IMG/VR virus record: IMGVR_UViG_3300025697_000021
Span: 4,127 to 68,126 of that record
DNA: 64,000 nt
Source of the DNA: a virus
Reading direction: 5' to 3' (one strand)
Part shown: positions 1 to 64,000 of the stretch, in pieces
Position numbering within the stretch: the stretch's first letter is position 1
How the letters are laid out: each line of letters begins with the position of its first letter
Made by a program: the position numbers and the translations under genes
Notes under the pieces: model-generated
Told to the model about the DNA's origin: nothing
Databases searched by the model: none
Seen by the model: the letters and a program-made list of their open reading frames with translations, nothing else

Positions 1-40
1 AATGAGAAGGTATTTCCAATAAAATTCATTTTATTTCTCC

Positions 41-253
41 TTAGTTGATTAGGTTTCCGAAAGTGTCTCTTCCCCAATCTAGTAGGGGATTCCAGTCTTT
101 AGGGAATAGTTCTTGAACTATTCCCAGGTGCGTTGCTACTGTGTAAACTGAGTACAGGCACATAAATACGCACATATACTTGAGAAACTTACCCATATCT
201 GAGCCTACACTCAATGCAAAGAAAGCAATTGTACAGAGTATCGCGAATGTCAT
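41..253 (-). CDS. small membrane protein (70 aa)
   Basis: Start moved to ATG 253 (MTFAILC), preceded by SD AAGGAGG; two hydrophobic segments. Confidence 0.65.
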   Translation of the reverse strand: MTFAILCTIAFFALSVGSDMGKFLKYMCVFMCLYSVYTVATHLGIVQELFPKDWNPLLDWGRDTFGNLIN

Positions 254-267
254 TCTAATCCTCCTTA

Positions 268-465
268 TTAACAGGTTCTTCTTGGTGAAACCGCTGCCCA
301 GATTACTAAGGCGAACCAGACAAGGCCCGTCCAACCAAAGAACAGATTGAGGAAGAAGATAAGGCCTGCGTTCTCCTTACCTTGAGCAACGTGAGCTGGG
401 AGGAAGTAAAGCCAGATACCTAGAAGTGTAAATAATAGAAGTGTAAATCCTGATAACATTTTCAT
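268..465 (-). CDS. superinfection immunity protein (T4 Imm-like, Imm_superinfect family)
   Basis: LYFLPAHVA...IFFLNLFFGWTGLVWFALVIWA matches the family pattern YFLP-x-IA...IF-x-LN-x-FLGWT-x-IGW-xx-AL-x-WA; SD AAGGAG; own promoter. Confidence 0.85.
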   Translation of the reverse strand: MKMLSGFTLLLFTLLGIWLYFLPAHVAQGKENAGLIFFLNLFFGWTGLVWFALVIWAAVSPRRTC

Positions 466-484
466 TCTCCTTTTAGTTCGTTTA

Positions 485-524
485 TTTGTTCTGCGTCCTA
501 TCTATAATAATAGGGCTTCTAGTT
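485..524. repeat. 40-bp dispersed repeat, copy 1 (identical to 61088..61127)
   Basis: tttgttctgcgtcctatctataataatagggcttctagtt read at both positions; covers promoter spacer, -10 and 5' leader. Confidence 0.95.
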
Positions 525-535
525 CTGGATGTCAA
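507..535 (-). promoter_or_regulatory. sigma70-type promoter
   Basis: TTGACA-N17-TATTAT; the TGA in the -35 box is the stop codon of the upstream gene. Confidence 0.85.
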
Positions 536-1221
536 TAGATACTTGCAATGTTTTTAAACTTAGCATGAGTAACGATTGTCACCTGCTCTTCGATGCTCTG
601 GATCTTCCCCCGTAGGTTTGCTGCAAACCCTTGTGTAGCCAGCGGAATAGACCAGTCTAGATCCCTTCCGATAGTATTGAGCCAAGTCAGAGATACTAGC
701 GACTCCTCGGAAGTTTTAAACCAGACTCTTTCGTTCTGGTCATTGATACACATGAAGCAGAAGTCCTGTGCTCCTGAGTTCCTGTTGTCCCGGCTCTGTA
801 CACTCATTATCTGGAACCTACCCATATCAATCATAGCTCCCATAGGACCGGGGTACCCCGTGATGGGCTTCTTCCTAGGCATACTGAGAGGCATTCTACA
901 AACTAGCTCCTTTTCATAAGTGGCTACCAGTACTCCACATGAGCACCTATGAAAGCCGCCATGAAGATCCTCTATAGGTATTCGTACGCTACAATTTGGG
1001 CAAGAAACACCTAAGGTGTTAGATACTCTTCGTTTAGGGTTTATGAAAGAAGGTCGAGTCTTGGTTATTAGATAATCTGCTAGGCAGAGCGTTTCTCTGA
1101 AATAGAGTACTTCGTCATGCATCGAAAACACTAAAGAGCATTCACAAGTAGCTATATTGTGAAGAGGCTCGAATTCAGGAACATCTCTCCCACAAAGTGG
1201 ACACTTTGTTTGGTTAGTCAT
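532..1221 (-). CDS. hypothetical protein with two zinc-ribbon motifs
   Basis: CPLCG...CEC and CPNCS...CSCG; SD AGGAG. Confidence 0.7.
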   Translation of the reverse strand: MTNQTKCPLCGRDVPEFEPLHNIATCECSLVFSMHDEVLYFRETLCLADYLITKTRPSFINPKRRVSNTLGVSCPNCSVRIPIEDLHGGFHRCSCGVLVATYEKELVCRMPLSMPRKKPITGYPGPMGAMIDMGRFQIMSVQSRDNRNSGAQDFCFMCINDQNERVWFKTSEESLVSLTWLNTIGRDLDWSIPLATQGFAANLRGKIQSIEEQVTIVTHAKFKNIASIY

Positions 1222-1235
1222 TGGGGTCTCCTGGA

Positions 1236-1412
1236 TTATTTGAGTCGTTTATTGAACTTGGTGATCTCGAAGGGGACGGTCAAATCTGGGTTCTGTCTAG
1301 CATGTGCTCTATCGCATCTCTCACATACCCAATGGCATTCCTTTTTACGCCACGCTCGAATATAGACTAGGTGTTTTACGATTGCGCCACATTTCATACA
1401 TGTCTCTTTCAT
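1236..1412 (-). CDS. small zinc-finger protein (58 aa, below ORF-track cutoff)
   Basis: Hand translation MKETCMKCGAIV...WVCERCDRAH; SD AAGGAG; promoter upstream. Confidence 0.65.
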   Translation of the reverse strand: MKETCMKCGAIVKHLVYIRAWRKKECHWVCERCDRAHARQNPDLTVPFEITKFNKRLK

Positions 1413-1448
1413 TTTTAACTCCTTAGTTAAAATGGGTTACTTACTTAG

Positions 1449-1477
1449 ACCTTAGCAGGTCGATAACTGGCTGTCAA
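1449..1477 (-). promoter_or_regulatory. sigma70-type promoter
   Basis: TTGACA-N17-TAAGGT. Confidence 0.65.
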
Positions 1478-1480
1478 CAT

Positions 1481-1675
1481 TTATCTCCTTTTTCCAAAAG
1501 ATGCTAACTCACCTTCTAGTTCTTTAACTTGTTTCCAGCATAGAGCATCAGTATGTTCAAGTTTGAACAGTTTCTCTTCTGCTACTCTTAGGTCTTTACT
1601 ACTGAAGTTTGCAGCTATCATCAGTAGTCCTACTATAATTACTAGAACGGTTATTACTTTATCTTTCGTATACAT
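1481..1675 (-). CDS. small membrane-anchored protein
   Basis: N-terminal TM segment; SD AAGGAG. Confidence 0.65.
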   Translation of the reverse strand: MYTKDKVITVLVIIVGLLMIAANFSSKDLRVAEEKLFKLEHTDALCWKQVKELEGELASFGKRR

Positions 1676-1726
1676 CTTATCTCCTTAGCTTAGACTCAGG
1701 TAAGCCAAATGCCTCCCGATACGAGT

Positions 1727-1755
1727 AAGATAGCACTTACCCAGTAGATTGTCAA
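1727..1755 (-). promoter_or_regulatory. sigma70-type promoter
   Basis: TTGACA-N17-TATCTT. Confidence 0.75.
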
Positions 1756-1793
1756 GAGGCCAATCAGCTTTAAGAACACTATGAAGTCGCGCA

Positions 1794-2033
1794 TTACTCG
1801 TCGTCATCCTCTCCTGGTGTGTCGCTGAAATGGTTGGCTACTGCGAAGATTGTTGTGAAGATGCCCAGAAGCATCCAGAACCAATTACAAATCTTACCAC
1901 TTACCGTATTCGGAGCCAGCTGCCCCAATGCTACAGAACCGATAATCCAAGAAAAGACACAAACCATCTCCCCGTACCGACCAAAGTAGTCTGGAGCAAA
2001 GTAGCAAACAGCAATCAAAAGAATGAGAGGCAT
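1794..2033 (-). CDS. membrane protein
   Basis: Likely start MPLILL with SD AAGGA; three hydrophobic segments and an acidic tail. Confidence 0.6.
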   Translation of the reverse strand: MPLILLIAVCYFAPDYFGRYGEMVCVFSWIIGSVALGQLAPNTVSGKICNWFWMLLGIFTTIFAVANHFSDTPGEDDDE

Positions 2034-2083
2034 GATAAATCCTTTTCGTTTTCGGGGAGGGTCCATTCCCTCTTCCTATATAT

Positions 2084-2111
2084 AATTTAACACACCTAGC
2101 CGGTGTGTCAA
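2084..2111 (-). promoter_or_regulatory. sigma70-type promoter
   Basis: TTGACA-N16-TAAATT. Confidence 0.7.
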
Positions 2112-2155
2112 GTCATCCATCAATTTTAATAAGTTTTTATAAAGAAGCGTAGGCA

Positions 2156-2188
2156 GCCCACCTAGCAGCTCTTAGGAGCTAGGTGGGC
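2156..2188 (-). terminator. strong hairpin, possible terminator or RNA structure
   Basis: Perfect 11-bp inverted repeat GCCCACCTAGC-N11-GCTAGGTGGGC in a ~230-bp intergenic gap; TTCTTT follows after a short gap on the minus strand. Confidence 0.5.
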
Positions 2189-2344
2189 GCTACTATATAA
2201 ACCCCAGGGACGAGCCCAGAGGAGTTATCTAGAAGCTGTAGTTCAGTATAAGGAAGAGGATGATCAGCTGAATGGGGATAATTACGGAGAAGCGGGCTAT
2301 AATACTGTTTACGGCAATCCTAGACGTTATCCATTGTGTCATTT

Positions 2345-2977
2345 TTAAAATTCTCCTCGGGCCTTTAAGTCCTTAAGTACGCGTTCTGCAAAGGTTTTTT
2401 CAAATTCTTCCCCAACTAAAAGCATAATGTCTGTATCTGAAAAGCCTTGGAATACGAGGTTCTGGACGAGTCTTTTGATTTCTGTGTACCCTTTTTGAGG
2501 ATTCTGCTCAAACTCCGGAAAATCAACCTTAAGATCAAGGTTAGAGGTGTCGAAAGAGGTGTCTAAGGGGTTGCTAGCTGTATGATTTTGTTGAGTAATT
2601 TCGAAAGGAGCAATAGGGTTGATATTAGCGTCAGAAATCAAGCCTAGGCTTGATTTCTTGCGGGTGAAGCTTGAATGTACTTTTGCAACGACTGCATTAG
2701 GGTCAGGATTACTTGGGTCCAAGTTATCCTGGACGGTGAATCGATTGGATACTTCTTGATTCTCGACTGTGTTAACTCCATTTACGGGGTCTTGGCCTTC
2801 TTGAACGAGAACCATTTCCGGTTTCATTGGGTCGTTCTCTGCAACGGTAAAGGAATCGCCTTGTTCGTCATAGATTGTTTGACCTTGTTGAATACTGTTG
2901 GGGTCCATTGGGGGGGCGTTTACATCCATTTGCTGTTGGGACAGCTTATGGATTAAACTTTCTATTAGATCGTTCAT
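2345..2977 (-). CDS. hypothetical acidic protein, possibly virion-associated
   Basis: 210 aa; preceded by the AAAGRA-N17-TATAAT element and no SD; composition resembles the 16-25 kb cluster. Confidence 0.7.
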   Translation of the reverse strand: MNDLIESLIHKLSQQQMDVNAPPMDPNSIQQGQTIYDEQGDSFTVAENDPMKPEMVLVQEGQDPVNGVNTVENQEVSNRFTVQDNLDPSNPDPNAVVAKVHSSFTRKKSSLGLISDANINPIAPFEITQQNHTASNPLDTSFDTSNLDLKVDFPEFEQNPQKGYTEIKRLVQNLVFQGFSDTDIMLLVGEEFEKTFAERVLKDLKARGEF

Positions 2978-2984
2978 GTTTATA

Positions 2985-3013
2985 ATTATAATACAGAAAG
3001 GTTAGGATTCTTT
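2985..3013 (-). promoter_or_regulatory. candidate late promoter (class II)
   Basis: AAAGAA-N17-TATAAT, 7 nt before ATG; same architecture at 23176 and 25724. Confidence 0.55.
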
Positions 3014-3058
3014 AAAGGAGGGGAATTAGTCTTCCTCTTCCCCTTATTATGCGATTCA

Positions 3059-3364
3059 TCAGCGGTTCTTTAGAACTGGGTTCTTCCCGGTTAGGCCCTT
3101 AAGAAGCTTGTTGATCGCTGCTAGAGGATCGTCTGGTAGAGGCGCTGGTGGTGCACCGGGCTCTTCCCAAGGCCACTCCTGCTTATCAGCCATTTCTTTC
3201 ATTTGAGTAGTGAACTCATCGGTATCTCTAGGACCTCCGTCAGCTACATAGAGCTGGGTATCCCGGTCCAGGTAGTCCCGAGTGAATATAAAGCCTTCTC
3301 TAACTCGCTCCACTATAGTAATAGGGTCTACCTCTGAAGATAGGTTCTTTACATAGTAGCTCAT
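3059..3364 (-). CDS. hypothetical protein
   Basis: Start MSYYVK overlaps the upstream stop (ATGA). Confidence 0.65.
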   Translation of the reverse strand: MSYYVKNLSSEVDPITIVERVREGFIFTRDYLDRDTQLYVADGGPRDTDEFTTQMKEMADKQEWPWEEPGAPPAPLPDDPLAAINKLLKGLTGKNPVLKNR

Positions 3365-3486
3365 ATATTCCAAGGATCTATAATACAGATGTCCGGATAG
3401 CTGATGGTCTTATCAAAGCTATAGATTTCCGTGAAGACCTCTTGGCCGTCTTCGATAGTTACTTTGAATACTTTTCCTGTTGTCAT
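3361..3486 (-). CDS. small hypothetical protein (41 aa)
   Basis: Hand translation MTTGKVFKVTIEDGQEVF...; fills the gap; ATGA coupling to the next gene. Confidence 0.55.
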   Translation of the reverse strand: MTTGKVFKVTIEDGQEVFTEIYSFDKTISYPDICIIDPWNI

Positions 3487-3492
3487 TGCGTC

Positions 3493-3678
3493 CTATTCCT
3501 CTCCTAAATCCACCCATTCCAGGGTGTCATCAATTATGCGCCCTTTATAGTCTAGGTACTCATCTTCCAGTTCCGCGTCGGGAACTCCTTGAATAGTATC
3601 CAGGCTAATCACCAGGCAGTTGTACCTTTTTCTCAAGACGTCTCGGGCTTCTCGCACAAGTTTCTTTCTAACCGACAT
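3493..3678 (-). CDS. hypothetical protein
   Basis: Likely start MSVRKK; acidic C-terminus. Confidence 0.55.
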   Translation of the reverse strand: MSVRKKLVREARDVLRKRYNCLVISLDTIQGVPDAELEDEYLDYKGRIIDDTLEWVDLGEE

Positions 3679-3862
3679 CAATAAGCCCCATAATAAGAGC
3701 TTCTTCAGCCCCAAACACAGTGTGGTCGCCACAGACATGGCACTCATACTCTTCGGCATCCGGCTCACAGCTATCCGTTGTGAACTCTTGACACGATGTG
3801 CACCATCCCATGTAGTCATATACTGCGTCCTGATACTCACCCACTGTCATTTTATTACTCAT
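3668..3862 (-). CDS. small zinc-ribbon protein
   Basis: GWCTSCQE...CEPDAEEYECHVCG...VFGAEE; SD AAGGAG before MSNKMT. Confidence 0.7.
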   Translation of the reverse strand: MSNKMTVGEYQDAVYDYMGWCTSCQEFTTDSCEPDAEEYECHVCGDHTVFGAEEALIMGLIDVG

Positions 3863-3896
3863 TTTGGAAGCTCCTTTTTGTTTGTACCTACTTAAT

Positions 3897-3925
3897 ATAT
3901 TAGGACATGCAGCCGAGCTTGTCAA
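3897..3925 (-). promoter_or_regulatory. sigma70-type promoter
   Basis: TTGACA-N17-TAATAT. Confidence 0.75.
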
Positions 3926-3933
3926 GATCTTTA

Positions 3934-4134
3934 TCATCTTTTTTTCAAAAGCTCCCTAATAGTATGAGCCTCAAAGTCAATAAAACCTCCAGGCTGTTCG
4001 ACACTTTTCCGATTGCCCCCAACCTCAAAACTAATCGTCAAATCGTGGTACTGCTCCATGACCTCAATACTACCTTTATGTTTTTCCAGAAGAGTGGCTA
4101 GATCCTCCAAAAATGCTTTTAATTCTTTAGTCAT
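3934..4134 (-). CDS. hypothetical protein (paralog family FLxxLAxLLEKY)
   Basis: Similar to 38506..38703 and 9434..9721. Confidence 0.65.
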   Translation of the reverse strand: MTKELKAFLEDLATLLEKHKGSIEVMEQYHDLTISFEVGGNRKSVEQPGGFIDFEAHTIRELLKKR

Positions 4135-4162
4135 TTATCTTTATTCCTCAGTACTTCAGGTG

Positions 4163-4321
4163 TCACAGGGTATCCAGTGTTGAAGCCTCCCGTGCTACCT
4201 CCTTGCGTAACTCCTCTATAGTGTCGGCAGCATTCTTCGGTTCAGAAGTTGCATGCCCCCAAAGCCATAGAAAACTGACAACCCATAGAACACTAAGTAT
4301 TATTGGTAGTATTACGTTCAT
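4163..4321 (-). CDS. small membrane protein (52 aa)
   Basis: Hand translation MNVILPIILSVLWVVSFLWLWG...; ATGA overlap with upstream gene. Confidence 0.55.
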   Translation of the reverse strand: MNVILPIILSVLWVVSFLWLWGHATSEPKNAADTIEELRKEVAREASTLDTL

Positions 4322-4830
4322 TCTTTTACTCCTGTAGAGTCTTTACAACCATTCTCGCATTCAAATGCGAAAGGTGATTGATATGCATTAGATCCGCATT
4401 CAGCACATTTACAATTCCACATTGATGTTCCTTCTGGGTTGGGCAGCTTCTTTACAGTGTATACAATACGGCGCGTGGGGGCTGGATGAGTGCTCCGGGA
4501 GTACGCCTTAACTGCCTCGGTAAAGTCAATCTCGGAGAAGTACAGATTTCCTTTATCCCCTTGAATAGACGTCCAGGCACTAGTAAAGATGCTGAGGGGG
4601 TTTATTTGCAGTCTACTAGGCCCCAAATCTATAGCTAGTGTGCCATCCTTACATACCAGTGCAGTTGAGGTACTACCTAGATAATCAGCATCATCATCTT
4701 TAATCTCCGACCAATCCCCCCAGGTAACAGCGCCATGCGTCTGAGCCTTTATAGTCTTTAGGACACGAGTTAATCGGACTTTGTCAAGTACGCCATGGTT
4801 ATCTATCTTCAGTGCAAATATGTCAGTCAT
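4318..4830 (-). CDS. hypothetical protein with C-terminal zinc ribbon
   Basis: CAECGSNA...FECENGC. Confidence 0.65.
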   Translation of the reverse strand: MTDIFALKIDNHGVLDKVRLTRVLKTIKAQTHGAVTWGDWSEIKDDDADYLGSTSTALVCKDGTLAIDLGPSRLQINPLSIFTSAWTSIQGDKGNLYFSEIDFTEAVKAYSRSTHPAPTRRIVYTVKKLPNPEGTSMWNCKCAECGSNAYQSPFAFECENGCKDSTGVKE

Positions 4831-5050
4831 TGGGATCCTCCTTCTGCAGTAACTCTTCGCGCAGGTCTTCTACCTCAGCATATGCGTCGTCTACCTCTTT
4901 CATGAGAGACTCTATAGCATCTTCCTTACTTTCCAACTCCTCGTATAGCTCCCCTATCTTAGCGCGGAGTATCTTGTTTAGCTCTTGCAAGTTATCTACT
5001 AGTCTATTGAAGTTATCGAGTTCCTCTCTGTGATGTATCAGTGCATCCAT
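4823..5050 (-). CDS. coiled-coil hypothetical protein
   Basis: Heptad L/E-rich pattern; SD GGAGG. Confidence 0.65.
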   Translation of the reverse strand: MDALIHHREELDNFNRLVDNLQELNKILRAKIGELYEELESKEDAIESLMKEVDDAYAEVEDLREELLQKEDPND

Positions 5051-5147
5051 TGTTATTCCTCCCTATATAGGTTATTATCTCCCTTAAGTCTCTCGATCTT
5101 ATCATCCATCGTTCGGATCATCCTAGCCTCAAGTATTTCTACAGCAA

Positions 5148-5366
5148 TCATTCTTCATCTCCCTTACCCTTATATTGGAAGGCCAACTCTTCCAAGCTTA
5201 TCCTCTCCCCATCTCTATCCATGAGGAGGCACATTCCATCGCGCATGTCTATTCGTATCGTGACATACTTACACTTAGTATTCCGGGACCAGCGCCACTT
5301 AGGGTTGCACAGCGCATGCTTAACACCTTCCCAAACTGAATAGGAGGATTCCCATAGTTCTTCCAT
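5148..5366 (-). CDS. hypothetical protein
   Basis: TAATG coupling; CKYVTIRIDMRDG motif. Confidence 0.6.
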   Translation of the reverse strand: MEELWESSYSVWEGVKHALCNPKWRWSRNTKCKYVTIRIDMRDGMCLLMDRDGERISLEELAFQYKGKGDEE

Positions 5367-5680
5367 TACTCTTGCTCCTCAAACTCTGGGCAGCAACCGT
5401 ACTGCCTATTTATTCTATGCTTCCTAAAGGAGCAGAACTTAGCTTCGCAAAACTTGCAATCCATACAGAGGTCTGCATTGTCATTGGATTCCACGTATAA
5501 GGAATTAGTAACCAAAGGCTTCTTATTGATCTGATGGTCTACCCGGAAGATGCTCTCTTCCATAAGATTGATCTGCTTGCCGAGCTTTACGGAGTTGATG
5601 CTCTGACCCTTCTGATCAGCACTAATCAATCGGTGAAGAATGTCTACCAGTTCGGTCTTGTAGGCTACCAAATCATTCAT
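5366..5680 (-). CDS. hypothetical protein with Cys-rich C-terminus
   Basis: CMDCKFC...C...CCPEF; SD GGGAG; promoter upstream. Confidence 0.65.
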   Translation of the reverse strand: MNDLVAYKTELVDILHRLISADQKGQSINSVKLGKQINLMEESIFRVDHQINKKPLVTNSLYVESNDNADLCMDCKFCEAKFCSFRKHRINRQYGCCPEFEEQE

Positions 5681-5721
5681 TTTGTTTCTCCCTTGTTAGT
5701 TGTTTCGTTCTGCCTATAACT

Positions 5722-5749
5722 AATCTAACACAGTGAACTCAGATGTCAA
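5722..5749 (-). promoter_or_regulatory. sigma70-type promoter
   Basis: TTGACA-N16-TAGATT; shares 18 bp (5734..5751) with the promoter at 7748..7765. Confidence 0.7.
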
Positions 5750-6101
5750 CCCAACCCATCTCTAAAGCTAAAGATCGAATGAGAATACGCCTGCCTACGG
5801 TTCTAGCAGCCATCATCCCCTTCAGCATGCCCTTAGAAATGCCTCGGTCAATGTATACGACGGTGTAGTCTAGCTTCTCCTCAACAGCACAGCCCATCTC
5901 AATACCTAGCTTACGCTCCTCTGGGTCGCTATCGTCCAGAACTCCTGGCTGAGTATAGAGCAAGTGACTGGCGAACGGGGCTTCCCCACGTAAGATACAA
6001 TCTCTCATACACTTTCTACCGTATTCAACGTTCTCTTCAATTACCTTAGGATCATCAGATCCATAGGGGCTCTCTAATGCTACCAACTTAAATCTGCTCA
6101 T
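5739..6101 (-). CDS. nucleoside deoxyribosyltransferase-like Rossmannoid protein (DUF7768/DUF4406-like)
   Basis: ESPY...ENVEYGRKC...GEAPFASHLLYTQ..VLDD..PEERKLGIE...GISKGM pattern. Confidence 0.75.
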   Translation of the reverse strand: MSRFKLVALESPYGSDDPKVIEENVEYGRKCMRDCILRGEAPFASHLLYTQPGVLDDSDPEERKLGIEMGCAVEEKLDYTVVYIDRGISKGMLKGMMAARTVGRRILIRSLALEMGWVDI

Positions 6102-6114
6102 ATCTTAAAGCTCC

Positions 6115-6489
6115 TCACCCAATCAAGACCAATTGTTTTTTCATAAACTCTGCATACTCTTTGTCCGCTGCAGACTTATCCAGGAGTTCTTCAATCCATT
6201 CATAAGTAAACCCGTCATCCAGCTCACCATCTTCATTTCTAACAATAACCGTTCCGTGGTTGTTAGGTAGGATTTCATCTTCAAACCAAGACCTATTAGC
6301 CGGAACGGCCAAATCGAAGTCCCTACTCATTGAAAGGTGAGTAACCTCCTCATAGCAGTTCATATCCAGGTTATCATCTACCCACTCCTCAATATCTCCC
6401 TCTACTTTACTGGGAGTCTCATCGTTAGGCACCACTGCATACCCAGTAAATTCTTGATTAATGGTTCTTGTGAATTTGATTAGCTTCAT
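6115..6489 (-). CDS. hypothetical acidic protein
   Basis: TGATG coupling; 124 aa. Confidence 0.65.
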   Translation of the reverse strand: MKLIKFTRTINQEFTGYAVVPNDETPSKVEGDIEEWVDDNLDMNCYEEVTHLSMSRDFDLAVPANRSWFEDEILPNNHGTVIVRNEDGELDDGFTYEWIEELLDKSAADKEYAEFMKKQLVLIG

Positions 6490-7490
6490 CAGTATTTCTC
6501 CCTGTGCAAGTGGTGCTCCATTTCTTGGATAACAAATTCTTCAATTTTTGCGTAATCAGCAGTTGCGGGCAAACTTGATTTCATAAGCAGCACGTCCAAC
6601 TGACCCTCTAGATCTTCAGAGTACTCTATGATCTCCTCAATTGTCAAGCTACCATTTCGAATATCTAGCAATTCTTGTGCATTATGCAACGGGAAGGCTA
6701 ACGCTCCGGTCTCCAGGAGAGTTACACCTTCCGTTAGCAGCCTGATCAAATGCATACCAAACTTACGATCGAATCCATATTTCATGATAAGATCCTTACG
6801 ATTAGTGACCTTATCCAATCTATCCTTAAGTTTCTTTCGTGCCTTCTTTACGTAGATCCCCGGCTCAAAGCAAATATCCCCAATATGAATATGGGAAGTC
6901 TTCTTAAGAAAAAGAGGTAGCGTCTTTGGTTGAAGGCTAAAGGTATTCTCCTTCATAAAGTTATTAGGGTCCCGAATGACCTCAGCCATGCACATCTTGT
7001 CGGGTAGCTGGGTCAATAAGTCAAACCCCTTCTGAAGCTCATTGAAGTGATCTCTCTTAATAACCATCTTATGGCGCTGGCTATGAGCATATCCAATGAA
7101 CTTCTTAGCTGAGACTTTAGACGGGAAGAGATTCCTCATACTGAGGAGCCGCCTGCCTGTGAAATCAATGAACTTAATGTTCGACTCATCGACAAAGAGC
7201 ATCTCAATAATATTCGGATTGTTGGCCATAGCTAATTGGCAAAACTTCCGAAACTCGTAGAGCTTCCTATCCACAGCTTCTTTGGAATTTTTTCCGCTTT
7301 CTAACTTACTAACAATGCCCAAGTCAACTTCTTTAACAGACTTAAGGCCCAGGATGTACTCTGTGGGCGGTAGGAAGATCCCTAAGAAGTCTTCATCAGA
7401 CTCAGGCGTGGTTGTCCCATAGAGGTGACTCCCAGCGGTTATCTCGATGACCCTATTCTCTTCTGCGTAATCTCTTAGTTTATCGCTCAT
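6489..7490 (-). CDS. pol-beta-superfamily nucleotidyltransferase (RlaP/YcgL/T4 NrdC.11-like)
   Basis: GSHLYGTTTPESDEDFLGIFLP catalytic motif, NPNIIEMLF, YGFDRKFGMHLIRL, LLDIRNG. Confidence 0.85.
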   Translation of the reverse strand: MSDKLRDYAEENRVIEITAGSHLYGTTTPESDEDFLGIFLPPTEYILGLKSVKEVDLGIVSKLESGKNSKEAVDRKLYEFRKFCQLAMANNPNIIEMLFVDESNIKFIDFTGRRLLSMRNLFPSKVSAKKFIGYAHSQRHKMVIKRDHFNELQKGFDLLTQLPDKMCMAEVIRDPNNFMKENTFSLQPKTLPLFLKKTSHIHIGDICFEPGIYVKKARKKLKDRLDKVTNRKDLIMKYGFDRKFGMHLIRLLTEGVTLLETGALAFPLHNAQELLDIRNGSLTIEEIIEYSEDLEGQLDVLLMKSSLPATADYAKIEEFVIQEMEHHLHREKY

Positions 7491-7499
7491 GGTTTCTCC

Positions 7500-7715
7500 T
7501 TATAGAGATGCTAGTAGTAGTAGCTCTTCTTTGGTTGCGAATAGGTGTTCACCTTTAAATGAGGGCCCGCCTCCTCCTGATAAGTAATAGTCCCTGGTGG
7601 CCGCACCAGACACCGTATCCTGGTAGCACCTAGCCCGAACCGCCGTAGAGAGCACCTTGTTGTCCTTCATGTAAAAGACTTCCTGATTTAATTCAAATTT
7701 AAACCTAATCTCCAT
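7500..7715 (-). CDS. small SH3-like hypothetical protein
   Basis: Start MEIRFKFELNQEV with SD AGGAGG; ends LFATKEELL; similar to the N-terminus of 12063..12473. Confidence 0.65.
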   Translation of the reverse strand: MEIRFKFELNQEVFYMKDNKVLSTAVRARCYQDTVSGAATRDYYLSGGGGPSFKGEHLFATKEELLLLASL

Positions 7716-7734
7716 TTTTCTTCCTCCTGAGTCT

Positions 7735-7763
7735 AATTTAGCAACTATGAACTCAGATGTCAA
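7735..7763 (-). promoter_or_regulatory. sigma70-type promoter
   Basis: TTGACA-N17-TAAATT. Confidence 0.75.
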
Positions 7764-7779
7764 CCGGTTTCTTTTGCCC

Positions 7780-7808
7780 TTGCAAATTCTTACAATCTGA
7801 GGTATCAT
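7780..7808 (+). promoter_or_regulatory. divergent sigma70-type promoter
   Basis: TTGCAA-N17-TATCAT, followed by SD AAGGAG and ATG 7832. Confidence 0.65.
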
Positions 7809-7831
7809 TATTAATGAAGGAGATCTAAAAA

Positions 7832-8068
7832 ATGCTAATAGTTTCATTGCAGTTGCCCGAAGTACTAAAAACCGAAGAAGCCTCAATCATAAACTTTACT
7901 GAGTGGAAGGACTTCTACAAATACTATTACAAAAACTGTGAAACCGAGGAAAGGAAGTTCACAATGGTTATCTCTAATCTATCAATAAGAACCCGCACAG
8001 CGGGTTCTGTCGTTAAATGCGCTAAGGATGATGGTTATTGGATTGTGGAACTCTCGGAAAGAAACTAG
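7832..8068 (+). CDS. hypothetical protein, only credible plus-strand gene
   Basis: Own promoter and SD; occupies an otherwise empty gap; convergent stop overlap with the kinase gene. Confidence 0.65.
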   Translation: MLIVSLQLPEVLKTEEASIINFTEWKDFYKYYYKNCETEERKFTMVISNLSIRTRTAGSVVKCAKDDGYWIVELSERN

Positions 8069-8523
8069 TCAGTTGCTACTACGGTCTGCTTAGGCCAATG
8101 CTTAGGCAGGTCCGCAGTCCTTTCCCACATGGTTTGAATAGTCTCACGAGGTACTCCATGAGTACACCTCGCAAATGCCTCATCCAATGAACATATAGTA
8201 TGTATAAACTCTACTTCAGCATTATGCAGATCGGCTACCATCACATAGGGAGACATCTCGTGTAATTGAGTATTTGTATTGTCGACAACTATTAGTTCAT
8301 CCTCTCTGCGAAGAGCATCAACAAAGCTTTTAAAGCACTCTGCGTGGGCTTCTCCAATTTTAGCAGGATCCCAATTATAATCTCCTTCCTCATTAATGTG
8401 GAAATTGTCAGCTGACACAATGGTTTTGGTTGAGGATTCGGAAGAGTTGTTTAGCTTAACTCGTTGAGCTAAATTGCTCTTTCCGGATCCTGGGACACCT
8501 CTCATAATAATCACTTTACTCAT
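8065..8523 (-). CDS. P-loop polynucleotide-kinase-like protein (AAA_33 / N4BP2-like)
   Basis: MRGVPGSGKS Walker A, SADNF, IVVDNTN, R-x-THGVP. Confidence 0.85.
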   Translation of the reverse strand: MSKVIIMRGVPGSGKSNLAQRVKLNNSSESSTKTIVSADNFHINEEGDYNWDPAKIGEAHAECFKSFVDALRREDELIVVDNTNTQLHEMSPYVMVADLHNAEVEFIHTICSLDEAFARCTHGVPRETIQTMWERTADLPKHWPKQTVVATD

Positions 8524-8875
8524 TTTCTTTCTCCTCCCGCATTATATGCTCCTCTGCTAGCTCTGACCACCAATGTTCACCCCCTAAGCGCTGAACGATA
8601 ATATATTCACAGATACTGCTACAATCTCGCCCCAGCTCATCACGCAGGATCGGACAATTTAACACTTTCTGTCTTACAACCAGCGTTGACTTGTGCGCCA
8701 GTGCTAGATACCACCCAGGAGCCAGTATAGGCTTCTGGTATACAGGAATCTCCCTATCTACTACTTCCTGATAAGTATAAATATGCCTCCCCGTAAGAGC
8801 ATGCCGCTCCTCTACCGTCCCTACATACTCTTCGGTGTCTGTGAGGTATACGTCATAATAGCGTTTTTTACTCAT
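8516..8875 (-). CDS. hypothetical protein (paralog of 36038..36379)
   Basis: Shared YD...YQEV...IPVY..P...GWYL...VVR. Confidence 0.65.
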   Translation of the reverse strand: MSKKRYYDVYLTDTEEYVGTVEERHALTGRHIYTYQEVVDREIPVYQKPILAPGWYLALAHKSTLVVRQKVLNCPILRDELGRDCSSICEYIIVQRLGGEHWWSELAEEHIMREEKENE

Positions 8876-8880
8876 TTTCC

Positions 8881-9060
8881 TTATCCTTTCTCTGAAGTTC
8901 GTACTTTAAACCCGAACCACTTGAAGCCCGCGTTTAGCCAATGTTGTCCACAAGGGCAGGTTGATAGGTACACAAATTCACCAGTTGATGTATCAATGTG
9001 CAAGAACCGGAGCAGGTAGAGCGGTCTATGAATTCCTAGTCTGCATAATAGTTGTCTCAT
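8881..9060 (-). CDS. small Cys/His protein (59 aa)
   Basis: Hand translation MRQLLCRLGIH...TCPCGQHW; SD AGGAG; promoter upstream. Confidence 0.6.
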   Translation of the reverse strand: MRQLLCRLGIHRPLYLLRFLHIDTSTGEFVYLSTCPCGQHWLNAGFKWFGFKVRTSEKG

Positions 9061-9078
9061 TTTATTTCTCCTATTGAT

Positions 9079-9107
9079 AATTTAACGCATCTTGGGCAGG
9101 GAGTCAA
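9079..9107 (-). promoter_or_regulatory. sigma70-type promoter
   Basis: TTGACT-N17-TAAATT. Confidence 0.7.
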
Positions 9108-9113
9108 GGACTT

Positions 9114-9434
9114 TTATCTAATAACTAACCATTCGCGTAGCTTTTCCGGCATGGGGAGGCTTAAGGAATCGGGATTGGTAAGGTCTCTTTTGCTTGGATC
9201 TACGTCGAATTCTGAAGCCTTCCATAAATTGCTTGGAATACATCCTCTCATAACAAGACTCTTTAATTCACATTCCCAATCATGTACCATAGAATAGATG
9301 GTTGCGGCATCTATGCTATGGTACATGTACTTAGTAGCTAGCATCTCCATAATCTGGTATATTTCTTTCTGGGCAGCATGCTTATCTACGAGTGACCATG
9401 CTCGCCTAGTAATTACTGGGTTTTTAGGTGTCAT
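9114..9434 (-). CDS. hypothetical protein
   Basis: Start MTPKNP in TAATG overlap with SD AAGGAG. Confidence 0.6.
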   Translation of the reverse strand: MTPKNPVITRRAWSLVDKHAAQKEIYQIMEMLATKYMYHSIDAATIYSMVHDWECELKSLVMRGCIPSNLWKASEFDVDPSKRDLTNPDSLSLPMPEKLREWLVIR

Positions 9435-9721
9435 TACCAAAGCTCCTTAGCTATGATTTTTCTAATACCCTTAGCCTCTAAAAAAGTGTCAGGGTAGACC
9501 TTGAGAATGCTCCTATCGTACGTTATACAAAGGCTCATAAAGTCCTGATCGCCAGTATCAAAGGCTACCTCGTACTCTTCGAACAAGTCGGCTAGCTTAG
9601 TCAGGAAGTCGATCTTGGCAATCTTCCTCTCTTCATACCAATCAATCAGTTCCGATGAGAGTTCTTCAAATTCCAGAATACAACAATTAGGTTTCAGGCA
9701 CTTGAGCGGCTGAAAGGTCGC
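9434..9721 (-). CDS. start-less ORF of the FLxxLAxLLEKY paralog family (non-canonical start or pseudogene)
   Basis: Open frame ...KIDFLTKLADLFEEYEVAF...FLEAKGIRKIIAKELW*; its stop is TAATG-coupled to the next gene. Confidence 0.5.
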   Translation of the reverse strand, partial: ATFQPLKCLKPNCCILEFEELSSELIDWYEERKIAKIDFLTKLADLFEEYEVAFDTGDQDFMSLCITYDRSILKVYPDTFLEAKGIRKIIAKELW

Positions 9722-9821
9722 TTAGGTAAGACTTAAGCGTTGGTAGACACTTAAGGTAAACCGTAATATCATGTAGCCATCTAAAACTGACCCACTGTTT
9801 TTTAGAAGAATTCGAAACCAT
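9687..9821 (-). CDS. small hypothetical protein (44 aa)
   Basis: Hand translation MVSNSSKKQWVSFRWLHDITVYLK...; fills the gap. Confidence 0.35.
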   Translation of the reverse strand: MVSNSSKKQWVSFRWLHDITVYLKCLPTLKSYLSDLSAAQVPET

Positions 9822-10335
9822 CAGTCCCCCATTCTTCTCGCTCTTCATCCTTCTCAATAGGTTTCTTACGTTTACTAAAGAAGAAGTCCATCATTTGGTC
9901 GCCCTCACTCGGACCCTCTTCTTTCTTCTTCTCCATTTTCTTAGGTGGAATTGTGTCAGCATCCTCATCCTCGTCCTCATCTAAGGCATCTCCATAGTAA
10001 TTGAAGGTATAGCTGCAGGTAAAGCTGAGTAGCTCGCTAGCCGTGCATACATCGTCAGGATCGGTAAGAGACTCTGTAAGGTCCAGTGCAGATAGAAGAA
10101 GCGGACAGATGCCCTTGCCGGGAGTTTTAGGAAATAGGGGCTCCTCATAAAAAATCTTAGGAGGCCCGCCATTCGAAGAAGGGCTCGCACAGAAGACTCG
10201 AAAGTCCCCCGTAACGGCAATATCATCAGGTTGTAGGCCCTTTTTAACACCAAGGATTCCTGTGTATCCATCTAGCATAACGAATTGGCCAACTGCCGGA
10301 ATAGCGTCCCGTATTTTTTCAATAACTTTTAACAT
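9802..10335 (-). CDS. hypothetical protein with acidic C-terminus
   Basis: Likely start MLKVIEK; start uncertain. Confidence 0.6.
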   Translation of the reverse strand: MLKVIEKIRDAIPAVGQFVMLDGYTGILGVKKGLQPDDIAVTGDFRVFCASPSSNGGPPKIFYEEPLFPKTPGKGICPLLLSALDLTESLTDPDDVCTASELLSFTCSYTFNYYGDALDEDEDEDADTIPPKKMEKKKEEGPSEGDQMMDFFFSKRKKPIEKDEEREEWGTDGFEFF

Positions 10336-10793
10336 CCGCATCCTTTCGAGCATTTCACACTGAACATCAGCGTTTGAGCGGGTGCTCCACAGTGATAGCA
10401 TGTTGTATCGTAGGTAGTGGTAGGTTCAACCGTGAAACGTTCTTGCCCCTCATCAGGCACGGGAGATTGGTGCATCGAGTGGCCCATCCGTGCATTTATC
10501 TCCATAACAAAATCGAACATAGTGTAAACGGGATGGGCGTGCAAAAGTATCCCAGGATCTGCCGTATTCGTCAGGCGCCTACACAAAGTATCAAAAAGTA
10601 AGTGCGTGTCGTTATAATCACGGTATGGGTGGGCGGAAGGTTTTTCGCCACAATACCACGTGACGTCGGTGTTGTGCTCTAAGTCCATAAGATAGCTCTC
10701 CCACCTTAATTTTTTACAGGAGGGGTCCACCCCCGCCTTCATCGACCACTCAAAACTGATCCACCTCGCGTTATTAGCATTACTCATTAACAA
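10329..10793 (-). CDS. hypothetical protein with C-terminal zinc ribbon
   Basis: CYHCGAPA...VKCSKGC, like 4318..4830. Confidence 0.65.
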   Translation of the reverse strand: MLMSNANNARWISFEWSMKAGVDPSCKKLRWESYLMDLEHNTDVTWYCGEKPSAHPYRDYNDTHLLFDTLCRRLTNTADPGILLHAHPVYTMFDFVMEINARMGHSMHQSPVPDEGQERFTVEPTTTYDTTCYHCGAPAQTLMFSVKCSKGCGC

Positions 10794-11029
10794 TCTCCTT
10801 CTTTAGGCTCGAGCGTAGACATGTCCAGGTCATCAACAAATTTGAATACCTTCTGGAGGACCACTGCAGCCTTCTTACCAACATCAGTCAAATAAGGCGT
10901 CAAGCCAATGATAGAGACGAACCCGTCCTCTACCAGCTCCGCTAAGAGCGTTGGGTCATATTCCATAGTGCCCATCAATAAGGAGATAAGCACTTCGCAC
11001 TTCATGACATATCTTTCTTCGCCGGTCAT
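10787..11029 (-). CDS. small winged-helix-like protein
   Basis: Start MTGEERY; LVEDGFV...YLTDVGK wing motif. Confidence 0.55.
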   Translation of the reverse strand: MTGEERYVMKCEVLISLLMGTMEYDPTLLAELVEDGFVSIIGLTPYLTDVGKKAAVVLQKVFKFVDDLDMSTLEPKEGDC

Positions 11030-11042
11030 TTTCCTAGTCCTT

Positions 11043-11624
11043 TTAAAAATCAGCTGAAATAACAGTTTCTTGAGAAAATTTAGGAGTACCAATAATATCA
11101 GCAAACCCATATTTTACAGCGTCTTTAGCTGATACTTGCCACTCCTTCTCGCTATCTTTAATCATCCTTAGCAGCTCAGCTTTTGTAAGATTAGATTTAT
11201 CAGCCATCATACGTATCATTCTAGAATTAAGTACCTTCGCATGCCCTACTCCTACTTCCATTGACGGTACATCTCCGATAACTGCCCCGGATGCAAAATG
11301 AATATGCAAAAAAGAATTAGAAGTTATAAACCGTTTACCCGTACCACAGATAGCAAGAGCCGCACCAGCAGAAGCCCCAATCCCCATTACAATAGTGTTT
11401 ACTGGTTTACTACAAGAAACCATTGCATCAATCATTCCAAAACAGGAATACACCATGCCACCAGGGGAAGAGATGTACACAAAAATCTCTTCAATCGTTG
11501 GGTCGGATTCAAATTTAAAAATACTTTGACAGAATCTTTGTGTTGACTCAAGCTCAAATTCCGTAACCCAGATACACGGAAGGGTTTCGACCAATGGCGC
11601 ACTTTCAATTCTAGATACCTGCAT
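11043..11624 (-). CDS. clpP: ClpP-family serine protease subunit
   Basis: YISSPGG, TIVMGIGASAG (catalytic Ser), KRF...FLHIH (His), SAKDAVKYGFADII. Confidence 0.85.
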   Translation of the reverse strand: MQVSRIESAPLVETLPCIWVTEFELESTQRFCQSIFKFESDPTIEEIFVYISSPGGMVYSCFGMIDAMVSCSKPVNTIVMGIGASAGAALAICGTGKRFITSNSFLHIHFASGAVIGDVPSMEVGVGHAKVLNSRMIRMMADKSNLTKAELLRMIKDSEKEWQVSAKDAVKYGFADIIGTPKFSQETVISADF

Positions 11625-12016
11625 TACTTACCTCCATTTACGAACAAATACTCGTTAAATACTACACAATTCTCTGTAAGGAGTTGTAGCATGCCTTCCG
11701 TATACTTATTTTGGAGTATACGGTTGTATATAGGGTTATTTTCATCTGCATGAGCGGAGAGACATAGCTTGTCTCTCTCGCTCAACTTCGTTTTATCAAG
11801 ATCTTCAAGAAGGGTTGTCGCCCCACCTATATAATAGGTGGGGCTGGTGGTTTTTGAGCCCTCCTCGAGTAGATCAAAGAAGAATGCCCTAACTCCTGTT
11901 CCTTCTTTATGAAGTTGGATAGCTCTGAAAAGGGCTTTAGCCTCATTCCAATCGGAAACCTCTTCACTACAGAAATAAGGTGCCTCATATAGCCAAAAAT
12001 GTACTTTCCGTTTCAT
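11624..12016 (-). CDS. hypothetical protein
   Basis: SD AGGAG; promoter upstream; TAATG coupling to clpP. Confidence 0.65.
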   Translation of the reverse strand: MKRKVHFWLYEAPYFCSEEVSDWNEAKALFRAIQLHKEGTGVRAFFFDLLEEGSKTTSPTYYIGGATTLLEDLDKTKLSERDKLCLSAHADENNPIYNRILQNKYTEGMLQLLTENCVVFNEYLFVNGGK

Positions 12017-12037
12017 TAAAAAAGTCTCCTTAACTCA

Positions 12038-12066
12038 ATAATAGCTACAATGGGAGAAGAAGTCAA
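12038..12066 (-). promoter_or_regulatory. sigma70-type promoter
   Basis: TTGACT-N17-TATTAT; the -35 contains the upstream TGA stop. Confidence 0.75.
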
Positions 12067-12473
12067 GCTTCTTTATCGCCTTCGTAGTATCCAATCAATT
12101 TACAGATGTCTTTTATCAACTTACGTGCTGCCGGTGTACATCTTATCATTTCCTCATCCTTGATCACGTTATCGTCTATGAAATACCCACACAGATCATG
12201 GAGCTTTCTGTAGTTGTCTAGTGTTTCTCCATCTGGTGTTTTGATACTATATTCTACAGTGGTATTTGAAAAGAAATCAGCCGTTAACGCCTGGGCGCTC
12301 TCAAATAATCGGTGCTCTGGTTTGTCACTAACTTCATCCATGGAATACGCGATACGTGCGCAGTCTGCGCTTTCTTCAATCGTTCGCCTGGTGATTTTCC
12401 CAGTAGTAGCTTTGCTGCTATGGTCTATAAACCAAACTTCTTGACCCATTTCAAATTTGAAAACTTCACTCAT
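12063..12473 (-). CDS. hypothetical protein, N-terminal SH3-like domain
   Basis: FKFEMGQEVWF...LFESAQAL; SD GGAGG. Confidence 0.65.
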   Translation of the reverse strand: MSEVFKFEMGQEVWFIDHSSKATTGKITRRTIEESADCARIAYSMDEVSDKPEHRLFESAQALTADFFSNTTVEYSIKTPDGETLDNYRKLHDLCGYFIDDNVIKDEEMIRCTPAARKLIKDICKLIGYYEGDKEA

Positions 12474-12475
12474 CT

Positions 12476-13003
12476 TTATCCTCCTTCTTCCATTTCTACT
12501 AGTTTATTCATGAACTTATTTATGGTTTGAACGAATTTCGAATCTTGTATGTAAAGCTCAGGAAGATACTCTACAAACTGCATTGCAATATTGGCGGCAA
12601 GGTCTTCTGCCAGCAGACTCACTGCTGCGAAGCAGTCTAACGCCTTAGTCCTCGTGGCAAACAAAGGCCGCCCCTTCAACCAGTCTTTACCCCGAGCGGT
12701 AAGCCGTTTGGCATCTAGGACCTGTTGGAGAGCTTCCCCGTAGACAGCATAGGATGAGGAGAGTCCAGATTCTTCCGCAATCACTCTAGCTTCATAGACG
12801 CAGTATATCATCCACTCCACTACTACTGAGGGCCCCGCTAGTCGGGGCAGTACCCATAGTCTATCCCGAGGCCGTATATTGAGCGAGTTAATCTCCCGTA
12901 ATGAAAGGCCGTCCTTTCCGTCCCACAACTGCGCTAATCTCTCTTCTGTGTATCCGGAACAGGGCTTGCACATCAGTACGTCTCCTATTGTGAATTTATT
13001 CAT
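12476..13003 (-). CDS. hypothetical protein
   Basis: 175-aa ORF in operon. Confidence 0.65.
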   Translation of the reverse strand: MNKFTIGDVLMCKPCSGYTEERLAQLWDGKDGLSLREINSLNIRPRDRLWVLPRLAGPSVVVEWMIYCVYEARVIAEESGLSSSYAVYGEALQQVLDAKRLTARGKDWLKGRPLFATRTKALDCFAAVSLLAEDLAANIAMQFVEYLPELYIQDSKFVQTINKFMNKLVEMEEGG

Positions 13004-13012
13004 CTTTATTCA

Positions 13013-13492
13013 CTAATCCTCCTTATTAATCATAAAAAACTGAGCACATCTCTTGCGCCAACCTTGTTTACCCGCTGCAATACGCTCTTTCTTAGTCATG
13101 TAGCAACCATCCCTAATAATACAGGGTGGTGGAGGCGGAGGCTTAATAGCATCTGCAGGTGGACTAGGATTTGATTCTTTTTTCATATTATTCCTCTCCA
13201 AAAATACCTTAGCTTCCCTAATAGCTTCCGTGACTTCTTCTGTATCCTGTTTAAGAGTATCAGCAACTTCCTTATCAGCGTGCATCCTCTCCGGAATTAG
13301 TTCCCAAATAACTACAGTGCGTATTTTTTCATACAGGGTAGTTGTGCATGAGTTACAAAGGGTAGGCGAAGGCTCGTCCCAAGGAGTCATCTCAAAAATA
13401 GCAGCCTCTATGAACAGGTTCTTATCTTGGATCATAGGATCGGAAAGGTCTTTCAGTGTTACTTCAGCTCCGCATTTATCACATATTATCAT
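13013..13492 (-). CDS. zinc-binding hypothetical protein
   Basis: ICDKCG...LCNSC; SD AGGAGG. Confidence 0.65.
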   Translation of the reverse strand: MIICDKCGAEVTLKDLSDPMIQDKNLFIEAAIFEMTPWDEPSPTLCNSCTTTLYEKIRTVVIWELIPERMHADKEVADTLKQDTEEVTEAIREAKVFLERNNMKKESNPSPPADAIKPPPPPPCIIRDGCYMTKKERIAAGKQGWRKRCAQFFMINKED

Positions 13493-13510
13493 AGTGAACC
13501 TCCTACAGTA

Positions 13511-13539
13511 ATAATAGAGGCCCGAAGATAAGAAGTCAA
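13511..13539 (-). promoter_or_regulatory. sigma70-type promoter
   Basis: TTGACT-N17-TATTAT. Confidence 0.75.
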
Positions 13540-13612
13540 GAAGTATTTGGGATTATATTAGGGGAGTAGTAGTTAAGGTATTACTTTAAGAAAGTGGCGT
13601 AAGTACTTGATA

Positions 13613-16129
13613 TCATGAGCATCCGCTAGATCCACCGCAGGCCAAGCAGTAATTACAAGTTCCGGCTGTAACAGTCACCCCACCGCATATAGGACAAAGG
13701 CCCCCAAGCGCAGAAGGTGGAGAGGATTTGATAGCCTTGATGATCTCTTCTTGGGCTTCTATATCCTCCGGAGTATTCATAAAGGTTTTCTCTACCCATT
13801 TGAAGATATAGTCAATGATAGAGTCAGCGAAGACAATATCAGGATTCTGCGTAATACCCTGAGGTTCGAATTTAGATCCTTTGAACTTATCCACCATGTG
13901 TCTTAGCGGTACGCCATATTGAAGCATCAGAGATATGGAGATAGCAAACGCATCCATCATACCTGAGATATTAGATCCCTCTTTCTGCATTTTGATGAAC
14001 ATCTCTCCAGGTGAGCCATCCGGATACATCCCTACGGTGATGTATCCTTCATGGCCCGTTATAGAGAACTTGTGAGTCTTTGAATCACGGTCATCCAGGA
14101 GGCGCTCTCGTCTTGTTCGAGGAGCTTCTATAGGGGATTGATCAGGTTGCACAATAGGGGCGTCAGAAGACTCCTCTGGAGTCTTCTTAGCCGTCATGGG
14201 TTGGTAGGCCTTGCATTGGTCTCTAAATAAAGCCACTGCCTTAAGCCCTAGGTGGTGCGCTTCCCAATAAATATCGTAGACCTCATCAACGGACGCATCC
14301 TTATGGAGATTTACCGACTTGGAAATACCTGAATGAAGATGGGCTTGGCAGGCTTCCATCATCTTTATATGTGAGTGGCCGCTTAGATCATTAGCAGTAT
14401 CAAAAATCCCGACACACTTGAAGACCTCCTCATCTGAGTAGTCAGCAACTTCCGGAATGTTATTCCGAACCCAGGCCAGCCCAGCCCGTACACAGTCCGG
14501 AGTCATTTCCAGCATCCCACCGCCGACTAGAGATTTGTAGGAAGTGAGCGCAAAGAGAGGCTCAACCCCGAAAGAGTCGCAGTCCATCATCAAACCAATA
14601 GTTCCAGTTGGAGCGAGAAGTGTTAATTGGGAGTTCCGTATTCCCGTGGATGCTAGTACCTCTTTAAATGTATTTAAGAGGGCGCTTCCTGCTAGAGTAC
14701 GTTCCATAATATCCAGCATCGCAATCTCAGAAGCTCCATCGAAAGCAGCAAAGGACCCGTGGTCCTTTGCCAAAGTAAGACTTGCATGATAGGCTGCTTC
14801 CGTCATCTCCATAGTAATTCGACTGGCCAGCGTCCTTGCTTCTTCAGAATGATACGCGAGTCCCTTCCTCATGAGCAACCCGCCTAGGCCTGAGAAGCCT
14901 AACCCCAGTGCTCTTGTATCCCGTGTAACCCTACCCACTCCCTCATTCGGATAGTGGGCCGGGTCTATCATAATATCCATAGCCTTTATAATAATCTGAA
15001 TGTCTTCAAAGAAAGCATTCTGGTTGAAGTCATTAGTATCGGTATCTAGATACTTAGTCAAGTTCATACTGGCCAAATTGCACGAGCTATTATTTACGAA
15101 ATGAAACTCACTACATGGGTTCGATCCACGAATTTCCCCCAAGCTAGGGACGGGATTGTCTAAGTTAATTCGGTCGTGGAACTGAACTCCGGGGTCTCCG
15201 GTCTTATGCGCGTGGAAGGCAACTAGCTCGAGTAGCTCTTTAGCATCAACTGTCTTAGCAATAGCGCCATCTCCTCTGTTGATTAGGTCCCAAGAGTCGC
15301 CATTCTCAACAGCTAGCATGAAAGCGTCAGTAATTCGAACTGAGTGATTAGTATTCTGGTAGGCTACGGTATCCTTAGCATCGTCATAGGAGTACCCAGC
15401 ATCCATGAGTACTCGTATCTTCTCCTCTTCCTCCGTTTTGCAAGCTATGAACTCCTCAATGTCTGGGTGGTCCATATCCATACAAATCATTTTAGCAGAC
15501 CTTCGGGTGCGCCCGCCACTCTTAACGGAGCCCGCTGATCTATCAAACCCTTGCAGAAATGAAATAGGACCCGAGCTACAGCCTTTATTGGAAAGCATCT
15601 CACCCTTAGCCCTTAAGTCAGAAATATTAGATCCCGAACCAGAACCATCCATAAAAATTTTCCCCTCAACGACGTAGTTATTGAGGATACTTTCCATGGT
15701 ATCCTCAATAGGGGTAATGAAACAAGCGGAGACTCGAGGACGTGCATCCGGAACGCCAATATTCATCCAGGTTGGACTATTGAAGGCGGCTTTCTGGTTG
15801 ACTAGGATGTCTTTAAGTGCGGTCTTAAACGCACAAGCCTGTGCTACTACCTCATCTATATCCCCGTCCTCTTCGTTTTGGGCACTATCGAAGTAGCCTT
15901 GATCAATGCCCCACTTAGTAATCTGGTCTACTACTCTGTCTATAATAGCAAAAGCACTGCACTCTGCATCCGTTGCGTACTTATCGGCACAAATTGTGGC
16001 AGCAGTCCTACTCCAAGCCTCCGGTACTTCAAATCCATCTTTTTGAAATACTATCTCTCCAGTTTTATCATTCTTAATGAGTACGTCTACTTTCTTAGAC
16101 GCATAAACGCAAGTATCCCTTTGAGCCAT
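13613..16129 (-). CDS. nrdJ: class II (adenosylcobalamin-dependent) ribonucleotide reductase with C-terminal TSCPD domain and zinc ribbon
   Basis: FNSPTWMNIG, SACFI, SGGRTRRSAKM, SNPCSEF, CNLASMNL, APTGTIG, GEMFI...SIIDYIF, CPICG...CLACG...GCS. Confidence 0.93.
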   Translation of the reverse strand: MAQRDTCVYASKKVDVLIKNDKTGEIVFQKDGFEVPEAWSRTAATICADKYATDAECSAFAIIDRVVDQITKWGIDQGYFDSAQNEEDGDIDEVVAQACAFKTALKDILVNQKAAFNSPTWMNIGVPDARPRVSACFITPIEDTMESILNNYVVEGKIFMDGSGSGSNISDLRAKGEMLSNKGCSSGPISFLQGFDRSAGSVKSGGRTRRSAKMICMDMDHPDIEEFIACKTEEEEKIRVLMDAGYSYDDAKDTVAYQNTNHSVRITDAFMLAVENGDSWDLINRGDGAIAKTVDAKELLELVAFHAHKTGDPGVQFHDRINLDNPVPSLGEIRGSNPCSEFHFVNNSSCNLASMNLTKYLDTDTNDFNQNAFFEDIQIIIKAMDIMIDPAHYPNEGVGRVTRDTRALGLGFSGLGGLLMRKGLAYHSEEARTLASRITMEMTEAAYHASLTLAKDHGSFAAFDGASEIAMLDIMERTLAGSALLNTFKEVLASTGIRNSQLTLLAPTGTIGLMMDCDSFGVEPLFALTSYKSLVGGGMLEMTPDCVRAGLAWVRNNIPEVADYSDEEVFKCVGIFDTANDLSGHSHIKMMEACQAHLHSGISKSVNLHKDASVDEVYDIYWEAHHLGLKAVALFRDQCKAYQPMTAKKTPEESSDAPIVQPDQSPIEAPRTRRERLLDDRDSKTHKFSITGHEGYITVGMYPDGSPGEMFIKMQKEGSNISGMMDAFAISISLMLQYGVPLRHMVDKFKGSKFEPQGITQNPDIVFADSIIDYIFKWVEKTFMNTPEDIEAQEEIIKAIKSSPPSALGGLCPICGGVTVTAGTCNYCLACGGSSGCS

Positions 16130-16178
16130 AAGACCTCCTTAGTCCATTCTCTCTTAGAGCGTTCCTATTAAATTGTTT

Positions 16179-17402
16179 TTAGGAAGATTTCTTTAGGTTC
16201 TCCGTAGGAACATTTAGAAGACTTCCATCCTCAAAACATACCACAAAGCTATTACCATGTCCATCAAATTCCGTTTTTATGACGCCTTTTAAGCCTCCGT
16301 CAAGAGTCATCGGACAACCACCTACCGTAGATGTCTCAAATGCTTTAGAAATTTGGACCTTGTCCCCTTTTTGGAAAGGGAGACGATCCTCTGAAAGTAT
16401 CTCTGCAGGGTCCAAACCCAAATGGGTTTGGCCCAATTCTTTAACTTCCCTTTTAGGCTCTTCAGACTTTTTACTAGTGCGCATAGTCTCAAACGGCATT
16501 CCCTGAAAAGCTGGCATTTCTACGAGGGGCTCATCAATAGAGACTCCTTCCATCAATTCTGCCATATCAGAGGCCATTTCTGGAAATGCGCCAATACCTT
16601 CTGTAGGGATCTTCTCAATCACGTTACGCTGGAGGCACTCTAAAGAGAGGCTTTCCATTTGGTTCTCAATTGCTTGGTGCGCCTCATACATCGAGTCATG
16701 AGACTCATCGCGCTTATTCAACTCTTGGCGAACATCTAAATACCGATTAACTAGCTTCATAACTTCAGGCTCTATCGACGTGCTAGCAAAGCTATCCACG
16801 AAGAGTTGAAGGTCTGCATGATCATTAAACCACGCGTGTTTCTTGTATGTGTGAGCTTGAATGATGATGACCTTTGCGCCAGCTGGGATTTCACGCAGTC
16901 GTTGAAGGTTCAACATCTTTAGTTTATGCTCAATGTCCGTTTGCTCTGCCCACAGTTCCGTATTAGTATCTTCAATAGTTGCTTGCTCGAGTTCCAGTGA
17001 ATACAAGTTTTCCAACAGGTTGAAGGCTACGTCCTCGAATTGGGTGCCTTTGAATGAGAGGTACCATTCCTCATGCTCCATAGTCTGGTATGTAAATGCT
17101 TTCTTATTAGCCATAATTTCTACTCCTTGTTCGGGCACATCAGCTCCTGCTCCCATGCCCAGAGTTCCTCTTTCAGACTCAAAAATATCAATAGCCGCTT
17201 GGGCAGCTTCGTTAATCAGATCAATAGTAGCACCCTCTTGCTCTTGAGGCAAGGGAATATCCCCACTCCAAACTTCGTCATTCTGCTCGGCCAAGGTTAC
17301 GAATGCATAAGCATCCCCAAATTGTGAAGGAGTAATGATCGCATCAAACCCTTGTAGAACAATGGTTTGAGGATCCGGAGTTATAAAGTCAATGCCTGCC
17401 AT
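16179..17402 (-). CDS. putative virion/head protein with internal duplicated domain and C-terminal SH3/KOW-like domain
   Basis: Start MAGIDF; two ~75-aa similar segments each after KKA/KHA; FQKGDKVQI...G..V.FEDG. Confidence 0.65.
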   Translation of the reverse strand: MAGIDFITPDPQTIVLQGFDAIITPSQFGDAYAFVTLAEQNDEVWSGDIPLPQEQEGATIDLINEAAQAAIDIFESERGTLGMGAGADVPEQGVEIMANKKAFTYQTMEHEEWYLSFKGTQFEDVAFNLLENLYSLELEQATIEDTNTELWAEQTDIEHKLKMLNLQRLREIPAGAKVIIIQAHTYKKHAWFNDHADLQLFVDSFASTSIEPEVMKLVNRYLDVRQELNKRDESHDSMYEAHQAIENQMESLSLECLQRNVIEKIPTEGIGAFPEMASDMAELMEGVSIDEPLVEMPAFQGMPFETMRTSKKSEEPKREVKELGQTHLGLDPAEILSEDRLPFQKGDKVQISKAFETSTVGGCPMTLDGGLKGVIKTEFDGHGNSFVVCFEDGSLLNVPTENLKKSS

Positions 17403-17403
17403 C

Positions 17404-18615
17404 TTACATATACATTTTCTTGAAGGTTGCTGGTAGCGCCTCGATCTCATCGACCTTGACTCTGTATTCCATACCCTTCGATTTGATTATGAGCGTAGCA
17501 TTGTCAGGATTAACCTCTACAATATTGCCGCGCATTTGGTCTTTCTTAGGTCCACCAAACTTAACGCCATCACCCGCCTCCATAGGAGTTCGAGTACCTG
17601 GATACATTTGCTCAATAACCTCTTCAAGGACTTCTTCCATATCCATGGGAGGTGCAGATACTTCTAGCTCCACATCTTTACCCATCATATCCTCTTCTTG
17701 ACCTTCTTCTCCTATCATCATTTGCGCCCTACGCCCTCTATTATTGCCATAGGGGTTAAGAGCAATACTTTTATTGATAAGATGAGGTTCCCAAGCGTCT
17801 CTACTAGCTGTAGATACGTGATTAAGAATATAGTTTCTTAGAAGATAGATCCAAGGACGGGGGAACGTATCCAAGCCATCCTTCTCAGCTGCTTCAATAT
17901 CTTCCAGTACCGCTGCAAATCCTGCAGGGACAGCTGAAGTACCGATAGCTGCTTCTTTAATCTTAGTTGTATAGTCCTGAGCATTATCTCGAGGAAGGGG
18001 CCCTGTGAAGTCTCTAAGACCTACAGCAAGCGCCTTCTCTTGTGGATTCAAAGGTGCGTCGTACATCCCTCTAAGCTCTGGGACCTCATAAGAGGTGACT
18101 CGGTCAAGAACTTTATCCAAAGCGTCCTGAGATACCGTGTAGAGCCGTCCTTCGATTACCATCATTGAAGGTGGAAGTGCTTCTCCACGAATAACCTTAA
18201 CAGGAATAGTAGCTTCTTTACGAACACCCGATTTAGAAACCAAATGAACGTTGAATAGGACTAGACCTTCAAGAATGTCAGTCTGACTATCACGCGCATA
18301 TTTAACGTCTCTAACGTTGTTGTAAGATACTTTGGGAAAAATTGGAAGTACGAATTGGGAAAGTGTGTCTTGAAGGGCTTTAGATGCCTCAAATACCATT
18401 CCTCTCATAGAAGTAACTTCTCTTGTCTCTTGAGGAGCGCCTCGCATAGAGAAAATGTCATTCAGAGATCCGCCATCTATTGACTCTTGATCCTCTTGCA
18501 GTCCGTGTGCTGGGTATGCTTGAGCGTCTCTTCGTGCCTTCATCTTATGGTAGCCCTTAAGAAGTGGATGATCAGACACAACCTTATTTTTCATTAAATC
18601 ATCAAATGTAGCCAT
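17404..18615 (-). CDS. putative virion/head protein, C-terminal SH3/KOW-like domain
   Basis: 403 aa; RDAQ, KEAA, RRAQ motifs; EAGDGVKF...GNIVEV. Confidence 0.65.
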   Translation of the reverse strand: MATFDDLMKNKVVSDHPLLKGYHKMKARRDAQAYPAHGLQEDQESIDGGSLNDIFSMRGAPQETREVTSMRGMVFEASKALQDTLSQFVLPIFPKVSYNNVRDVKYARDSQTDILEGLVLFNVHLVSKSGVRKEATIPVKVIRGEALPPSMMVIEGRLYTVSQDALDKVLDRVTSYEVPELRGMYDAPLNPQEKALAVGLRDFTGPLPRDNAQDYTTKIKEAAIGTSAVPAGFAAVLEDIEAAEKDGLDTFPRPWIYLLRNYILNHVSTASRDAWEPHLINKSIALNPYGNNRGRRAQMMIGEEGQEEDMMGKDVELEVSAPPMDMEEVLEEVIEQMYPGTRTPMEAGDGVKFGGPKKDQMRGNIVEVNPDNATLIIKSKGMEYRVKVDEIEALPATFKKMYM

Positions 18616-18980
18616 TATAAAGTCCGTTTCCTAGCGCTATTACGATTATTCTGCATAATCGCCTCGCGTTTTTTCTTCTCTGCCTTCTTTGTGGCATTCT
18701 TAGTTCGCTCAACTTTTAAGAGACCTTTAATCTCTGTTATATCGATACCGGCGCGTCCCACGGGAGCGTCTACTACCGTTATGGCAGAAGCAAGCATAGT
18801 AATTTCATAGAATACGCCGTTAGGAGCTTGGAGTTGAGTCTCTAAACAAGCACCCTTGGAGGATAACTCCAGAATACACACCCAAAACTCAGACATAGTA
18901 GCATAAGGAACTAGCACATTATGTATGTGCCCTCCTGAAGTGTGTACTCGATATGTGTAATGTCTAACTACTTTAGTCAT
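18615..18980 (-). CDS. hypothetical protein with basic C-terminus
   Basis: SD GAGG; TAATG coupling. Confidence 0.65.
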   Translation of the reverse strand: MTKVVRHYTYRVHTSGGHIHNVLVPYATMSEFWVCILELSSKGACLETQLQAPNGVFYEITMLASAITVVDAPVGRAGIDITEIKGLLKVERTKNATKKAEKKKREAIMQNNRNSARKRTL

Positions 18981-18986
18981 TTATCC

Positions 18987-19637
18987 TCACAGACTATCCG
19001 CAATAGAGGATAGAAGATGAACTAGATTAGGAGAGCTTTCATATCTATCACGAGTTTTATGCTGTACTCCTGATACTACTCTGTGGGACTCCTCCTCTAC
19101 TTCAATAACATCCTTCTCAGATACTGCAAACAAAGCTACACGATCCCCAACTCTTACTTTATTGAGAGCACAAAACCCACCATTTACCTCAAGTAGTCCA
19201 GTACAATCAGGGCAAGACCAAACATCGCTTGATCCAACCTTAGTGTTTTCCTGTACTCTACATACCATATCGTCCTGTAGGAAAATAAGGTCCAATTCAA
19301 AAGGAACTGACCCTTGATGAATACGAACCGTCTGGTAGGGTACGTACGGGAAGTACATACCCCTATGTTGCTCAAGAGAGTCTACGCCCTGCAGACCCTG
19401 AATCTTTAACTCCATAGTATCTGCGATACTACAAGCAACCTTAATTTCCTTCTCGACCCATAGAGCACTAACTCTTAGAACGGGAGAAGTATCTAGGCGA
19501 TCACTAGGAATGCCCGCTACTTTCTCACCTCTCCATGCACGTTCCATACAATGGTCATACAAGTAAATAGAGTCTTCATGCAGAAGACCAAAGTCTTCTG
19601 CATGTTTGTCTGAGTTGGTTGCTTTAACTAGTTTCAT
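18987..19637 (-). CDS. DUF192-domain protein
   Basis: GLQG..SL..RGMYF...VPFELDLIFL...LEVNGG...VRVGDRV matches the DUF192 layout. Confidence 0.75.
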   Translation of the reverse strand: MKLVKATNSDKHAEDFGLLHEDSIYLYDHCMERAWRGEKVAGIPSDRLDTSPVLRVSALWVEKEIKVACSIADTMELKIQGLQGVDSLEQHRGMYFPYVPYQTVRIHQGSVPFELDLIFLQDDMVCRVQENTKVGSSDVWSCPDCTGLLEVNGGFCALNKVRVGDRVALFAVSEKDVIEVEEESHRVVSGVQHKTRDRYESSPNLVHLLSSIADSL

Positions 19638-19643
19638 TGGGAA

Positions 19644-20102
19644 TTACTCCTTTTTAGCCCTCTTAAAGGAAGAGAATCCCCTTTTACCTTTTTTACCCAT
19701 TGAGGGAAGTACTGGTGCAGGAGCCTCTTCAATAATTTCGACTTCTTCCAATTCTACTTCGATTGGTTCATCTTCTATTAAAATAGACTCTTCTATTACT
19801 TCTTCTATCTCTACATCAGCTATTACGACTACGTGAGTCTCCCATACAACTTTAATCATGCCTCTACGCACGAATGTTTTAAAGTCTGCACATTCCCTAA
19901 TGGCATCTGGAGACAATCCGGATGCCGCAACCAAGTCAATCTTCTTTTGACTATCAATACGAATATTGATAGAGGCTGCTTTGATCGCTCGTTTGGCCTT
20001 ATGCTTAGAAAGAACTATGAGTTCCTCCTCATTTATCTTGGGAGTAAGGTTTAAACTAACTGCCGTAACTGTTGGGTTAACAACCCATAATGATTCTTTC
20101 AT
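19644..20102 (-). CDS. hypothetical protein, Glu-rich then basic tail
   Basis: SD AGGAG. Confidence 0.65.
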   Translation of the reverse strand: MKESLWVVNPTVTAVSLNLTPKINEEELIVLSKHKAKRAIKAASINIRIDSQKKIDLVAASGLSPDAIRECADFKTFVRRGMIKVVWETHVVVIADVEIEEVIEESILIEDEPIEVELEEVEIIEEAPAPVLPSMGKKGKRGFSSFKRAKKE

Positions 20103-20112
20103 AAATTATCTC

Positions 20113-22446
20113 CTATTTAAATAGAGTATTAAAGCCTTTGTCCTTAGTTAGACCAAACAGCGTACGAGCTTCATTGATAGGCATTCCAACTTCGGTTAGA
20201 AGTCGTTGCACTAGCATTTGAGCCTTGAGTGCTGGAACTTGGTCAGCAGTAGATGCTTTAACTTCTTGTTCCATAATCTCGTTGTACACGCTAAGAGCAG
20301 TAGCCTCGGGGCTTGAGTCAGCTTCGGCAAACTCACCGCCTGGGGCGGGAGGTGCGTTAGGATCTGCTGGGGGAGCATTTGGGTCCGCAGGTGGATTTGG
20401 AACTCCTACTGGACCAGCTGGGGCCGGTGCTGCGGGAGCAGGAGCGGGCATTGCGGGTGCTGCTTGTGCTTCTCTAGTCAACATGGCAAACGCTTTATCA
20501 ATTGAAGCTATAGGTGCTTTCCCCTCGTCCATCGATACCGGTGCTGGACCTGGAGCTGGGGCTGCAGGAAGAGTGTTAGGAGATCCTTTTGGATCTGCAC
20601 CAGGGCCCAGTGGATCTACCGGAGGTTTAATGGGAGCTGCCGGGGCTGCTCCAGTCTCAGAAACGCCTGCACCAGGCTTACGTAGTTTAACCTGCATGAT
20701 CTTGGTTTTATCTTCATCAGACATTGCTTGAACATCTTGATCAGTCCATCCTAGAGCCTTCAAACCTTCGTCGCCTGCGCCGGGTGCCGGTGCAGCAGGT
20801 TTAGGACCTTCTGCCGGTACGGGAGCGCCGGGGGCGGGAGCACCAGGGGCCGGTGCGGGAGCAGCGGGGCCTGGGTCAGGGCTTGAAGTTGGGGGTGTTG
20901 GGATTGCACCACCGGGACCATTTTGCATTTGGGCTTTTACAGTTTGTTGATTAGCTGGTTTAGGGGCTTCTTGAACTGCAGGCTCAAACTTATCATCTAC
21001 GGAGCGATCTGCTTGAACATTCTCTTTCTTAGCAGGAGCATCCTTCTTATCTTTTTTAGAGTCATTATCCTTGACTAGGTCTCTACCATAATCTTTATAG
21101 TAATCAATCCAATAGGACTTGGCAGCTTCATCAACGGCTAGCTTATCAGTAGACATAGAACCGATACCCGTATCTACTGGAGTCTCAGCTAGGCCACCTG
21201 GAAGAGCGGGAACGTCTTGACCAGGACCAGCAGCGTTAGGGCGAGAACTTGCCCAATCATAACTATCCTCCTGCCCAAGAGATCTTGTCAAATGATAAAG
21301 GTCCTCTGCAGACTCAGCATCCATATCACGAGTATATGTACCATCTTGGCCCCAGTTCTCTTTAATGCGAGTAGCTGCAGAACCTAGACCGGCATTTTCT
21401 TTCATTTGCTGAATATAGGCAGTAATTTGGTGTGAACCATAATCCTGAGCTAGTTGAGCAATCACTTCCAGTTGAACGCCTCTTGAAAGGAGGTCATCGA
21501 CGCTGTCCATATTCTCAGTACTGACCGCTTCTTTAATGTATTCAACTAGAGAAATGTCTTGACCTGATTTGCCATGGATAGCTTCTTTAATTCGAGCTTC
21601 CATGTCGTGGCCCTCTTCCTCCTCGAGGTTCTCATCATACGGATCTTCTTCTTCCAATAGGGCGTCTTCCTGGGCCAACAGATGACGAGCATTCCATCTC
21701 TCAGTATCGCCAATATCTCTCAAGAGATTGGCTGAAGGAGAGGCGGCCACCATTTCTCTATAAGTAGCTTCTCGTTTAGGCTCTGCATAAGTATCCACAA
21801 TACCGGCATTATGAAAATCATCTACTGGGGTGACTTGCTCTCCAACTACGGGTAGCTCACCGGATACTCCAGCATAAGGAGAATTATCTTCAGAATCTTC
21901 AGAAGGTACGCTTATTGTAGAATCGTTCTGTGCTTGCTTCTCAGACTGAGTCGTTTGTTGTTCGTCACCCCAATTAACTGAATTACCACCTGAGTCTGGC
22001 CCCAAGTTAGTATCCGGAAGTGTCATATCTGCACTATTTTCTGGAAGTTTAACTACTGAAGGATCAACCCAAGGTTTATCGCTTGTAGTATCAGTTCCCA
22101 AACCGGGTTCTGAAGTAGCACCTTGCGGAACAGGTTGCTTATTCACTTTAGGATCTGACCACGGCTTATCGCTTGTACTATCATCTTCCAGAGGGCCTGA
22201 TCCTGAGGGAATAGCCTCAAAAGTTACTGGAGAAGGGGTCTTATCCGGCATTCCACCAGCTTCCTTCATGAAATCAGCAATAGCCATTTCCAAATAACAG
22301 ATGTCATTAGCGGTTTTAGCTCCATTAGGAGAAGAGATCTCAATATCATCATTCTCATCAATACGAGCTACCCAACCCTTGATCTTAACAGTTTCACAGT
22401 TAAGGAGGGCTTCTTTTACTTCACTTGCATTCTTATAGGTCTTCAT
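20113..22446 (-). CDS. large low-complexity (Pro/Ala/acidic) putative head/scaffold-type protein
   Basis: Start MKTYKN after SD GAGGAGG; many K/R-x-A motifs; repeated TSDKPWxDP; YW module. Confidence 0.7.
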   Translation of the reverse strand: MKTYKNASEVKEALLNCETVKIKGWVARIDENDDIEISSPNGAKTANDICYLEMAIADFMKEAGGMPDKTPSPVTFEAIPSGSGPLEDDSTSDKPWSDPKVNKQPVPQGATSEPGLGTDTTSDKPWVDPSVVKLPENSADMTLPDTNLGPDSGGNSVNWGDEQQTTQSEKQAQNDSTISVPSEDSEDNSPYAGVSGELPVVGEQVTPVDDFHNAGIVDTYAEPKREATYREMVAASPSANLLRDIGDTERWNARHLLAQEDALLEEEDPYDENLEEEEGHDMEARIKEAIHGKSGQDISLVEYIKEAVSTENMDSVDDLLSRGVQLEVIAQLAQDYGSHQITAYIQQMKENAGLGSAATRIKENWGQDGTYTRDMDAESAEDLYHLTRSLGQEDSYDWASSRPNAAGPGQDVPALPGGLAETPVDTGIGSMSTDKLAVDEAAKSYWIDYYKDYGRDLVKDNDSKKDKKDAPAKKENVQADRSVDDKFEPAVQEAPKPANQQTVKAQMQNGPGGAIPTPPTSSPDPGPAAPAPAPGAPAPGAPVPAEGPKPAAPAPGAGDEGLKALGWTDQDVQAMSDEDKTKIMQVKLRKPGAGVSETGAAPAAPIKPPVDPLGPGADPKGSPNTLPAAPAPGPAPVSMDEGKAPIASIDKAFAMLTREAQAAPAMPAPAPAAPAPAGPVGVPNPPADPNAPPADPNAPPAPGGEFAEADSSPEATALSVYNEIMEQEVKASTADQVPALKAQMLVQRLLTEVGMPINEARTLFGLTKDKGFNTLFK

Positions 22447-22459
22447 AGTCAATCCTCCT

Positions 22460-23143
22460 CTACCAGCTGCCGTCTTCGTCTGCATTAATTAACATCTCTG
22501 CAGTTTTATGGGCTTCTGGTTCACCATTGATCAATGCTAGAATAAAGTTGCGTGACTTCTTCTGGAAAGGATTTCCCCCCGCAAGTCCAGCTTCTTTAAT
22601 ATAGTAATCATAATCTTCTTGAGTTCTAATTTGGCTTGCAACATGCACAAGGTCTTCAACCGGAAGCATGAAATACCCATTAGAGCTAATATCTTCAATT
22701 AGGTTAGATGCTGCGGATTTAGGATAGTTCCTGTTGTAGTGGTCCTTAACCTTTAGCATATCAGATACCGTCAGGTTGGCTGTACGATCCCGTTTCCACA
22801 ACTTCTCTAGATGAGTTGTCAGGATACGAACTCCTAGGTCTCTAGGGGCGTGCTTAGCTGCGCTCTTGGCTTGCTGATAAGCCTCAAACACTGAAGAAAC
22901 GGGAAGACTTCCATCTACTCTATCCACTTCCTTCTCAAGCTCTTCAGCAACTACCTTTCGCATCCAATCAATATGGCGCTCGTTAAGCTCTTTACCATTT
23001 TCATAAGCAGCTTCTTTTTGAAGGTCTTCTTCTTTTAGCTCAGTAACCACGCCTGCGAACTTACTAGCTAGTCGAGAGTAGTCAACAGTGGCTTGTTTTT
23101 CTCCAGTTAGGTCTTCGAGATGTTGATATACGTTTTTACTCAT
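22460..23143 (-). CDS. putative virion/head protein
   Basis: Start MSKNVY with SD GGGAG; KQA, KEAA, KEAG, KTA motifs; class II promoter upstream. Confidence 0.65.
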   Translation of the reverse strand: MSKNVYQHLEDLTGEKQATVDYSRLASKFAGVVTELKEEDLQKEAAYENGKELNERHIDWMRKVVAEELEKEVDRVDGSLPVSSVFEAYQQAKSAAKHAPRDLGVRILTTHLEKLWKRDRTANLTVSDMLKVKDHYNRNYPKSAASNLIEDISSNGYFMLPVEDLVHVASQIRTQEDYDYYIKEAGLAGGNPFQKKSRNFILALINGEPEAHKTAEMLINADEDGSW

Positions 23144-23175
23144 TATAAATTCTCCCAAGATAGAAATCTATCATC

Positions 23176-23204
23176 AATATAGTTATAATAGCATACTGTC
23201 CTTT
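23176..23204 (-). promoter_or_regulatory. candidate late promoter (class II)
   Basis: AAAGGA-N17-TATATT. Confidence 0.55.
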
Positions 23205-23218
23205 GGTTTTCGTAAACC

Positions 23219-23521
23219 TCAACTAGTTTTTTGAATATCTAGAAGTTTTCGTAATATATATGTTTTTCCACAATCCCGGCATTCAACTAACAATGGAGAC
23301 GTGCCAAACACAGTAGACATAATGGCATTACAACACTCTGATAGCAAATCAGAGCAATCTTCGCCCTCGGGACAATCCTCTTCCTGAGGATGCCCCTGGG
23401 CTCTATTTGTAACATTGGTTAGTAACTTAAAAAACTTTTCCGCTTCCGGGTCTCTTGAAGTATTAGCCTTTGCTGCATCAACTATGGCTTGCATTTGTTC
23501 TTTTAATTCGGTAGGGTCCAT
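23219..23521 (-). CDS. zinc-ribbon hypothetical protein
   Basis: Likely start MDPTELK; SECC...VECRDCGK. Confidence 0.6.
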   Translation of the reverse strand: MDPTELKEQMQAIVDAAKANTSRDPEAEKFFKLLTNVTNRAQGHPQEEDCPEGEDCSDLLSECCNAIMSTVFGTSPLLVECRDCGKTYILRKLLDIQKTS

Positions 23522-23535
23522 GCTGTTAATATAGA

Positions 23536-23730
23536 CTATAGGGGCTCTAAATTGGTTTCTGTAATCTTCTGTAGATAGCCCCAAGCATCATCTGTCTGAT
23601 TAGCATCAAGAAGCTGCTCGAGTACTTGAGTCTGCTCTGGAGAGGCTTTTTCATAGAAAGCCATCATCTCTTCAAATCCCAAATTACCGGGATAGGAAGC
23701 AGCCTCTTTAATAAATTGGATTACTCTACT
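23536..23730 (-). CDS. 64-codon -1-frame extension of 23721..24536 (putative frameshift product)
   Basis: Frame opens only at the A9 run (23730..23738): SRVIQFIKEAASYPGNLGFEEMMAFYEKASPEQ...TNLEPL*. Confidence 0.55.
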   Translation of the reverse strand, partial: SRVIQFIKEAASYPGNLGFEEMMAFYEKASPEQTQVLEQLLDANQTDDAWGYLQKITETNLEPL

Positions 23731-24536
23731 TTTTTTTTAGAATTAGATGGGGAGATCTTCTTAGGAATGTCTTTAGTCAGTGCTTTACCGTAGCCAGCCT
23801 CTGAGAAATAGTTCTGCCAGTAGGCTGCCGCGACGGCGTCTACGCCACATTTAGTCAGCCAGTCACAGGCAACATCAGCTCTGATTCTTTTTTTAACTTC
23901 CTTCACAAGCTGCTCACCATATTCTCCATAATAAGCAGTCCAATAATCTGCAGCAACGCTATCTACAGCTAGCTTACAAAGACCCTGCCTAGCCTCTTCA
24001 AACAGACTTGCTACTTTTTGAGCAGGCGCACCATACTCATTAACAGCAGACTCTTCGTTACCAGATCGAATTTCCTCTACAATTGCCTTAACGGCAGATT
24101 TACCCATGATGTCCATGTCGTCTAGTAGGTCCGCTGCAGCAATAAAAGGCACATTCAAGTACTTAGACGCTTGACGAGTCTTCATACCATGTACAACAAA
24201 CTCTCTAATCTCTGCTACTGTATCAAAGCCATATTCATCATTAAGTTCAGTCCAAGTCTTAACTAGGGGCGGGATGTCTCCAGCTGCTTTTAGTTGAGTT
24301 GCTGTTACCTCAAATCTAGCACAGATAGACTTAGGGATCTCCATTTTAGGGTGATCTAGCTCGTCTACCACACCGGCACCGAATAGGCCCCAGGCACTAG
24401 CTGACACTACTCGAGCGTACTCGTTAGCATCGAATTCTTCTCGTTCTGCAACAGTTCTATTGACGATTACGTTACCGTGCTCATCCTTTTCCGCGTTCCA
24501 TAGGTGATGTGATTGTTTTTTCATTATATTCTCCAT
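23721..24536 (-). CDS. putative virion/head protein with two YW modules
   Basis: VDSVAADYWTAYYGEYGEQLVKE and VDAVAAAYWQNYFSEAGYGKALTKD; RQAS, KVAS, KLAV motifs. Confidence 0.7.
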   Translation of the reverse strand: MENIMKKQSHHLWNAEKDEHGNVIVNRTVAEREEFDANEYARVVSASAWGLFGAGVVDELDHPKMEIPKSICARFEVTATQLKAAGDIPPLVKTWTELNDEYGFDTVAEIREFVVHGMKTRQASKYLNVPFIAAADLLDDMDIMGKSAVKAIVEEIRSGNEESAVNEYGAPAQKVASLFEEARQGLCKLAVDSVAADYWTAYYGEYGEQLVKEVKKRIRADVACDWLTKCGVDAVAAAYWQNYFSEAGYGKALTKDIPKKISPSNSKKKVE

Positions 24537-24542
24537 CGTAGC

Positions 24543-25121
24543 TTAAATCGTAAAAGGTTCTTTATTCCCTGCAAACATCGTGGAAGCTAGTGCGTCCATT
24601 GGATCAGCTCCCTCGCTTACCAGTTTAGCAACCGCTTGGGATTGATTGGCAGATGAAGCCTGATCAGCTACGCGTAGCGCCGTGTTAAAATCTACTTGAC
24701 CTTGCAGGTCACCATGGCCCACAACAGCCCAGAAGACATCATTGTAAGGCTCTCCGTATTGAGCTATCTTATCGCTTACGAGATCGGCAAGAGCTGCTGC
24801 TTGTGCTTCTCCATCAGGTCCCTGAGGAAGGAACATCGCTAGATTGTCCTGTATCTGTATTTGTCTGTCCGGAAGTTGCTCTGCAGGGCTACCGTTATTA
24901 GTTTGTGCCCATTCGGGAAGTTCTCTATCCGTTGGTACGCTATCTACCGCGTTCTGGATAAGGTAGTCCCTGTTACGCTCCCCTTGTGATAGGGGAACCC
25001 CATTTTCGTCAGTCTCTACAAGATCTATGTCATCTACATGCATCTCTTCTTCTTGAGCAGTCTTGGTGTTGGCTTTGATATGCAGGAATGCCTCTAGTGA
25101 GAAGCCTTTTTTCATCAACAT
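24543..25121 (-). CDS. putative virion/head protein
   Basis: KTAQ, RVAD motifs; acidic. Confidence 0.6.
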   Translation of the reverse strand: MLMKKGFSLEAFLHIKANTKTAQEEEMHVDDIDLVETDENGVPLSQGERNRDYLIQNAVDSVPTDRELPEWAQTNNGSPAEQLPDRQIQIQDNLAMFLPQGPDGEAQAAALADLVSDKIAQYGEPYNDVFWAVVGHGDLQGQVDFNTALRVADQASSANQSQAVAKLVSEGADPMDALASTMFAGNKEPFTI

Positions 25122-25122
25122 G

Positions 25123-25473
25123 CTAGTTACCTAACTCTTCCCAATTCCAAGGCCTACCTTCAGGATCTGCTTCTTGGGGAGACTCAGCGTTAATTTCATC
25201 CCAATTCCAAGGCCTACCTTCAGGATCTGCTTCTTGGGGAGACTCAGCGTTAGCTGCTTCAGTACTAAGAGCCCTACTTAATACGTCCCATCTAATTCCT
25301 TGCGCATCCTCTACCGAGCTAACTAAACCAGACTCCATAAGGAGTTGATAGATAGCCGCCTCCGGCCCACTCAAACTCTCTGCAGTCATTTGAGCTTTTT
25401 TAGTAGCAGGACCCCTCTTGTTTGCAGAAGCAATCCGCTTAAGAGCGCTATTCGATAAACTAAGTTTTGACAT
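25123..25473 (-). CDS. putative virion/head protein with 20-aa tandem duplication
   Basis: RIAS, KKAQ; NAESPQEADPEGRPWNW twice. Confidence 0.6.
   Translation of the reverse strand: MSKLSLSNSALKRIASANKRGPATKKAQMTAESLSGPEAAIYQLLMESGLVSSVEDAQGIRWDVLSRALSTEAANAESPQEADPEGRPWNWDEINAESPQEADPEGRPWNWEELGN
25139..25252. repeat. tandem duplication, period 60 bp
   Basis: 25139..25192 identical to 25199..25252. Confidence 0.95.
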
Positions 25474-25474
25474 G

Positions 25475-25717
25475 TTATTCTCCTAATTCCCCTGTTTTCT
25501 CATTAATCCAGCTCTGGAGGAGCTTAACGATCCCTGTTAGCTTCCAATCCATAGTTTTAATGGCAACCTCCGAAAGACCCGCAAGTGCTCCCTCAACTAA
25601 GTGGCGGAACATAGCGAACTCTAATGGATTAGCGTAAGAACGCTTACTAATTCGACTAAAGTCAAATCCGGCTGCCTCAACTACACCCTTTAGAAATTTT
25701 TCTTCTTCTCGTTGCAT
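25475..25717 (-). CDS. hypothetical protein, first gene of the putative late cluster
   Basis: ATG 6 nt after TATAAT, no SD (leaderless-like). Confidence 0.6.
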   Translation of the reverse strand: MQREEEKFLKGVVEAAGFDFSRISKRSYANPLEFAMFRHLVEGALAGLSEVAIKTMDWKLTGIVKLLQSWINEKTGELGE

Positions 25718-25723
25718 ATCTCT

Positions 25724-25752
25724 ATTATAAATGAAAGAAAATAGATTCCTTT
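25724..25752 (-). promoter_or_regulatory. candidate late promoter (class II)
   Basis: AAAGGA-N17-TATAAT. Confidence 0.55.
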
Positions 25753-26386
25753 AACTTACCCTTTCAAAATAATGTATGGGATTGCACCTAGTTGGTACCT
25801 GAATGGGCACACAAGGGTTCAACCTGATTATAGGACACACAGTATAGAAATGCGCTGGTTTAGGAGCCAATGCAAATACACTATCTGAAATCTTCCTAAT
25901 ATTGGGAAACCCCCTAAGGATAGATGAAACCACCTCTTGTGGGCAATTAGTCATAATGTGATTAGGTTCAAGCGCATTTAGGCAGGCACAGTACTTACTC
26001 CTGTTTCTAATTTTCTTCAGAATGTAATCATTCCGGCTATATGAAGACCTTTCTATGTCTAATGTATAGCATTTAGTTGAGTTGCATATAAATGTTCTCC
26101 TGAACTCCTGAAAGGTTAAGTTAAAATACTTAAATATCCAATTGTACATGGTTACAAAGGAAACCCCAACATAGTCACTCATCCCATTCGCCGTCTTGAA
26201 CAGCTTTGCGTCTAAGATGACTTCTTTAATGGGTTTTTCGTGGTCAACTTGTACTTTTAGAGCACATAAAGAGTGTTCTTTACGACATTCAGGACAGAAG
26301 ACGTAATCGTAGTTGATTACGTCTTCTTCCTTAATTAATACAGTATTTGAACAATATGGGGTGCAACAATCTAGTATTTCTCTCAT
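25751..26386 (-). CDS. zinc-finger / HTH-like protein, possible transcription regulator
   Basis: CCTPYC...FCPECR; TANGMSDYVGVSFVTMYNWIFKY is HTH-like. Confidence 0.55.
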   Translation of the reverse strand: MREILDCCTPYCSNTVLIKEEDVINYDYVFCPECRKEHSLCALKVQVDHEKPIKEVILDAKLFKTANGMSDYVGVSFVTMYNWIFKYFNLTFQEFRRTFICNSTKCYTLDIERSSYSRNDYILKKIRNRSKYCACLNALEPNHIMTNCPQEVVSSILRGFPNIRKISDSVFALAPKPAHFYTVCPIIRLNPCVPIQVPTRCNPIHYFERVS

Positions 26387-26446
26387 TTTTAGTCCTCTTT
26401 GTACTACTTCTTAATAAGAATATAGACTATTGGACTAAAAAAGAGG

Positions 26447-27655
26447 CTAATCGACCCAAATAACGCGAGAGCGCATATCAGCAGCTATAGATTGGTTATC
26501 AGCAAGGCAATCAAATTCATCCGCATACCACATATTAGCCATTTGCTGAACTGTCTCCTTGTACACTTGGCCCTCAAACATCTTACGCAAGGCATCCTCC
26601 GTCTGAACACCAACAACTTCCATAGCTTTTTGGAGGTTGCCCCCTTGTGAGTCTACGTGACGATCAACAAACCTATCAATATTTGAAGTAAGCCATGCGT
26701 TCGGAATATTCTCCATATCAGAGGTTGTCATAATCTTCATAGTTAAATCGCTATAGCACTGTCCTTGCTCTGACACCTCTTTTTGCTTTTCAAATTGATT
26801 TTGAAATTTAGCCCTAAAGTCCGCTTTAGACTCATTACCTGCTGAGATATAGAGATCTTCATCGTCCAGATCCATGCGAACGATGTCATTAGCCGCATAT
26901 ACCTTAACATGAACATTGATCTCATCCTCTCCGTCCATGAAGCTCAACTCTACCAGTTCTCCGATCTTACTCGCCAGGACTGCATCTTTGACTTCTGGTG
27001 GATAAAGGTCTTCTACCTCTACCCACACACTCCTCTTGGTATGCTCCTCACTGGGCTTACCGTTAATGGCCGTTAAAATGTCCATAGAGAGACGCTGGTT
27101 CTCACTTTTTATAATATCTGTAGTTGTAAAAGTCTTATAGCTTTGTCTCAGTTGCTCGCATCGCGCCGTAAAGGCTTTCTCAAAATCCCGATCTCCACTC
27201 GATTTTAGCTCGAAGTTCAACGGCTCTGGCATGGTTAGCTTAGGCCAATAGTAATATTGCATAATACCCACAGTAGGCTTATCTGGAGTGTCAAAATCGT
27301 TGAGAAGTAGATCTGTAACGAACATGATGCGCTTACCTGTCTCTTTCTCTACCGCAGTACCAATCATATCAGCGATAATATCACTATAGAGGCGATTAAC
27401 GCCTAGCGTATTCTCTACAACTTTCCGGGCCTTGGGAGTGTTTAAACTACCTCCAGGACCCTTCTTACCTTTATAGTACTTCTGACAGAGCATCTCACCG
27501 TTTTGGAGCCAGTGATCATCAAACTTCTCCTTCAGATCTCTCTCTTTCAGCGCAACGTTCGCATGGAACGGGGTCGCCAACGGCATAATCGCCACTTCGC
27601 TCCGCTCTGGGGGTGTACTTTCGGATGGTGATTTCAGTTCTGGGCTCTCCGTCAT
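26447..27655 (-). CDS. divergent trigger-factor-like chaperone
   Basis: Colinear by-eye matches to all three TF domains: RKVVENTLGVNRLYSDII, YWPKLTM, EQLRQSY, RLSMDILTAINGKP, PEVKDAVLASKIGE, DLDDE, IPNAWLTSNIDRF, QGGNL...TEDALRKMFEGQ; SD AAGGAG. Confidence 0.7.
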   Translation of the reverse strand: MTESPELKSPSESTPPERSEVAIMPLATPFHANVALKERDLKEKFDDHWLQNGEMLCQKYYKGKKGPGGSLNTPKARKVVENTLGVNRLYSDIIADMIGTAVEKETGKRIMFVTDLLLNDFDTPDKPTVGIMQYYYWPKLTMPEPLNFELKSSGDRDFEKAFTARCEQLRQSYKTFTTTDIIKSENQRLSMDILTAINGKPSEEHTKRSVWVEVEDLYPPEVKDAVLASKIGELVELSFMDGEDEINVHVKVYAANDIVRMDLDDEDLYISAGNESKADFRAKFQNQFEKQKEVSEQGQCYSDLTMKIMTTSDMENIPNAWLTSNIDRFVDRHVDSQGGNLQKAMEVVGVQTEDALRKMFEGQVYKETVQQMANMWYADEFDCLADNQSIAADMRSRVIWVD

Positions 27656-28052
27656 AATCTTCTCCTTTTATGAGCTTCTCGCTCAGTTCCCTTCTTAGTA
27701 ACTTATCGTCTGATAGAACTGCAAACGTGCGAGTTTTATCTCCCTTTTTCTTAGATTTCTTTCCTTGTAGAGCATCTAACACGATAGCGGGGAGATTATC
27801 CAAATCGGGCTCCCATTGCCTAGTACTGTAAAAATCAAAAAAGATCTCTACATGACAGTCAATGGGCTCTGTGTAGCCCATTGACGTGTATTGCTCATGG
27901 AAGTCCTTCATCATCTCATCTCGAATGGCGATCATTTTCTTGGAATGACTGACAATAGGCCTTCCGCCTTTGCCTTTCCATATAACTAGATCGTTCTTTT
28001 GGACTTTAGGCCTCCCAATGTAGACCAGCGTAATTGGTTCTTCTATTTGCAA
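27519..28052 (-). CDS. rusA: RusA-family Holliday junction resolvase
   Basis: GRPKVQKN, PDLDNL...VLDALQG, DDKLL, PRTEITI. Confidence 0.8.
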   Translation of the reverse strand: MQIEEPITLVYIGRPKVQKNDLVIWKGKGGRPIVSHSKKMIAIRDEMMKDFHEQYTSMGYTEPIDCHVEIFFDFYSTRQWEPDLDNLPAIVLDALQGKKSKKKGDKTRTFAVLSDDKLLRRELSEKLIKGEDYDGEPRTEITIRKYTPRAERSGDYAVGDPVPCERCAERERSEGEV

Positions 28053-28285
28053 AATAATTCCTTTATAATCTCCACTACCTCCGCAGTACCTCTTTTATAG
28101 ATATGCTTGAATATATAGTCTCTTTCATCCGGACCTTGACACCACATGGCTTTAACCCAGTAACCAGCATACGGACCATTCAAAATCTGAATGTCGCCAT
28201 CCTCTATCTTAAATATACCAGCATTCTTGTCCCTCGGTTTATTGTCCGCTTGAACAACACGCCTATCCTGGCGTATCTCGGTCAT
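28043..28285 (-). CDS. hypothetical protein
   Basis: ORF in operon. Confidence 0.6.
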   Translation of the reverse strand: MTEIRQDRRVVQADNKPRDKNAGIFKIEDGDIQILNGPYAGYWVKAMWCQGPDERDYIFKHIYKRGTAEVVEIIKELFCK

Positions 28286-28287
28286 TA

Positions 28288-28812
28288 CTAGCCTCTTGCT
28301 ATCTGGATCAAATCCTCCTGAGTAGGGGTGACCAAACCAGACTCTCCGATTCTGGTTTGGGAGTAGTTTTCCTCGTAGGAGGATGCGAGACGCATGTCTT
28401 GTGGCCGAGAATTGAGTAGTATGTAGATGCTGTCATACTTGATTTGGAAGTCATCAATGCAACCCAACGTCATATAGGGAACCTGCATGCCGATTTGAAG
28501 TGATCCTTCTTGCGTGACCATCTCACGGTATAGTACGGGATTGACTAGGATGCAGGAGGCTTCGTAGAGTTCTGCAATGCCCCCAATATAAGTCTTCATC
28601 CCGGACTCAATAACCGCAATAGGCATAAACTTGTCTGCGAATGGATGCTTGATATACTGTCTCTCGAGCATCTTTTGATTCTCAGCTTCCTCTAAACTTT
28701 TACGAGCATCTATACAATCCGAACACGATGTCGATCCTCGCTCACAGCAATCTCCACAGCAATCCTCTTCCGAAGGATCATCCATATCTACAATTGTTTG
28801 TTCATCACTCAT
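28288..28812 (-). CDS. hypothetical protein, possible Sm-like fold after a Cys-rich leader
   Basis: YIG...ILVNPV...PYM...Y...SGLVTP pattern; SD GAGGAGG. Confidence 0.55.
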   Translation of the reverse strand: MSDEQTIVDMDDPSEEDCCGDCCERGSTSCSDCIDARKSLEEAENQKMLERQYIKHPFADKFMPIAVIESGMKTYIGGIAELYEASCILVNPVLYREMVTQEGSLQIGMQVPYMTLGCIDDFQIKYDSIYILLNSRPQDMRLASSYEENYSQTRIGESGLVTPTQEDLIQIARG

Positions 28813-28836
28813 TAGCTTCCTCCTCTTTCAACCTTT

Positions 28837-28865
28837 AGCTTATCCTAATATATACTAGATGTCAA
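28837..28865 (-). promoter_or_regulatory. sigma70-type promoter
   Basis: TTGACA-N17-TAAGCT. Confidence 0.7.
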
Positions 28866-28886
28866 GAACTACTCACCACAAACTCC

Positions 28887-29240
28887 TTAGAGAACCTTCT
28901 GGTCCAGGTCCAATACGGGCTTGACAGCTACCATATCAAATTTTACCTTAACTTTAGCAAGAGATGCAACGTGCTTAGTCTCAATTTCTACAATATCGCT
29001 TTCTAGGGTTTCTACTGCCTCTTCTGCGGTATTAAAAATAGATGTTACAAAGAATGATCTAGAATGGAAAAAATCGTCCATTCCCTCCTCTTGGATTTTC
29101 AAAACAACAGAGTGTACTCCAGAAGCTCTTTCATTCTTTTCCTCTACTTCTCCGGAACCGACATCTAGTTCGCCCAATCTGTTCGTAGTTGTAAAGAAAA
29201 CAGTGTCTCCCAAGTTAATGGAAATTAGGTCAATTGTCAT
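28887..29240 (-). CDS. SH3-like hypothetical protein
   Basis: LGDTVFF...IFNTAEEA; SD AAGGAG. Confidence 0.6.
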   Translation of the reverse strand: MTIDLISINLGDTVFFTTTNRLGELDVGSGEVEEKNERASGVHSVVLKIQEEGMDDFFHSRSFFVTSIFNTAEEAVETLESDIVEIETKHVASLAKVKVKFDMVAVKPVLDLDQKVL

Positions 29241-29269
29241 AATAATTCTCCTTTTCTTAGCAAAAAATG

Positions 29270-29830
29270 CTAGTCCTCGATAACCTTGTACGTAACATCA
29301 AAGACGTCTTCCGTATCCGTCTCCACTACTTCAATATCAAAAATATCATTTATAGTCAAACCCTCTTTTTTGAGTTCTTCGACAAACATATCAGTAACAG
29401 AGTCAAAATACGACTTAATAGCGTCATTTTTAATCTTTCTCTCAGCCCTGAGCGCTTGAATCCCCTGAACAGCTGTTGCCCTTGCCGCATCCTTCTCTTT
29501 CTTTCCCGCTCTGTACGCTTTTTGCTTAGCTGCATACAGCTCTTTATTCTCCGCACGGTGAGCCCTTCTCCGGGCAGCTACCTTATCCTTGTTCTTCTCT
29601 CGGTACGCCGTCGACTTAGCTATTAGAGCCTCCTTATTAGCCTCGTAGTACGCCTTAGCTTGTTCAATCACCCTCTCTTTATTAGCCTCGTAGTACGCCG
29701 CCCTCTTAATACGGGAGCATAGCTTACACTGCCCGCGAAGCCCATCTTTGATTCTAGTATCCTTATTAAACTCAGAGAGGTCTTTCTCTACTTTACACTT
29801 AGAACATAATTTGGTTTCTGCTTCACTCAT
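29270..29830 (-). CDS. homing-endonuclease-type zinc-finger protein lacking an evident nuclease domain
   Basis: KLCSKCKVEKDLSEFNKD..KDGLRGQCKLC plus AYYEANKE repeats; no HNH/EndoVII core. Confidence 0.65.
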   Translation of the reverse strand: MSEAETKLCSKCKVEKDLSEFNKDTRIKDGLRGQCKLCSRIKRAAYYEANKERVIEQAKAYYEANKEALIAKSTAYREKNKDKVAARRRAHRAENKELYAAKQKAYRAGKKEKDAARATAVQGIQALRAERKIKNDAIKSYFDSVTDMFVEELKKEGLTINDIFDIEVVETDTEDVFDVTYKVIED

Positions 29831-32061
29831 ACCTCAAGCTCCGTTTGTCCTGATCTCTTACGAGCTGTCCAAGTATGGTCAAAGTCGATAAGGTCTTTAA
29901 CCGCTCCGGAGTTGTCTGTTACAAACACAGTCCCCTTCTTGAGAAGTTTGGACATAGAACTCGCTATCTTTTGACTATTGTTAGAATCAACGAATGAGAA
30001 TACCTCGTCCAGCAACATGAGATTACAACCCTGTCCATATTTACGGGCCAATTCGTTCAATGCCCTTATAATGGCCACTGAAATTTTACTGGCCTCTCCA
30101 TCTGAATAGAGCTTAGGTGAGATGTTCTTCGATCCATCCACAATCTCGATCTTGACGTCGGATTTCATCAGTGCTTTAACATCTGCGGCATTCTTCTGCC
30201 GAGACTTGTGCTCGAATGAAGTAATAGAGATTCTCATAGAGTCGCCCAGGTCTTCCAGGTACTCGTTAGCTAAATCACTAATCTCAGCCATTGCTACAGA
30301 CATCTTATGCAACTTGATAAATGGGATATTGTCAATAAGCCACAAGAAGACATCCAAATTTCCCTGAACCTCTGCAATCTCTTTAACAAAGAAGTCCAGA
30401 TGAAGCTTTTTCTCTTCAATCTGGGCTTCTGCTGCTTTGAGCTGGTCAACACTCTTATTAGCTTGGTCAATTTTGTTCTTATGGTCCAAGCCTTTTGACT
30501 TGAAGCCGTCTTGCTCATCTCGAAGACCTTGAATAGTCCCTGCTACATCATGCAACTTAGAAGCATAGGATGAATGTATATCCCTCTCTAGTTTGATGTT
30601 GTTCATAAGCTCATTATTCTGATTCACTAAGATAGTCTTCTTGGTTGCAATACCTTCTCTGTACGCCAGTAACCTTCTGTCAGTCTCCTTCTCTTGTGCA
30701 GCCAGGGCCGCCTTATACGTCTCCATCTGACCCTCGTACTCTCTATTTAGAACCAACTGACGAGCCTCAAGCCGGGCTGTAGCTCCTTTAATGCTCACCT
30801 CCTGCAGCTTAGTCTCCTTAGCTTCCAGGAGAGTACAATTATCTTCCAGTTCCTTGATCTTATCTCCAATACTCTCTTTCTTCTTTTTGGTAATAGACGT
30901 GTCACAAGTCGGACACCTTGTAAGATCCATCAAAGATCCTGCATCATTCACAAACCCTTGTAGTTGACCTCTACATGCTGATCTACTATCTCTAGTTTCT
31001 GAGAGCATAGCCTTCAGATCGTCCAGTTCGGCCATTAGGTCATGGCCCTTCTTATCCAGATTAGGATTGATAGGCTTAGGCTCTGTAAAGACTTCCTTGC
31101 CTTCCCAAGTAGGTGTCGTCCACATCTCTTTATCCAGCTTTTGAATCTTTTCGTTATTCTGACGAATCTCTTTATCCGTAGAATCTACCTTTTCTTGATT
31201 GTACGCTTCAGATTGCTTAGCAGTCAAATCCTCAACTATGTTCTTATAGTTCTTTATCTTATCTGCGATCTCTTTCCACTTTACTCTGGAAGCCGCCAAG
31301 GCGGCTTCCTCCTGTTCAATATACTCTGCCCAATCAAAAGCCTTAGCACTTTGATATTGCTCCTGGAGGGTCTGTAAGGCCCCCTTCTCAAAGTTCACTT
31401 TATCATCAATTGCTGATATTTGAGTATTCAGTGCTTTCTTCTTAGCACGACTCCTATCCGATATAGAATCCCACTCTTCAATCCCCGTAATTCCTGAAAG
31501 AATCTCCATGCGATCTTTATTAGTTCCTCTAAGGAAAGCGTCACCCACTCGATAGGACATATAAGCAATAGCCAAGAACCTGTTATAGGACATTCCTATT
31601 ACATCCAGTATCTTTAGGTGTGTTTGAGGCATACCTGACCCTCTTTTATCGACCCAAACACCATCTTCAAACTTATCCAAATACAAAGAAGTGCCCAAAT
31701 ATGCAGTATGAGTATCGTTGTCTACTGCATAATTAGTTTCCTTCCAACTACGACAGTACGTGACTCTGTAATGCTCTCCAATATGATTTGTGAAATAAAC
31801 TCGACCGGCCATTCCCTTATCCCATATAGAATTAATTACGTCATCACCTTTGCAGCCGGTGGGGTTCTCGCGGAAGAGAATCTCACAGGCTGCGTTGAAT
31901 AGGGAGGACTTGCCCGATCCGTTGGAGTCCCCATCCTTATCTTCGTTAATACCTGTTAGGTGAACTAAACCCTTATTTAGGACGTTTATGTCCTTGCTTT
32001 CGCCGTAGGAGAACATCCCAGTGGGGTTGATCGAATGTAGAGTTAAAATATTATCTTGCAT
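29827..32061 (-). CDS. SbcC/Rad50/gp46-like recombination ATPase
   Basis: Walker A NGSGKSS, coiled coils, CPTC zinc hook, signature YSDGE, Walker B LLDEVF. Confidence 0.9.
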   Translation of the reverse strand: MQDNILTLHSINPTGMFSYGESKDINVLNKGLVHLTGINEDKDGDSNGSGKSSLFNAACEILFRENPTGCKGDDVINSIWDKGMAGRVYFTNHIGEHYRVTYCRSWKETNYAVDNDTHTAYLGTSLYLDKFEDGVWVDKRGSGMPQTHLKILDVIGMSYNRFLAIAYMSYRVGDAFLRGTNKDRMEILSGITGIEEWDSISDRSRAKKKALNTQISAIDDKVNFEKGALQTLQEQYQSAKAFDWAEYIEQEEAALAASRVKWKEIADKIKNYKNIVEDLTAKQSEAYNQEKVDSTDKEIRQNNEKIQKLDKEMWTTPTWEGKEVFTEPKPINPNLDKKGHDLMAELDDLKAMLSETRDSRSACRGQLQGFVNDAGSLMDLTRCPTCDTSITKKKKESIGDKIKELEDNCTLLEAKETKLQEVSIKGATARLEARQLVLNREYEGQMETYKAALAAQEKETDRRLLAYREGIATKKTILVNQNNELMNNIKLERDIHSSYASKLHDVAGTIQGLRDEQDGFKSKGLDHKNKIDQANKSVDQLKAAEAQIEEKKLHLDFFVKEIAEVQGNLDVFLWLIDNIPFIKLHKMSVAMAEISDLANEYLEDLGDSMRISITSFEHKSRQKNAADVKALMKSDVKIEIVDGSKNISPKLYSDGEASKISVAIIRALNELARKYGQGCNLMLLDEVFSFVDSNNSQKIASSMSKLLKKGTVFVTDNSGAVKDLIDFDHTWTARKRSGQTELEV

Positions 32062-33159
32062 CTATGCCTCCTGGTTTTTCAATTGATTTACAGCTTCCGT
32101 GACAACTTCACTCTTCAATGCGCCCAGACTTGCAAATCCACTCTCTAGATATAGAGAAAGGTCATCCATAACCCCATTTGAAGACGTTAGGTCCACGACT
32201 ACGTTAGATTGCTGCGTCTCGTATGCTCGTAGTTTTTCAATCTTACGAGGTTTGAGCTTCTTTTCCAGCTTCTTCCAGCCTGGATCGTCGGCAATCCTAT
32301 CAACGTTGATTTTATCCCCGGAGATCTTTACTTCGACAAATTGATCCTCAAACAAAGAGGCCTCGAATGTAAGCCCCTCGAAAGTACTCTTATCACCAAC
32401 TCCGTACTGAATACGGGTAAACAGGTTCTTAGTAGGAACGAAGTTGACTTGAAAGCTCCACCTATTGGGCTCTTTAACAGCTTTCATCTCTGTCCACCCT
32501 CGAGACTTATTAGAATCTATTCGAGTCCTCTGGACTACAGACCCCAAATAACCTCCATGAGTGTTTTTGAGTTTGAATTTCTGTCTAATATGAATATCTC
32601 CCGCAATGACGAAGTCCCATTGCGGGAGATCTATTGCTGAAAGCTCTATGCCTGAGTCAAACTTCATTGTACCTTCTTCATTCATCCAAGATCCTCGAAC
32701 GGTATCATGGAATACAAAGAGATTTAGGCAATCTGGATCTACCTCATACTTACTCATATCGAACTCAAAATCAGCCGGTAAAGCATGAATACGGACATTA
32801 TCCTGGCCATAAGTCTTAGCTTCGTCCATAATAATGACATTGTTCATCCATTTTAGAGATTCTGCAGTATGCCATCTCCGGGTATTATCCGTCCAATCAT
32901 GATTACCAATCAAATGGTAATGGGGGATGCTTCCTTTATGTACGAAGTCGTACATAACACGATCCGCCATTACCTTGACTTCATCTCTCGGCTCTCTTTT
33001 CAAGTAGCGATCCCCTGGAAACAACGTAAAATCACACTTAATGTCTCGAGCGCGTTGAAAGAGGTCTCGCTCTACTTTAATTGTATCGTTCAGAGTTACA
33101 CATTTTGCGCCTAGCTCATCATGATGTACATCTGCCCATGTTAGGAATGTATATTCCAT
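32062..33159 (-). CDS. SbcD/Mre11/gp47-like nuclease
   Basis: ADVH, PGD, GNHD, FH, GDIH, YLGS phosphoesterase motifs; adjacent to the SbcC-like gene. Confidence 0.9.
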   Translation of the reverse strand: MEYTFLTWADVHHDELGAKCVTLNDTIKVERDLFQRARDIKCDFTLFPGDRYLKREPRDEVKVMADRVMYDFVHKGSIPHYHLIGNHDWTDNTRRWHTAESLKWMNNVIIMDEAKTYGQDNVRIHALPADFEFDMSKYEVDPDCLNLFVFHDTVRGSWMNEEGTMKFDSGIELSAIDLPQWDFVIAGDIHIRQKFKLKNTHGGYLGSVVQRTRIDSNKSRGWTEMKAVKEPNRWSFQVNFVPTKNLFTRIQYGVGDKSTFEGLTFEASLFEDQFVEVKISGDKINVDRIADDPGWKKLEKKLKPRKIEKLRAYETQQSNVVVDLTSSNGVMDDLSLYLESGFASLGALKSEVVTEAVNQLKNQEA

Positions 33160-33169
33160 AGTTTCTCCT

Positions 33170-33538
33170 TTATTTGATCGGTCCTAGTACTTTAAAGCCC
33201 TCTTTCCTCGAAAAAGTAAACCACAAGTTGTTTTTAGACTTCAGGCCTTTAATCGCAGTGAAAACTTCCTGAGAGTCGCAATCTACATGAAAATAAGATA
33301 CAGCAATATCCAATACGAAGAAAGAGGTGGCGCTGAGGTCATTAAAATATACAAAGCTATTAGTGGCGGCCTCATAAAAGTAATAAGGAGCCCCTCTAGT
33401 ACTCCAGTCACCCGTCCAATGCTTAATCTCACTCTCTGCTTGGCGGTAAAGGGGTCCTACAGACCCACCATCCTTCATAAACAGAGCAACGAGTCTATTC
33501 CCACCCGTTACTAGCATCTCACTCAGATTCTCAAACAT
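33170..33538 (-). CDS. hypothetical protein
   Basis: SD AGGAG. Confidence 0.6.
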   Translation of the reverse strand: MFENLSEMLVTGGNRLVALFMKDGGSVGPLYRQAESEIKHWTGDWSTRGAPYYFYEAATNSFVYFNDLSATSFFVLDIAVSYFHVDCDSQEVFTAIKGLKSKNNLWFTFSRKEGFKVLGPIK

Positions 33539-34559
33539 CTCTAACTCCTTTGTCCAACTCGGCTTCCAGATACGCTAACAGATCCGGATTATCTTTAACA
33601 TGCTGGACTGCTCGAGCCATTCCTTGACCTAATGAAGTTTCGTCTTTAACTAAATAAACCCAAGTACCTTTTTGAACAATGAGGCCTGCACCAAGCGCCG
33701 TCTTAACAATATTATTAATATATGAAACACCTTCTCCAAATATAAGTTCCACTTCAACTTCTCTGAAAGGAGGGGCTACTTTATTCTTTACAACCTTAAT
33801 CTTAGTTTTATTACCAATAATATCTTCTTTATTTTTAATCTTACCAATACTCCTAATATCCAATCGTATAGAGGAATAGTACTTTAGGGCCATACCCCCA
33901 GCTCCTACCTCCGGACTCCCATAAGTTACCATACGCGTCCTGATTTGATTAATGAATAATAAAAAGACTCCGCCCTTAGCTACAATACCAGTAAGCTTCC
34001 GCATGGCTTGAGACATCAACCGTGCCTGAAGTCCCACATGCGAGTCTCCCATATCTCCATCGATCTCTCTTCTAGGAGTTAAAGCTGCTACCGAGTCCAC
34101 GACTATAATATCCCCAGGTCCTAGGAGACCTGCCAGGTACTCGACTGCGGAGAGCGCAGCTTCTCCGCAGTCGGGTTGTATTACCATAAGCTTTTCTACA
34201 TCTATTCCCAAATTTTGAGCATATTTAATATCTAGTGCATGCTCCGCATCTACGAATGCGCAAAGTCCTCCATGTTTTTGGGCAGAGGCAATAGCATGCA
34301 AAGTTATCGAAGTTTTCCCAACTCCAGCGGGGCCAATCACCTCCCCTATTCTTCCTTGGGGATAGCCACCTACTCCCAGAGCTTTATCCAATGATGGAAT
34401 CCCACTTGGAATAACTGGAATATCTTGAATAACTTCTCCAGCGCCCATAACCTGAATTTCTCCAGAAGTGTTAGAAATTTTATCGTATGCCTTAACAATC
34501 TTATCGATCCTAGACATCTCTTCTTCAGTTTTCTCCGTTTTCTTTTTTGACTTGGCCAT
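33531..34559 (-). CDS. recA: RecA recombinase
   Basis: LDKALGVGGYPQGRI, GPAGVGKT, DAEHALD, VDSVAALTP, ARLMSQAMRKL, FINQIR, VVKNKVAPPF; start MAKSK after SD GGAGG. Confidence 0.96.
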   Translation of the reverse strand: MAKSKKKTEKTEEEMSRIDKIVKAYDKISNTSGEIQVMGAGEVIQDIPVIPSGIPSLDKALGVGGYPQGRIGEVIGPAGVGKTSITLHAIASAQKHGGLCAFVDAEHALDIKYAQNLGIDVEKLMVIQPDCGEAALSAVEYLAGLLGPGDIIVVDSVAALTPRREIDGDMGDSHVGLQARLMSQAMRKLTGIVAKGGVFLLFINQIRTRMVTYGSPEVGAGGMALKYYSSIRLDIRSIGKIKNKEDIIGNKTKIKVVKNKVAPPFREVEVELIFGEGVSYINNIVKTALGAGLIVQKGTWVYLVKDETSLGQGMARAVQHVKDNPDLLAYLEAELDKGVRDV

Positions 34560-34589
34560 ATGTAAATCCTCCTGGATATAAATCCTAGC

Positions 34590-34627
34590 GGGATGTCTTG
34601 CCCCCTCTCCAAAAAGCAAGGCATCCC
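34590..34627 (-). promoter_or_regulatory. intergenic hairpin between ssb and recA
   Basis: GGGATGCCTTGC-N14-GCAAGACATCCC (11 of 12 pairs); no U-tract. Confidence 0.45.
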
Positions 34628-34646
34628 TAAGGAATCCGATCCTAAG

Positions 34647-36041
34647 TTACCAACTAATGTCATCCTCTTCTTCAACAGGAGCATGGTCACCCGCCGTAAA
34701 AGCGGGTGCCGGGGGAGCAGGAGTTGCAGCAGGAGCTGGCATGGGTGGTGGGGCCATCTGTGGAGCTGGTGCTACTGGAGGTGCCGCTTGTGGCATCTGT
34801 CCAGCAGGAGCTGCTACAGGGGGTGGGGTGAAGGCTGCCGGTGCGGGAGCAGCGGGTGTCATAGTTGGTGCAGGAGGCGTGGAAGGTGCCATCGTTGGTG
34901 GGGGTGTCATATGTGGAGCTGGTGCTGCCGGGGCTGCCAGGGGAGCCGCTTGTTGGGGTACAGGTATAGCAACGGGTGCAGGTGTAGCAACAGGTGCTGC
35001 TGCCGGTGTAGCAACAGGTGCCGCCTGTGGTGCAGGAGCAGCTGCAGGCTGGTTGTAACTATCTTGCTGAGGAGATGCATAAACCTTTTGCTCTGCGTAC
35101 GGCAGGACCGTTAGCAATGCTGTGGGATCTGGCATACTGGCCAGATTGGTCAAGTACGCTCTCCAGGCTTCGTCATACGGGAATACTGGACCATTCATGA
35201 CTGAGTACTCTGTTAGTAGCATAGATTGACCACTGCATTGAGTAGTATCTTTGATCACTGCCAAAACTTGCAAACCCTGAGGATTTGCAAAGTCAAAAAA
35301 TGCCGGATTGCCATACGTCTCGGCTGCTTTGTATTGCGCCTTGAGAGTAGCAATTACTGATTTGGGGGCACCGAACCAAGGAAGGTAGACGTTCTCTTCA
35401 CCCTCTTTAGCCGGTCGAGTACCCATCAACTTACCGTGATCAAATGTCATTAGGATATTGCGGTCCTGATGCCGGAACATTTGGGCTTGCTTGTACGTTT
35501 GAGCCAGGCCTGCATCCTCCTTACGAATTTTCAGGTATCCGTCCTTGTTGAGGTCCTTCTTAACGATGCCTCGCTCACGCTCTACTTGCTCCCATCGTTC
35601 ATTATGGGCACCCCAGGCCTTAGTAGTTGCTTCACAAAAAGCACATTGAGGATTAGTGAACAATGGCTTGCGACCAAGGTTCTTATCCAAGTACTCATTG
35701 AGTTTGTGAGGACAAACTACCGAAGTGAAGCCCATTGAACCATCAGGTCTCTGAAAATTCTTGACCGGGTGTGTAGGGACCTTGAAAAAGAAGGTATACA
35801 GCGTGGGCATACCATCTACGATGAGAGGATTGTCAGTAGACATACCCAATCGTTTGGCATTCTCTGGAGTTTGGTTGAAAATACCCCAAGTATCTGGTTG
35901 GAAGAGCGGAATAAACAGCTCGTTGGTGTACTGAGTTCCTGCCTCTACGGGCAGGGGCTTGTACATAGCCAAAGAAGCTGTTTGGGTACTGTTGTCCGCA
36001 GCTTCGTCTCTGTCCATGTCCATTGTCATCTTAATTGTCAT
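34647..36041 (-). CDS. single-stranded DNA-binding protein (gp32-like)
   Basis: H...CPH...CAFCE zinc motif, long Pro/Ala linker, acidic-aromatic tail EEEDDISW; next to recA. Confidence 0.7.
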   Translation of the reverse strand: MTIKMTMDMDRDEAADNSTQTASLAMYKPLPVEAGTQYTNELFIPLFQPDTWGIFNQTPENAKRLGMSTDNPLIVDGMPTLYTFFFKVPTHPVKNFQRPDGSMGFTSVVCPHKLNEYLDKNLGRKPLFTNPQCAFCEATTKAWGAHNERWEQVERERGIVKKDLNKDGYLKIRKEDAGLAQTYKQAQMFRHQDRNILMTFDHGKLMGTRPAKEGEENVYLPWFGAPKSVIATLKAQYKAAETYGNPAFFDFANPQGLQVLAVIKDTTQCSGQSMLLTEYSVMNGPVFPYDEAWRAYLTNLASMPDPTALLTVLPYAEQKVYASPQQDSYNQPAAAPAPQAAPVATPAAAPVATPAPVAIPVPQQAAPLAAPAAPAPHMTPPPTMAPSTPPAPTMTPAAPAPAAFTPPPVAAPAGQMPQAAPPVAPAPQMAPPPMPAPAATPAPPAPAFTAGDHAPVEEEDDISW

Positions 36042-36379
36042 TCTTGTTCTCCTTCTTGATTATCTAACCATTCAATATCGTTCAGTTTTGCGAATACTGT
36101 GTAATACGTCCAATAATTCCGGAAAAGGCCGTTGCGGCACATCCCTCGAACACCTTTTTTCAACCTTACAACGGTTTCTCCGTCGCCTGCTCGTACCAAA
36201 TACCACCCATCTTCCAATTCGGGCTCCTTGTAAACGGGCTCCTTGTAAACGGGGATCGTTGTTACTTCTTGATAGAGTAGGTCATTGTAGATCTCTACTG
36301 CTACTGGAGTCCTGTACCCGGAGCACACCCACTTCTTTGTTACCTTATCAAAAATATCATAAGCTTTCTTCATATCCAC
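36038..36379 (-). CDS. hypothetical protein (paralog of 8516..8875)
   Basis: Shared motifs; internal 15-nt tandem duplication VYKEP x2. Confidence 0.65.
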   Translation of the reverse strand: MDMKKAYDIFDKVTKKWVCSGYRTPVAVEIYNDLLYQEVTTIPVYKEPVYKEPELEDGWYLVRAGDGETVVRLKKGVRGMCRNGLFRNYWTYYTVFAKLNDIEWLDNQEGEQE

Positions 36380-36409
36380 TCCTTCTCTGTATCCCTGTCC
36401 GGGAATTGT

Positions 36410-36598
36410 TTACTTTGATGATGCATAATCAGTTGCGTACCAACCGTTTCCTTGTAATGAGAATGAAGAGCGTGCTATCTGCTTCTCCGCCTCCATCTCT
36501 CCGCATTCCTCACATTCTTCTATTGGGTCATCAGAAAACTTCTGAATTACTTCCCATTCGTGTTCACAGGCCAAGCACTTATACACGTATAACGGCAT
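36410..36598 (-). CDS. FmdB-family zinc-ribbon protein
   Basis: MPLYVYKCLAC.H.WE..Q...DDP...CEECG...F.L.G.GWYATDY. Confidence 0.88.
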   Translation of the reverse strand: MPLYVYKCLACEHEWEVIQKFSDDPIEECEECGEMEAEKQIARSSFSLQGNGWYATDYASSK

Positions 36599-36610
36599 TC
36601 TTACTCCTTG

Positions 36611-37288
36611 CTACTTACCACCGTGACTTGACATAGACTTCATCAATTCACGTTCCTGTTTATCTTCTGAATATGACATTGGCATATTCCCATGTTTAGC
36701 TTGCAAAAGACTCGTCAGGTCCTTCATATGGTAGGACCTACTGTCGAGTCTTTTAGCTATATTCTGAAAAGTCAAAAAATTCTTCTCCAAATGTTTGGTC
36801 GTATTGACCAATGTCTCAAAGTACCATGCTGGAGACATATTTAAATACTTATACATGATCCGCTTGAAAGAGTCAAGGTCATAAGACTCAAAATCTTTTC
36901 CCTTGAGAGAGGCACTTGCATAAGCAATAGTTGCATATCTATCCCTCTCCACCTCAGACGTATCCACTGAGCATGCCTGAATGACAGTATCTTTGATAGT
37001 ATCAATCGTGGGCTTCTTCTCACCATATCCGATCAGAAGGTACTTTGCAAACCTTTTGTTATGCGCCCACCACTTTTTCTCAAATTCCTCCGTGAACCGT
37101 TCGTACTCATTCCGGAGATTGATTGCCATCTGCTCCCAACGAGCCTGTATCGCGGCATGGTCGCGATACAGGTCTTCTAAGCAATTCTCATCGAATTCTA
37201 AGAGATCTACAATATCAGTCTCCTCCAGTTCATCACCGCAGAGAATTGAGACTTGCCCATTGATTATGGAGACTTTAAAGTCACTCAT
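36611..37288 (-). CDS. helical protein, possibly UvsY-like recombination mediator
   Basis: FDENCLEDLYRDHAA coiled-coil pattern; location near ssb/recA; weak. Confidence 0.4.
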   Translation of the reverse strand: MSDFKVSIINGQVSILCGDELEETDIVDLLEFDENCLEDLYRDHAAIQARWEQMAINLRNEYERFTEEFEKKWWAHNKRFAKYLLIGYGEKKPTIDTIKDTVIQACSVDTSEVERDRYATIAYASASLKGKDFESYDLDSFKRIMYKYLNMSPAWYFETLVNTTKHLEKNFLTFQNIAKRLDSRSYHMKDLTSLLQAKHGNMPMSYSEDKQERELMKSMSSHGGK

Positions 37289-37968
37289 CAGGTAGACTCA
37301 TCAAATTCAAATTTACCACCGGTCCCACTCTTTGGTATAAAGGGCGGAGGGGGTGGTAAAGCAGGGGCGTTCTTGGGCGGGGCTACAGCCTCAAAGGTGG
37401 AGCCTGGGCCCACGAACGCATCCAGAGCATCATTCATACCTTCAATAAATTCCCCATTAGCTACGGCCTCTTCCTCAGTAGGATCTTTAAAGATACCCTC
37501 ATCCCAATAAGGACCGAACTTATCTACCAAAACTTTAAAATCTTCGCAGTCATGCTTGACGAGCTTCACGCCGTCTTCATGAATATGCATCATCTCATGA
37601 ATGAGAGTGCTATCCTCTACTCGCTGTAGCTCGCCCTCAGCTTGAGCAATGGAGTCATCATTGATGACGATGACATACCGGATGTCGAAAATGTCCAAGT
37701 CGATGTCTGATAGACCATCTAGCTTCAGGAGATTGAACTCCTTAAGCTTCATTACCACATATTTAGGAATCAATGTGACCGGTGCTTTGTGAATCGCGAA
37801 ACACTTACCGTGGAACTTCCCTTTGCTGCCGGACAGGCGAATAAAAATGACCTGATCCAGTTCAACATGACCAATCCACTCTGCGAAGTGATCGATCAAT
37901 CTTCCAGCTCTATCCCGCAATCCTTCATCTATCGCCCATTGTGCACCTGAATTATCTACAAAAAACAT
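37288..37968 (-). CDS. phage metallopeptidase-like protein
   Basis: LIHEMMHI (HExxH) then HDCEDF..LVDKFG. Confidence 0.8.
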   Translation of the reverse strand: MFFVDNSGAQWAIDEGLRDRAGRLIDHFAEWIGHVELDQVIFIRLSGSKGKFHGKCFAIHKAPVTLIPKYVVMKLKEFNLLKLDGLSDIDLDIFDIRYVIVINDDSIAQAEGELQRVEDSTLIHEMMHIHEDGVKLVKHDCEDFKVLVDKFGPYWDEGIFKDPTEEEAVANGEFIEGMNDALDAFVGPGSTFEAVAPPKNAPALPPPPPFIPKSGTGGKFEFDEST

Positions 37969-37982
37969 TAGTCCTCCTCATT

Positions 37983-38141
37983 TTAATCCCAAGCCCCTCT
38001 TGAAAATATAGCAATAAGTACGCAAGCGATGTAGATCCACAAAGGAATCAAAACCACTGGCCACGACCAGGCAATTAGCCCCTCAAACTTCAAAATTAGC
38101 AAAAATATCTGCGGTATACCCAACAGTAAAAAATCTAGCAT
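37983..38141 (-). CDS. small membrane protein (52 aa, WSW-x-xVL-x-PLWI type)
   Basis: Hand translation ...LILKFEGLIAWSWPVVLIPLWI...; TAATG coupling. Confidence 0.65.
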   Translation of the reverse strand: MLDFLLLGIPQIFLLILKFEGLIAWSWPVVLIPLWIYIACVLIAIFSRGAWD

Positions 38142-38509
38142 TATCCTAGCTCCTCCTCGTCTCTATTTACCGCGTTACCAAACTCACGCGCTACATCTTT
38201 TTGCCACTGAGGCCAACTTTCGATCATAGCTCTGGCCCTAGTAAACGATTGCTCAACTCGTACTTTCTTTATAAAATCCCGTAGCTCCTTTAATTTTGTG
38301 ACAGTCTCCATCTCCAATTGCTGATAGTATTCAAGGTCTATCTCTACTTTGTTTCGACAACGCTCCCAATCATAAGTAAACTCTCCAGTAGTCACGTTAT
38401 CAAGGACCTTATCGTCAGCCATTATTAAGACTTCAGCCACCTTGAAATACTTCCCCTTTGTGACCACTTTATATCGCAGCCCTGGCACCATTTCTCTTAA
38501 TTTGGTCAT
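38141..38509 (-). CDS. hypothetical protein
   Basis: ATGA coupling. Confidence 0.6.
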   Translation of the reverse strand: MTKLREMVPGLRYKVVTKGKYFKVAEVLIMADDKVLDNVTTGEFTYDWERCRNKVEIDLEYYQQLEMETVTKLKELRDFIKKVRVEQSFTRARAMIESWPQWQKDVAREFGNAVNRDEEELG

Positions 38510-38703
38510 TTCAGTTCCTCTATCATTTTTTTGACTGCATCAGCATCGATATACTCATCAAACATCTCCCAGTTCCTATGTTCGTGGGGTGAGTTATCGG
38601 CATCGACTACAAGTTCTAGAGTTCCATCAAATGACATATAAGCGTCATACTTTTCTAGAATAAAAGCTAGCTCCACAAGTATATCTTTTAAATCATCAGT
38701 CAT
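38506..38703 (-). CDS. hypothetical protein (FLxxLAxLLEKY paralog family)
   Basis: ILVELAFILEKY...IDADAVKKMI. Confidence 0.6.
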   Translation of the reverse strand: MTDDLKDILVELAFILEKYDAYMSFDGTLELVVDADNSPHEHRNWEMFDEYIDADAVKKMIEELK

Positions 38704-38926
38704 TTTCTTCTTCCATCCTCTTAACTTCTTCCCCAGCTAGTTCCCATTTACAATAAAGATCCAGAGCATAATTCTTACAAAACCCATAGATCTCGCCATC
38801 TTTACTAGCGCATTTATGTATAAAATCAATCATCTCTTCTTTTGTTTCGTCTGGACATACACGTCTAGCTCCGGGTCCACATCCGGTAGAAAGCAACAGC
38901 ACTGTGATTAAAGATAACACTTTCAT
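38696..38926 (-). CDS. small lipoprotein
   Basis: MKVLSLITVLLLSTGC lipobox; SD AAGGAG. Confidence 0.65.
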   Translation of the reverse strand: MKVLSLITVLLLSTGCGPGARRVCPDETKEEMIDFIHKCASKDGEIYGFCKNYALDLYCKWELAGEEVKRMEEEND

Positions 38927-38930
38927 AACA

Positions 38931-40022
38931 TTACTCCTTGTTAGCACAAATATTTATCATAAACATGCTCCATATTATTTTAGGATGATGAGTCCCGCCC
39001 ATTAATTCTAAGAGCGATTCCCACTGCCCAGATACTAGCTTGACCTGTTCATATGATAATGTCAACCTTTTTCTAATAACATCTGCAGGAATTCCACTCA
39101 ATAGGGTTATTTGGTCACTGTACGCACCTGAGAGCACCACCATGAAGTCCCTCAGCAGGTTCGGGACTCCATCCCGGTACAATATGTCCAGATCGTACCC
39201 CTCGTTGTACCAGCGCTCAATAGCCTCTATGCCCTTCTTAATATCCAATGAACAGAATACTGGAGCCATTGCCCTATACTGGCGTACAGACACCACTCCT
39301 ACTGCATCCTCCAAATAGCTAGAGTCGACAATGCCATCCCCGGCAGCTAAAATACACTGGTCTAGGATTTGTTGAACATCCCTCAGAGATCCGCCACCGG
39401 TCAGGCTCAACGTACTGACGAAATCCTCTGTATACTGTTTTCCCTCTTGTTCCAATATCCCACTAATACTCAACTCGAGGTCCTTACCTGAAATAGCCTT
39501 TAATGGCATACTTAGGCACCGGGATCTGATAGTATCTTCCAGTTTGTCTGGGTCTGTTGTCACGAGTATGAATGTCAATTGTTTGGGCGGCTCTTCCAGG
39601 ATCTTCAGTAACGCGGCTTGCGCTTGCTTCGAGAACATATGAGCTTCGTCAAATATGATTATACGCCTCGAGTAGGACGGGATTTGTCCTATCAGATCAT
39701 TTAAATCACGAATAAAATCAACGCCATTGTTAGAGGCGGCATCGTACTCGATTATGTCGGGGTGTGTGCCGTTTTTAGCTTCTAAACACGAAGGACACAC
39801 CCCGCAAACGTCAGAATTATCTGCGAATAAAGGGCAGTTCAACGCTGCTGCATAAATCCTTGCTAAAGTAGTTTTACCAGTTCCTCGAATACCAGTCAAG
39901 AGCATTGCCTTGATCTCTCGATTAAGGATAATGGAATTCTGAAGCATTCTACAAGTAGTTGGTTGCCCAACTACTTGAGAAAGCTTCATTGGTCTATACT
40001 TTCTAGCAATAGGCAGACTCAT
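38931..40022 (-). CDS. dnaX: DNA polymerase III gamma/tau-like clamp-loader ATPase
   Basis: ARKYRP...VVGQ, GIRGTGKTT, LNC...CGVCPSC, DAASNNGVD, DEAHM, LLKILEEPP, TIRSRC. Confidence 0.93.
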   Translation of the reverse strand: MSLPIARKYRPMKLSQVVGQPTTCRMLQNSIILNREIKAMLLTGIRGTGKTTLARIYAAALNCPLFADNSDVCGVCPSCLEAKNGTHPDIIEYDAASNNGVDFIRDLNDLIGQIPSYSRRIIIFDEAHMFSKQAQAALLKILEEPPKQLTFILVTTDPDKLEDTIRSRCLSMPLKAISGKDLELSISGILEQEGKQYTEDFVSTLSLTGGGSLRDVQQILDQCILAAGDGIVDSSYLEDAVGVVSVRQYRAMAPVFCSLDIKKGIEAIERWYNEGYDLDILYRDGVPNLLRDFMVVLSGAYSDQITLLSGIPADVIRKRLTLSYEQVKLVSGQWESLLELMGGTHHPKIIWSMFMINICANKE

Positions 40023-40187
40023 TTAGAGTCTGTCTTCTAGGGCGATTGCTACCTCGTCCAAGTCATCTGGCTCAATATCCAATTCCAGCCGGTCGCAGAA
40101 CTCAGCAATCTCCTCTCTAGGGGCCGCCTCACCACCATATTTCCAAAAAAGCGCTTCAACCAATAACATTCTTTCAGTGTCAGTCAT
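40023..40187 (-). CDS. small acidic protein (54 aa)
   Basis: Hand translation MTDTERMLLVEALFW...; SD AAGGAG. Confidence 0.55.
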   Translation of the reverse strand: MTDTERMLLVEALFWKYGGEAAPREEIAEFCDRLELDIEPDDLDEVAIALEDRL

Positions 40188-40188
40188 T

Positions 40189-40410
40189 TTAATTCTCCTT
40201 TGCTATTTCATCAATAAAGGAAGAGGTCATCTCCTCCAACTTAAGAAAAAGACGATCTTTGCAATCCTTACATAGGATACACCCGTCTAAGTTACCTTTT
40301 CCAACATCACCTGAAAACATAAGTGCATTTGTCCAACTCAAGTGAACATTGTACCCCGTTTCGGAATCCTTACCGCATACATCACACTCGTGTACTACTC
40401 TACGCCGCAT
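40189..40410 (-). CDS. small zinc-binding protein
   Basis: ECDVCG...LCKDC. Confidence 0.6.
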   Translation of the reverse strand: MRRRVVHECDVCGKDSETGYNVHLSWTNALMFSGDVGKGNLDGCILCKDCKDRLFLKLEEMTSSFIDEIAKEN

Positions 40411-40930
40411 CTATATCTCCTTTTTTAGAATTGATAAAACTCTGCACAACCCACATATCCATAGGCCTTGCTAGATTCAGAATCGGGATATTCTTGCAAA
40501 ATGCAATGCTAATTGCCGTTCCCGTTCCTCCCGTATTAATATCCCTTGTGTAGTGGCTGATGCATCCGTCTTTAGTCCAGCATATAACCAGATTAGAAGG
40601 GGTCTCCATATCCATACCCAGAACCTGGAAAGCGTTCCGGGTATGGAGCTTCTGAGCAAACTCCGGGAGTCTTACCCAAGCTGGATGGTACATTGCGGCT
40701 AATCTCTGCGCTTTATCATATGAGAACTTGTCCACGCCTTCTCCAATAGAAGCTAGGTAGATCTCTTTCAAATCCCCAGCTCCTGACTCAAAGGCCAGGT
40801 CAGCCCCTCTAGCAGCTCCTGATCGAAGGATCCATCCCATGCTATTGTATATTTTAGCGAGGGTTCGCATAACCTCCAAGACGTCCTCTGGCGTGTCTCT
40901 GCTTCCAATTCCTGTGTAATAGTTAGGCAT
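40400..40930 (-). CDS. SLOG/DprA-like nucleotide-binding protein
   Basis: YTGIGSRDTP, LRSGAARGADLAFE, RNAFQVLG, GGTGTAI. Confidence 0.8.
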   Translation of the reverse strand: MPNYYTGIGSRDTPEDVLEVMRTLAKIYNSMGWILRSGAARGADLAFESGAGDLKEIYLASIGEGVDKFSYDKAQRLAAMYHPAWVRLPEFAQKLHTRNAFQVLGMDMETPSNLVICWTKDGCISHYTRDINTGGTGTAISIAFCKNIPILNLARPMDMWVVQSFINSKKGDIDAA

Positions 40931-41504
40931 CCAAAACCTCCACTTCTTTCTCGGTAGCGCCCCAAACCTCTTTAAGGTACATTTGATACAACCTTCCGTA
41001 GCTTACTGGTCGATAATTGTGCACATCTACTCCACAGTTCACGCATCCGTGCATTTGCGTAAATAGCTTATGTACGTGACCACAGATCATAAAATCCCTA
41101 TCCGAGAGCATTGTGTATTCCGCTGGATCGTGGGCTACGTAGGTATCCACATCATAATTGAACACAATAGAGGTGTGGACACTATCAAACCCCATTTTCA
41201 AATAGTCATTTACTTTGTAATCGTCGTGGTTGCCTAAAACTAGAATCTTATGGCCCTTAAGGTTGCTAATGAAATGAGGGAGCTTCGCAAGCTTCCCCAT
41301 ACACAGGTCTCCCACGATAACCGTTACATCATCTTTATGCTTAACCGTAGCATTCCAATTTCTCACAAGTGCATGGTCCATATCACTTACGTTCTTGAAC
41401 GGACGATTGCAATACTCTAAGATCTTCGCGTGAGAGAAATGGGGATCCGCAGTAAAGAACAGTTTTTTCGGGTCTTTAGGTAGCTTTATCATACGATACT
41501 CCAA
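40923..41504 (-). CDS. calcineurin-like metallophosphoesterase
   Basis: ADPHFSH, RPF, NWN, VGD, GNHD, GHVH, NCGVD. Confidence 0.88.
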   Translation of the reverse strand: MEYRMIKLPKDPKKLFFTADPHFSHAKILEYCNRPFKNVSDMDHALVRNWNATVKHKDDVTVIVGDLCMGKLAKLPHFISNLKGHKILVLGNHDDYKVNDYLKMGFDSVHTSIVFNYDVDTYVAHDPAEYTMLSDRDFMICGHVHKLFTQMHGCVNCGVDVHNYRPVSYGRLYQMYLKEVWGATEKEVEVLDA

Positions 41505-41830
41505 TGATTATCAACTTCAATAACAAAACCCAAAGCTACTAAGTTGAAGAAATAGTCTTTGGTTTTGACCAAGGCCTTGGATAGAGTATCCCAGTCATAA
41601 TGAAAACACTTCTGGTCAGATATATAATGATCAATTGCATACGACGTAAGCATGTTGTTCAACTGAATGCTAACCCGACCTTCCGGAAATATGATTGCGG
41701 GATACCCGCCAAGACCCGACTCATCTAGATACTGTGCGCCCATACCGGGGAAAATAACGCCATTGACTTCATAAGGGAGAAAATTCAAGGTTTTCTCAAC
41801 TATTGTGCCTTCGGTAGTTTCCGTATCCAT
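41489..41830 (-). CDS. hypothetical protein
   Basis: SD AAGGAG. Confidence 0.6.
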   Translation of the reverse strand: MDTETTEGTIVEKTLNFLPYEVNGVIFPGMGAQYLDESGLGGYPAIIFPEGRVSIQLNNMLTSYAIDHYISDQKCFHYDWDTLSKALVKTKDYFFNLVALGFVIEVDNHWSIV

Positions 41831-41838
41831 ATAGCTCC

Positions 41839-42753
41839 TTAGTACCTGCTAACAGGTAGATCCAATCCGTAAAATTCTCCCATCGCTTTCTTAATGCGTC
41901 TGATGCGAGGCACCTTGTTTTCAGGCTTCGCATAACTCCAATTCGCATATTTATTGCGATTCAGTCTACTCCAGAGCCCTTCAAAGAACGTATCAGGATC
42001 TTTCCGTCCAGTCAAGCGATATTCGTTCAAAAAAAGTCGATAAGTCCCTGCCGGACTGTTTTGCCACAGATTGAAGAACAGTGCCGGAATCGGCGTATCC
42101 CACGTCCCATCCAAGAGGTTGGCAATGGTCTCATGCTCTTTCAAAGGTCTACGAGTAATAGGCAAGCACCGTTTAAACTCATTCTTGGCGAACTCTATCT
42201 GGGCAAATGCCGCATCTTCGTCCTGACCTGCCGTAGCAAAGATCTCAGCTAGATCCATAGCATGCTGCTTCTGCTTTGCAAACTTTTTGTATTTGACTCT
42301 ACCCATGCAGATGTCTGAAATTCGTTGTCGGTTCTTCTTGAGGTTAGGGATCAAGCGCTTATTGCTTCCGTCTTCCAAAATCTCGCAGAAGTAGCCACTT
42401 TCGATTCTAAACCCGAATTTCTCAAAAACTTGAGTTTGGCCTTTAATGAAATGCTCCTCGAACAAGGTCAGTTGCTCAACACCCTCAACGTCGCTGTCAA
42501 AATCGTAATCAGAGAGGCTCTTCATTGATTGAAGGAGTTTTTGTAGACGTCCGCTTGTGAATGTCCATTGAAGGTAACCCCACGTCATGCCTGTGTTGTC
42601 GTAAGACACGCAGGTGTCGTGGTTGCCCTCACAGCGGGCTACTACGCCCATAATCTTCGTCCAGGGCCCCCAGGGCTTAGGAGGAGTATACCTATTGCTA
42701 CCCATGTGTCTAGCGCCTTGATAATCATGCCATTTAGTCCACTTCATTTTCAT
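41839..42753 (-). CDS. putative lysozyme-like peptidoglycan hydrolase
   Basis: CEGNHD...YDNTGMTWGYLQWTF.SGRLQKLL resembles a lysozyme-fold Glu + GxxQ hairpin; SD AGGAGG. Confidence 0.45.
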   Translation of the reverse strand: MKMKWTKWHDYQGARHMGSNRYTPPKPWGPWTKIMGVVARCEGNHDTCVSYDNTGMTWGYLQWTFTSGRLQKLLQSMKSLSDYDFDSDVEGVEQLTLFEEHFIKGQTQVFEKFGFRIESGYFCEILEDGSNKRLIPNLKKNRQRISDICMGRVKYKKFAKQKQHAMDLAEIFATAGQDEDAAFAQIEFAKNEFKRCLPITRRPLKEHETIANLLDGTWDTPIPALFFNLWQNSPAGTYRLFLNEYRLTGRKDPDTFFEGLWSRLNRNKYANWSYAKPENKVPRIRRIKKAMGEFYGLDLPVSRY

Positions 42754-42758
42754 CCTCC

Positions 42759-44963
42759 TTATTTCTTGTCTCCCCAACAATGAACAATTTCAGTGTCAGT
42801 CACCAGAGGTACTCGGAATTGAGTAATCTCTTGTAGTTGTCTTACCATACAATCTTCCATTATCTTCTCCGCTTGTTCCAGGTCTTTCTTATGGGTGTAG
42901 CACCCGATCTCATCATGGATGTACAAAACCGGCCTAGAGTCTAATTTAGCCTTCTTCAACTCATTCGTAACGTTGATCAATGCTAACGAACTCATATCCG
43001 CCGCAGATCCCTGAACAATGGAGTTCACGGACTGTCTCATCGCCTTAGCCTTGATGCTCTTAAGGTACTTGATTTCAGAATTAATAAAACAGCTTATTAG
43101 GTGCGGGCAGTCACAGCACTTGTAGTGATCATACCTTTTCCATAGTTTAATGTTCTGTTTAAGATTTGCCGCTGGAATCGTATACATGTGCTCATTCGAT
43201 ATACCGACATCTTTGGGAGCTACGCATTTGCGGTAGCATTCTGGACGACCCTCTTGCTCTGGCCATCTCATCCCCTTAGGAATTTGTAGTTGAGCCTTAG
43301 GTAGGTGGCGGATTCGATTGAAGATGTTCCGCACCTGCCCCGTGTTGGCTGCTAGCTCATGTGTGTCATCTATCCACGCTTTCAAGGTAGGAGCTGCCCC
43401 AAAGTACTCTACATTCACTAGGTGGGTAGCCTCTTCCATAGTCATGCCTAAGGTTTCGGATAGGCTCCAAATCGATTCCCCATAAATAATACCAAAGTTA
43501 ATAGTCTTAGCAGCAGATCTCTTATCCTTAAACAATTCCTTAACTTCTCCCACTGTACATGGCAAATTCCAAAGATGGTGAGCCGTTGCTGCATGCATAT
43601 CGTCCCCCCTAATGAAGCCATTTATCCAAGCGGGCTCTCCCGAGATATGGGCAGCTACCCTTAGCTCAATCTGGGAAAAATCCTTAAACATAAACACATA
43701 ATCTTCCTCACACTCCCACATCCCTTTAACAATATCTCCCCCGTTCTCTGGACGGGGGAGATTGGTCAGATTCGGGTCAGAACATTTCAAACGTCCTGTT
43801 TTAGAGTCTTGTCGAATATCTGGATGGACCCAACCGATTTTACCATCTGAGGTATAGTCGGCTACCAGTGCCAAAGCTGATTTAGCGTAGGTAGATCCAA
43901 TCTTCTGCGCCTTCCTGTATCTCATAAGGGGTTCAATGACCGGGTGCTCTAACTTACCCAACGCATCCGCATCCACCACCCATCCACCCATCTTATTGTG
44001 CACACCTCCAGGAAGCTGTAAATCCTCAAATAAGATCCTACCTACTTGAGCACCTGAAGATATTAAAAACTCCTTACCCACAATCTGATGAATAATAGGG
44101 GTTAGCTCGTCCATAATGGCCTGCTGATCAATGTCTACCTTCTTCGCCTTCTCGATGTTTAGTGGGCATCCAAAAAGCTCCATGTGCATTAGGGTCCTAG
44201 ATAACGGCATAACGATCTTATGATATGTCTGAGTCAGGCCCTCTTCCTCTAAAATAGGAGTAAGAACGCATTTCAAGCTAAGGCATAAATCGGCATCTGC
44301 ACAGCCATATGGATATAAGGTGCTCAGAGGTACTTTGTGGTATCTTCTAAAATCCTTATCGTAATAGTTCAGTGCTGCATCCAAATCGCCCTTAAATATG
44401 CTAGCTGAGGTGTCTAAGTAGTAATCTGCCATGCCTAGTCGATTCACTTCCCCCTTTAAGTTAAATTTGGACTTCAACGCATGAAAGCAGTTATTGTTCT
44501 CCTCGTCCAGGAGCGTATTCATAAGCATCGTACAATATTTCATGTTCCGGACCTTAATGCCCAAGAGTTTGAAAGACTCCGATGTGTCGAACTTGCTATT
44601 ATGCGCTATCTTTGGAATTGGGGTCTCTAGAATTTTCTTGAGGGCATTAGTAACGTGAGCTTGCTTGTCTCGCCAGTAAGGGCTCTCATCCTTGTTAATT
44701 AGGGGTACATAGCATGCCATTCCGGGAGTCCACGGAAAGGTAACTTCCTCCCTACCCCAAGCAAAGCCGATTCCCGCAATCATGATTTCTTTTTCTTTTT
44801 TGTATGCTTGTATCTTCTTCTTGCTCTTAACGGTTGGGTGAGTCGTCTCCAGATCGTAGGCAAACTCTTTCGAAGCTGCTAATTGAGTCAAAACCCAAGC
44901 TAATTTCCTTGGACTATCTATTAAAAAATAAGTCGGTGGAACTACGAGATCAGTATAAAACAT
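42759..44963 (-). CDS. family A DNA polymerase (3'-5' exo + polymerase, no 5'-3' exo)
   Basis: DLET, HNSKFD, YGCADA; TGRL...PNL; DFSQIELR; RSAAKTINFGIIYG; IHDE. Confidence 0.95.
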   Translation of the reverse strand: MFYTDLVVPPTYFLIDSPRKLAWVLTQLAASKEFAYDLETTHPTVKSKKKIQAYKKEKEIMIAGIGFAWGREEVTFPWTPGMACYVPLINKDESPYWRDKQAHVTNALKKILETPIPKIAHNSKFDTSESFKLLGIKVRNMKYCTMLMNTLLDEENNNCFHALKSKFNLKGEVNRLGMADYYLDTSASIFKGDLDAALNYYDKDFRRYHKVPLSTLYPYGCADADLCLSLKCVLTPILEEEGLTQTYHKIVMPLSRTLMHMELFGCPLNIEKAKKVDIDQQAIMDELTPIIHQIVGKEFLISSGAQVGRILFEDLQLPGGVHNKMGGWVVDADALGKLEHPVIEPLMRYRKAQKIGSTYAKSALALVADYTSDGKIGWVHPDIRQDSKTGRLKCSDPNLTNLPRPENGGDIVKGMWECEEDYVFMFKDFSQIELRVAAHISGEPAWINGFIRGDDMHAATAHHLWNLPCTVGEVKELFKDKRSAAKTINFGIIYGESIWSLSETLGMTMEEATHLVNVEYFGAAPTLKAWIDDTHELAANTGQVRNIFNRIRHLPKAQLQIPKGMRWPEQEGRPECYRKCVAPKDVGISNEHMYTIPAANLKQNIKLWKRYDHYKCCDCPHLISCFINSEIKYLKSIKAKAMRQSVNSIVQGSAADMSSLALINVTNELKKAKLDSRPVLYIHDEIGCYTHKKDLEQAEKIMEDCMVRQLQEITQFRVPLVTDTEIVHCWGDKK

Positions 44964-44988
44964 TAAGCCTCCTAATGATGCCTATAAT

Positions 44989-45017
44989 AATTTACTGTAA
45001 AATGGTGGGAATGTCAA
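44989..45017 (-). promoter_or_regulatory. sigma70-type promoter
   Basis: TTGACA-N17-TAAATT then SD AGGAGG. Confidence 0.75.
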
Positions 45018-45022
45018 GGGAA

Positions 45023-45289
45023 TTAAGCTTTATCTCTGATATTTCTATGTTGAATAGAGATCCACTCCATCGCGTTGGCTAGGGCAATTATGTTGTCTCT
45101 CATATCTCTTTGCTGGCAGTAAGGCCCCCTTCCAACATCATCTCCGCTGATGTTGAACTCTCTGGAGGTCCTATAGTCAAAATATGTCTTATTAGTCCTT
45201 GCATCAACTTTTTTATAGATCTCAAGAATAACACTACCAGACACTACTTCATGAACCTTTACTCTATTATCTTTAAATGCTTCAGCCAT
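45023..45289 (-). CDS. hypothetical protein
   Basis: SD AGGAG. Confidence 0.6.
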   Translation of the reverse strand: MAEAFKDNRVKVHEVVSGSVILEIYKKVDARTNKTYFDYRTSREFNISGDDVGRGPYCQQRDMRDNIIALANAMEWISIQHRNIRDKA

Positions 45290-45297
45290 AATAACTC

Positions 45298-45978
45298 CTA
45301 AAGAGCAGCCTTTCGGCCCCTCTTACCTTTTCTATCAGCCATAAACGCAGCCAAAACGTCTTTATTGATTTTTTTACGTTTACGAGGGCCTACCTCACGA
45401 TATTCCAATTGCCCACCTTTCACATAATTGTATATGTTGCTATAAGTACAACCATAGTGATCCGCCGCCTGTTTAACAGATAACAAGTCTCCGGTGAGCC
45501 CTACCTCTTCAATTTCCTCTACAACCTCCTCTTCCTGCTCTTCCTCCACCTCTACAACACACGGCTCCAACTCTGCTTCACAATCGAACTCAATCTCCTC
45601 CATACTGAATTTCTTAGTTACCTCGTTGTACAAGCCCTCCCTATTTAGAACATACAAATTATTGTGAAGAGCCTCTTCCAGCAATTCGCCCCCGATACCC
45701 AATCTCCATGCAAAAACTGCAAGACAGAAATGCTGAAAGTCACATGAATGCTTACAAGGTCGCCCTGGAACATGTCGACAACTTGTGCATTCATGGCCAC
45801 CTAAAAGTTTAGCTCTTGAATTACAATCATGATACTGAAGACTCGGATGAGAGAAGCACTCCCACTCGAGAAACTCCTCAGGGTCCCACTCCTCCGAAGA
45901 TGTCTTAATTTTATAGTACTTACACAACTCTTTTAACATTTCCGCGTCTAAAACTCTTTTCGGCAATAGTTTAGCCAT
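45298..45978 (-). CDS. Cys-rich protein with C-terminal excisionase-type HTH
   Basis: LLSVKQAADHYGCTYSNIYNYVKGGQL; N-terminal Cys cluster. Confidence 0.7.
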   Translation of the reverse strand: MAKLLPKRVLDAEMLKELCKYYKIKTSSEEWDPEEFLEWECFSHPSLQYHDCNSRAKLLGGHECTSCRHVPGRPCKHSCDFQHFCLAVFAWRLGIGGELLEEALHNNLYVLNREGLYNEVTKKFSMEEIEFDCEAELEPCVVEVEEEQEEEVVEEIEEVGLTGDLLSVKQAADHYGCTYSNIYNYVKGGQLEYREVGPRKRKKINKDVLAAFMADRKGKRGRKAAL

Positions 45979-45981
45979 TTT

Positions 45982-47106
45982 TCACCTCGATGATTTCAAT
46001 AAAATAGAAACAACTGATCCCTCGTCATTCGATAAAGCTACAAATGACGTACTAAAGTCACATAAGGACACTCGGTCCTCAAACATACCCAATAATCCTA
46101 ACAATGTCTTTTTTTGAACTTGAAAGACCTCTACTGCCTCAGTTCCAGAGCTTAAAATATCCTCTTGGACTTCTACCCCCGTATGAGACTTTCCAGAGAT
46201 ACGCCATACCAAATCCTCGCCTGAGATACCTACCGTTTCTAGTGAGGCCCAATGCTCGGTATCTCCTAAAGAAGTTGATACCAACTCCACTGCCCCAACT
46301 AAAGAATCCTTCAAAAAACTATACTTACAAGCGTCTTCCGGTATCAAAGAAGCGCCTGTACCGAACTTCCAAGCATCTAGGTATTCCAGAGGATAAGGAT
46401 CGTGCATTAGCGCAAAATAGACTACTGTCCCATTCTTAAGCAAAAATACAGAATGAGATCTTCCGAATGCAATAGATTTGATCTCCCTTTTAAAGGTTTT
46501 AGCCGCTTTCGCAAACTCATCCGAGACGACCACTCGGTATGGTGTCTGAAAGATGGGTGGCGTCGTAGATAGGAAAAGAGACCGGGCCGTAAACTTACAA
46601 ATCCTGAGCTGGTCCTTATTGTCAAACAAAACCCCAGTAAATTTCTTATCCAAGCCCTTCTTATCCTCATCAACCATTGTGCAATAAGCTAACTTACTCG
46701 AAATCTCTTTAACTACTAACTCATCATCAATCACCGAAAGCAGCTCTGGAGCCTTAGACCTAGATCTTGGACTGGAAATGGGCAATTGCGCTTTAATATT
46801 GTCCAGCCGGATCTCTACCTTGGATTTTAGAATTCTAAACCGTACCGACCCCTCGTACATCTTCTTAAAGAGGCTGATAAACCGCTCCCTGTTAAAACCA
46901 GCAGAAAAATCCTCTACCTCGGAGGCTCTTACTGGAAGAGTCACAAATGCAGTAGACACAGATCCTTCCGTATAAAGATCAACAGATCCCTTTTCGTGCC
47001 GCAGATAAACAAAAGCCGCATCCTTTATATGAGACGCTGCCTTACAAAATTCCGAAATTATATCAAAATCGATAAAAACTTCATTCTTTTTTACTTTTGT
47101 ACTCAT
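45982..47106 (-). CDS. divergent DNA polymerase III beta sliding-clamp-like protein
   Basis: 374 aa; FTGVLF...LRI, DPYP.EY, LVGAVELVS, KTLLGLL align with the DnaN pattern; DnaX in the same block. Confidence 0.6.
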   Translation of the reverse strand: MSTKVKKNEVFIDFDIISEFCKAASHIKDAAFVYLRHEKGSVDLYTEGSVSTAFVTLPVRASEVEDFSAGFNRERFISLFKKMYEGSVRFRILKSKVEIRLDNIKAQLPISSPRSRSKAPELLSVIDDELVVKEISSKLAYCTMVDEDKKGLDKKFTGVLFDNKDQLRICKFTARSLFLSTTPPIFQTPYRVVVSDEFAKAAKTFKREIKSIAFGRSHSVFLLKNGTVVYFALMHDPYPLEYLDAWKFGTGASLIPEDACKYSFLKDSLVGAVELVSTSLGDTEHWASLETVGISGEDLVWRISGKSHTGVEVQEDILSSGTEAVEVFQVQKKTLLGLLGMFEDRVSLCDFSTSFVALSNDEGSVVSILLKSSR

Positions 47107-47107
47107 G

Positions 47108-48148
47108 TTATATCACTGATGTCCTCAAATGCACGGGTGTTCGGTACTTAAGGTATTCAATGCTAACGTCAGATTTGTAAGCATAAAAACCATTTTTTAT
47201 AGCGGGATCCAGCTCATTCAAATAAATAGTACCATCATCTACCTCTATGCCATCTGTTCCCACGTAATAGCACTCTCCTTTGTGCAGTGCATAGGGACAA
47301 TAAGCACTTTTTTCACATTTGTCAAGGACTTTATCCAATTGAAGCAAAACTTCTCTCTTAGCGTATTTTACTTGCCGCATAGTCAGCCCAGTAATTCTCC
47401 TCAAATCCCTATCGGATAGTTGAGGACTTTCTTGAAGAGCCTCATACGCTTTTACAGCTTCTTGAGATAAACCCTTCCTCAAATACTTGTCCAACCAACT
47501 AGCAGTGGCGTAATCCTCTTGGTTGTAGTCTTTCGTGGAAATAATGTCTCCCAGGCAAAACATGTCCGATGAATCGGTATTCACCGGACTATCTAGAGAT
47601 ACTTCCGAAATCTTAGCCAATTTCTTAACTTCAATCCTTTTATAAGGAGCGTCAAAGGCATTTCCTCGAGTCTTGACCAGTTTCGTCTCAGTACCGGTTA
47701 CTGTGTAACCATTTTTCTGAGTAAAGTTATTCCTAAGCAGCAATTGAGCAGTTTGTTGGATATTGTGATAAACCAAAGAGCACAAGCTCGCCTTGTCCAC
47801 ATACTCTACATCTATTTCTGGAATAACAAAATCCTTCTTATTTGCAAGCTTAGAAAACTCCGGAGTTACCAGTCTCAAATTCTCCTCGTCACAATCTATC
47901 AAATCGTATAGACTCCCATTATGCCGGTACTGTACTGAGTCATACGTAGTACCCATACGCACTATAGATACCAGAAGATCGGCTATTACATCCTCTTCAG
48001 GCTGCTTAAGAATAGTTGAAAGCCTTTTAGTAGTACTTATTAGCAGAGCCTTCCATTTTTTAATTGCCGCTGCTACTTCTATATCAGTAGTCTCACTATT
48101 AACAATAGAATTAACGTAGATTGAGAGTTCTTCATACGTGCTATTCAA
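47108..48148 (-). CDS. phage sigma70-family sigma factor
   Basis: Region 2-like EDVIADLLVSI...YD and ASLCSLVY..I...LR, region 3 SLDSPV...LGDII, region 4 LS...SDRDL...GLT..QV; TTG start. Confidence 0.6.
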   Translation of the reverse strand: MNSTYEELSIYVNSIVNSETTDIEVAAAIKKWKALLISTTKRLSTILKQPEEDVIADLLVSIVRMGTTYDSVQYRHNGSLYDLIDCDEENLRLVTPEFSKLANKKDFVIPEIDVEYVDKASLCSLVYHNIQQTAQLLLRNNFTQKNGYTVTGTETKLVKTRGNAFDAPYKRIEVKKLAKISEVSLDSPVNTDSSDMFCLGDIISTKDYNQEDYATASWLDKYLRKGLSQEAVKAYEALQESPQLSDRDLRRITGLTMRQVKYAKREVLLQLDKVLDKCEKSAYCPYALHKGECYYVGTDGIEVDDGTIYLNELDPAIKNGFYAYKSDVSIEYLKYRTPVHLRTSVI

Positions 48149-49061
48149 GGCTCTTCCTCCAAACTTCGTGCAATCTCTCTAATGTGAGAGATCCGGGATC
48201 CTCTTTACCGAATAGTTCAACATATAGCGGATCAAGACCACATGCGAAGAGTTCATCGTGTAGTTTCCTAGCAGCTATCTGAGCGTCTGCATCCAAACAT
48301 ACAACAGGGCGTAAACCAATATACTTACAGAGCTTTATGATTTTATTCATCTGAGAAGGTGACGCTTCCTTAGTGTTCAAGCCTACGGCTTGGAGACCAT
48401 AGGTGTGAAGCTTCCATACGTCGCTGGCACCCTCTACAATCCATAAACAAGAAGATACGGAGGTCACCGCATGACCTCCGTAAAGAAGGTGCTGAATAGG
48501 GCTCCCTGCCGGGTTGCACCAACGCTTGAATGTGTCGGGCGCTAGGAATCTGAGCTGAAAAGTCTTGTAAGAGCCGTCTGTGTCCCAAACTGGGCATATG
48601 ATAGAACCTGCCATTTGTAGTTTACCCAAATACCCAGATTTTACATATTTCAATCCATAAGTGTCTATCGTATTCTGATTAATTCCTCTATCCACCAAAT
48701 ATTGAACATTTCCTATAGGGTCCAGATTCTCATCCCCTGGGAAGTCATTTATCTGCAGGCCTTTTACAACATTGCCTTTTTTATCGAAAAGGTCGTTTAT
48801 ATTGAAATCTGTAGAGGTGCTTTTTAGGTCTTCCCAGACTTCTCTCCAGGAATCGATGTTCTCGAGTAGTTTGTACAGGAGTGGAAAAGTACCCCGGACC
48901 GAGCACGATTGCGACCCACATATAAAAAAGCCTTCATCCAGATCAACAGAGAAGGAGGGGCGGCTGTCATCATGGAACGGGCAATGAGTATGAATTTTAT
49001 TAGAAGAATTAGGAGTAGCTTCAGGAAATTTACTTAATATGTAGTCCCTCTTGTCGATCAT
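48141..49061 (-). CDS. dnaG: DNA primase (CHC2 zinc finger + TOPRIM)
   Basis: CPFHDDSRPSFSV...C...C, YLVDRGI, IVEGASD, LDAD, KEDPG. Confidence 0.9.
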   Translation of the reverse strand: MIDKRDYILSKFPEATPNSSNKIHTHCPFHDDSRPSFSVDLDEGFFICGSQSCSVRGTFPLLYKLLENIDSWREVWEDLKSTSTDFNINDLFDKKGNVVKGLQINDFPGDENLDPIGNVQYLVDRGINQNTIDTYGLKYVKSGYLGKLQMAGSIICPVWDTDGSYKTFQLRFLAPDTFKRWCNPAGSPIQHLLYGGHAVTSVSSCLWIVEGASDVWKLHTYGLQAVGLNTKEASPSQMNKIIKLCKYIGLRPVVCLDADAQIAARKLHDELFACGLDPLYVELFGKEDPGSLTLERLHEVWRKSLE

Positions 49062-49067
49062 ATGACT

Positions 49068-49096
49068 AATATATCAGAGGAAACTTTACTTGTCAA
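49068..49096 (-). promoter_or_regulatory. sigma70-type promoter, leaderless transcript
   Basis: TTGACA-N17-TATATT-N6-ATG; no SD. Confidence 0.7.
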
Positions 49097-49136
49097 TAGA
49101 AAAGATTAGAATTATTCTACTAAATTTCCATATCGA

Positions 49137-49397
49137 TCATACCTCAACCAAGGCGTCTCTACTCGATAAGCTAAAGTAGAGTACGTACTTAGACTCCTTA
49201 CATTTAGGGCATATTTTCTTAGTCTCCCTAAAAACAGGATCTGATATATCTACATGAATAGGCTTGCGTCTTGCGTATTCATACGCCTTCTTACAATCTT
49301 TACAATTATACATTAAGCCATCTGGTGCTTGGTTACTCTTATAAAAGCCCGAAAGAGGTTTAGTTATCTTGCACTTTGTACACACTTTAGTACTCAT
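49137..49397 (-). CDS. truncated homing-endonuclease-type zinc-finger protein
   Basis: KVCTKCKITKPLSGFY...DGL..NCKDC, second finger KICPKCKESK cut short. Confidence 0.55.
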   Translation of the reverse strand: MSTKVCTKCKITKPLSGFYKSNQAPDGLMYNCKDCKKAYEYARRKPIHVDISDPVFRETKKICPKCKESKYVLYFSLSSRDALVEV

Positions 49398-49417
49398 CTC
49401 AAATAAGACCACCTTCC

Positions 49418-50752
49418 CTAACAAGTATCATTACGCTTTGCTATTTCCCACAAATACGAAACATCTCTAGTAATCATCATTTTAGAAAAATCAGTATTTA
49501 CTACAACCTCTGGATTAGTTATCTCTGACTCACGTGAAAACATAGGAGATAAAACCATAAGCCCCTCAGCTTTCTCTTCTGGGGTTTGGTTAAGGGCAAT
49601 CGATAAATTCACGCCCTGCGATATATCTATACTCTTGCCTCGATGTTTTTCAGAAAGACGCTCTGCGGAGACAGACTCCATATTAGATTGAGATGCAGTA
49701 AAAATTGGTACATCAAAAGTATCCGCTAGATGTTTCATATCCCACACTATCTGACCTTGTTGCAGCCTCTCCTCTCTATGTGGTACGTTAGGTGCCACAA
49801 TATTAAGATAATCTATAACTACAACATCAGGAGACCATCCTTGAGCTTTTAAGGTTACTATGTATTCCTCTACCTCCGACAACTTGGTAGATTTAGGCGT
49901 ACACTTCATAATCTTTAATCTAGCATCCCAAGTATTTACACGTTGGAAGAAAACATCCAAATGATCTTTTTCTTCTTGGGTTAAGGCCATTGTTCTAACT
50001 CTATCATAGTTTAGTTGGCCAAAAAGAGCATCATATCGATCACAAGTTAATTCAATAGTATTCTCGTATATCAAGTGTAGGACATTAAAGCCCTGAAGCA
50101 CAGAAGCGAAGCCTATGTGGTTGAGAACTATACTCTTTCCGCGTTTCATGGGCGCGATTACGTCAATTATCGATTTAGATCTAATATCAAATTGTTCATC
50201 CAATCCTTTAATGCCCATCTTGAACACTGGGTTAATATCAGGGTTATCTCGTTCCGAGATACGCCTTTGGGATCTCTCTATGTAATTGCCTGCCCAATCT
50301 ACGATTGGGAAGGCTTCTTCTCTAATTATCTCGTGAGCCTTCTTCTGAGCCTCCATGAGGTCATCTAGCATATAGTCTATCCTACTAGTACGGTCAAAAC
50401 CCTCAAAAGCATTTTTGGTGGTGGCCTTTACTACGGAATACGCAATATAAGTTTTAAATTTCTTCTCAGCATCTTCTGTAAAGGTTAATTCCTTCTGAAA
50501 AAGGTGCCATACTTGGTCACGGAAGAGGAGCCTTTTCTCTTCCTCATCTATATCCTCAGAAAGGAGCTGGTCCGCATATTCCCACTCGAGGGGTTTCCAA
50601 TTGCGAGCCTTTAGCTTCTTCGCAAGCCATTTATAGGCGTCTACTGCAAAATAACCTGGCTCAAGGTGCTCCAAAACTCCGGATTCTAACGTGATCTTAC
50701 GCTTCAGTATCGAGGCTAAGAACTCCGCTTCTACTGCTGCATTAATATGCAC
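49418..50752 (-). CDS. replicative helicase, DnaB/SF4 family
   Basis: APMKRGKS, YENT, VVIDYL, TASQSN, LNQT; GTG start. Confidence 0.85.
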   Translation of the reverse strand: MHINAAVEAEFLASILKRKITLESGVLEHLEPGYFAVDAYKWLAKKLKARNWKPLEWEYADQLLSEDIDEEEKRLLFRDQVWHLFQKELTFTEDAEKKFKTYIAYSVVKATTKNAFEGFDRTSRIDYMLDDLMEAQKKAHEIIREEAFPIVDWAGNYIERSQRRISERDNPDINPVFKMGIKGLDEQFDIRSKSIIDVIAPMKRGKSIVLNHIGFASVLQGFNVLHLIYENTIELTCDRYDALFGQLNYDRVRTMALTQEEKDHLDVFFQRVNTWDARLKIMKCTPKSTKLSEVEEYIVTLKAQGWSPDVVVIDYLNIVAPNVPHREERLQQGQIVWDMKHLADTFDVPIFTASQSNMESVSAERLSEKHRGKSIDISQGVNLSIALNQTPEEKAEGLMVLSPMFSRESEITNPEVVVNTDFSKMMITRDVSYLWEIAKRNDTC

Positions 50753-51166
50753 CTAGACCCTCCAAATCACGGGTTTACCCCACCTAGACGCAGCTTCGAT
50801 CTCAGTAACCATCCCACCGGTCGGCTCTTTAGCATAAACCCAAAGCTCATTACAGCTGAAAAGTAATGATAGGCAGAACGCCATACCTTGCTCCTCTGTA
50901 ACCGAAGACTCAGGACCTTCTGACATTCCGGGAGGAAACGCCAGTATAGGTGCTATAGGTACTATAACCTCATCCCAATACAAAGGAATATAAACAAGCT
51001 TCTTAAGGTAACCCTCAAGGATAGGCATAGCACCCGCGTTCCTTTGCCCAATCTTATTTACTATATTTTCAACCTTCTTAATGTTCTTAGTGGGATCTGC
51101 CCTGTAGGGGTGGCAAATATAAACTCTTTTCATATTTTCATAGCACTGTAGGTCAATCGTATTCAT
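50753..51166 (-). CDS. DUF4406/DUF7768-like NDT-fold protein
   Basis: VYICHPYR...PIAP...LLFSCNELWVY...GMVTEIEAA...GKPV. Confidence 0.7.
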   Translation of the reverse strand: MNTIDLQCYENMKRVYICHPYRADPTKNIKKVENIVNKIGQRNAGAMPILEGYLKKLVYIPLYWDEVIVPIAPILAFPPGMSEGPESSVTEEQGMAFCLSLLFSCNELWVYAKEPTGGMVTEIEAASRWGKPVIWRV

Positions 51167-51175
51167 AAACGCTCC

Positions 51176-51907
51176 TTATATAGGCCAACTCGTAAAATCT
51201 TCAATCAATCGCAAATCTTCCCCGCCACCAACAGACACCTCCCGAATAACCGCTCCCCCTAAATGACCATCTGCCTTAATCTCCAGTAATGAATCCACTT
51301 CCCGTTTATACAGAGTAGATATTGCTCCTGGAGTGTAATTGGAAGTTATGATAGTGGGCATACATCGATCTCTCCTATAATGCAGAACTCTCTGCAATCC
51401 TGAAATCATGTTTGCTCTCTTCCACTCTGCCGCATGATCCTCATTCCCCAAATCATCCAGAACTAGCCAATCGCACTTCCACAGAGAGTCATCATTTTTA
51501 AGCATTTGGGCCATAAAATCCTCAGCATGAATGAAACTATAAGTCCTGCTGGACTTATAGTTCCCCTCTTCAAAAAAATGTCTTGCAATATGGTACATCA
51601 AGTAATGAGCAAGAGTTGTCTTCCCCCTACCACGCTCTTTAGAGAACATATACAAACAGAGCCCTTTATCTTCTGCGATACTAGGATAGTCTTTGAAATA
51701 GTTCACAAACTGCTCACCCTCCTCTATAACAGGAAGTTCATAAGCTTCATTTGTAATAATGTCCAAGGCTTTACGAGTAAAGCCCTTGGACAGAAGCCTA
51801 TTATAGACTCTAAAAACCTTCATACACTCGCACGCTTCTAAGTTATCTAGAAACCCTGATCCCTTGCATACTTCACACGACCCTATTAGATCAGACTTTA
51901 GAGACAT
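51176..51907 (-). CDS. DnaC/IstB-like helicase loader ATPase
   Basis: CEVCKGSG...CEC, GRGKTT, LVLDDLG, IITSN. Confidence 0.8.
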   Translation of the reverse strand: MSLKSDLIGSCEVCKGSGFLDNLEACECMKVFRVYNRLLSKGFTRKALDIITNEAYELPVIEEGEQFVNYFKDYPSIAEDKGLCLYMFSKERGRGKTTLAHYLMYHIARHFFEEGNYKSSRTYSFIHAEDFMAQMLKNDDSLWKCDWLVLDDLGNEDHAAEWKRANMISGLQRVLHYRRDRCMPTIITSNYTPGAISTLYKREVDSLLEIKADGHLGGAVIREVSVGGGEDLRLIEDFTSWPI

Positions 51908-52572
51908 GCATGTACCGCTATTTGAGACCATGTTTCTAGCTCAGACCAGCAATCCCACAATTCTTTTTCTGAGATCCACCCAAGCTTCTTACCTTCTTCT
52001 TTAAGGTCTGTAGCTTGCGCGTGATCGTCAGATACGTTAACAACATATACTGCGCCGAGGTGGACCATATTAACCATGCTACTGTCCTTTCCACCAGCAT
52101 AAAGAAGTGCCTTTGGTACAATACCTAAATCTCCCATTAAGAGCAGTGCGGATGAATACGATTTAGGTAGAGATACTTCCTCTGCGAATTCTCTCCGGGC
52201 TGCCTCTCTAACTATCGTGGCTATGTCTGCTCCGAGGTCAACGGGGTTTATGTGCCCACCTACCCCTACGGACAAACTACCTTTCAGACGGGTCTCTGCG
52301 CCGTCTCTGGAATAGGTAAAATAGCGATCTCCATTCTTGAGTGCAATGTATGGGATAATTTGCTTATATTCTGGGTTAGTTTCCGCCAACCCTCGGGGTA
52401 GGAAGAACGAATGCTTTACGCAATGCTGGAACCAATCCAAATCAGTAGAGTTCTTTGTGAGCCCAAACATCTCCAAACTTTTTGGATATTGGTCCGTCAA
52501 CAAACCAGTAAATCCGTACATAAGCTCTTTTTTAAAGACCAATACCAGCTCGTTTTGCTTCTCGATATACAT
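51898..52572 (-). CDS. NUDIX-family phosphoesterase (COG4112-like)
   Basis: AETNPEYKQIIPY, E.RL...SVGVGGHIN, REFAEEV, VHLG, LETWSQI. Confidence 0.85.
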   Translation of the reverse strand: MYIEKQNELVLVFKKELMYGFTGLLTDQYPKSLEMFGLTKNSTDLDWFQHCVKHSFFLPRGLAETNPEYKQIIPYIALKNGDRYFTYSRDGAETRLKGSLSVGVGGHINPVDLGADIATIVREAARREFAEEVSLPKSYSSALLLMGDLGIVPKALLYAGGKDSSMVNMVHLGAVYVVNVSDDHAQATDLKEEGKKLGWISEKELWDCWSELETWSQIAVHACL

Positions 52573-52829
52573 TAGCACTCCTCTTTTTCCCTAGTAAAAA
52601 TTGCTAGGCGTTCCTCATACACAGCAAGGTCTCCGCACACGCGAATCATCTGCCTAGAGAACTCCACCGAAGAGGCGCAGTCAGCCTCTAGAATAGCAAT
52701 ACACGCCTTAAGCTCCGCCTTCTTTCGAGCTATCATCTGCATTATATAGTCAATATCGCCTTGAATATCCTCTTGCAGATGTTTCCTATTCTCTTCCCTG
52801 CGCTGTTCCTTACTTTTAAACCAACTCAT
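52572..52829 (-). CDS. hypothetical helical protein
   Basis: Start MSWFK with SD GGAGG. Confidence 0.6.
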   Translation of the reverse strand: MSWFKSKEQRREENRKHLQEDIQGDIDYIMQMIARKKAELKACIAILEADCASSVEFSRQMIRVCGDLAVYEERLAIFTREKEEC

Positions 52830-53938
52830 CTTTTCCTCCACTTAATAGCCCGGCCTCGGCCAGAAGTTGTGTTGCCTTCGGCATCCCATAGATTAGGAGA
52901 TGCCCCCCATTTCATATACTCGTCCCAGGTAGGACTTTGCGTCAATCTTCGAGCGTCCAACCACTCCTCTTTAAAGAATTCAAAATTATCCGGAGTACAC
53001 TTAATTACAAAATATGAGTTTACGGCATAATGTCTCTTACCGCGCCGTTGAGTCCCATCCTCATAGTAGTAATGTCCATCCCCATCCAGCTTAACAACTC
53101 TTTTCAACTCATCCCTATCATCTGATGAAGGATGCCACCCTTTTGGGATATAGCCATCAGTCAGCTCACAGTCAAGTGACAAACCTAGGAAATTCCTAAT
53201 ATCCCGCCAAGGATCGTTAGACTTCTGCTTAAGCTCAGCTATGTCAGGATCTAGAGCATTCACATTAATAATAGTTCTATACAAAACAGGTTTTTTAGGG
53301 AACATTTCTTTAGCTTTCATGAATTTCTCTTCCAACCAAATCTCAGGATCTACGTCCTGAGATTTGAGTTGCCTAATCCTGTCAATAAGCCTGTGGTAGC
53401 CTTCAAAATGCATAGCACCCTTCGTATTATCATCATGACGAACAATGCTACTCTTCTTTAAGGCTGCTTTTCCAAAGTGCTCAACTTGAAGTTGGATAAA
53501 TTGAAGAAAAATGTCTGCTGCGTAGTCCAGCTCATCCTGGTCCTTAACATATTTCCGCAATTTAGTCATCCAGGAGCGTTCGCCTTTATTGTAAAGGAAT
53601 TTACCAACCCCGGCGTACCGTTCGTACGGTATGACTGGGAATACGAAAGCTGAATAGGCTTCTAGTGAGACATCCGCCTCGTCCAGATAGTCCATAAGTC
53701 CTAAAATTGAATTATGCTGAAATCTGAATGCTTCATATTGATTATCATGCCAAGGATCGATCAAGCCCGTATATCCTAGATAACTCCAAATCAACCTAGA
53801 CATCCCGACCAGGGGACCTTCAATTTCTCTAGCTCTAGCAACCCCACCTACTGGCTGGGGCTTTGCTTTCTTAACTTTCTTCACCTTCTTTGCTGGTTTT
53901 GATCCTGGCATAGGCATTGTCATTGTAATGGTCGCCAT
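52826..53938 (-). CDS. hypothetical protein in the replication block
   Basis: 370 aa; SD GAGG. Confidence 0.7.
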   Translation of the reverse strand: MATITMTMPMPGSKPAKKVKKVKKAKPQPVGGVARAREIEGPLVGMSRLIWSYLGYTGLIDPWHDNQYEAFRFQHNSILGLMDYLDEADVSLEAYSAFVFPVIPYERYAGVGKFLYNKGERSWMTKLRKYVKDQDELDYAADIFLQFIQLQVEHFGKAALKKSSIVRHDDNTKGAMHFEGYHRLIDRIRQLKSQDVDPEIWLEEKFMKAKEMFPKKPVLYRTIINVNALDPDIAELKQKSNDPWRDIRNFLGLSLDCELTDGYIPKGWHPSSDDRDELKRVVKLDGDGHYYYEDGTQRRGKRHYAVNSYFVIKCTPDNFEFFKEEWLDARRLTQSPTWDEYMKWGASPNLWDAEGNTTSGRGRAIKWRKR

Positions 53939-53942
53939 ATTA

Positions 53943-56828
53943 TTACCTCAAATATCGTAAAAGTTCAGCTTTACCGATTGATAGGAGTTTCTCGTTCTCT
54001 ACTGTCAGCGCATCCGCTATATCTCCCTTACCTTCCAATTTCATCCTAACTAGCTCATCCAGCGACCCTACTACGTCCAAGAATATCAGCGTAGCAGGTT
54101 GCGATCTCATTCTGTCCAACCAGGTAAGCTCACCTACAGTTTTAACACGCCTGTGAATCCTGTCAAGGGATTGTTTGTACTGAGTATAGGAATAGGGTCG
54201 GTCGATATAGATCGCAGTGCGAGCCCTTGCCAAAAAGTCGGTTCCCGTACCTGCTTTAGCTGGAATAGCTGCAGCAATTCGTATCTTGGGGTCATACTCG
54301 AAGGAGTTTGCAAGAGCATCATCGATCTCCACCCCACCACGTATCTTCACAACTCCGTACAGGGCATTCCAGCGGTCGTAGATGAAGTCGATAGCCCTTC
54401 GGTACTCAGACCAGATGATCACCTTCTGCTCGGGGTCTGACATCACCTCCTCGAGGATAGAATCCAATTCGAGGTACTTCGCGGACTCACAAGTCTCGTC
54501 AATGAACTGCGGGTGGTTTAGCAACTGTCTCAGTCGAACCGTTTTTGCACTATCTGCGAAGAACTTGGCCAGGTTGATCTTACTAGAACTGGAAAGATCT
54601 GCTATGATTTCATTGCAGACCGCTTTGTACAGCTTCTCTTGCTTTCCGGAAAGGATAACATCTCTAATAATGGTAGTCTTATCCGGGAATCCTACCATGT
54701 CCTCTTTTGTGCGCCGGATAGAGACTGCCTCTAGTCGGGATTTCAATTCTCCCAGATTTTTGTACCCCACAACCTTATCAAACGATATTTGACGGGACCG
54801 GCGACCCTTCTTCCCGTTTACGCCTTTTTTAGGCTTGAGTGTCATGGTCTTTTTCTCTTTATGTGTGAAATACGTCTCAAACCTTGAAATATTAGGAAGG
54901 TGCTCATTGCTGAGTACTTTCAAAGTTACATACGCATTCATTGGAGACTCTGAAACCGGAGTACCGGTCATCAGGATAGCTCGGGGCGGCTTCGCCTCCC
55001 GGTCCCGTAACTCTGCCAGGAGAGATAGCACGCACTTTGACCTTTTAGCATCATCGTTTTTATACATGTGCCACTCGTCTACTATTACCATGTCGAATTT
55101 CATGGTTTTCAGGAGCTTAGTAACATCTCCATAGATGGCCTGCTTGCCAGAAGCAATCAGGTTCTCTGGGTGTACTAGCATAAGATCCCAGTTACCCGTT
55201 TTATGTTTTTTCAAGAATTCAAGAGAAACTTTCCGTCCCGGAGGGATAGACACAGAGGTTAGGTGGGTGTGTTTTTCGATCTCGCGCCCGAACCCTAGCA
55301 TAACCGATTTAGGGCAGATTACTAACGTCCTCCGGACCTTAGGACCCAATGAAATTAATGATCCTAGCGCCTGAATAGTATTATGAGTTACGATGAAATC
55401 ATCTGTGATGTACAACTGGTCAGGCGCATCTACAGAAATACACTGAGCTTCCTTTTCTCCCACGCACTCCACCTTATCAAAGCCTCTCGTAGGAGGGTAC
55501 TTAGTTCTGGGTTTCCAGACATCAGCTTTCCTAGATAATTTAAAGGGCGTGTCATTTCCGGGAAATGATATGTGTAACCTGTACGCCAGTTGACCTTCTT
55601 TTTTCTTCCCCTTATACGTATACGTAGGTGTTTTAGTGCTAAGAGTAGCCTTTCCACCAAAAGACCACACTAAAAATTGAGCATCTAGGGCTAGCCGCTC
55701 CGATACAGATACATATTCAATATTACTACTTGGGGAACAATACCCGTCCGCGTCAAATAAGCCCCTCAACAGCTCTAGCCTAGACTCTTTAGATGCAAAT
55801 TTATAAATATCGGGAATAAACTTAGAGTTAGACTTCCGGCCCATTAAATCTAGGCCCCTAAGCATATCTAAAACTACATTAGCATAATGACCTTCAGTTT
55901 TAGAAATACCATAAGTTATAGTACCAACACGCCTCCTTATATACACTTCTTCCGGGAGTAGCCTCCCAATATTAGAAACTACTTCAGCATCCTCAGTCGT
56001 AAACGACACATTTTGATGTGATAAGCCTCCATCCCCTAGCAAGAACCCTAGTACATAAGGATGCAGCGGAAGCTCCCGCTCTTCGAACTCAATAGGCTTA
56101 ACTATGGGTATATAATGCTTGCGGTTCCCATTTTTATAAAAAAGATCATCTTTAAAATTCTGCAACTGACGTACCTTAGGCCTGCACCCTTGATACTTAG
56201 AGCTAGGGCTCTGGATATGCCATAGATGCTCTCCACAACATTCCGTAGAAGCTCCATCTGAGAAAGTAACTCTATACACAAGACGTTTACCTTGAGGAAA
56301 AACTCCAATAACCTTAGAAGTACCCCCTTGCGAGTTAATAATAGGGTCACCTACTTGCACGTCTCCCATTAACACCCACCCAGTGGGTGTTAATATCTTA
56401 GAGGATAGGGGCTGCGCTTTGCCCACCCCCATCGAATCAAACAAACCGGACCTTCTATTCTGTATGCAATAGGATATTCCTGTTAGTTGATCTACGTATG
56501 GAACAGTCTTCAGCTTGCCTTCTAGGGATTGCTCCACCAACTCATTGTGAATTCCCTTTTTTATATCGTTGTTCCTTTTGTCGGAAGCCTGATAGTCCTT
56601 TATTAAGGTCATAGCCGCCTTGGTCATCGTGCGCCCCTCGACCAAGCCCATTGAGTCCAACTTCTTTTTAAGAGCTAACAGATCCATATAACTTAATGTA
56701 TACACATCTGGCTCAGCCCCTTTCGCAGAAAGGAGCGATCTCAGAAGTAGATACACTCGAGCGTAGAACTCATGACTAATGTCCAATTTAGCAGCAAACT
56801 CAGTCCCTCTTGCGTCAATCTTGATCAT
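53943..56828 (-). CDS. SNF2-family helicase/translocase containing an intein
   Basis: DSMGVGK/T, LVICP, VDEWH, MTGTP, IRRTK, LRQLLNHP, QSLDRIHR. Confidence 0.9.
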   Translation of the reverse strand: MIKIDARGTEFAAKLDISHEFYARVYLLLRSLLSAKGAEPDVYTLSYMDLLALKKKLDSMGLVEGRTMTKAAMTLIKDYQASDKRNNDIKKGIHNELVEQSLEGKLKTVPYVDQLTGISYCIQNRRSGLFDSMGVGKAQPLSSKILTPTGWVLMGDVQVGDPIINSQGGTSKVIGVFPQGKRLVYRVTFSDGASTECCGEHLWHIQSPSSKYQGCRPKVRQLQNFKDDLFYKNGNRKHYIPIVKPIEFEERELPLHPYVLGFLLGDGGLSHQNVSFTTEDAEVVSNIGRLLPEEVYIRRRVGTITYGISKTEGHYANVVLDMLRGLDLMGRKSNSKFIPDIYKFASKESRLELLRGLFDADGYCSPSSNIEYVSVSERLALDAQFLVWSFGGKATLSTKTPTYTYKGKKKEGQLAYRLHISFPGNDTPFKLSRKADVWKPRTKYPPTRGFDKVECVGEKEAQCISVDAPDQLYITDDFIVTHNTIQALGSLISLGPKVRRTLVICPKSVMLGFGREIEKHTHLTSVSIPPGRKVSLEFLKKHKTGNWDLMLVHPENLIASGKQAIYGDVTKLLKTMKFDMVIVDEWHMYKNDDAKRSKCVLSLLAELRDREAKPPRAILMTGTPVSESPMNAYVTLKVLSNEHLPNISRFETYFTHKEKKTMTLKPKKGVNGKKGRRSRQISFDKVVGYKNLGELKSRLEAVSIRRTKEDMVGFPDKTTIIRDVILSGKQEKLYKAVCNEIIADLSSSSKINLAKFFADSAKTVRLRQLLNHPQFIDETCESAKYLELDSILEEVMSDPEQKVIIWSEYRRAIDFIYDRWNALYGVVKIRGGVEIDDALANSFEYDPKIRIAAAIPAKAGTGTDFLARARTAIYIDRPYSYTQYKQSLDRIHRRVKTVGELTWLDRMRSQPATLIFLDVVGSLDELVRMKLEGKGDIADALTVENEKLLSIGKAELLRYLR
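55380..56417 (-). mobile_element. class 3 intein (346 aa) with LAGLIDADG homing endonuclease
   Basis: Starts AQP, ends VTHN/T; W in EHLW, C in QCISV, T in VTHN (WCT triplet); LGFLLGDG and LRGLFDADG; inserted in the Walker A motif. Confidence 0.9.
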
Positions 56829-57399
56829 CTAAAGCCTTTTTATGTATATCTGAGAGCTTTGTAACATTGGTGACTCGTCCACAAGGCACAGGCTCTGCGC
56901 AATACCCCCTCCACCAGGAACAATTCCTCATCAACAAGTTCCCCAAGACCTTATCATACTCGTCCCCGTCATAAATTAGAGCACATTTCAATTTTTTCAC
57001 GAAATCTTGACAAACCCTATGAGACTTATAGCACAAGCGCTTTCGAGCAAGCGAAATAAGCGCTTGTGCATTCGCATCAAAGCACATATTGATTAGGTTC
57101 CCCTGCTTAGCCTCATCCTTATCAGTCACTAAAGAAATCCCGTGATCATCCCGTTGAGAATATACGTGAGGCTCAAATCCAACAGAATGCCGGACAAGAT
57201 GAACATGAGCATAATACGGAATATCCTCAATAAACACTCTATACTTAACAGCCCTATCAGAGCTGTGCTCTGATAGGAGCATTTCATACCACGTTGAAAT
57301 ATTAGGCATCTTAGTAGTATACATGTCTTTTCCCTGAGTAACCCGCATAACCGGCGTCATGTACTCAGGACCAACCAATCGTTCAAACGTTACTTTCAT
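56815..57399 (-). CDS. short ThyX-like (flavin-dependent thymidylate synthase-like) protein
   Basis: EHS, HLVRH...SQR, NAQALISLARKRLC. Confidence 0.65.
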   Translation of the reverse strand: MKVTFERLVGPEYMTPVMRVTQGKDMYTTKMPNISTWYEMLLSEHSSDRAVKYRVFIEDIPYYAHVHLVRHSVGFEPHVYSQRDDHGISLVTDKDEAKQGNLINMCFDANAQALISLARKRLCYKSHRVCQDFVKKLKCALIYDGDEYDKVLGNLLMRNCSWWRGYCAEPVPCGRVTNVTKLSDIHKKALDDQD

Positions 57400-57400
57400 T

Positions 57401-57838
57401 CTAAAAACCTGTATTGAGAAAATCCTCAATATCTGCCTTCCTTTTGTCCTCCTCTGAAACAGTTCCTATTTCTAATATCCTCCCCTTAATCAAAGGATAG
57501 TTTTTCATACCTACGTCTCTTAAGGAAACCTCCCGAACCGGGGCCTCTAAATCTGCATAATACAACGACTCAAACGTATTCTCGTGGTCCAGGCCAACTC
57601 CATTAAGAAAGGTCTTTACGGAAATCTTAATAACATCATCTTCCCCGGCCTCTGTACTACACATATACCAGATCATTCCTTTGAATTTACGATCTTTCAT
57701 AGAAGTTAAAAAAGTACCTTCCCCTCCAGTATTCCAACCAAGCTCTTCATCATTCAAATAGGCTTTCACCGACTGGGTCTTTTTGTTATTCTTAACTAGT
57801 CCTACTTGAATAATTACTTTAACGCTCATTGTTGTCAT
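57401..57838 (-). CDS. hypothetical protein
   Basis: SD AAGGA. Confidence 0.6.
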   Translation of the reverse strand: MTTMSVKVIIQVGLVKNNKKTQSVKAYLNDEELGWNTGGEGTFLTSMKDRKFKGMIWYMCSTEAGEDDVIKISVKTFLNGVGLDHENTFESLYYADLEAPVREVSLRDVGMKNYPLIKGRILEIGTVSEEDKRKADIEDFLNTGF

Positions 57839-58250
57839 AGTCCTTAATGTAATCCGTCAGTGTGCTCTGAACTAACCTAAGATGGTATACATTTGCAGAT
57901 ACGTTGTACCAATAGATCTGATAGGCTATCCGTTTTTGCATATCGTTAAATTGTGTATTTTCTTTTATGTACAGCTCAGGCGTTATGCGCTTCCGCATAA
58001 AGATGGGTGGGAGGAAATTGTCATGGTCCAGAAGCTGAGTCTCTACATACCATACAGATTTTTCCAGATCTTGACGACCCTTTTTATCCTTGTACCTAAA
58101 TGTGTACTTAATGATGTTTGCTAAGGTGAAAATCATTCTATTACCAGCAGCGAAAACAAAAGGTTGCATACTACCTACATAGTGCTGGTCTTCATTGCCA
58201 GGAGTTGCCCCCAAATAAGCATCGAATTTTCTATAGTCATAATCTTCCAA
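57819..58250 (-). CDS. DUF3310-family protein
   Basis: HY...QP...ANIIKYTFRYKDKKGRQDLEKSVWY. Confidence 0.75.
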   Translation of the reverse strand: MEDYDYRKFDAYLGATPGNEDQHYVGSMQPFVFAAGNRMIFTLANIIKYTFRYKDKKGRQDLEKSVWYVETQLLDHDNFLPPIFMRKRITPELYIKENTQFNDMQKRIAYQIYWYNVSANVYHLRLVQSTLTDYIKDYDNNER

Positions 58251-58264
58251 AATATGCTCGCTCC

Positions 58265-58519
58265 TTACTTACCCGCTACCATTTCCGTAAAATCCTGTTT
58301 ATAGTTATCACAGAATCCATTATAGGCCACGAGGCGACCCACAGTCCAGTGTTCATACTCATCCTTGTCTTCGTCCTCAGGACCTCTAGAAGACCAGGAT
58401 GGTACTTCTGAATTATCAGAGTTGCAGTAAAAAATGGGAGCAACTCCCATTACCCTGAGAACGTGCACGCATTTACAGTTCTGACACGATCTTACTATTT
58501 CATAACTTGGGTGAATCAT
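58265..58519 (-). CDS. small Cys-rich protein
   Basis: SCQNCK...YC...GFCDNY; ATGA coupling. Confidence 0.6.
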   Translation of the reverse strand: MIHPSYEIVRSCQNCKCVHVLRVMGVAPIFYCNSDNSEVPSWSSRGPEDEDKDEYEHWTVGRLVAYNGFCDNYKQDFTEMVAGK

Positions 58520-59997
58520 TTCTTCCGCCTATTATCCAAAAATTCCTTAATTTTGTCAACCCCAAAGTTCCAATCAGCAATCTTCCCCGGAGATCTGATA
58601 ATATCTATAGGATCGGGAAGGACTGCAACGAAACAACTATAGTCACCTATAGTTTGTTTCTCAATTTCACCTACATGCCTCAACACTCCATATTTGTATG
58701 GAGTCGTTGAGGCCATCGCTTCATTACCAAATGAGATAATAAGCTTCGGCTGTACCAGCCGAAGCTCCTCTTTCAAAAATCTAGAACACGCCTCAATTGA
58801 ACTGTACAAAAGTGGGCTATATCCTGAAGGACATTTGCAAACGTTAGTAAGCCAGCACGTATCCTTTTTAATCTCTATGTTTTCCAAAAGCTCATCTAAA
58901 TAAACCATCCGAGGCTCATCGAACGTAATATCTTTACCCAGTAGCATGATATTTGCATTACTCGGCCCGAGAGGTTGACTTCTTATCGAAGGGTGCTTCA
59001 TATTACAGCCTCGACATCTGTTTACGTCATCTGTAAGAAATCCTAAATCTGGATACTGGTATGATAAAGGCTTCACTACCTTCTCCGCGTCAACCCAGGC
59101 CTTAAACTGCTCTAGCTCTTCTGACAAATCCGACACAAACCTCTGATGACATCTAGCCCCAATAAGCTCAATCTCTAAAGGCGCTTTCAAAGAATCAGCC
59201 ACTACAGGCTTCTCCAGCTCCTCGTGAAAAACCTTTAACTCGACTTCATTCATGAAGTGGCCCATATCGCCCAACACCGGTAACTTAACCAATTGATAAG
59301 AATGCTCTAGATCATGGGATTTATCAATTATTTTAGCTGTGGTTTTCTTGGCCAGGAGCTTCTTGCTATTTGCTGGATCTAATAAAGAAGTAATATCCCC
59401 ATATTCCTCTATCAGTTTCAGAGCAGTTTTGTTCCCTATTCCCTTAACCCCTTTTATATTGTCGGAAGGGTCTCCTACGAGAGCCTTCCAATCCGGGATC
59501 AAGCTAGGAGTAATACCTAGCTCCTCTTGAACATCTACAGGCTGTACAAGGGTATTAGAGAGAGGATCAAAAATAGTAACTCTATCTGAAATAAGTTGCC
59601 AAAGATCCTTATCGCGAGAAGCGATAAGGACTTTATGAGTATGTGCGAAATATTCAGCAAACCAAGCTATCATGTCATCTGCTTCTACTCCAGGAACAGT
59701 TATATTCCGTACCCCAAAATATGAAAGGATTCTCTTGGCGTCTTCTTTCTGAATGCCCATCTCTTTAAGGTTGATCTTAGCTTTACGATCCTCTCTTGAA
59801 GCCTTGTACTCCGGGTACATGGTGGTCCTCCACCTAGATTTACCTTTGTCCCATAAAATAAGAACATTGCTGCAATCGAATTTGTTAAGAATATCGAAGA
59901 AATAAGTTAAAATCCCCTCCGTAACGTAATTCTCATCTCGAGAATAGACTGCTCGCCACATTAAGGGGTTTCCGTCTATAAGAATAATTCTTTTCAT
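58516..59997 (-). CDS. 5'-3' exonuclease (PolI N-terminal/FEN type) fused to a degenerate family 4 uracil-DNA-glycosylase domain
   Basis: LIDGN, YPEYKASR, EADD, DKDLWQL, LVGDPSDNIKGVKGIG; C-terminal CRGC...TNVCKC...EAC..FL.EEL.LVQPK.I..FG. Confidence 0.85.
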   Translation of the reverse strand: MKRIILIDGNPLMWRAVYSRDENYVTEGILTYFFDILNKFDCSNVLILWDKGKSRWRTTMYPEYKASREDRKAKINLKEMGIQKEDAKRILSYFGVRNITVPGVEADDMIAWFAEYFAHTHKVLIASRDKDLWQLISDRVTIFDPLSNTLVQPVDVQEELGITPSLIPDWKALVGDPSDNIKGVKGIGNKTALKLIEEYGDITSLLDPANSKKLLAKKTTAKIIDKSHDLEHSYQLVKLPVLGDMGHFMNEVELKVFHEELEKPVVADSLKAPLEIELIGARCHQRFVSDLSEELEQFKAWVDAEKVVKPLSYQYPDLGFLTDDVNRCRGCNMKHPSIRSQPLGPSNANIMLLGKDITFDEPRMVYLDELLENIEIKKDTCWLTNVCKCPSGYSPLLYSSIEACSRFLKEELRLVQPKLIISFGNEAMASTTPYKYGVLRHVGEIEKQTIGDYSCFVAVLPDPIDIIRSPGKIADWNFGVDKIKEFLDNRRKK

Positions 59998-60003
59998 AAT
60001 AAT

Positions 60004-60032
60004 ATATTACCTAAAATGGGTTACTAAGTCAA
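60004..60032 (-). promoter_or_regulatory. sigma70-type promoter, leaderless transcript
   Basis: TTGACT-N17-TAATAT-N6-ATG; no SD. Confidence 0.7.
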
Positions 60033-60065
60033 GGACTATTCAGACTCTGGCAGAGATCCAGTAAT
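60028..60065. repeat. 38-bp direct repeat, copy 1 (37/38 identical to 61133..61170)
   Basis: gtcaagg(a/c)ctattcagactctggcagagatccagtaat. Confidence 0.95.
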
Positions 60066-60070
60066 TTATA

Positions 60071-61072
60071 TCATAAAACTAATCCAGTAATTCTCTTAAA
60101 TTTCTCTTTAGCTTCTTCCGTTTGAAACTCCTGAATAGCTCTGAACTCAGCTAAAACCGACTCAGGACACTCTTTCCAAGCTTTTTGATATGTCTTGTTT
60201 TCTAGAGAAAACCAAGACATATCAATCCCGTTAAACATTTCAATTATAGATCTAGGTACTTCAATATCAAATAGAAAGTACTTAGTTTCTTCGCAAAAAT
60301 AGTTTCTATACCCATTTCCTGAGTTGTAGTGTCCTGAGTTGCGGTATCCTGAGTTGAAGTCCCCTGAGTTGAAGTCCCCTGAGTTGAAGTCCCCTGAGTT
60401 GGAGTGTCCTGAGTTGCGGTATCCTGAGTTGAAGTCCCCTGAGTTGGAGTACCCTGAGTTGGAGTACCCTGAGTTGAAGTTCCCTGAGTTGAAGCCCCCT
60501 GAGTTGGAGTACCCTGAGTTGGAGTACCCTGAGTTGAAGTCCCCTGAGTTGGAGTCCCCTGAGTTGGAGTACCCTGAGTTGGAGTACCCTGAGTTGCGGT
60601 CCCCTGAGTTGACGCCCCCTGAGTTGAAGTCCCCTGAGTTGAAGTCCCCTGAGTTGCTTTTATCATCTAACTCTAGCTCAACCCGCTCGCAAACCTTCAG
60701 TTTGCGAGCTACGCACTTCTCAGTATCATCAATAACTTCTCCATAAGCTATGATTTTGTGGAGTACCGTATTAGGACCAAATAAATCAGAACCAAAACAC
60801 GCATTGCGTGTTTTGTAGAAGTGGAAACCATTAGAGCAAAGCTCTAATGGTTTCTCATTGTCGATTGCGTAAGTCTTACCAACTTCAAATACAGTCAATT
60901 TAGAGCCTCCAACACCTCCGGTTTGGAGGCTCCCATCTTTGAGCAAAGTGAAAGCCTTGACAGCAACCGTTTTGTTGCTGTCAAGTTTAGCTTGAAGTCG
61001 TTTAGTACTATCTTTTACCGTAAATAAGATATTAAGCTTTTCTAGTTTTTGCATTAGTTCTTTTCGATTCAT
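60071..61072 (-). CDS. NSGxx pentapeptide-repeat protein with DUF7666-like N-terminal domain
   Basis: LCSNGFHF...A.GEV...K.VA.KL; 23 NSGxx units; SD GGAGG. Confidence 0.8.
   Translation of the reverse strand: MNRKELMQKLEKLNILFTVKDSTKRLQAKLDSNKTVAVKAFTLLKDGSLQTGGVGGSKLTVFEVGKTYAIDNEKPLELCSNGFHFYKTRNACFGSDLFGPNTVLHKIIAYGEVIDDTEKCVARKLKVCERVELELDDKSNSGDFNSGDFNSGGVNSGDRNSGYSNSGYSNSGDSNSGDFNSGYSNSGYSNSGGFNSGNFNSGYSNSGYSNSGDFNSGYRNSGHSNSGDFNSGDFNSGDFNSGYRNSGHYNSGNGYRNYFCEETKYFLFDIEVPRSIIEMFNGIDMSWFSLENKTYQKAWKECPESVLAEFRAIQEFQTEEAKEKFKRITGLVL
60317..60655. repeat. 23 x 15-bp coding tandem repeat
   Basis: Invariant AACTCAGG core on the minus strand with a variable 6-7 nt remainder. Confidence 0.95.
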
Positions 61073-61087
61073 TGTTCTCCTCCCTTG

Positions 61088-61127
61088 TTTGTTCTGCGTC
61101 CTATCTATAATAATAGGGCTTCTAGTT
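61088..61127. repeat. 40-bp dispersed repeat, copy 2 (identical to 485..524)
   Basis: Direct sequence comparison. Confidence 0.95.
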
Positions 61128-61137
61128 AGATTGTCAA
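61110..61137 (-). promoter_or_regulatory. sigma70-type promoter
   Basis: TTGACA-N16-TATTAT. Confidence 0.75.
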
Positions 61138-61170
61138 GGCCTATTCAGACTCTGGCAGAGATCCAGTAAT
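61133..61170. repeat. 38-bp direct repeat, copy 2
   Basis: Comprises the last 9 codons and stop of 61141..62382 plus TTGAC. Confidence 0.95.
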
Positions 61171-62382
61171 CAATAGCCGTCTCTTGTTTTCCGCTTTGAT
61201 CGGCGTTTGGACTTGAGTTAGGAACTCCGGAGGTACGGCACCCCGTTCCACAAGGGCTTCCCATTGATCTAGATTCAGAGAAGGTTGAATAGCGTAGGGG
61301 TGCCCGTTAGCCATACACCATTCGATAATTTTTTGAGTATCTCTTTTAATAGAAACCTTACCCTCAGAAAAAGTATGATGAACCTCAAAACCACCCTCTT
61401 TAAGCATACTATCTCTTTTACCCTCCTTCGACTCAGATCCTTTTTCATTAACGTAGGCAAGGATTGTAGGACGGGTTTCCGAATCTATTTCGTCATATGT
61501 TTTTTTCGCTGATAAATTAGCATCTCTAGCCTCTGTATATCGAGTGCATGCCTCTAAATAGGCCACCTTGGCTTGAAGATTCTCTTCTTGAACTGGTTCT
61601 GGTGGTGCAAACGGGGTTACCGTAGGATCTTTCAACGAAATCAGTTTAATAGTTCCATCCAGGACTGCATCTTCCACACAGCACCAATCCGAATTATCAG
61701 AACCCATCATCTGAAGATACATAAAACCGCCTTGCTCGAGTTTATCGTTTACTCGACATTCCAAACTAGAAACGGCTTTGTCCACATACGCTCCAGCATC
61801 ATTTTTATTCCAAAAAGTTCCATTAAGAATTACCCTAGCTCCCACAGGAATTGACTTAATACCAACTTCCTGCGGAGCAGGAGTTGGTTCTTCCGGAAAA
61901 GGCCCTCCTTCTGCTTCTACAGGCTCTTCCACAACTGGCTCTGGAGTAGCTGTTATAAAAGGAGGCTCTTCTACTGACTCAACCACTGGCTCCAAAATAA
62001 CTGGCTCAGGAGGAGCCTCCACAACTGATTCAGCGACTTCTTCCACAACGGGTTCAGCGATTTTGGGTACAGATAGCTCATGCACAGGTGCTACTATACT
62101 ACCCTCACTACGCTCAAAACTCTTAACCTGACCCAGAAGCACTCCTCCCGCAGTAATATCCATCGTTGGGACTTCTTCCACAACTGATTCAGCGACTTCT
62201 TCCACAATTGGGTCAATTTTTGACCCAATTTCCTCCACAATTGGGTCAGGGGAAGCCTCCGCGACCTTTACAACTAATTTAGCTGCAGCTATCTCTTCTT
62301 TATGAACCTTGGTTCTGTGGATCTTCAAGCCTCTATCCGTATTAGCTGCATACTGGCAAAATTCGCATATAAATTCACGCAT
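61141..62382 (-). CDS. C2H2 zinc-finger protein with Glu/Pro/Val-rich repeats and a helical C-terminal domain
   Basis: FICEFC...GLKIHRTKVH; 31-bp internal repeat at 62018..62048 and 62177..62207. Confidence 0.7.
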   Translation of the reverse strand: MREFICEFCQYAANTDRGLKIHRTKVHKEEIAAAKLVVKVAEASPDPIVEEIGSKIDPIVEEVAESVVEEVPTMDITAGGVLLGQVKSFERSEGSIVAPVHELSVPKIAEPVVEEVAESVVEAPPEPVILEPVVESVEEPPFITATPEPVVEEPVEAEGGPFPEEPTPAPQEVGIKSIPVGARVILNGTFWNKNDAGAYVDKAVSSLECRVNDKLEQGGFMYLQMMGSDNSDWCCVEDAVLDGTIKLISLKDPTVTPFAPPEPVQEENLQAKVAYLEACTRYTEARDANLSAKKTYDEIDSETRPTILAYVNEKGSESKEGKRDSMLKEGGFEVHHTFSEGKVSIKRDTQKIIEWCMANGHPYAIQPSLNLDQWEALVERGAVPPEFLTQVQTPIKAENKRRLLITGSLPESE

Positions 62383-62407
62383 TCAAAATTCTCCTTTTTT
62401 GGTCTAC

Positions 62408-62683
62408 CTAGTTAATGATTGTATCCAATATCCCATTTTTGTCAAGATTATTCTCACGGATAATTTTCTCTAAAAGAGCTAGCTTCTGCTGAGTTGCAAT
62501 ATACCTGGCGTTAGCATGATTCTCTGCCCCCGCAATCATATCCATAATAGTCTTAAACGCAGAATCGTATTCAAAATCTTTTCCTTTTATGATCGTCAAT
62601 AGTTCGAGCATAGTCTTAACTTGACCCGTTAACTTGCCAAGAGACCCTTCTGCTTTCAAAACTCTGGCTCTTAATCCGAACAT
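62408..62683 (-). CDS. hypothetical protein
   Basis: TAATG coupling. Confidence 0.6.
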   Translation of the reverse strand: MFGLRARVLKAEGSLGKLTGQVKTMLELLTIIKGKDFEYDSAFKTIMDMIAGAENHANARYIATQQKLALLEKIIRENNLDKNGILDTIIN

Positions 62684-63051
62684 TATTCATCTCCTTCGCA
62701 AATGGGACCATCAATCGGCAGACATTGCCAATTAAACTTCAGCTCAGTGACGCTTGCAGCAAGGGCAAGACAGAAAAATCCATCCTCTATACACGTCTTA
62801 GTCTCATTACAATCCACAGTACACATGGTCCTTATTCGGTAACCATCATTAATTATTACACAAATTCCATTCCATTGATCACAATCAGAATTTGTTTTAC
62901 AAACTGTGTTACATTGAGTTTTGGGAGCAGGAACGGCTCCGGCATCTTCAGTGCCGGAGTCTTCCGCTCCGGCATCTTCAATATCAAAGGAATCCTCTAG
63001 ATTGGTACAACTACATACAAAAACCATACAAAAAATATAAAAACTGCGCAT
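62683..63051 (-). CDS. Cys-rich putative lipoprotein with DAG repeats
   Basis: Signal-like N-terminus ending VCSC; EDAGAEDSGTEDAGA; disulfide-rich C-terminus; SD AGGAGG. Confidence 0.65.
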   Translation of the reverse strand: MRSFYIFCMVFVCSCTNLEDSFDIEDAGAEDSGTEDAGAVPAPKTQCNTVCKTNSDCDQWNGICVIINDGYRIRTMCTVDCNETKTCIEDGFFCLALAASVTELKFNWQCLPIDGPICEGDE

Positions 63052-63070
63052 GACCGGCCTCCTACTCTAG

Positions 63071-63099
63071 AGTGTAAGGCCGGTTTTGCGGGTTGTCAA
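63071..63099 (-). promoter_or_regulatory. sigma70-type promoter
   Basis: TTGACA-N17-TACACT. Confidence 0.7.
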
Positions 63100-63119
63100 G
63101 GGGAAATTAGGAAAGGAGG

Positions 63120-64000
63120 TTACCAGGCTATACGAAGAGAAGCATCATCCGCATACCTACAAAATCGATCATTAGAAACTCGATCACCTAAAGAAATAAT
63201 GGATTTGGTAACACCAGTCGAAAGATCCAGCGCCATATAAACGCTAGGATTACTAACACGATCTGCGGCTGGAGAGCCTGGATAAGGATCTCCAGCAATA
63301 GGGTACAAAGAACAAAGCGTATTATTCCCATAACTAGTGCCCCTCCCGTCTCTAGTATACCGGAACCCCCCCAGAGTATCATAAATAAAGAAAGGAACTA
63401 TAGTTGGATCAGCTACTAAAGTATTAAAAGCATCAGCTACTGTATGAGGTGCCCGGATGGTATTACCCTTAACTAGAACACTATGATACAAAAGATCATA
63501 GTTATTAGGTGCGGTGGTTTCATCTATACCATTACCATTTATTACCAACCCATTTACTACGACAGAATTCTTATACCTAACAGTTAGCTTATTATTCACA
63601 TAATCAATATTTTGAGCGTAAAGATCTGTACCAGTATTCCTCATAGACATATAGGTTAGAGAAGGGTAAAAAGTACTAGATCCCGCAGCATCAACGGTGG
63701 CTACCAACTCTTCCATCCTAAAATCATTATTTGCAATATCATAAGTTCCAGGGGCTCTAGCAAGATACAAACAAGAACTAGCACCTAGCATCGCAGATCC
63801 AGTCAACGGAGCTAACTCTACACTATTATTTGTAATTATGTAATGACTATAATTAAAAGCAGTTGAGTCTGCAAATAGGATAATACCATGTGCCCCATAC
63901 GCTCCATACACCGCAGCAGTAGCCCCTTCATTAGAAGTAGTATATACTTTAACTGAGTTATTACTAATGGTAGCCTTAACGTCTACTGAAAAAATACCTT
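63120..64000 (-). CDS. 3' end of a parallel beta-helix protein (tailspike/fibre-like), 5' end outside the window
   Basis: Frame open to the window edge; repeated ISNN/ITNN/IANN/VNNK/KGNT rungs. Confidence 0.6.
   Translation of the reverse strand, partial: GIFSVDVKATISNNSVKVYTTSNEGATAAVYGAYGAHGIILFADSTAFNYSHYIITNNSVELAPLTGSAMLGASSCLYLARAPGTYDIANNDFRMEELVATVDAAGSSTFYPSLTYMSMRNTGTDLYAQNIDYVNNKLTVRYKNSVVVNGLVINGNGIDETTAPNNYDLLYHSVLVKGNTIRAPHTVADAFNTLVADPTIVPFFIYDTLGGFRYTRDGRGTSYGNNTLCSLYPIAGDPYPGSPAADRVSNPSVYMALDLSTGVTKSIISLGDRVSNDRFCRYADDASLRIAW

What the first reader, a model, noticed from the sequence alone, without database searches (positions are those of the whole stretch)
26447..27655. 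Phage-encoded, highly divergent trigger factor
By-eye alignment to the recalled trigger-factor consensus is colinear over ~350 aa: N domain (KARKVVENTLGVNRLYSDII vs KVPxxxxExRFGVExLYQDAL; YWPKLTM vs VYPEVEL), FKBP domain (RLSMDILTAINGKPSE vs RVTIDFxGxVDGEPFE; PEVKDAVLASKIGE vs PGFEExLxGxKAGE), and C domain (DLDDE, IPNAWLTSNIDRF, QGGNL, TEDALRKMFEGQ). The ribosome-docking GFRxGxxP loop is altered and expanded (YYKGKKGPGGSLNTPK), FKBP aromatic residues and the PEEYHA flap are missing, and the C-terminus is shortened. Established: TF is the bacterial ribosome-exit-tunnel chaperone. Inference: a PPIase-dead chaperone for virion proteins (it lies two genes upstream of the putative late cluster), or a competitor for the L23 site that biases co-translational folding toward phage products. 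I do not know of a characterised phage TF.
Basis: partly seen in the sequence, partly recalled or inferred. Interest (0 to 1): 0.82.

Follow-up and report, generated by a model that had tools for sequence, protein, structure and literature searches.

The report
Phage-encoded divergent trigger factor chaperone
A large uncultured salt-lake phage and all its relatives found here carry their own very divergent copy of trigger factor, the bacterial chaperone that meets new proteins at the ribosome exit, with a rebuilt, strongly basic docking loop and an eroded prolyl-isomerase pocket.

Summary
The ORF 26447..27655 (-), 402 aa, is real. It is a true but very divergent trigger factor (TF) homologue.

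Evidence for homology:
- The single sequence misses Pfam, PHROGs and PDB but hits NCBIfam TIGR00115 'tig' at E 4.9e-12. That is 45 bits, against an equivalog cut-off of 180.
- A 60-member family profile hits solved TFs at E 8e-25. The 20 closest members alone reach 2.8e-16.
- An AlphaFold model (pLDDT 96.7) matches only TFs at E<=1e-3 in Foldseek, 8 of 8, over its full length. VIA Z is 13.6-14.6.

Family features:
- The GFRxGxxP ribosome-docking signature is absent in 0 of 77 family proteins. A positionally equivalent loop, K-G-[KR]-K-x-K-G-G-K, replaces it and is the most conserved segment.
- The FKBP pocket aromatics are mostly lost. 4 of 77 representatives lack the FKBP head altogether.
- The gene is fixed between a RusA-like gene and a 211-aa Cys-rich gene in 9 of 9 relatives found through that neighbour. 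Three of these are complete 170-192 kb genomes.

Function is inferred: a PPIase-independent chaperone, possibly still ribosome-docked. I found no paper on phage TFs. This scan has already noted the same motif family on other DNA (e1-5738856, e1-5730795).

The parts
26447..27655 (-). Trigger-factor-like gene, 402 aa (stop codon at 26447-26449)
   Evidence: ORF. TF homology.
27662..27667 (-). Shine-Dalgarno AAGGAG, 6 nt upstream of the ATG at 27655
   Evidence: Read directly from the sequence.
27587..27655 (-). N-terminal 23-residue Ser/Pro/Glu-rich extension before the TF fold. It was not included in the modelled 379-aa form.
   Evidence: Homologues P0008 and P0011 align from query residue 1. 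P0004 starts near M24.
27242..27586 (-). N-terminal 'tail' domain (residues 24-138 of the 402-aa protein). Topology is strand, long helix, loop, helices, two strands.
   Evidence: Secondary structure of the model. Structural alignment from model residue 1-3 to TF residue 7-9. 1t11_B aligns model 3..237 to chain 9..245.
27443..27475 (-). Basic Gly-rich loop YKGKKGPGGSL (residues 61-71). It occupies the position of the TF ribosome-docking signature GFRxGxxP.
   Evidence: K39 51/60, K/R41 50/60, K42 50/60, K44 49/60, G46 51/60; bridging rows P0069 with KGFRK and P0076 with AGFRPG in the same columns; the most conserved segment, 2.32 bits per column.
27122..27241 (-). Linker between the N domain and the head (residues 139-178). 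Includes the conserved YWP motif, equivalent to TF YPE.
   Evidence: P115 is 93% conserved.
26876..27121 (-). FKBP-type 'head' domain (residues 179-260). It is compact, lacks the flap, and its pocket aromatics are replaced.
   Evidence: VIA Z about 9, rmsd 1.8-2.3 A over 74-80 residues to FKBP domains. Pocket residues.
26450..26875 (-). Helical C-terminal 'arms' domain (residues 261-402)
   Evidence: alignment through the V-P-x-x-L-I and F-G-G-N motifs. Full-length structural alignment. 22 of 60 family members hit Pfam Trigger_C.
27519..28052 (-). Upstream RusA-like Holliday junction resolvase gene. The 3' tail of its ORF overlaps the TF gene by 137 nt. It is a conserved upstream neighbour.
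   Evidence: PHROG 140 at E 1.5e-6. Synteny in 3 of 4 relatives.
25751..26386 (-). Downstream 211-aa Cys-rich protein with an HTH-like segment. It is the invariable neighbour of the TF gene. Function unknown.
   Evidence: 46-67% identity in relatives. 9 of 9 loci seeded with this gene have the TF gene directly upstream. No Pfam or PHROG hit. No significant fold match.

Best explanation
The gene encodes a phage-lineage member of the trigger factor superfamily with the full three-domain body: N 'tail', FKBP 'head' and helical C 'arms'. It is a fixed, single-copy, vertically inherited gene of a clade of uncultured phages of about 165-190 kb that infect bacteria.

Most likely it works as TF does, as an ATP-independent holdase/foldase that shields newly made phage proteins. 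It would do so without prolyl-isomerase activity, because the aromatic FKBP pocket is eroded.

The tip of the N domain, which in cellular TF docks on uL23/uL29 and 23S rRNA, has been rebuilt. It is now a strongly basic, Gly-rich loop (K-G-[KR]-K-x-K-G-G-K) and is the most conserved part of the family. I infer, at about even odds, that this loop still docks the protein at the ribosome exit, mainly through rRNA contacts. The phage would then place its own chaperone on host ribosomes.

Shown: homology, fold, phage origin, synteny, motif replacement and conservation pattern.
Inferred: chaperone activity, loss of PPIase activity, ribosome docking and clients.
For: Homology:
- TIGR00115 on the single sequence: E 4.9e-12. 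It hits 18 of 20 close members.
- Family profile against PDB: TFs at 7.9e-25, 4.2e-24 and 1.6e-19.
- Control with only the 20 closest members: 2.8e-16, plus one TF hit spanning profile 40-393.
- hhalign to E. coli tig: probability 98.7, E 3.6e-16.

Fold:
- Model pLDDT 96.7, pTM 0.84.
- All 8 Foldseek hits at E<=1e-3 are TFs.
- VIA Z 14.6 with 354 residues aligned (T. maritima TF) and Z 13.6 with 348 aligned (E. coli TF).

Phage origin and constraint:
- One copy in each of 5 related records, 3 of them complete with terminal repeats.
- Conserved gene order.
- 9 of 9 neighbour-seeded loci carry it.
- No internal stops in 9 genes. dN/dS is 0.11-0.39 in the 4 computable pairs, although dS is saturated.

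Docking loop:
- 0 of 77 family proteins have GFRxGxxP.
- The replacement loop is the most conserved segment. The surrounding 20 residues have a median net charge of +6.
- It is positionally bridged to GFR by rows P0069 and P0076.

PPIase:
- Positions equivalent to F168, F198 and F233 are aromatic in 0/60, 6/60 and 3/60 members. The flap is absent in 19/60.
- The head is deleted in 4 of 77 representatives.

Bacterial host, which would have its own TF: bacterial-type RecA at 3.7e-101, a Pol III clamp-loader subunit and a DnaG-type zinc ribbon, and DnaB and PolA.
Against: There is no functional or expression evidence of any kind.

The canonical docking signature is gone. The window's own loop lacks two of the consensus lysines (P44 and S47).

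The sequence alignment of the first ~100 residues to E. coli TF is low-confidence. N-domain homology rests mainly on structure, on 2 of 60 Trigger_N hits and on one PDB hit spanning 40-393.

The gene lies in a replication/recombination block, not beside recognisable virion genes.

It evolves faster than its neighbours: 25-30% identity against 31-67%. That could mean relaxed constraint or a changing partner.

The list of pocket residues is recalled from the TF literature, and PPIase loss is not measured.
Confidence: 0.6

Rival explanations
1. It is an off-ribosome, dedicated assembly chaperone or scaffold. The TF body has been recruited to hold one or a few specific phage proteins, for instance products of the unannotated gene block downstream or its fixed 211-aa neighbour. 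The basic loop would bind something other than the ribosome, such as nucleic acid or a phage protein.
For: The canonical docking motif is lost in 0 of 77. The gene is strictly adjacent to the 211-aa Cys-rich gene in 9 of 9 loci. The top structural match is T. maritima TF from the entry titled 'folding and assembly activities' (3gty), which shows that TF can bind finished proteins. The fast sequence evolution fits co-evolution with phage partners.
Against: The loop at the docking position is the most conserved part of the family, across members that share only about 20-30% identity. That points to an equally conserved partner, which fits the ribosome better than fast-evolving phage proteins. 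Adjacency within one clade may be no more than inherited gene order.
Confidence: 0.22
2. It is a host-takeover factor. The protein occupies the ribosome exit site, or the partners of host TF such as ClpXP. This would displace host TF, SRP or deformylase, or redirect proteolysis, harming host protein biogenesis rather than folding phage proteins.
For: The polybasic loop could raise affinity for rRNA above that of host TF (inference). The host is a bacterium and so has its own TF. A functional link between TF and ClpXP is reported in the abstract of PMC7804408 (seen in the listings).
Against: The whole substrate cradle, both C arms and the head, is kept under constraint in most members. A mere blocker would not need it. 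The relatives encode no ClpP (0 of 5) and no deformylase (0 of 5).
Confidence: 0.12
3. It is not a phage trigger factor at all: either a chance resemblance, or a host tig gene assembled into a viral contig.
For: The single sequence gives no Pfam, PHROG or PDB hit. Many 'phage' GenBank records that match E. coli TF look like host DNA: small unannotated records, three of them at 95% identity or more.
Against: E-values reach 8e-25, and the structural matches are full-length and exclusive to TFs. The gene sits in the same place in three complete terminal-repeat phage genomes. It scores 45 bits against the 180-bit cut-off for cellular tig, so it is not a recent host copy.
Confidence: 0.01

Closest known systems
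Bacterial trigger factor (Tig; TIGR00115; Pfam Trigger_N + FKBP_C + Trigger_C; PDB 1w26/2vrh E. coli, 1t11 V. cholerae, 3gty/3gu0 T. maritima)
   Same: The same three-domain order and fold over the full length. Shared motifs in the linker (YWP/YPE), the head (D-I/F, G-x-K-x-G-E/D) and the C domain (V/I-P-x-x-L/W-I, F/Q-G-G-N/D).
   Different: - About 15% identity.
- 45 bits against a 180-bit equivalog cut-off.
- GFRxGxxP is replaced by a longer polybasic loop.
- Pocket aromatics and the flap are lost.
- 30 aa shorter overall, despite a 23-aa N-terminal extension.
- Encoded by a phage.
Chloroplast trigger factors (TIG1, PDB 7zgi; truncated Tig2, PMC11731035, of which I saw only the start of the abstract in the listing)
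   Same: These are lineage-specific TF derivatives that keep the TF body. 7zgi is among the 8 significant Foldseek hits and reaches VIA Z 10.8.
   Different: They are organellar descendants of cellular TF, not virus-encoded. The window protein matches bacterial TFs better.
Stand-alone FKBP chaperones (SlyD, FkpA, Mip, archaeal FKBP26)
   Same: The head domain (model residues 156-237) superposes at Z about 9, rmsd about 2 A.
   Different: They lack the TF N and C domains. Their pockets are intact and active (established knowledge). Here the pocket is eroded.
Known phage-encoded chaperones such as T4 gp31 (a GroES analogue) and phage-encoded GroEL/GroES (recalled, not searched for here). One relative, G001, encodes a Cpn10.
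   Same: Same logic: a large phage supplies its own folding helper for its proteins.
   Different: A different, ATP-independent chaperone class that in cells acts at the ribosome exit. I found no paper reporting a phage-encoded TF.
Other phage trigger-factor genes noted earlier in this scan (e1-5738856, e1-5730795, e1-5736321, e1-5924458, e1-5361173, e1-6104038, e1-3542825, e1-5635558)
   Same: Two first-reader notes quote the same YKGKKGKGGK-type loop on other DNA, and one places the gene 'just upstream of the polyprotein cluster'. These are very probably the same family.
   Different: They are AI notes on other genomes that I did not see as sequence. Some describe different variants: a docking motif that is kept, a ClpP neighbour, an FN3 fusion.

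Membership tests
Trigger factor superfamily (homology) | Statistically significant sequence-profile similarity to TF along most of the protein | tested here: met
   TIGR00115 at E 4.9e-12 on the single sequence, residues 54-371 of the 379-aa form. Family profile against PDB TFs at E 7.9e-25. The 20 closest members alone reach 2.8e-16. hhalign probability 98.7.
Trigger factor superfamily (homology) | Three-domain architecture, N tail - FKBP head - helical C arms, in TF order and fold | tested here: met
   Model pLDDT 96.7. Foldseek: 8 of 8 significant hits are TFs, 298-402 alignment columns. VIA Z 13.6-14.6 over model 1..379.
Tig equivalog (TIGR00115, the cellular ribosome-associated TF) | Score at or above the curated equivalog cut-off of 180.2 bits | tested here: not met
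   45.4 bits.
Tig equivalog (TIGR00115, the cellular ribosome-associated TF) | TF signature GFRxGxxP in the loop between the two long N-domain helices. It is present in E. coli tig as GFRKGKVP. | tested here: not met
   0 of 77 family proteins match G[FY]RxGxxP. The loop holds K-G-[KR]-K-x-K-G-G-K instead.
Tig equivalog (TIGR00115, the cellular ribosome-associated TF) | Binding to the ribosome at uL23/uL29 | not testable with these tools
   This needs co-sedimentation or cryo-EM.
Pfam Trigger_N / FKBP_C / Trigger_C | Domain models matched above the gathering score by the protein itself | tested here: not met
   None of the three is reported for the window protein even at E<=10. Among 60 family members at E<=0.1: Trigger_C 22, Trigger_N 2, FKBP_C 2.
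FKBP-type PPIase | FKBP fold of the head domain | tested here: met
   Model 156-237 aligns to many FKBP domains at Z 8.6-9.6, rmsd 1.8-2.5 A.
FKBP-type PPIase | Aromatic and hydrophobic active-site pocket: E. coli TF F168, F177, F185, I195, F198, Y221, F233. The list is recalled; the positions were verified. | tested here: not met
   In the window protein these positions are I, S, V, P, V, deleted and V. Family aromatic counts are 0/60, 34/60, 3/60, 4/60, 6/60, not counted (it lies in the flap, which is absent in 19/60) and 3/60. Enzyme activity itself was not measured.

The most novel reading that the evidence does not exclude
The rebuilt polybasic loop is a high-affinity, rRNA-directed docking device. 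It lets the phage chaperone displace host trigger factor from the ribosome exit across many hosts. Infected-cell ribosomes would then be re-equipped with a virus-made nascent-chain cradle, a takeover of co-translational folding. This may act together with the invariably adjacent Cys-rich/HTH protein.
Probability: 0.25. Interest if true: 0.85.

Novelty: new variant of a known kind. Interest (0 to 1): 0.62.

Why it matters
Trigger factor is regarded as a cellular housekeeping chaperone of bacteria and plastids. Here it forms a diversified, phage-borne family: 75 clusters at 50% identity, fixed in complete genomes of 170-192 kb. That shows large phages invest in the first step of protein folding as well as in GroES/GroEL-type help.

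The family is also a natural experiment on TF. The isomerase pocket has decayed and the head is sometimes deleted, which fits the view that PPIase activity is dispensable for chaperoning. The ribosome-docking tip has been rewritten yet is the most conserved part.

Two questions become directly testable with ordinary biochemistry: whether this loop still binds ribosomes, and whether it out-competes host TF. The answers would bear on how viruses reprogramme translation.

Tried and rejected
Single-sequence searches gave nothing useful:
- Pfam: only DUF5778 at E 0.05.
- PHROGs: best E 0.012.
- PDB phmmer: 0 hits.

tblastn against 50,697 GenBank phage records found no relative:
- The query, P0040 and P0006 gave no match.
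- The central member P0024 hit only two small 'Bacteriophage sp.' contigs, which also match E. coli TF.

PHROG 26774 at first looked like a phage family for this protein (22 of 60 members). It is simply canonical TF: E. coli TF hits it at 2e-121.

BFVD viral structures: 0 matches at E<=1e-3.

Context searches that failed:
- The search for related loci with A1, P0024, P0008, P0004, P0021 and P0069 in viral contigs found nothing.
- P0040 in genome contigs found nothing.
- The metagenome scan gave one 3.7-kb locus.

Complex prediction of the N domain (alignment A2, residues 1-118) with E. coli uL23 as a stand-in returned 'no answer' (score 0.01). This is no evidence either way.

The look-up of sequencing runs listed no RNA holder, so nothing can be said on expression.

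The promoter/terminator scan of 25400-29400 was not above shuffles.

The 211-aa neighbour was folded (pLDDT 70.7) and had no Foldseek match at E<=1e-3. The weak top rows were Lrp/AsnC regulators and NusG-NGN domains.

Gp23 (PF07068) gave no hit in 5 relatives, but the control rang nowhere, so this is uninformative.

dS was saturated for the window/L002 pair.

Supplementary files of papers were closed. Gene tables of large-phage surveys, for example PMC7162821, might list TF annotations that I could not see.
Full report
**The observation.** The window holds an ATG-initiated ORF of 402 codons at 26447..27655 on the minus strand. An AAGGAG box sits 6 nt upstream of that ATG. A second Met, residue 24 at 27586, aligns with the start of homologue P0004, but it has no such box. 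Other homologues (P0008, P0011) align from query residue 1. The alignments and the model were made with the 379-aa form that starts at M24, so residue numbers below refer to that form; add 23 for the full protein. The upstream RusA-like ORF (27519..28052; PHROG 140, E 1.5e-6) runs on for 137 nt into the gene in another frame.

**Is it a trigger factor?** Taken alone, the sequence is invisible to Pfam (only DUF5778 at E 0.05), to PHROGs (best E 0.012) and to a phmmer search of all PDB chains (0 hits). The full-length NCBIfam model TIGR00115 'tig' does see it, at E 4.9e-12 and 45.4 bits, aligning residues 54-371 to profile 41-368 of 410. That is far under the equivalog cut-off of 180.2 bits. It also sees 18 of the 20 closest relatives, best E 2.5e-29.

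An exhaustive HMMER search of 1.84 billion cluster representatives found 75 proteins at E<=1e-3, 64 at <=1e-10 and 32 at <=1e-30, with lengths of 76-456 aa. A profile of 60 near-full-length members (A2) hits solved trigger factors and nothing else of note:
- 1t11 at 7.9e-25
- 1w26 at 4.2e-24
- 2mlx at 4.4e-24
- T. maritima 3gu0/3gty at about 1.6e-19
- 8p7x at 2e-13
- chloroplast TIG1 7zgi at 3.7e-9
- isolated TF PPIase domains at 6e-9 and 1.6e-8

To exclude a profile contaminated by cellular TFs, I repeated the search with only the 20 closest members, all at E<1e-40 to the query. 1t11 still scores 2.8e-16, and 8p7x scores 2.3e-8 over profile 40-393. Even four sequences put 1t11 first, at E 0.023. 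hhalign against E. coli tig gives probability 97.3 with A3 and 98.7 (E 3.6e-16) with A2. On their own, 22 of 60 members hit Pfam Trigger_C, 2 hit Trigger_N and 2 hit FKBP_C.

**Structure.** AlphaFold2 with the 60-row alignment gives mean pLDDT 96.7 and pTM 0.84. Foldseek against PDB returns 8 matches at E<=1e-3, and all 8 are trigger factors: 3gty_X at 1e-13, 3gu0, 1t11 A and B, 1w26_A at 8e-11, 2vrh_A, and chloroplast 7zgi A and B. They span 298-402 alignment columns. VIA-align gives:
- Z 14.6 (354 residues, model 1..379 to chain 7..409) for T. maritima TF
- Z 13.6 (348 residues, 3..379 to 9..420) for E. coli TF
- Z 10.6 for 1t11_B over model 3..237, which covers the N domain plus the head

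The head alone (156-237) superposes on dozens of FKBP domains at Z about 9 and rmsd about 2 A. All three TF domains are therefore present in TF order.

**What differs from cellular TF.**
1. *The docking signature.* None of the 77 family proteins has G[FY]RxGxxP. E. coli tig has GFRKGKVP at 43-50. In the model, the loop between the first long helix (15-37) and the next (50-61) carries YKGKKGPGGSL. Across the family the columns read K39 51/60, G40 33/60, K/R41 50/60, K42 50/60, K44 49/60, G45 43/60, G46 51/60 and K47 28/60. The window protein itself has P44 and S47.
   - Two of the most distant rows still show GFR in these very columns: P0069 with KGFRK and P0076 with AGFRPG. A permissive hhalign lays the loop on E. 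coli G43-V49, though with low confidence. So the motifs are positionally equivalent.
   - The loop is the most conserved segment of the family: 2.32 bits per column against 1.55-1.91 elsewhere, with 4 of 11 columns at >=80%. The surrounding 20 residues have a median net charge of +6. Together with E58 (58/60) and Y67 (60/60), the N-domain tip holds the strongest constraint.
2. *The PPIase pocket.* The E. coli pocket residues are F168, F177, F185, I195, F198, Y221 and F233 (a recalled list, with positions verified). They align to I, S, V, P, V, a deletion and V. Family-wide, aromatics occupy these columns in 0, 34, 3, 4, 6 and 3 of 60 members, leaving Y221 aside. The flap that carries Y221 is absent in 19 of 60.
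3. *The head is sometimes missing.* Four of the 77 representatives (P0013, P0062, P0067, P0077) lack the head domain cleanly, with profile positions about 136/168 to 248/268 missing.
4. *Size.* The protein is 30 aa shorter than E. coli TF despite a 23-aa N-terminal extension.

**Is it a phage gene?** The window is part of a 68-kb IMG/VR record that CheckV rates 39% complete. It encodes PolA, an RNR large subunit, DnaB- and SF2-type helicases, an SbcC-like protein, RusA and an exonuclease. It also encodes bacterial-type RecA (3.7e-101), a Pol III clamp-loader subunit and a DnaG zinc ribbon. This is a bacterial virus with no close cultured relative; its PolA is at most about 30% identical to any GenBank phage.

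A scan of IMG/VR with the back-translated loop motif, filtered with the family HMM, found five records. Each holds one copy, and three are complete with direct terminal repeats: 175, 192 and 170 kb with repeats, and 163 and 104 kb without. Gene order around the copy is conserved: SbcD, SbcC, an 80-aa gene, RusA, TF, the 211-aa Cys-rich gene, an 80-aa gene, a 271-aa gene and onward to a 790-aa gene. Yet the TF proteins are only 25-30% identical, while neighbours are 31-67% identical.

To remove ascertainment by TF, I seeded a scan with the 211-aa neighbour (A4). All 9 loci found carry a full-length TF-like ORF directly upstream on the same strand. Four of them lie on contigs not found before, and there are 7 distinct TF sequences among the 9. 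A sixth context, metagenome locus L002, has the same order. There are no internal stops in the 9 genes. dN/dS was 0.11-0.39 in the four pairs where it could be computed, though dS exceeds 1. The window's stretch recurs in 13 DNA runs at half or more of its sampled words. Twelve are labelled salt lake and one marine, and one of them may be the source of this DNA.

**Mechanism.** Homology, fold, phage origin, fixed position, replacement of the docking motif by a conserved polybasic loop, and decay of the FKBP pocket are all shown. It is established that TF is an ATP-independent chaperone whose N-domain loop docks at uL23/uL29 and 23S rRNA, and that its PPIase activity is not needed for chaperoning in vivo. 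Building on that, I infer that this protein is a PPIase-independent holdase for phage proteins.

The strongest constraint sits exactly at the docking tip, and it persists among members that share only 20-30% identity. The partner must therefore be equally conserved. The ribosome is the simplest candidate, and the charge suggests rRNA contacts. I give this roughly even odds. The rivals are an off-ribosome dedicated assembly chaperone and an exit-site or ClpXP-directed takeover factor.

The relatives carry no deformylase (0 of 5) and no ClpP (0 of 5). One of the five has a GroES.

**Membership.** The protein belongs to the TF superfamily by sequence and fold. It fails the equivalog score, the Pfam domain thresholds, the signature motif and the pocket residues. 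I therefore file it as a phage-specific variant and not as 'tig'.

**Novelty.** Five full-text searches found no paper that describes a phage- or virus-encoded TF:
- keyword combinations.
- the phrases 'phage-encoded trigger factor' and 'phage trigger factor' had 0 occurrences in the 30 papers listed of 35. The one 'viral trigger factor' hit is an ophthalmology paper.
- the 20 listed large-phage papers all have 0 occurrences of 'trigger factor'.
- a further keyword combination, nothing relevant.

The main text of Al-Shayeb et al. 2020 has 0 occurrences of 'trigger factor' or 'chaperone'. Supplements were closed.

The family is not wholly unrecognised. JGI's automatic annotation names 2 of the 10 members I looked up 'trigger factor' (P0021 and P0069). 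This scan has also flagged phage TFs on other DNA several times, including two first-reader notes that quote the same YKGKKGKGGK-type loop. Those notes are unchecked AI leads. My own data agree with them on family-wide loop replacement, pocket erosion, occasional head loss and presence in every relative found.

**Verdict.** The function is inferred. This is a new variant of a known kind, of moderate to high interest.

Noticed in passing
window 25751-26386 (-): A 211-aa Cys-rich protein with an N-terminal CxxC-type cluster, an HTH-like segment and further Cys pairs. It is the invariable downstream neighbour of the TF gene (9 of 9 loci) and is better conserved than TF (46-67% identity). It has no Pfam or PHROG hit. 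Its model has pLDDT 70.7. There is no significant fold match, only weak rows to Lrp/AsnC regulators and NusG-NGN domains.
   Followed up: partly
window 27519-27655 (-): The RusA-like ORF continues about 45 codons past the usual RusA end. It overlaps the first 137 nt of the TF gene in another frame. Overlaps of 58-67 nt appear in the longest-ORF calls of two relatives.
   Followed up: no
family proteins P0013, P0062, P0067, P0077: Four of the 77 cluster representatives lack the FKBP head domain cleanly. The N and C parts are joined by a short linker.
   Followed up: partly
PHROG 26774: This PHROG has no annotated function, but it is canonical trigger factor. E. coli TF matches it at 2e-121 over 1-434 of 435 positions.
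   Followed up: yes
GenBank phage records H1, H2, H5 and others: Several small unannotated records labelled as phages carry TF at 95-99.6% identity to E. coli TF. Two 220-kb 'Acinetobacter phage MD-2021a' contigs carry an annotated tig at 48.5%. These look like host DNA rather than phage genes.
   Followed up: no
G001:C1:156633-156908: One complete relative (175 kb) encodes a GroES/Cpn10 homologue (E 5.6e-22). The other four records do not.
   Followed up: no
window 47108-48148 (-): An earlier first-reader note (e1-6183215) calls this ORF a sigma factor. It gave no Pfam family at E<=1e-3.
   Followed up: partly
window 16179-25717 (-): The block of genes downstream of the TF pair is conserved in the relatives. 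It has no PHROG or Pfam annotation apart from DUF192 at 18987-19637 (2.3e-15). Its role, virion or otherwise, is open.
   Followed up: partly
window 60071-61072 (-) and 33531-34619 (-): A pentapeptide-repeat protein (Pentapeptide_2 at 3e-23, plus DUF7666) and a bacterial-type RecA (3.7e-101) are encoded in the window.
   Followed up: no
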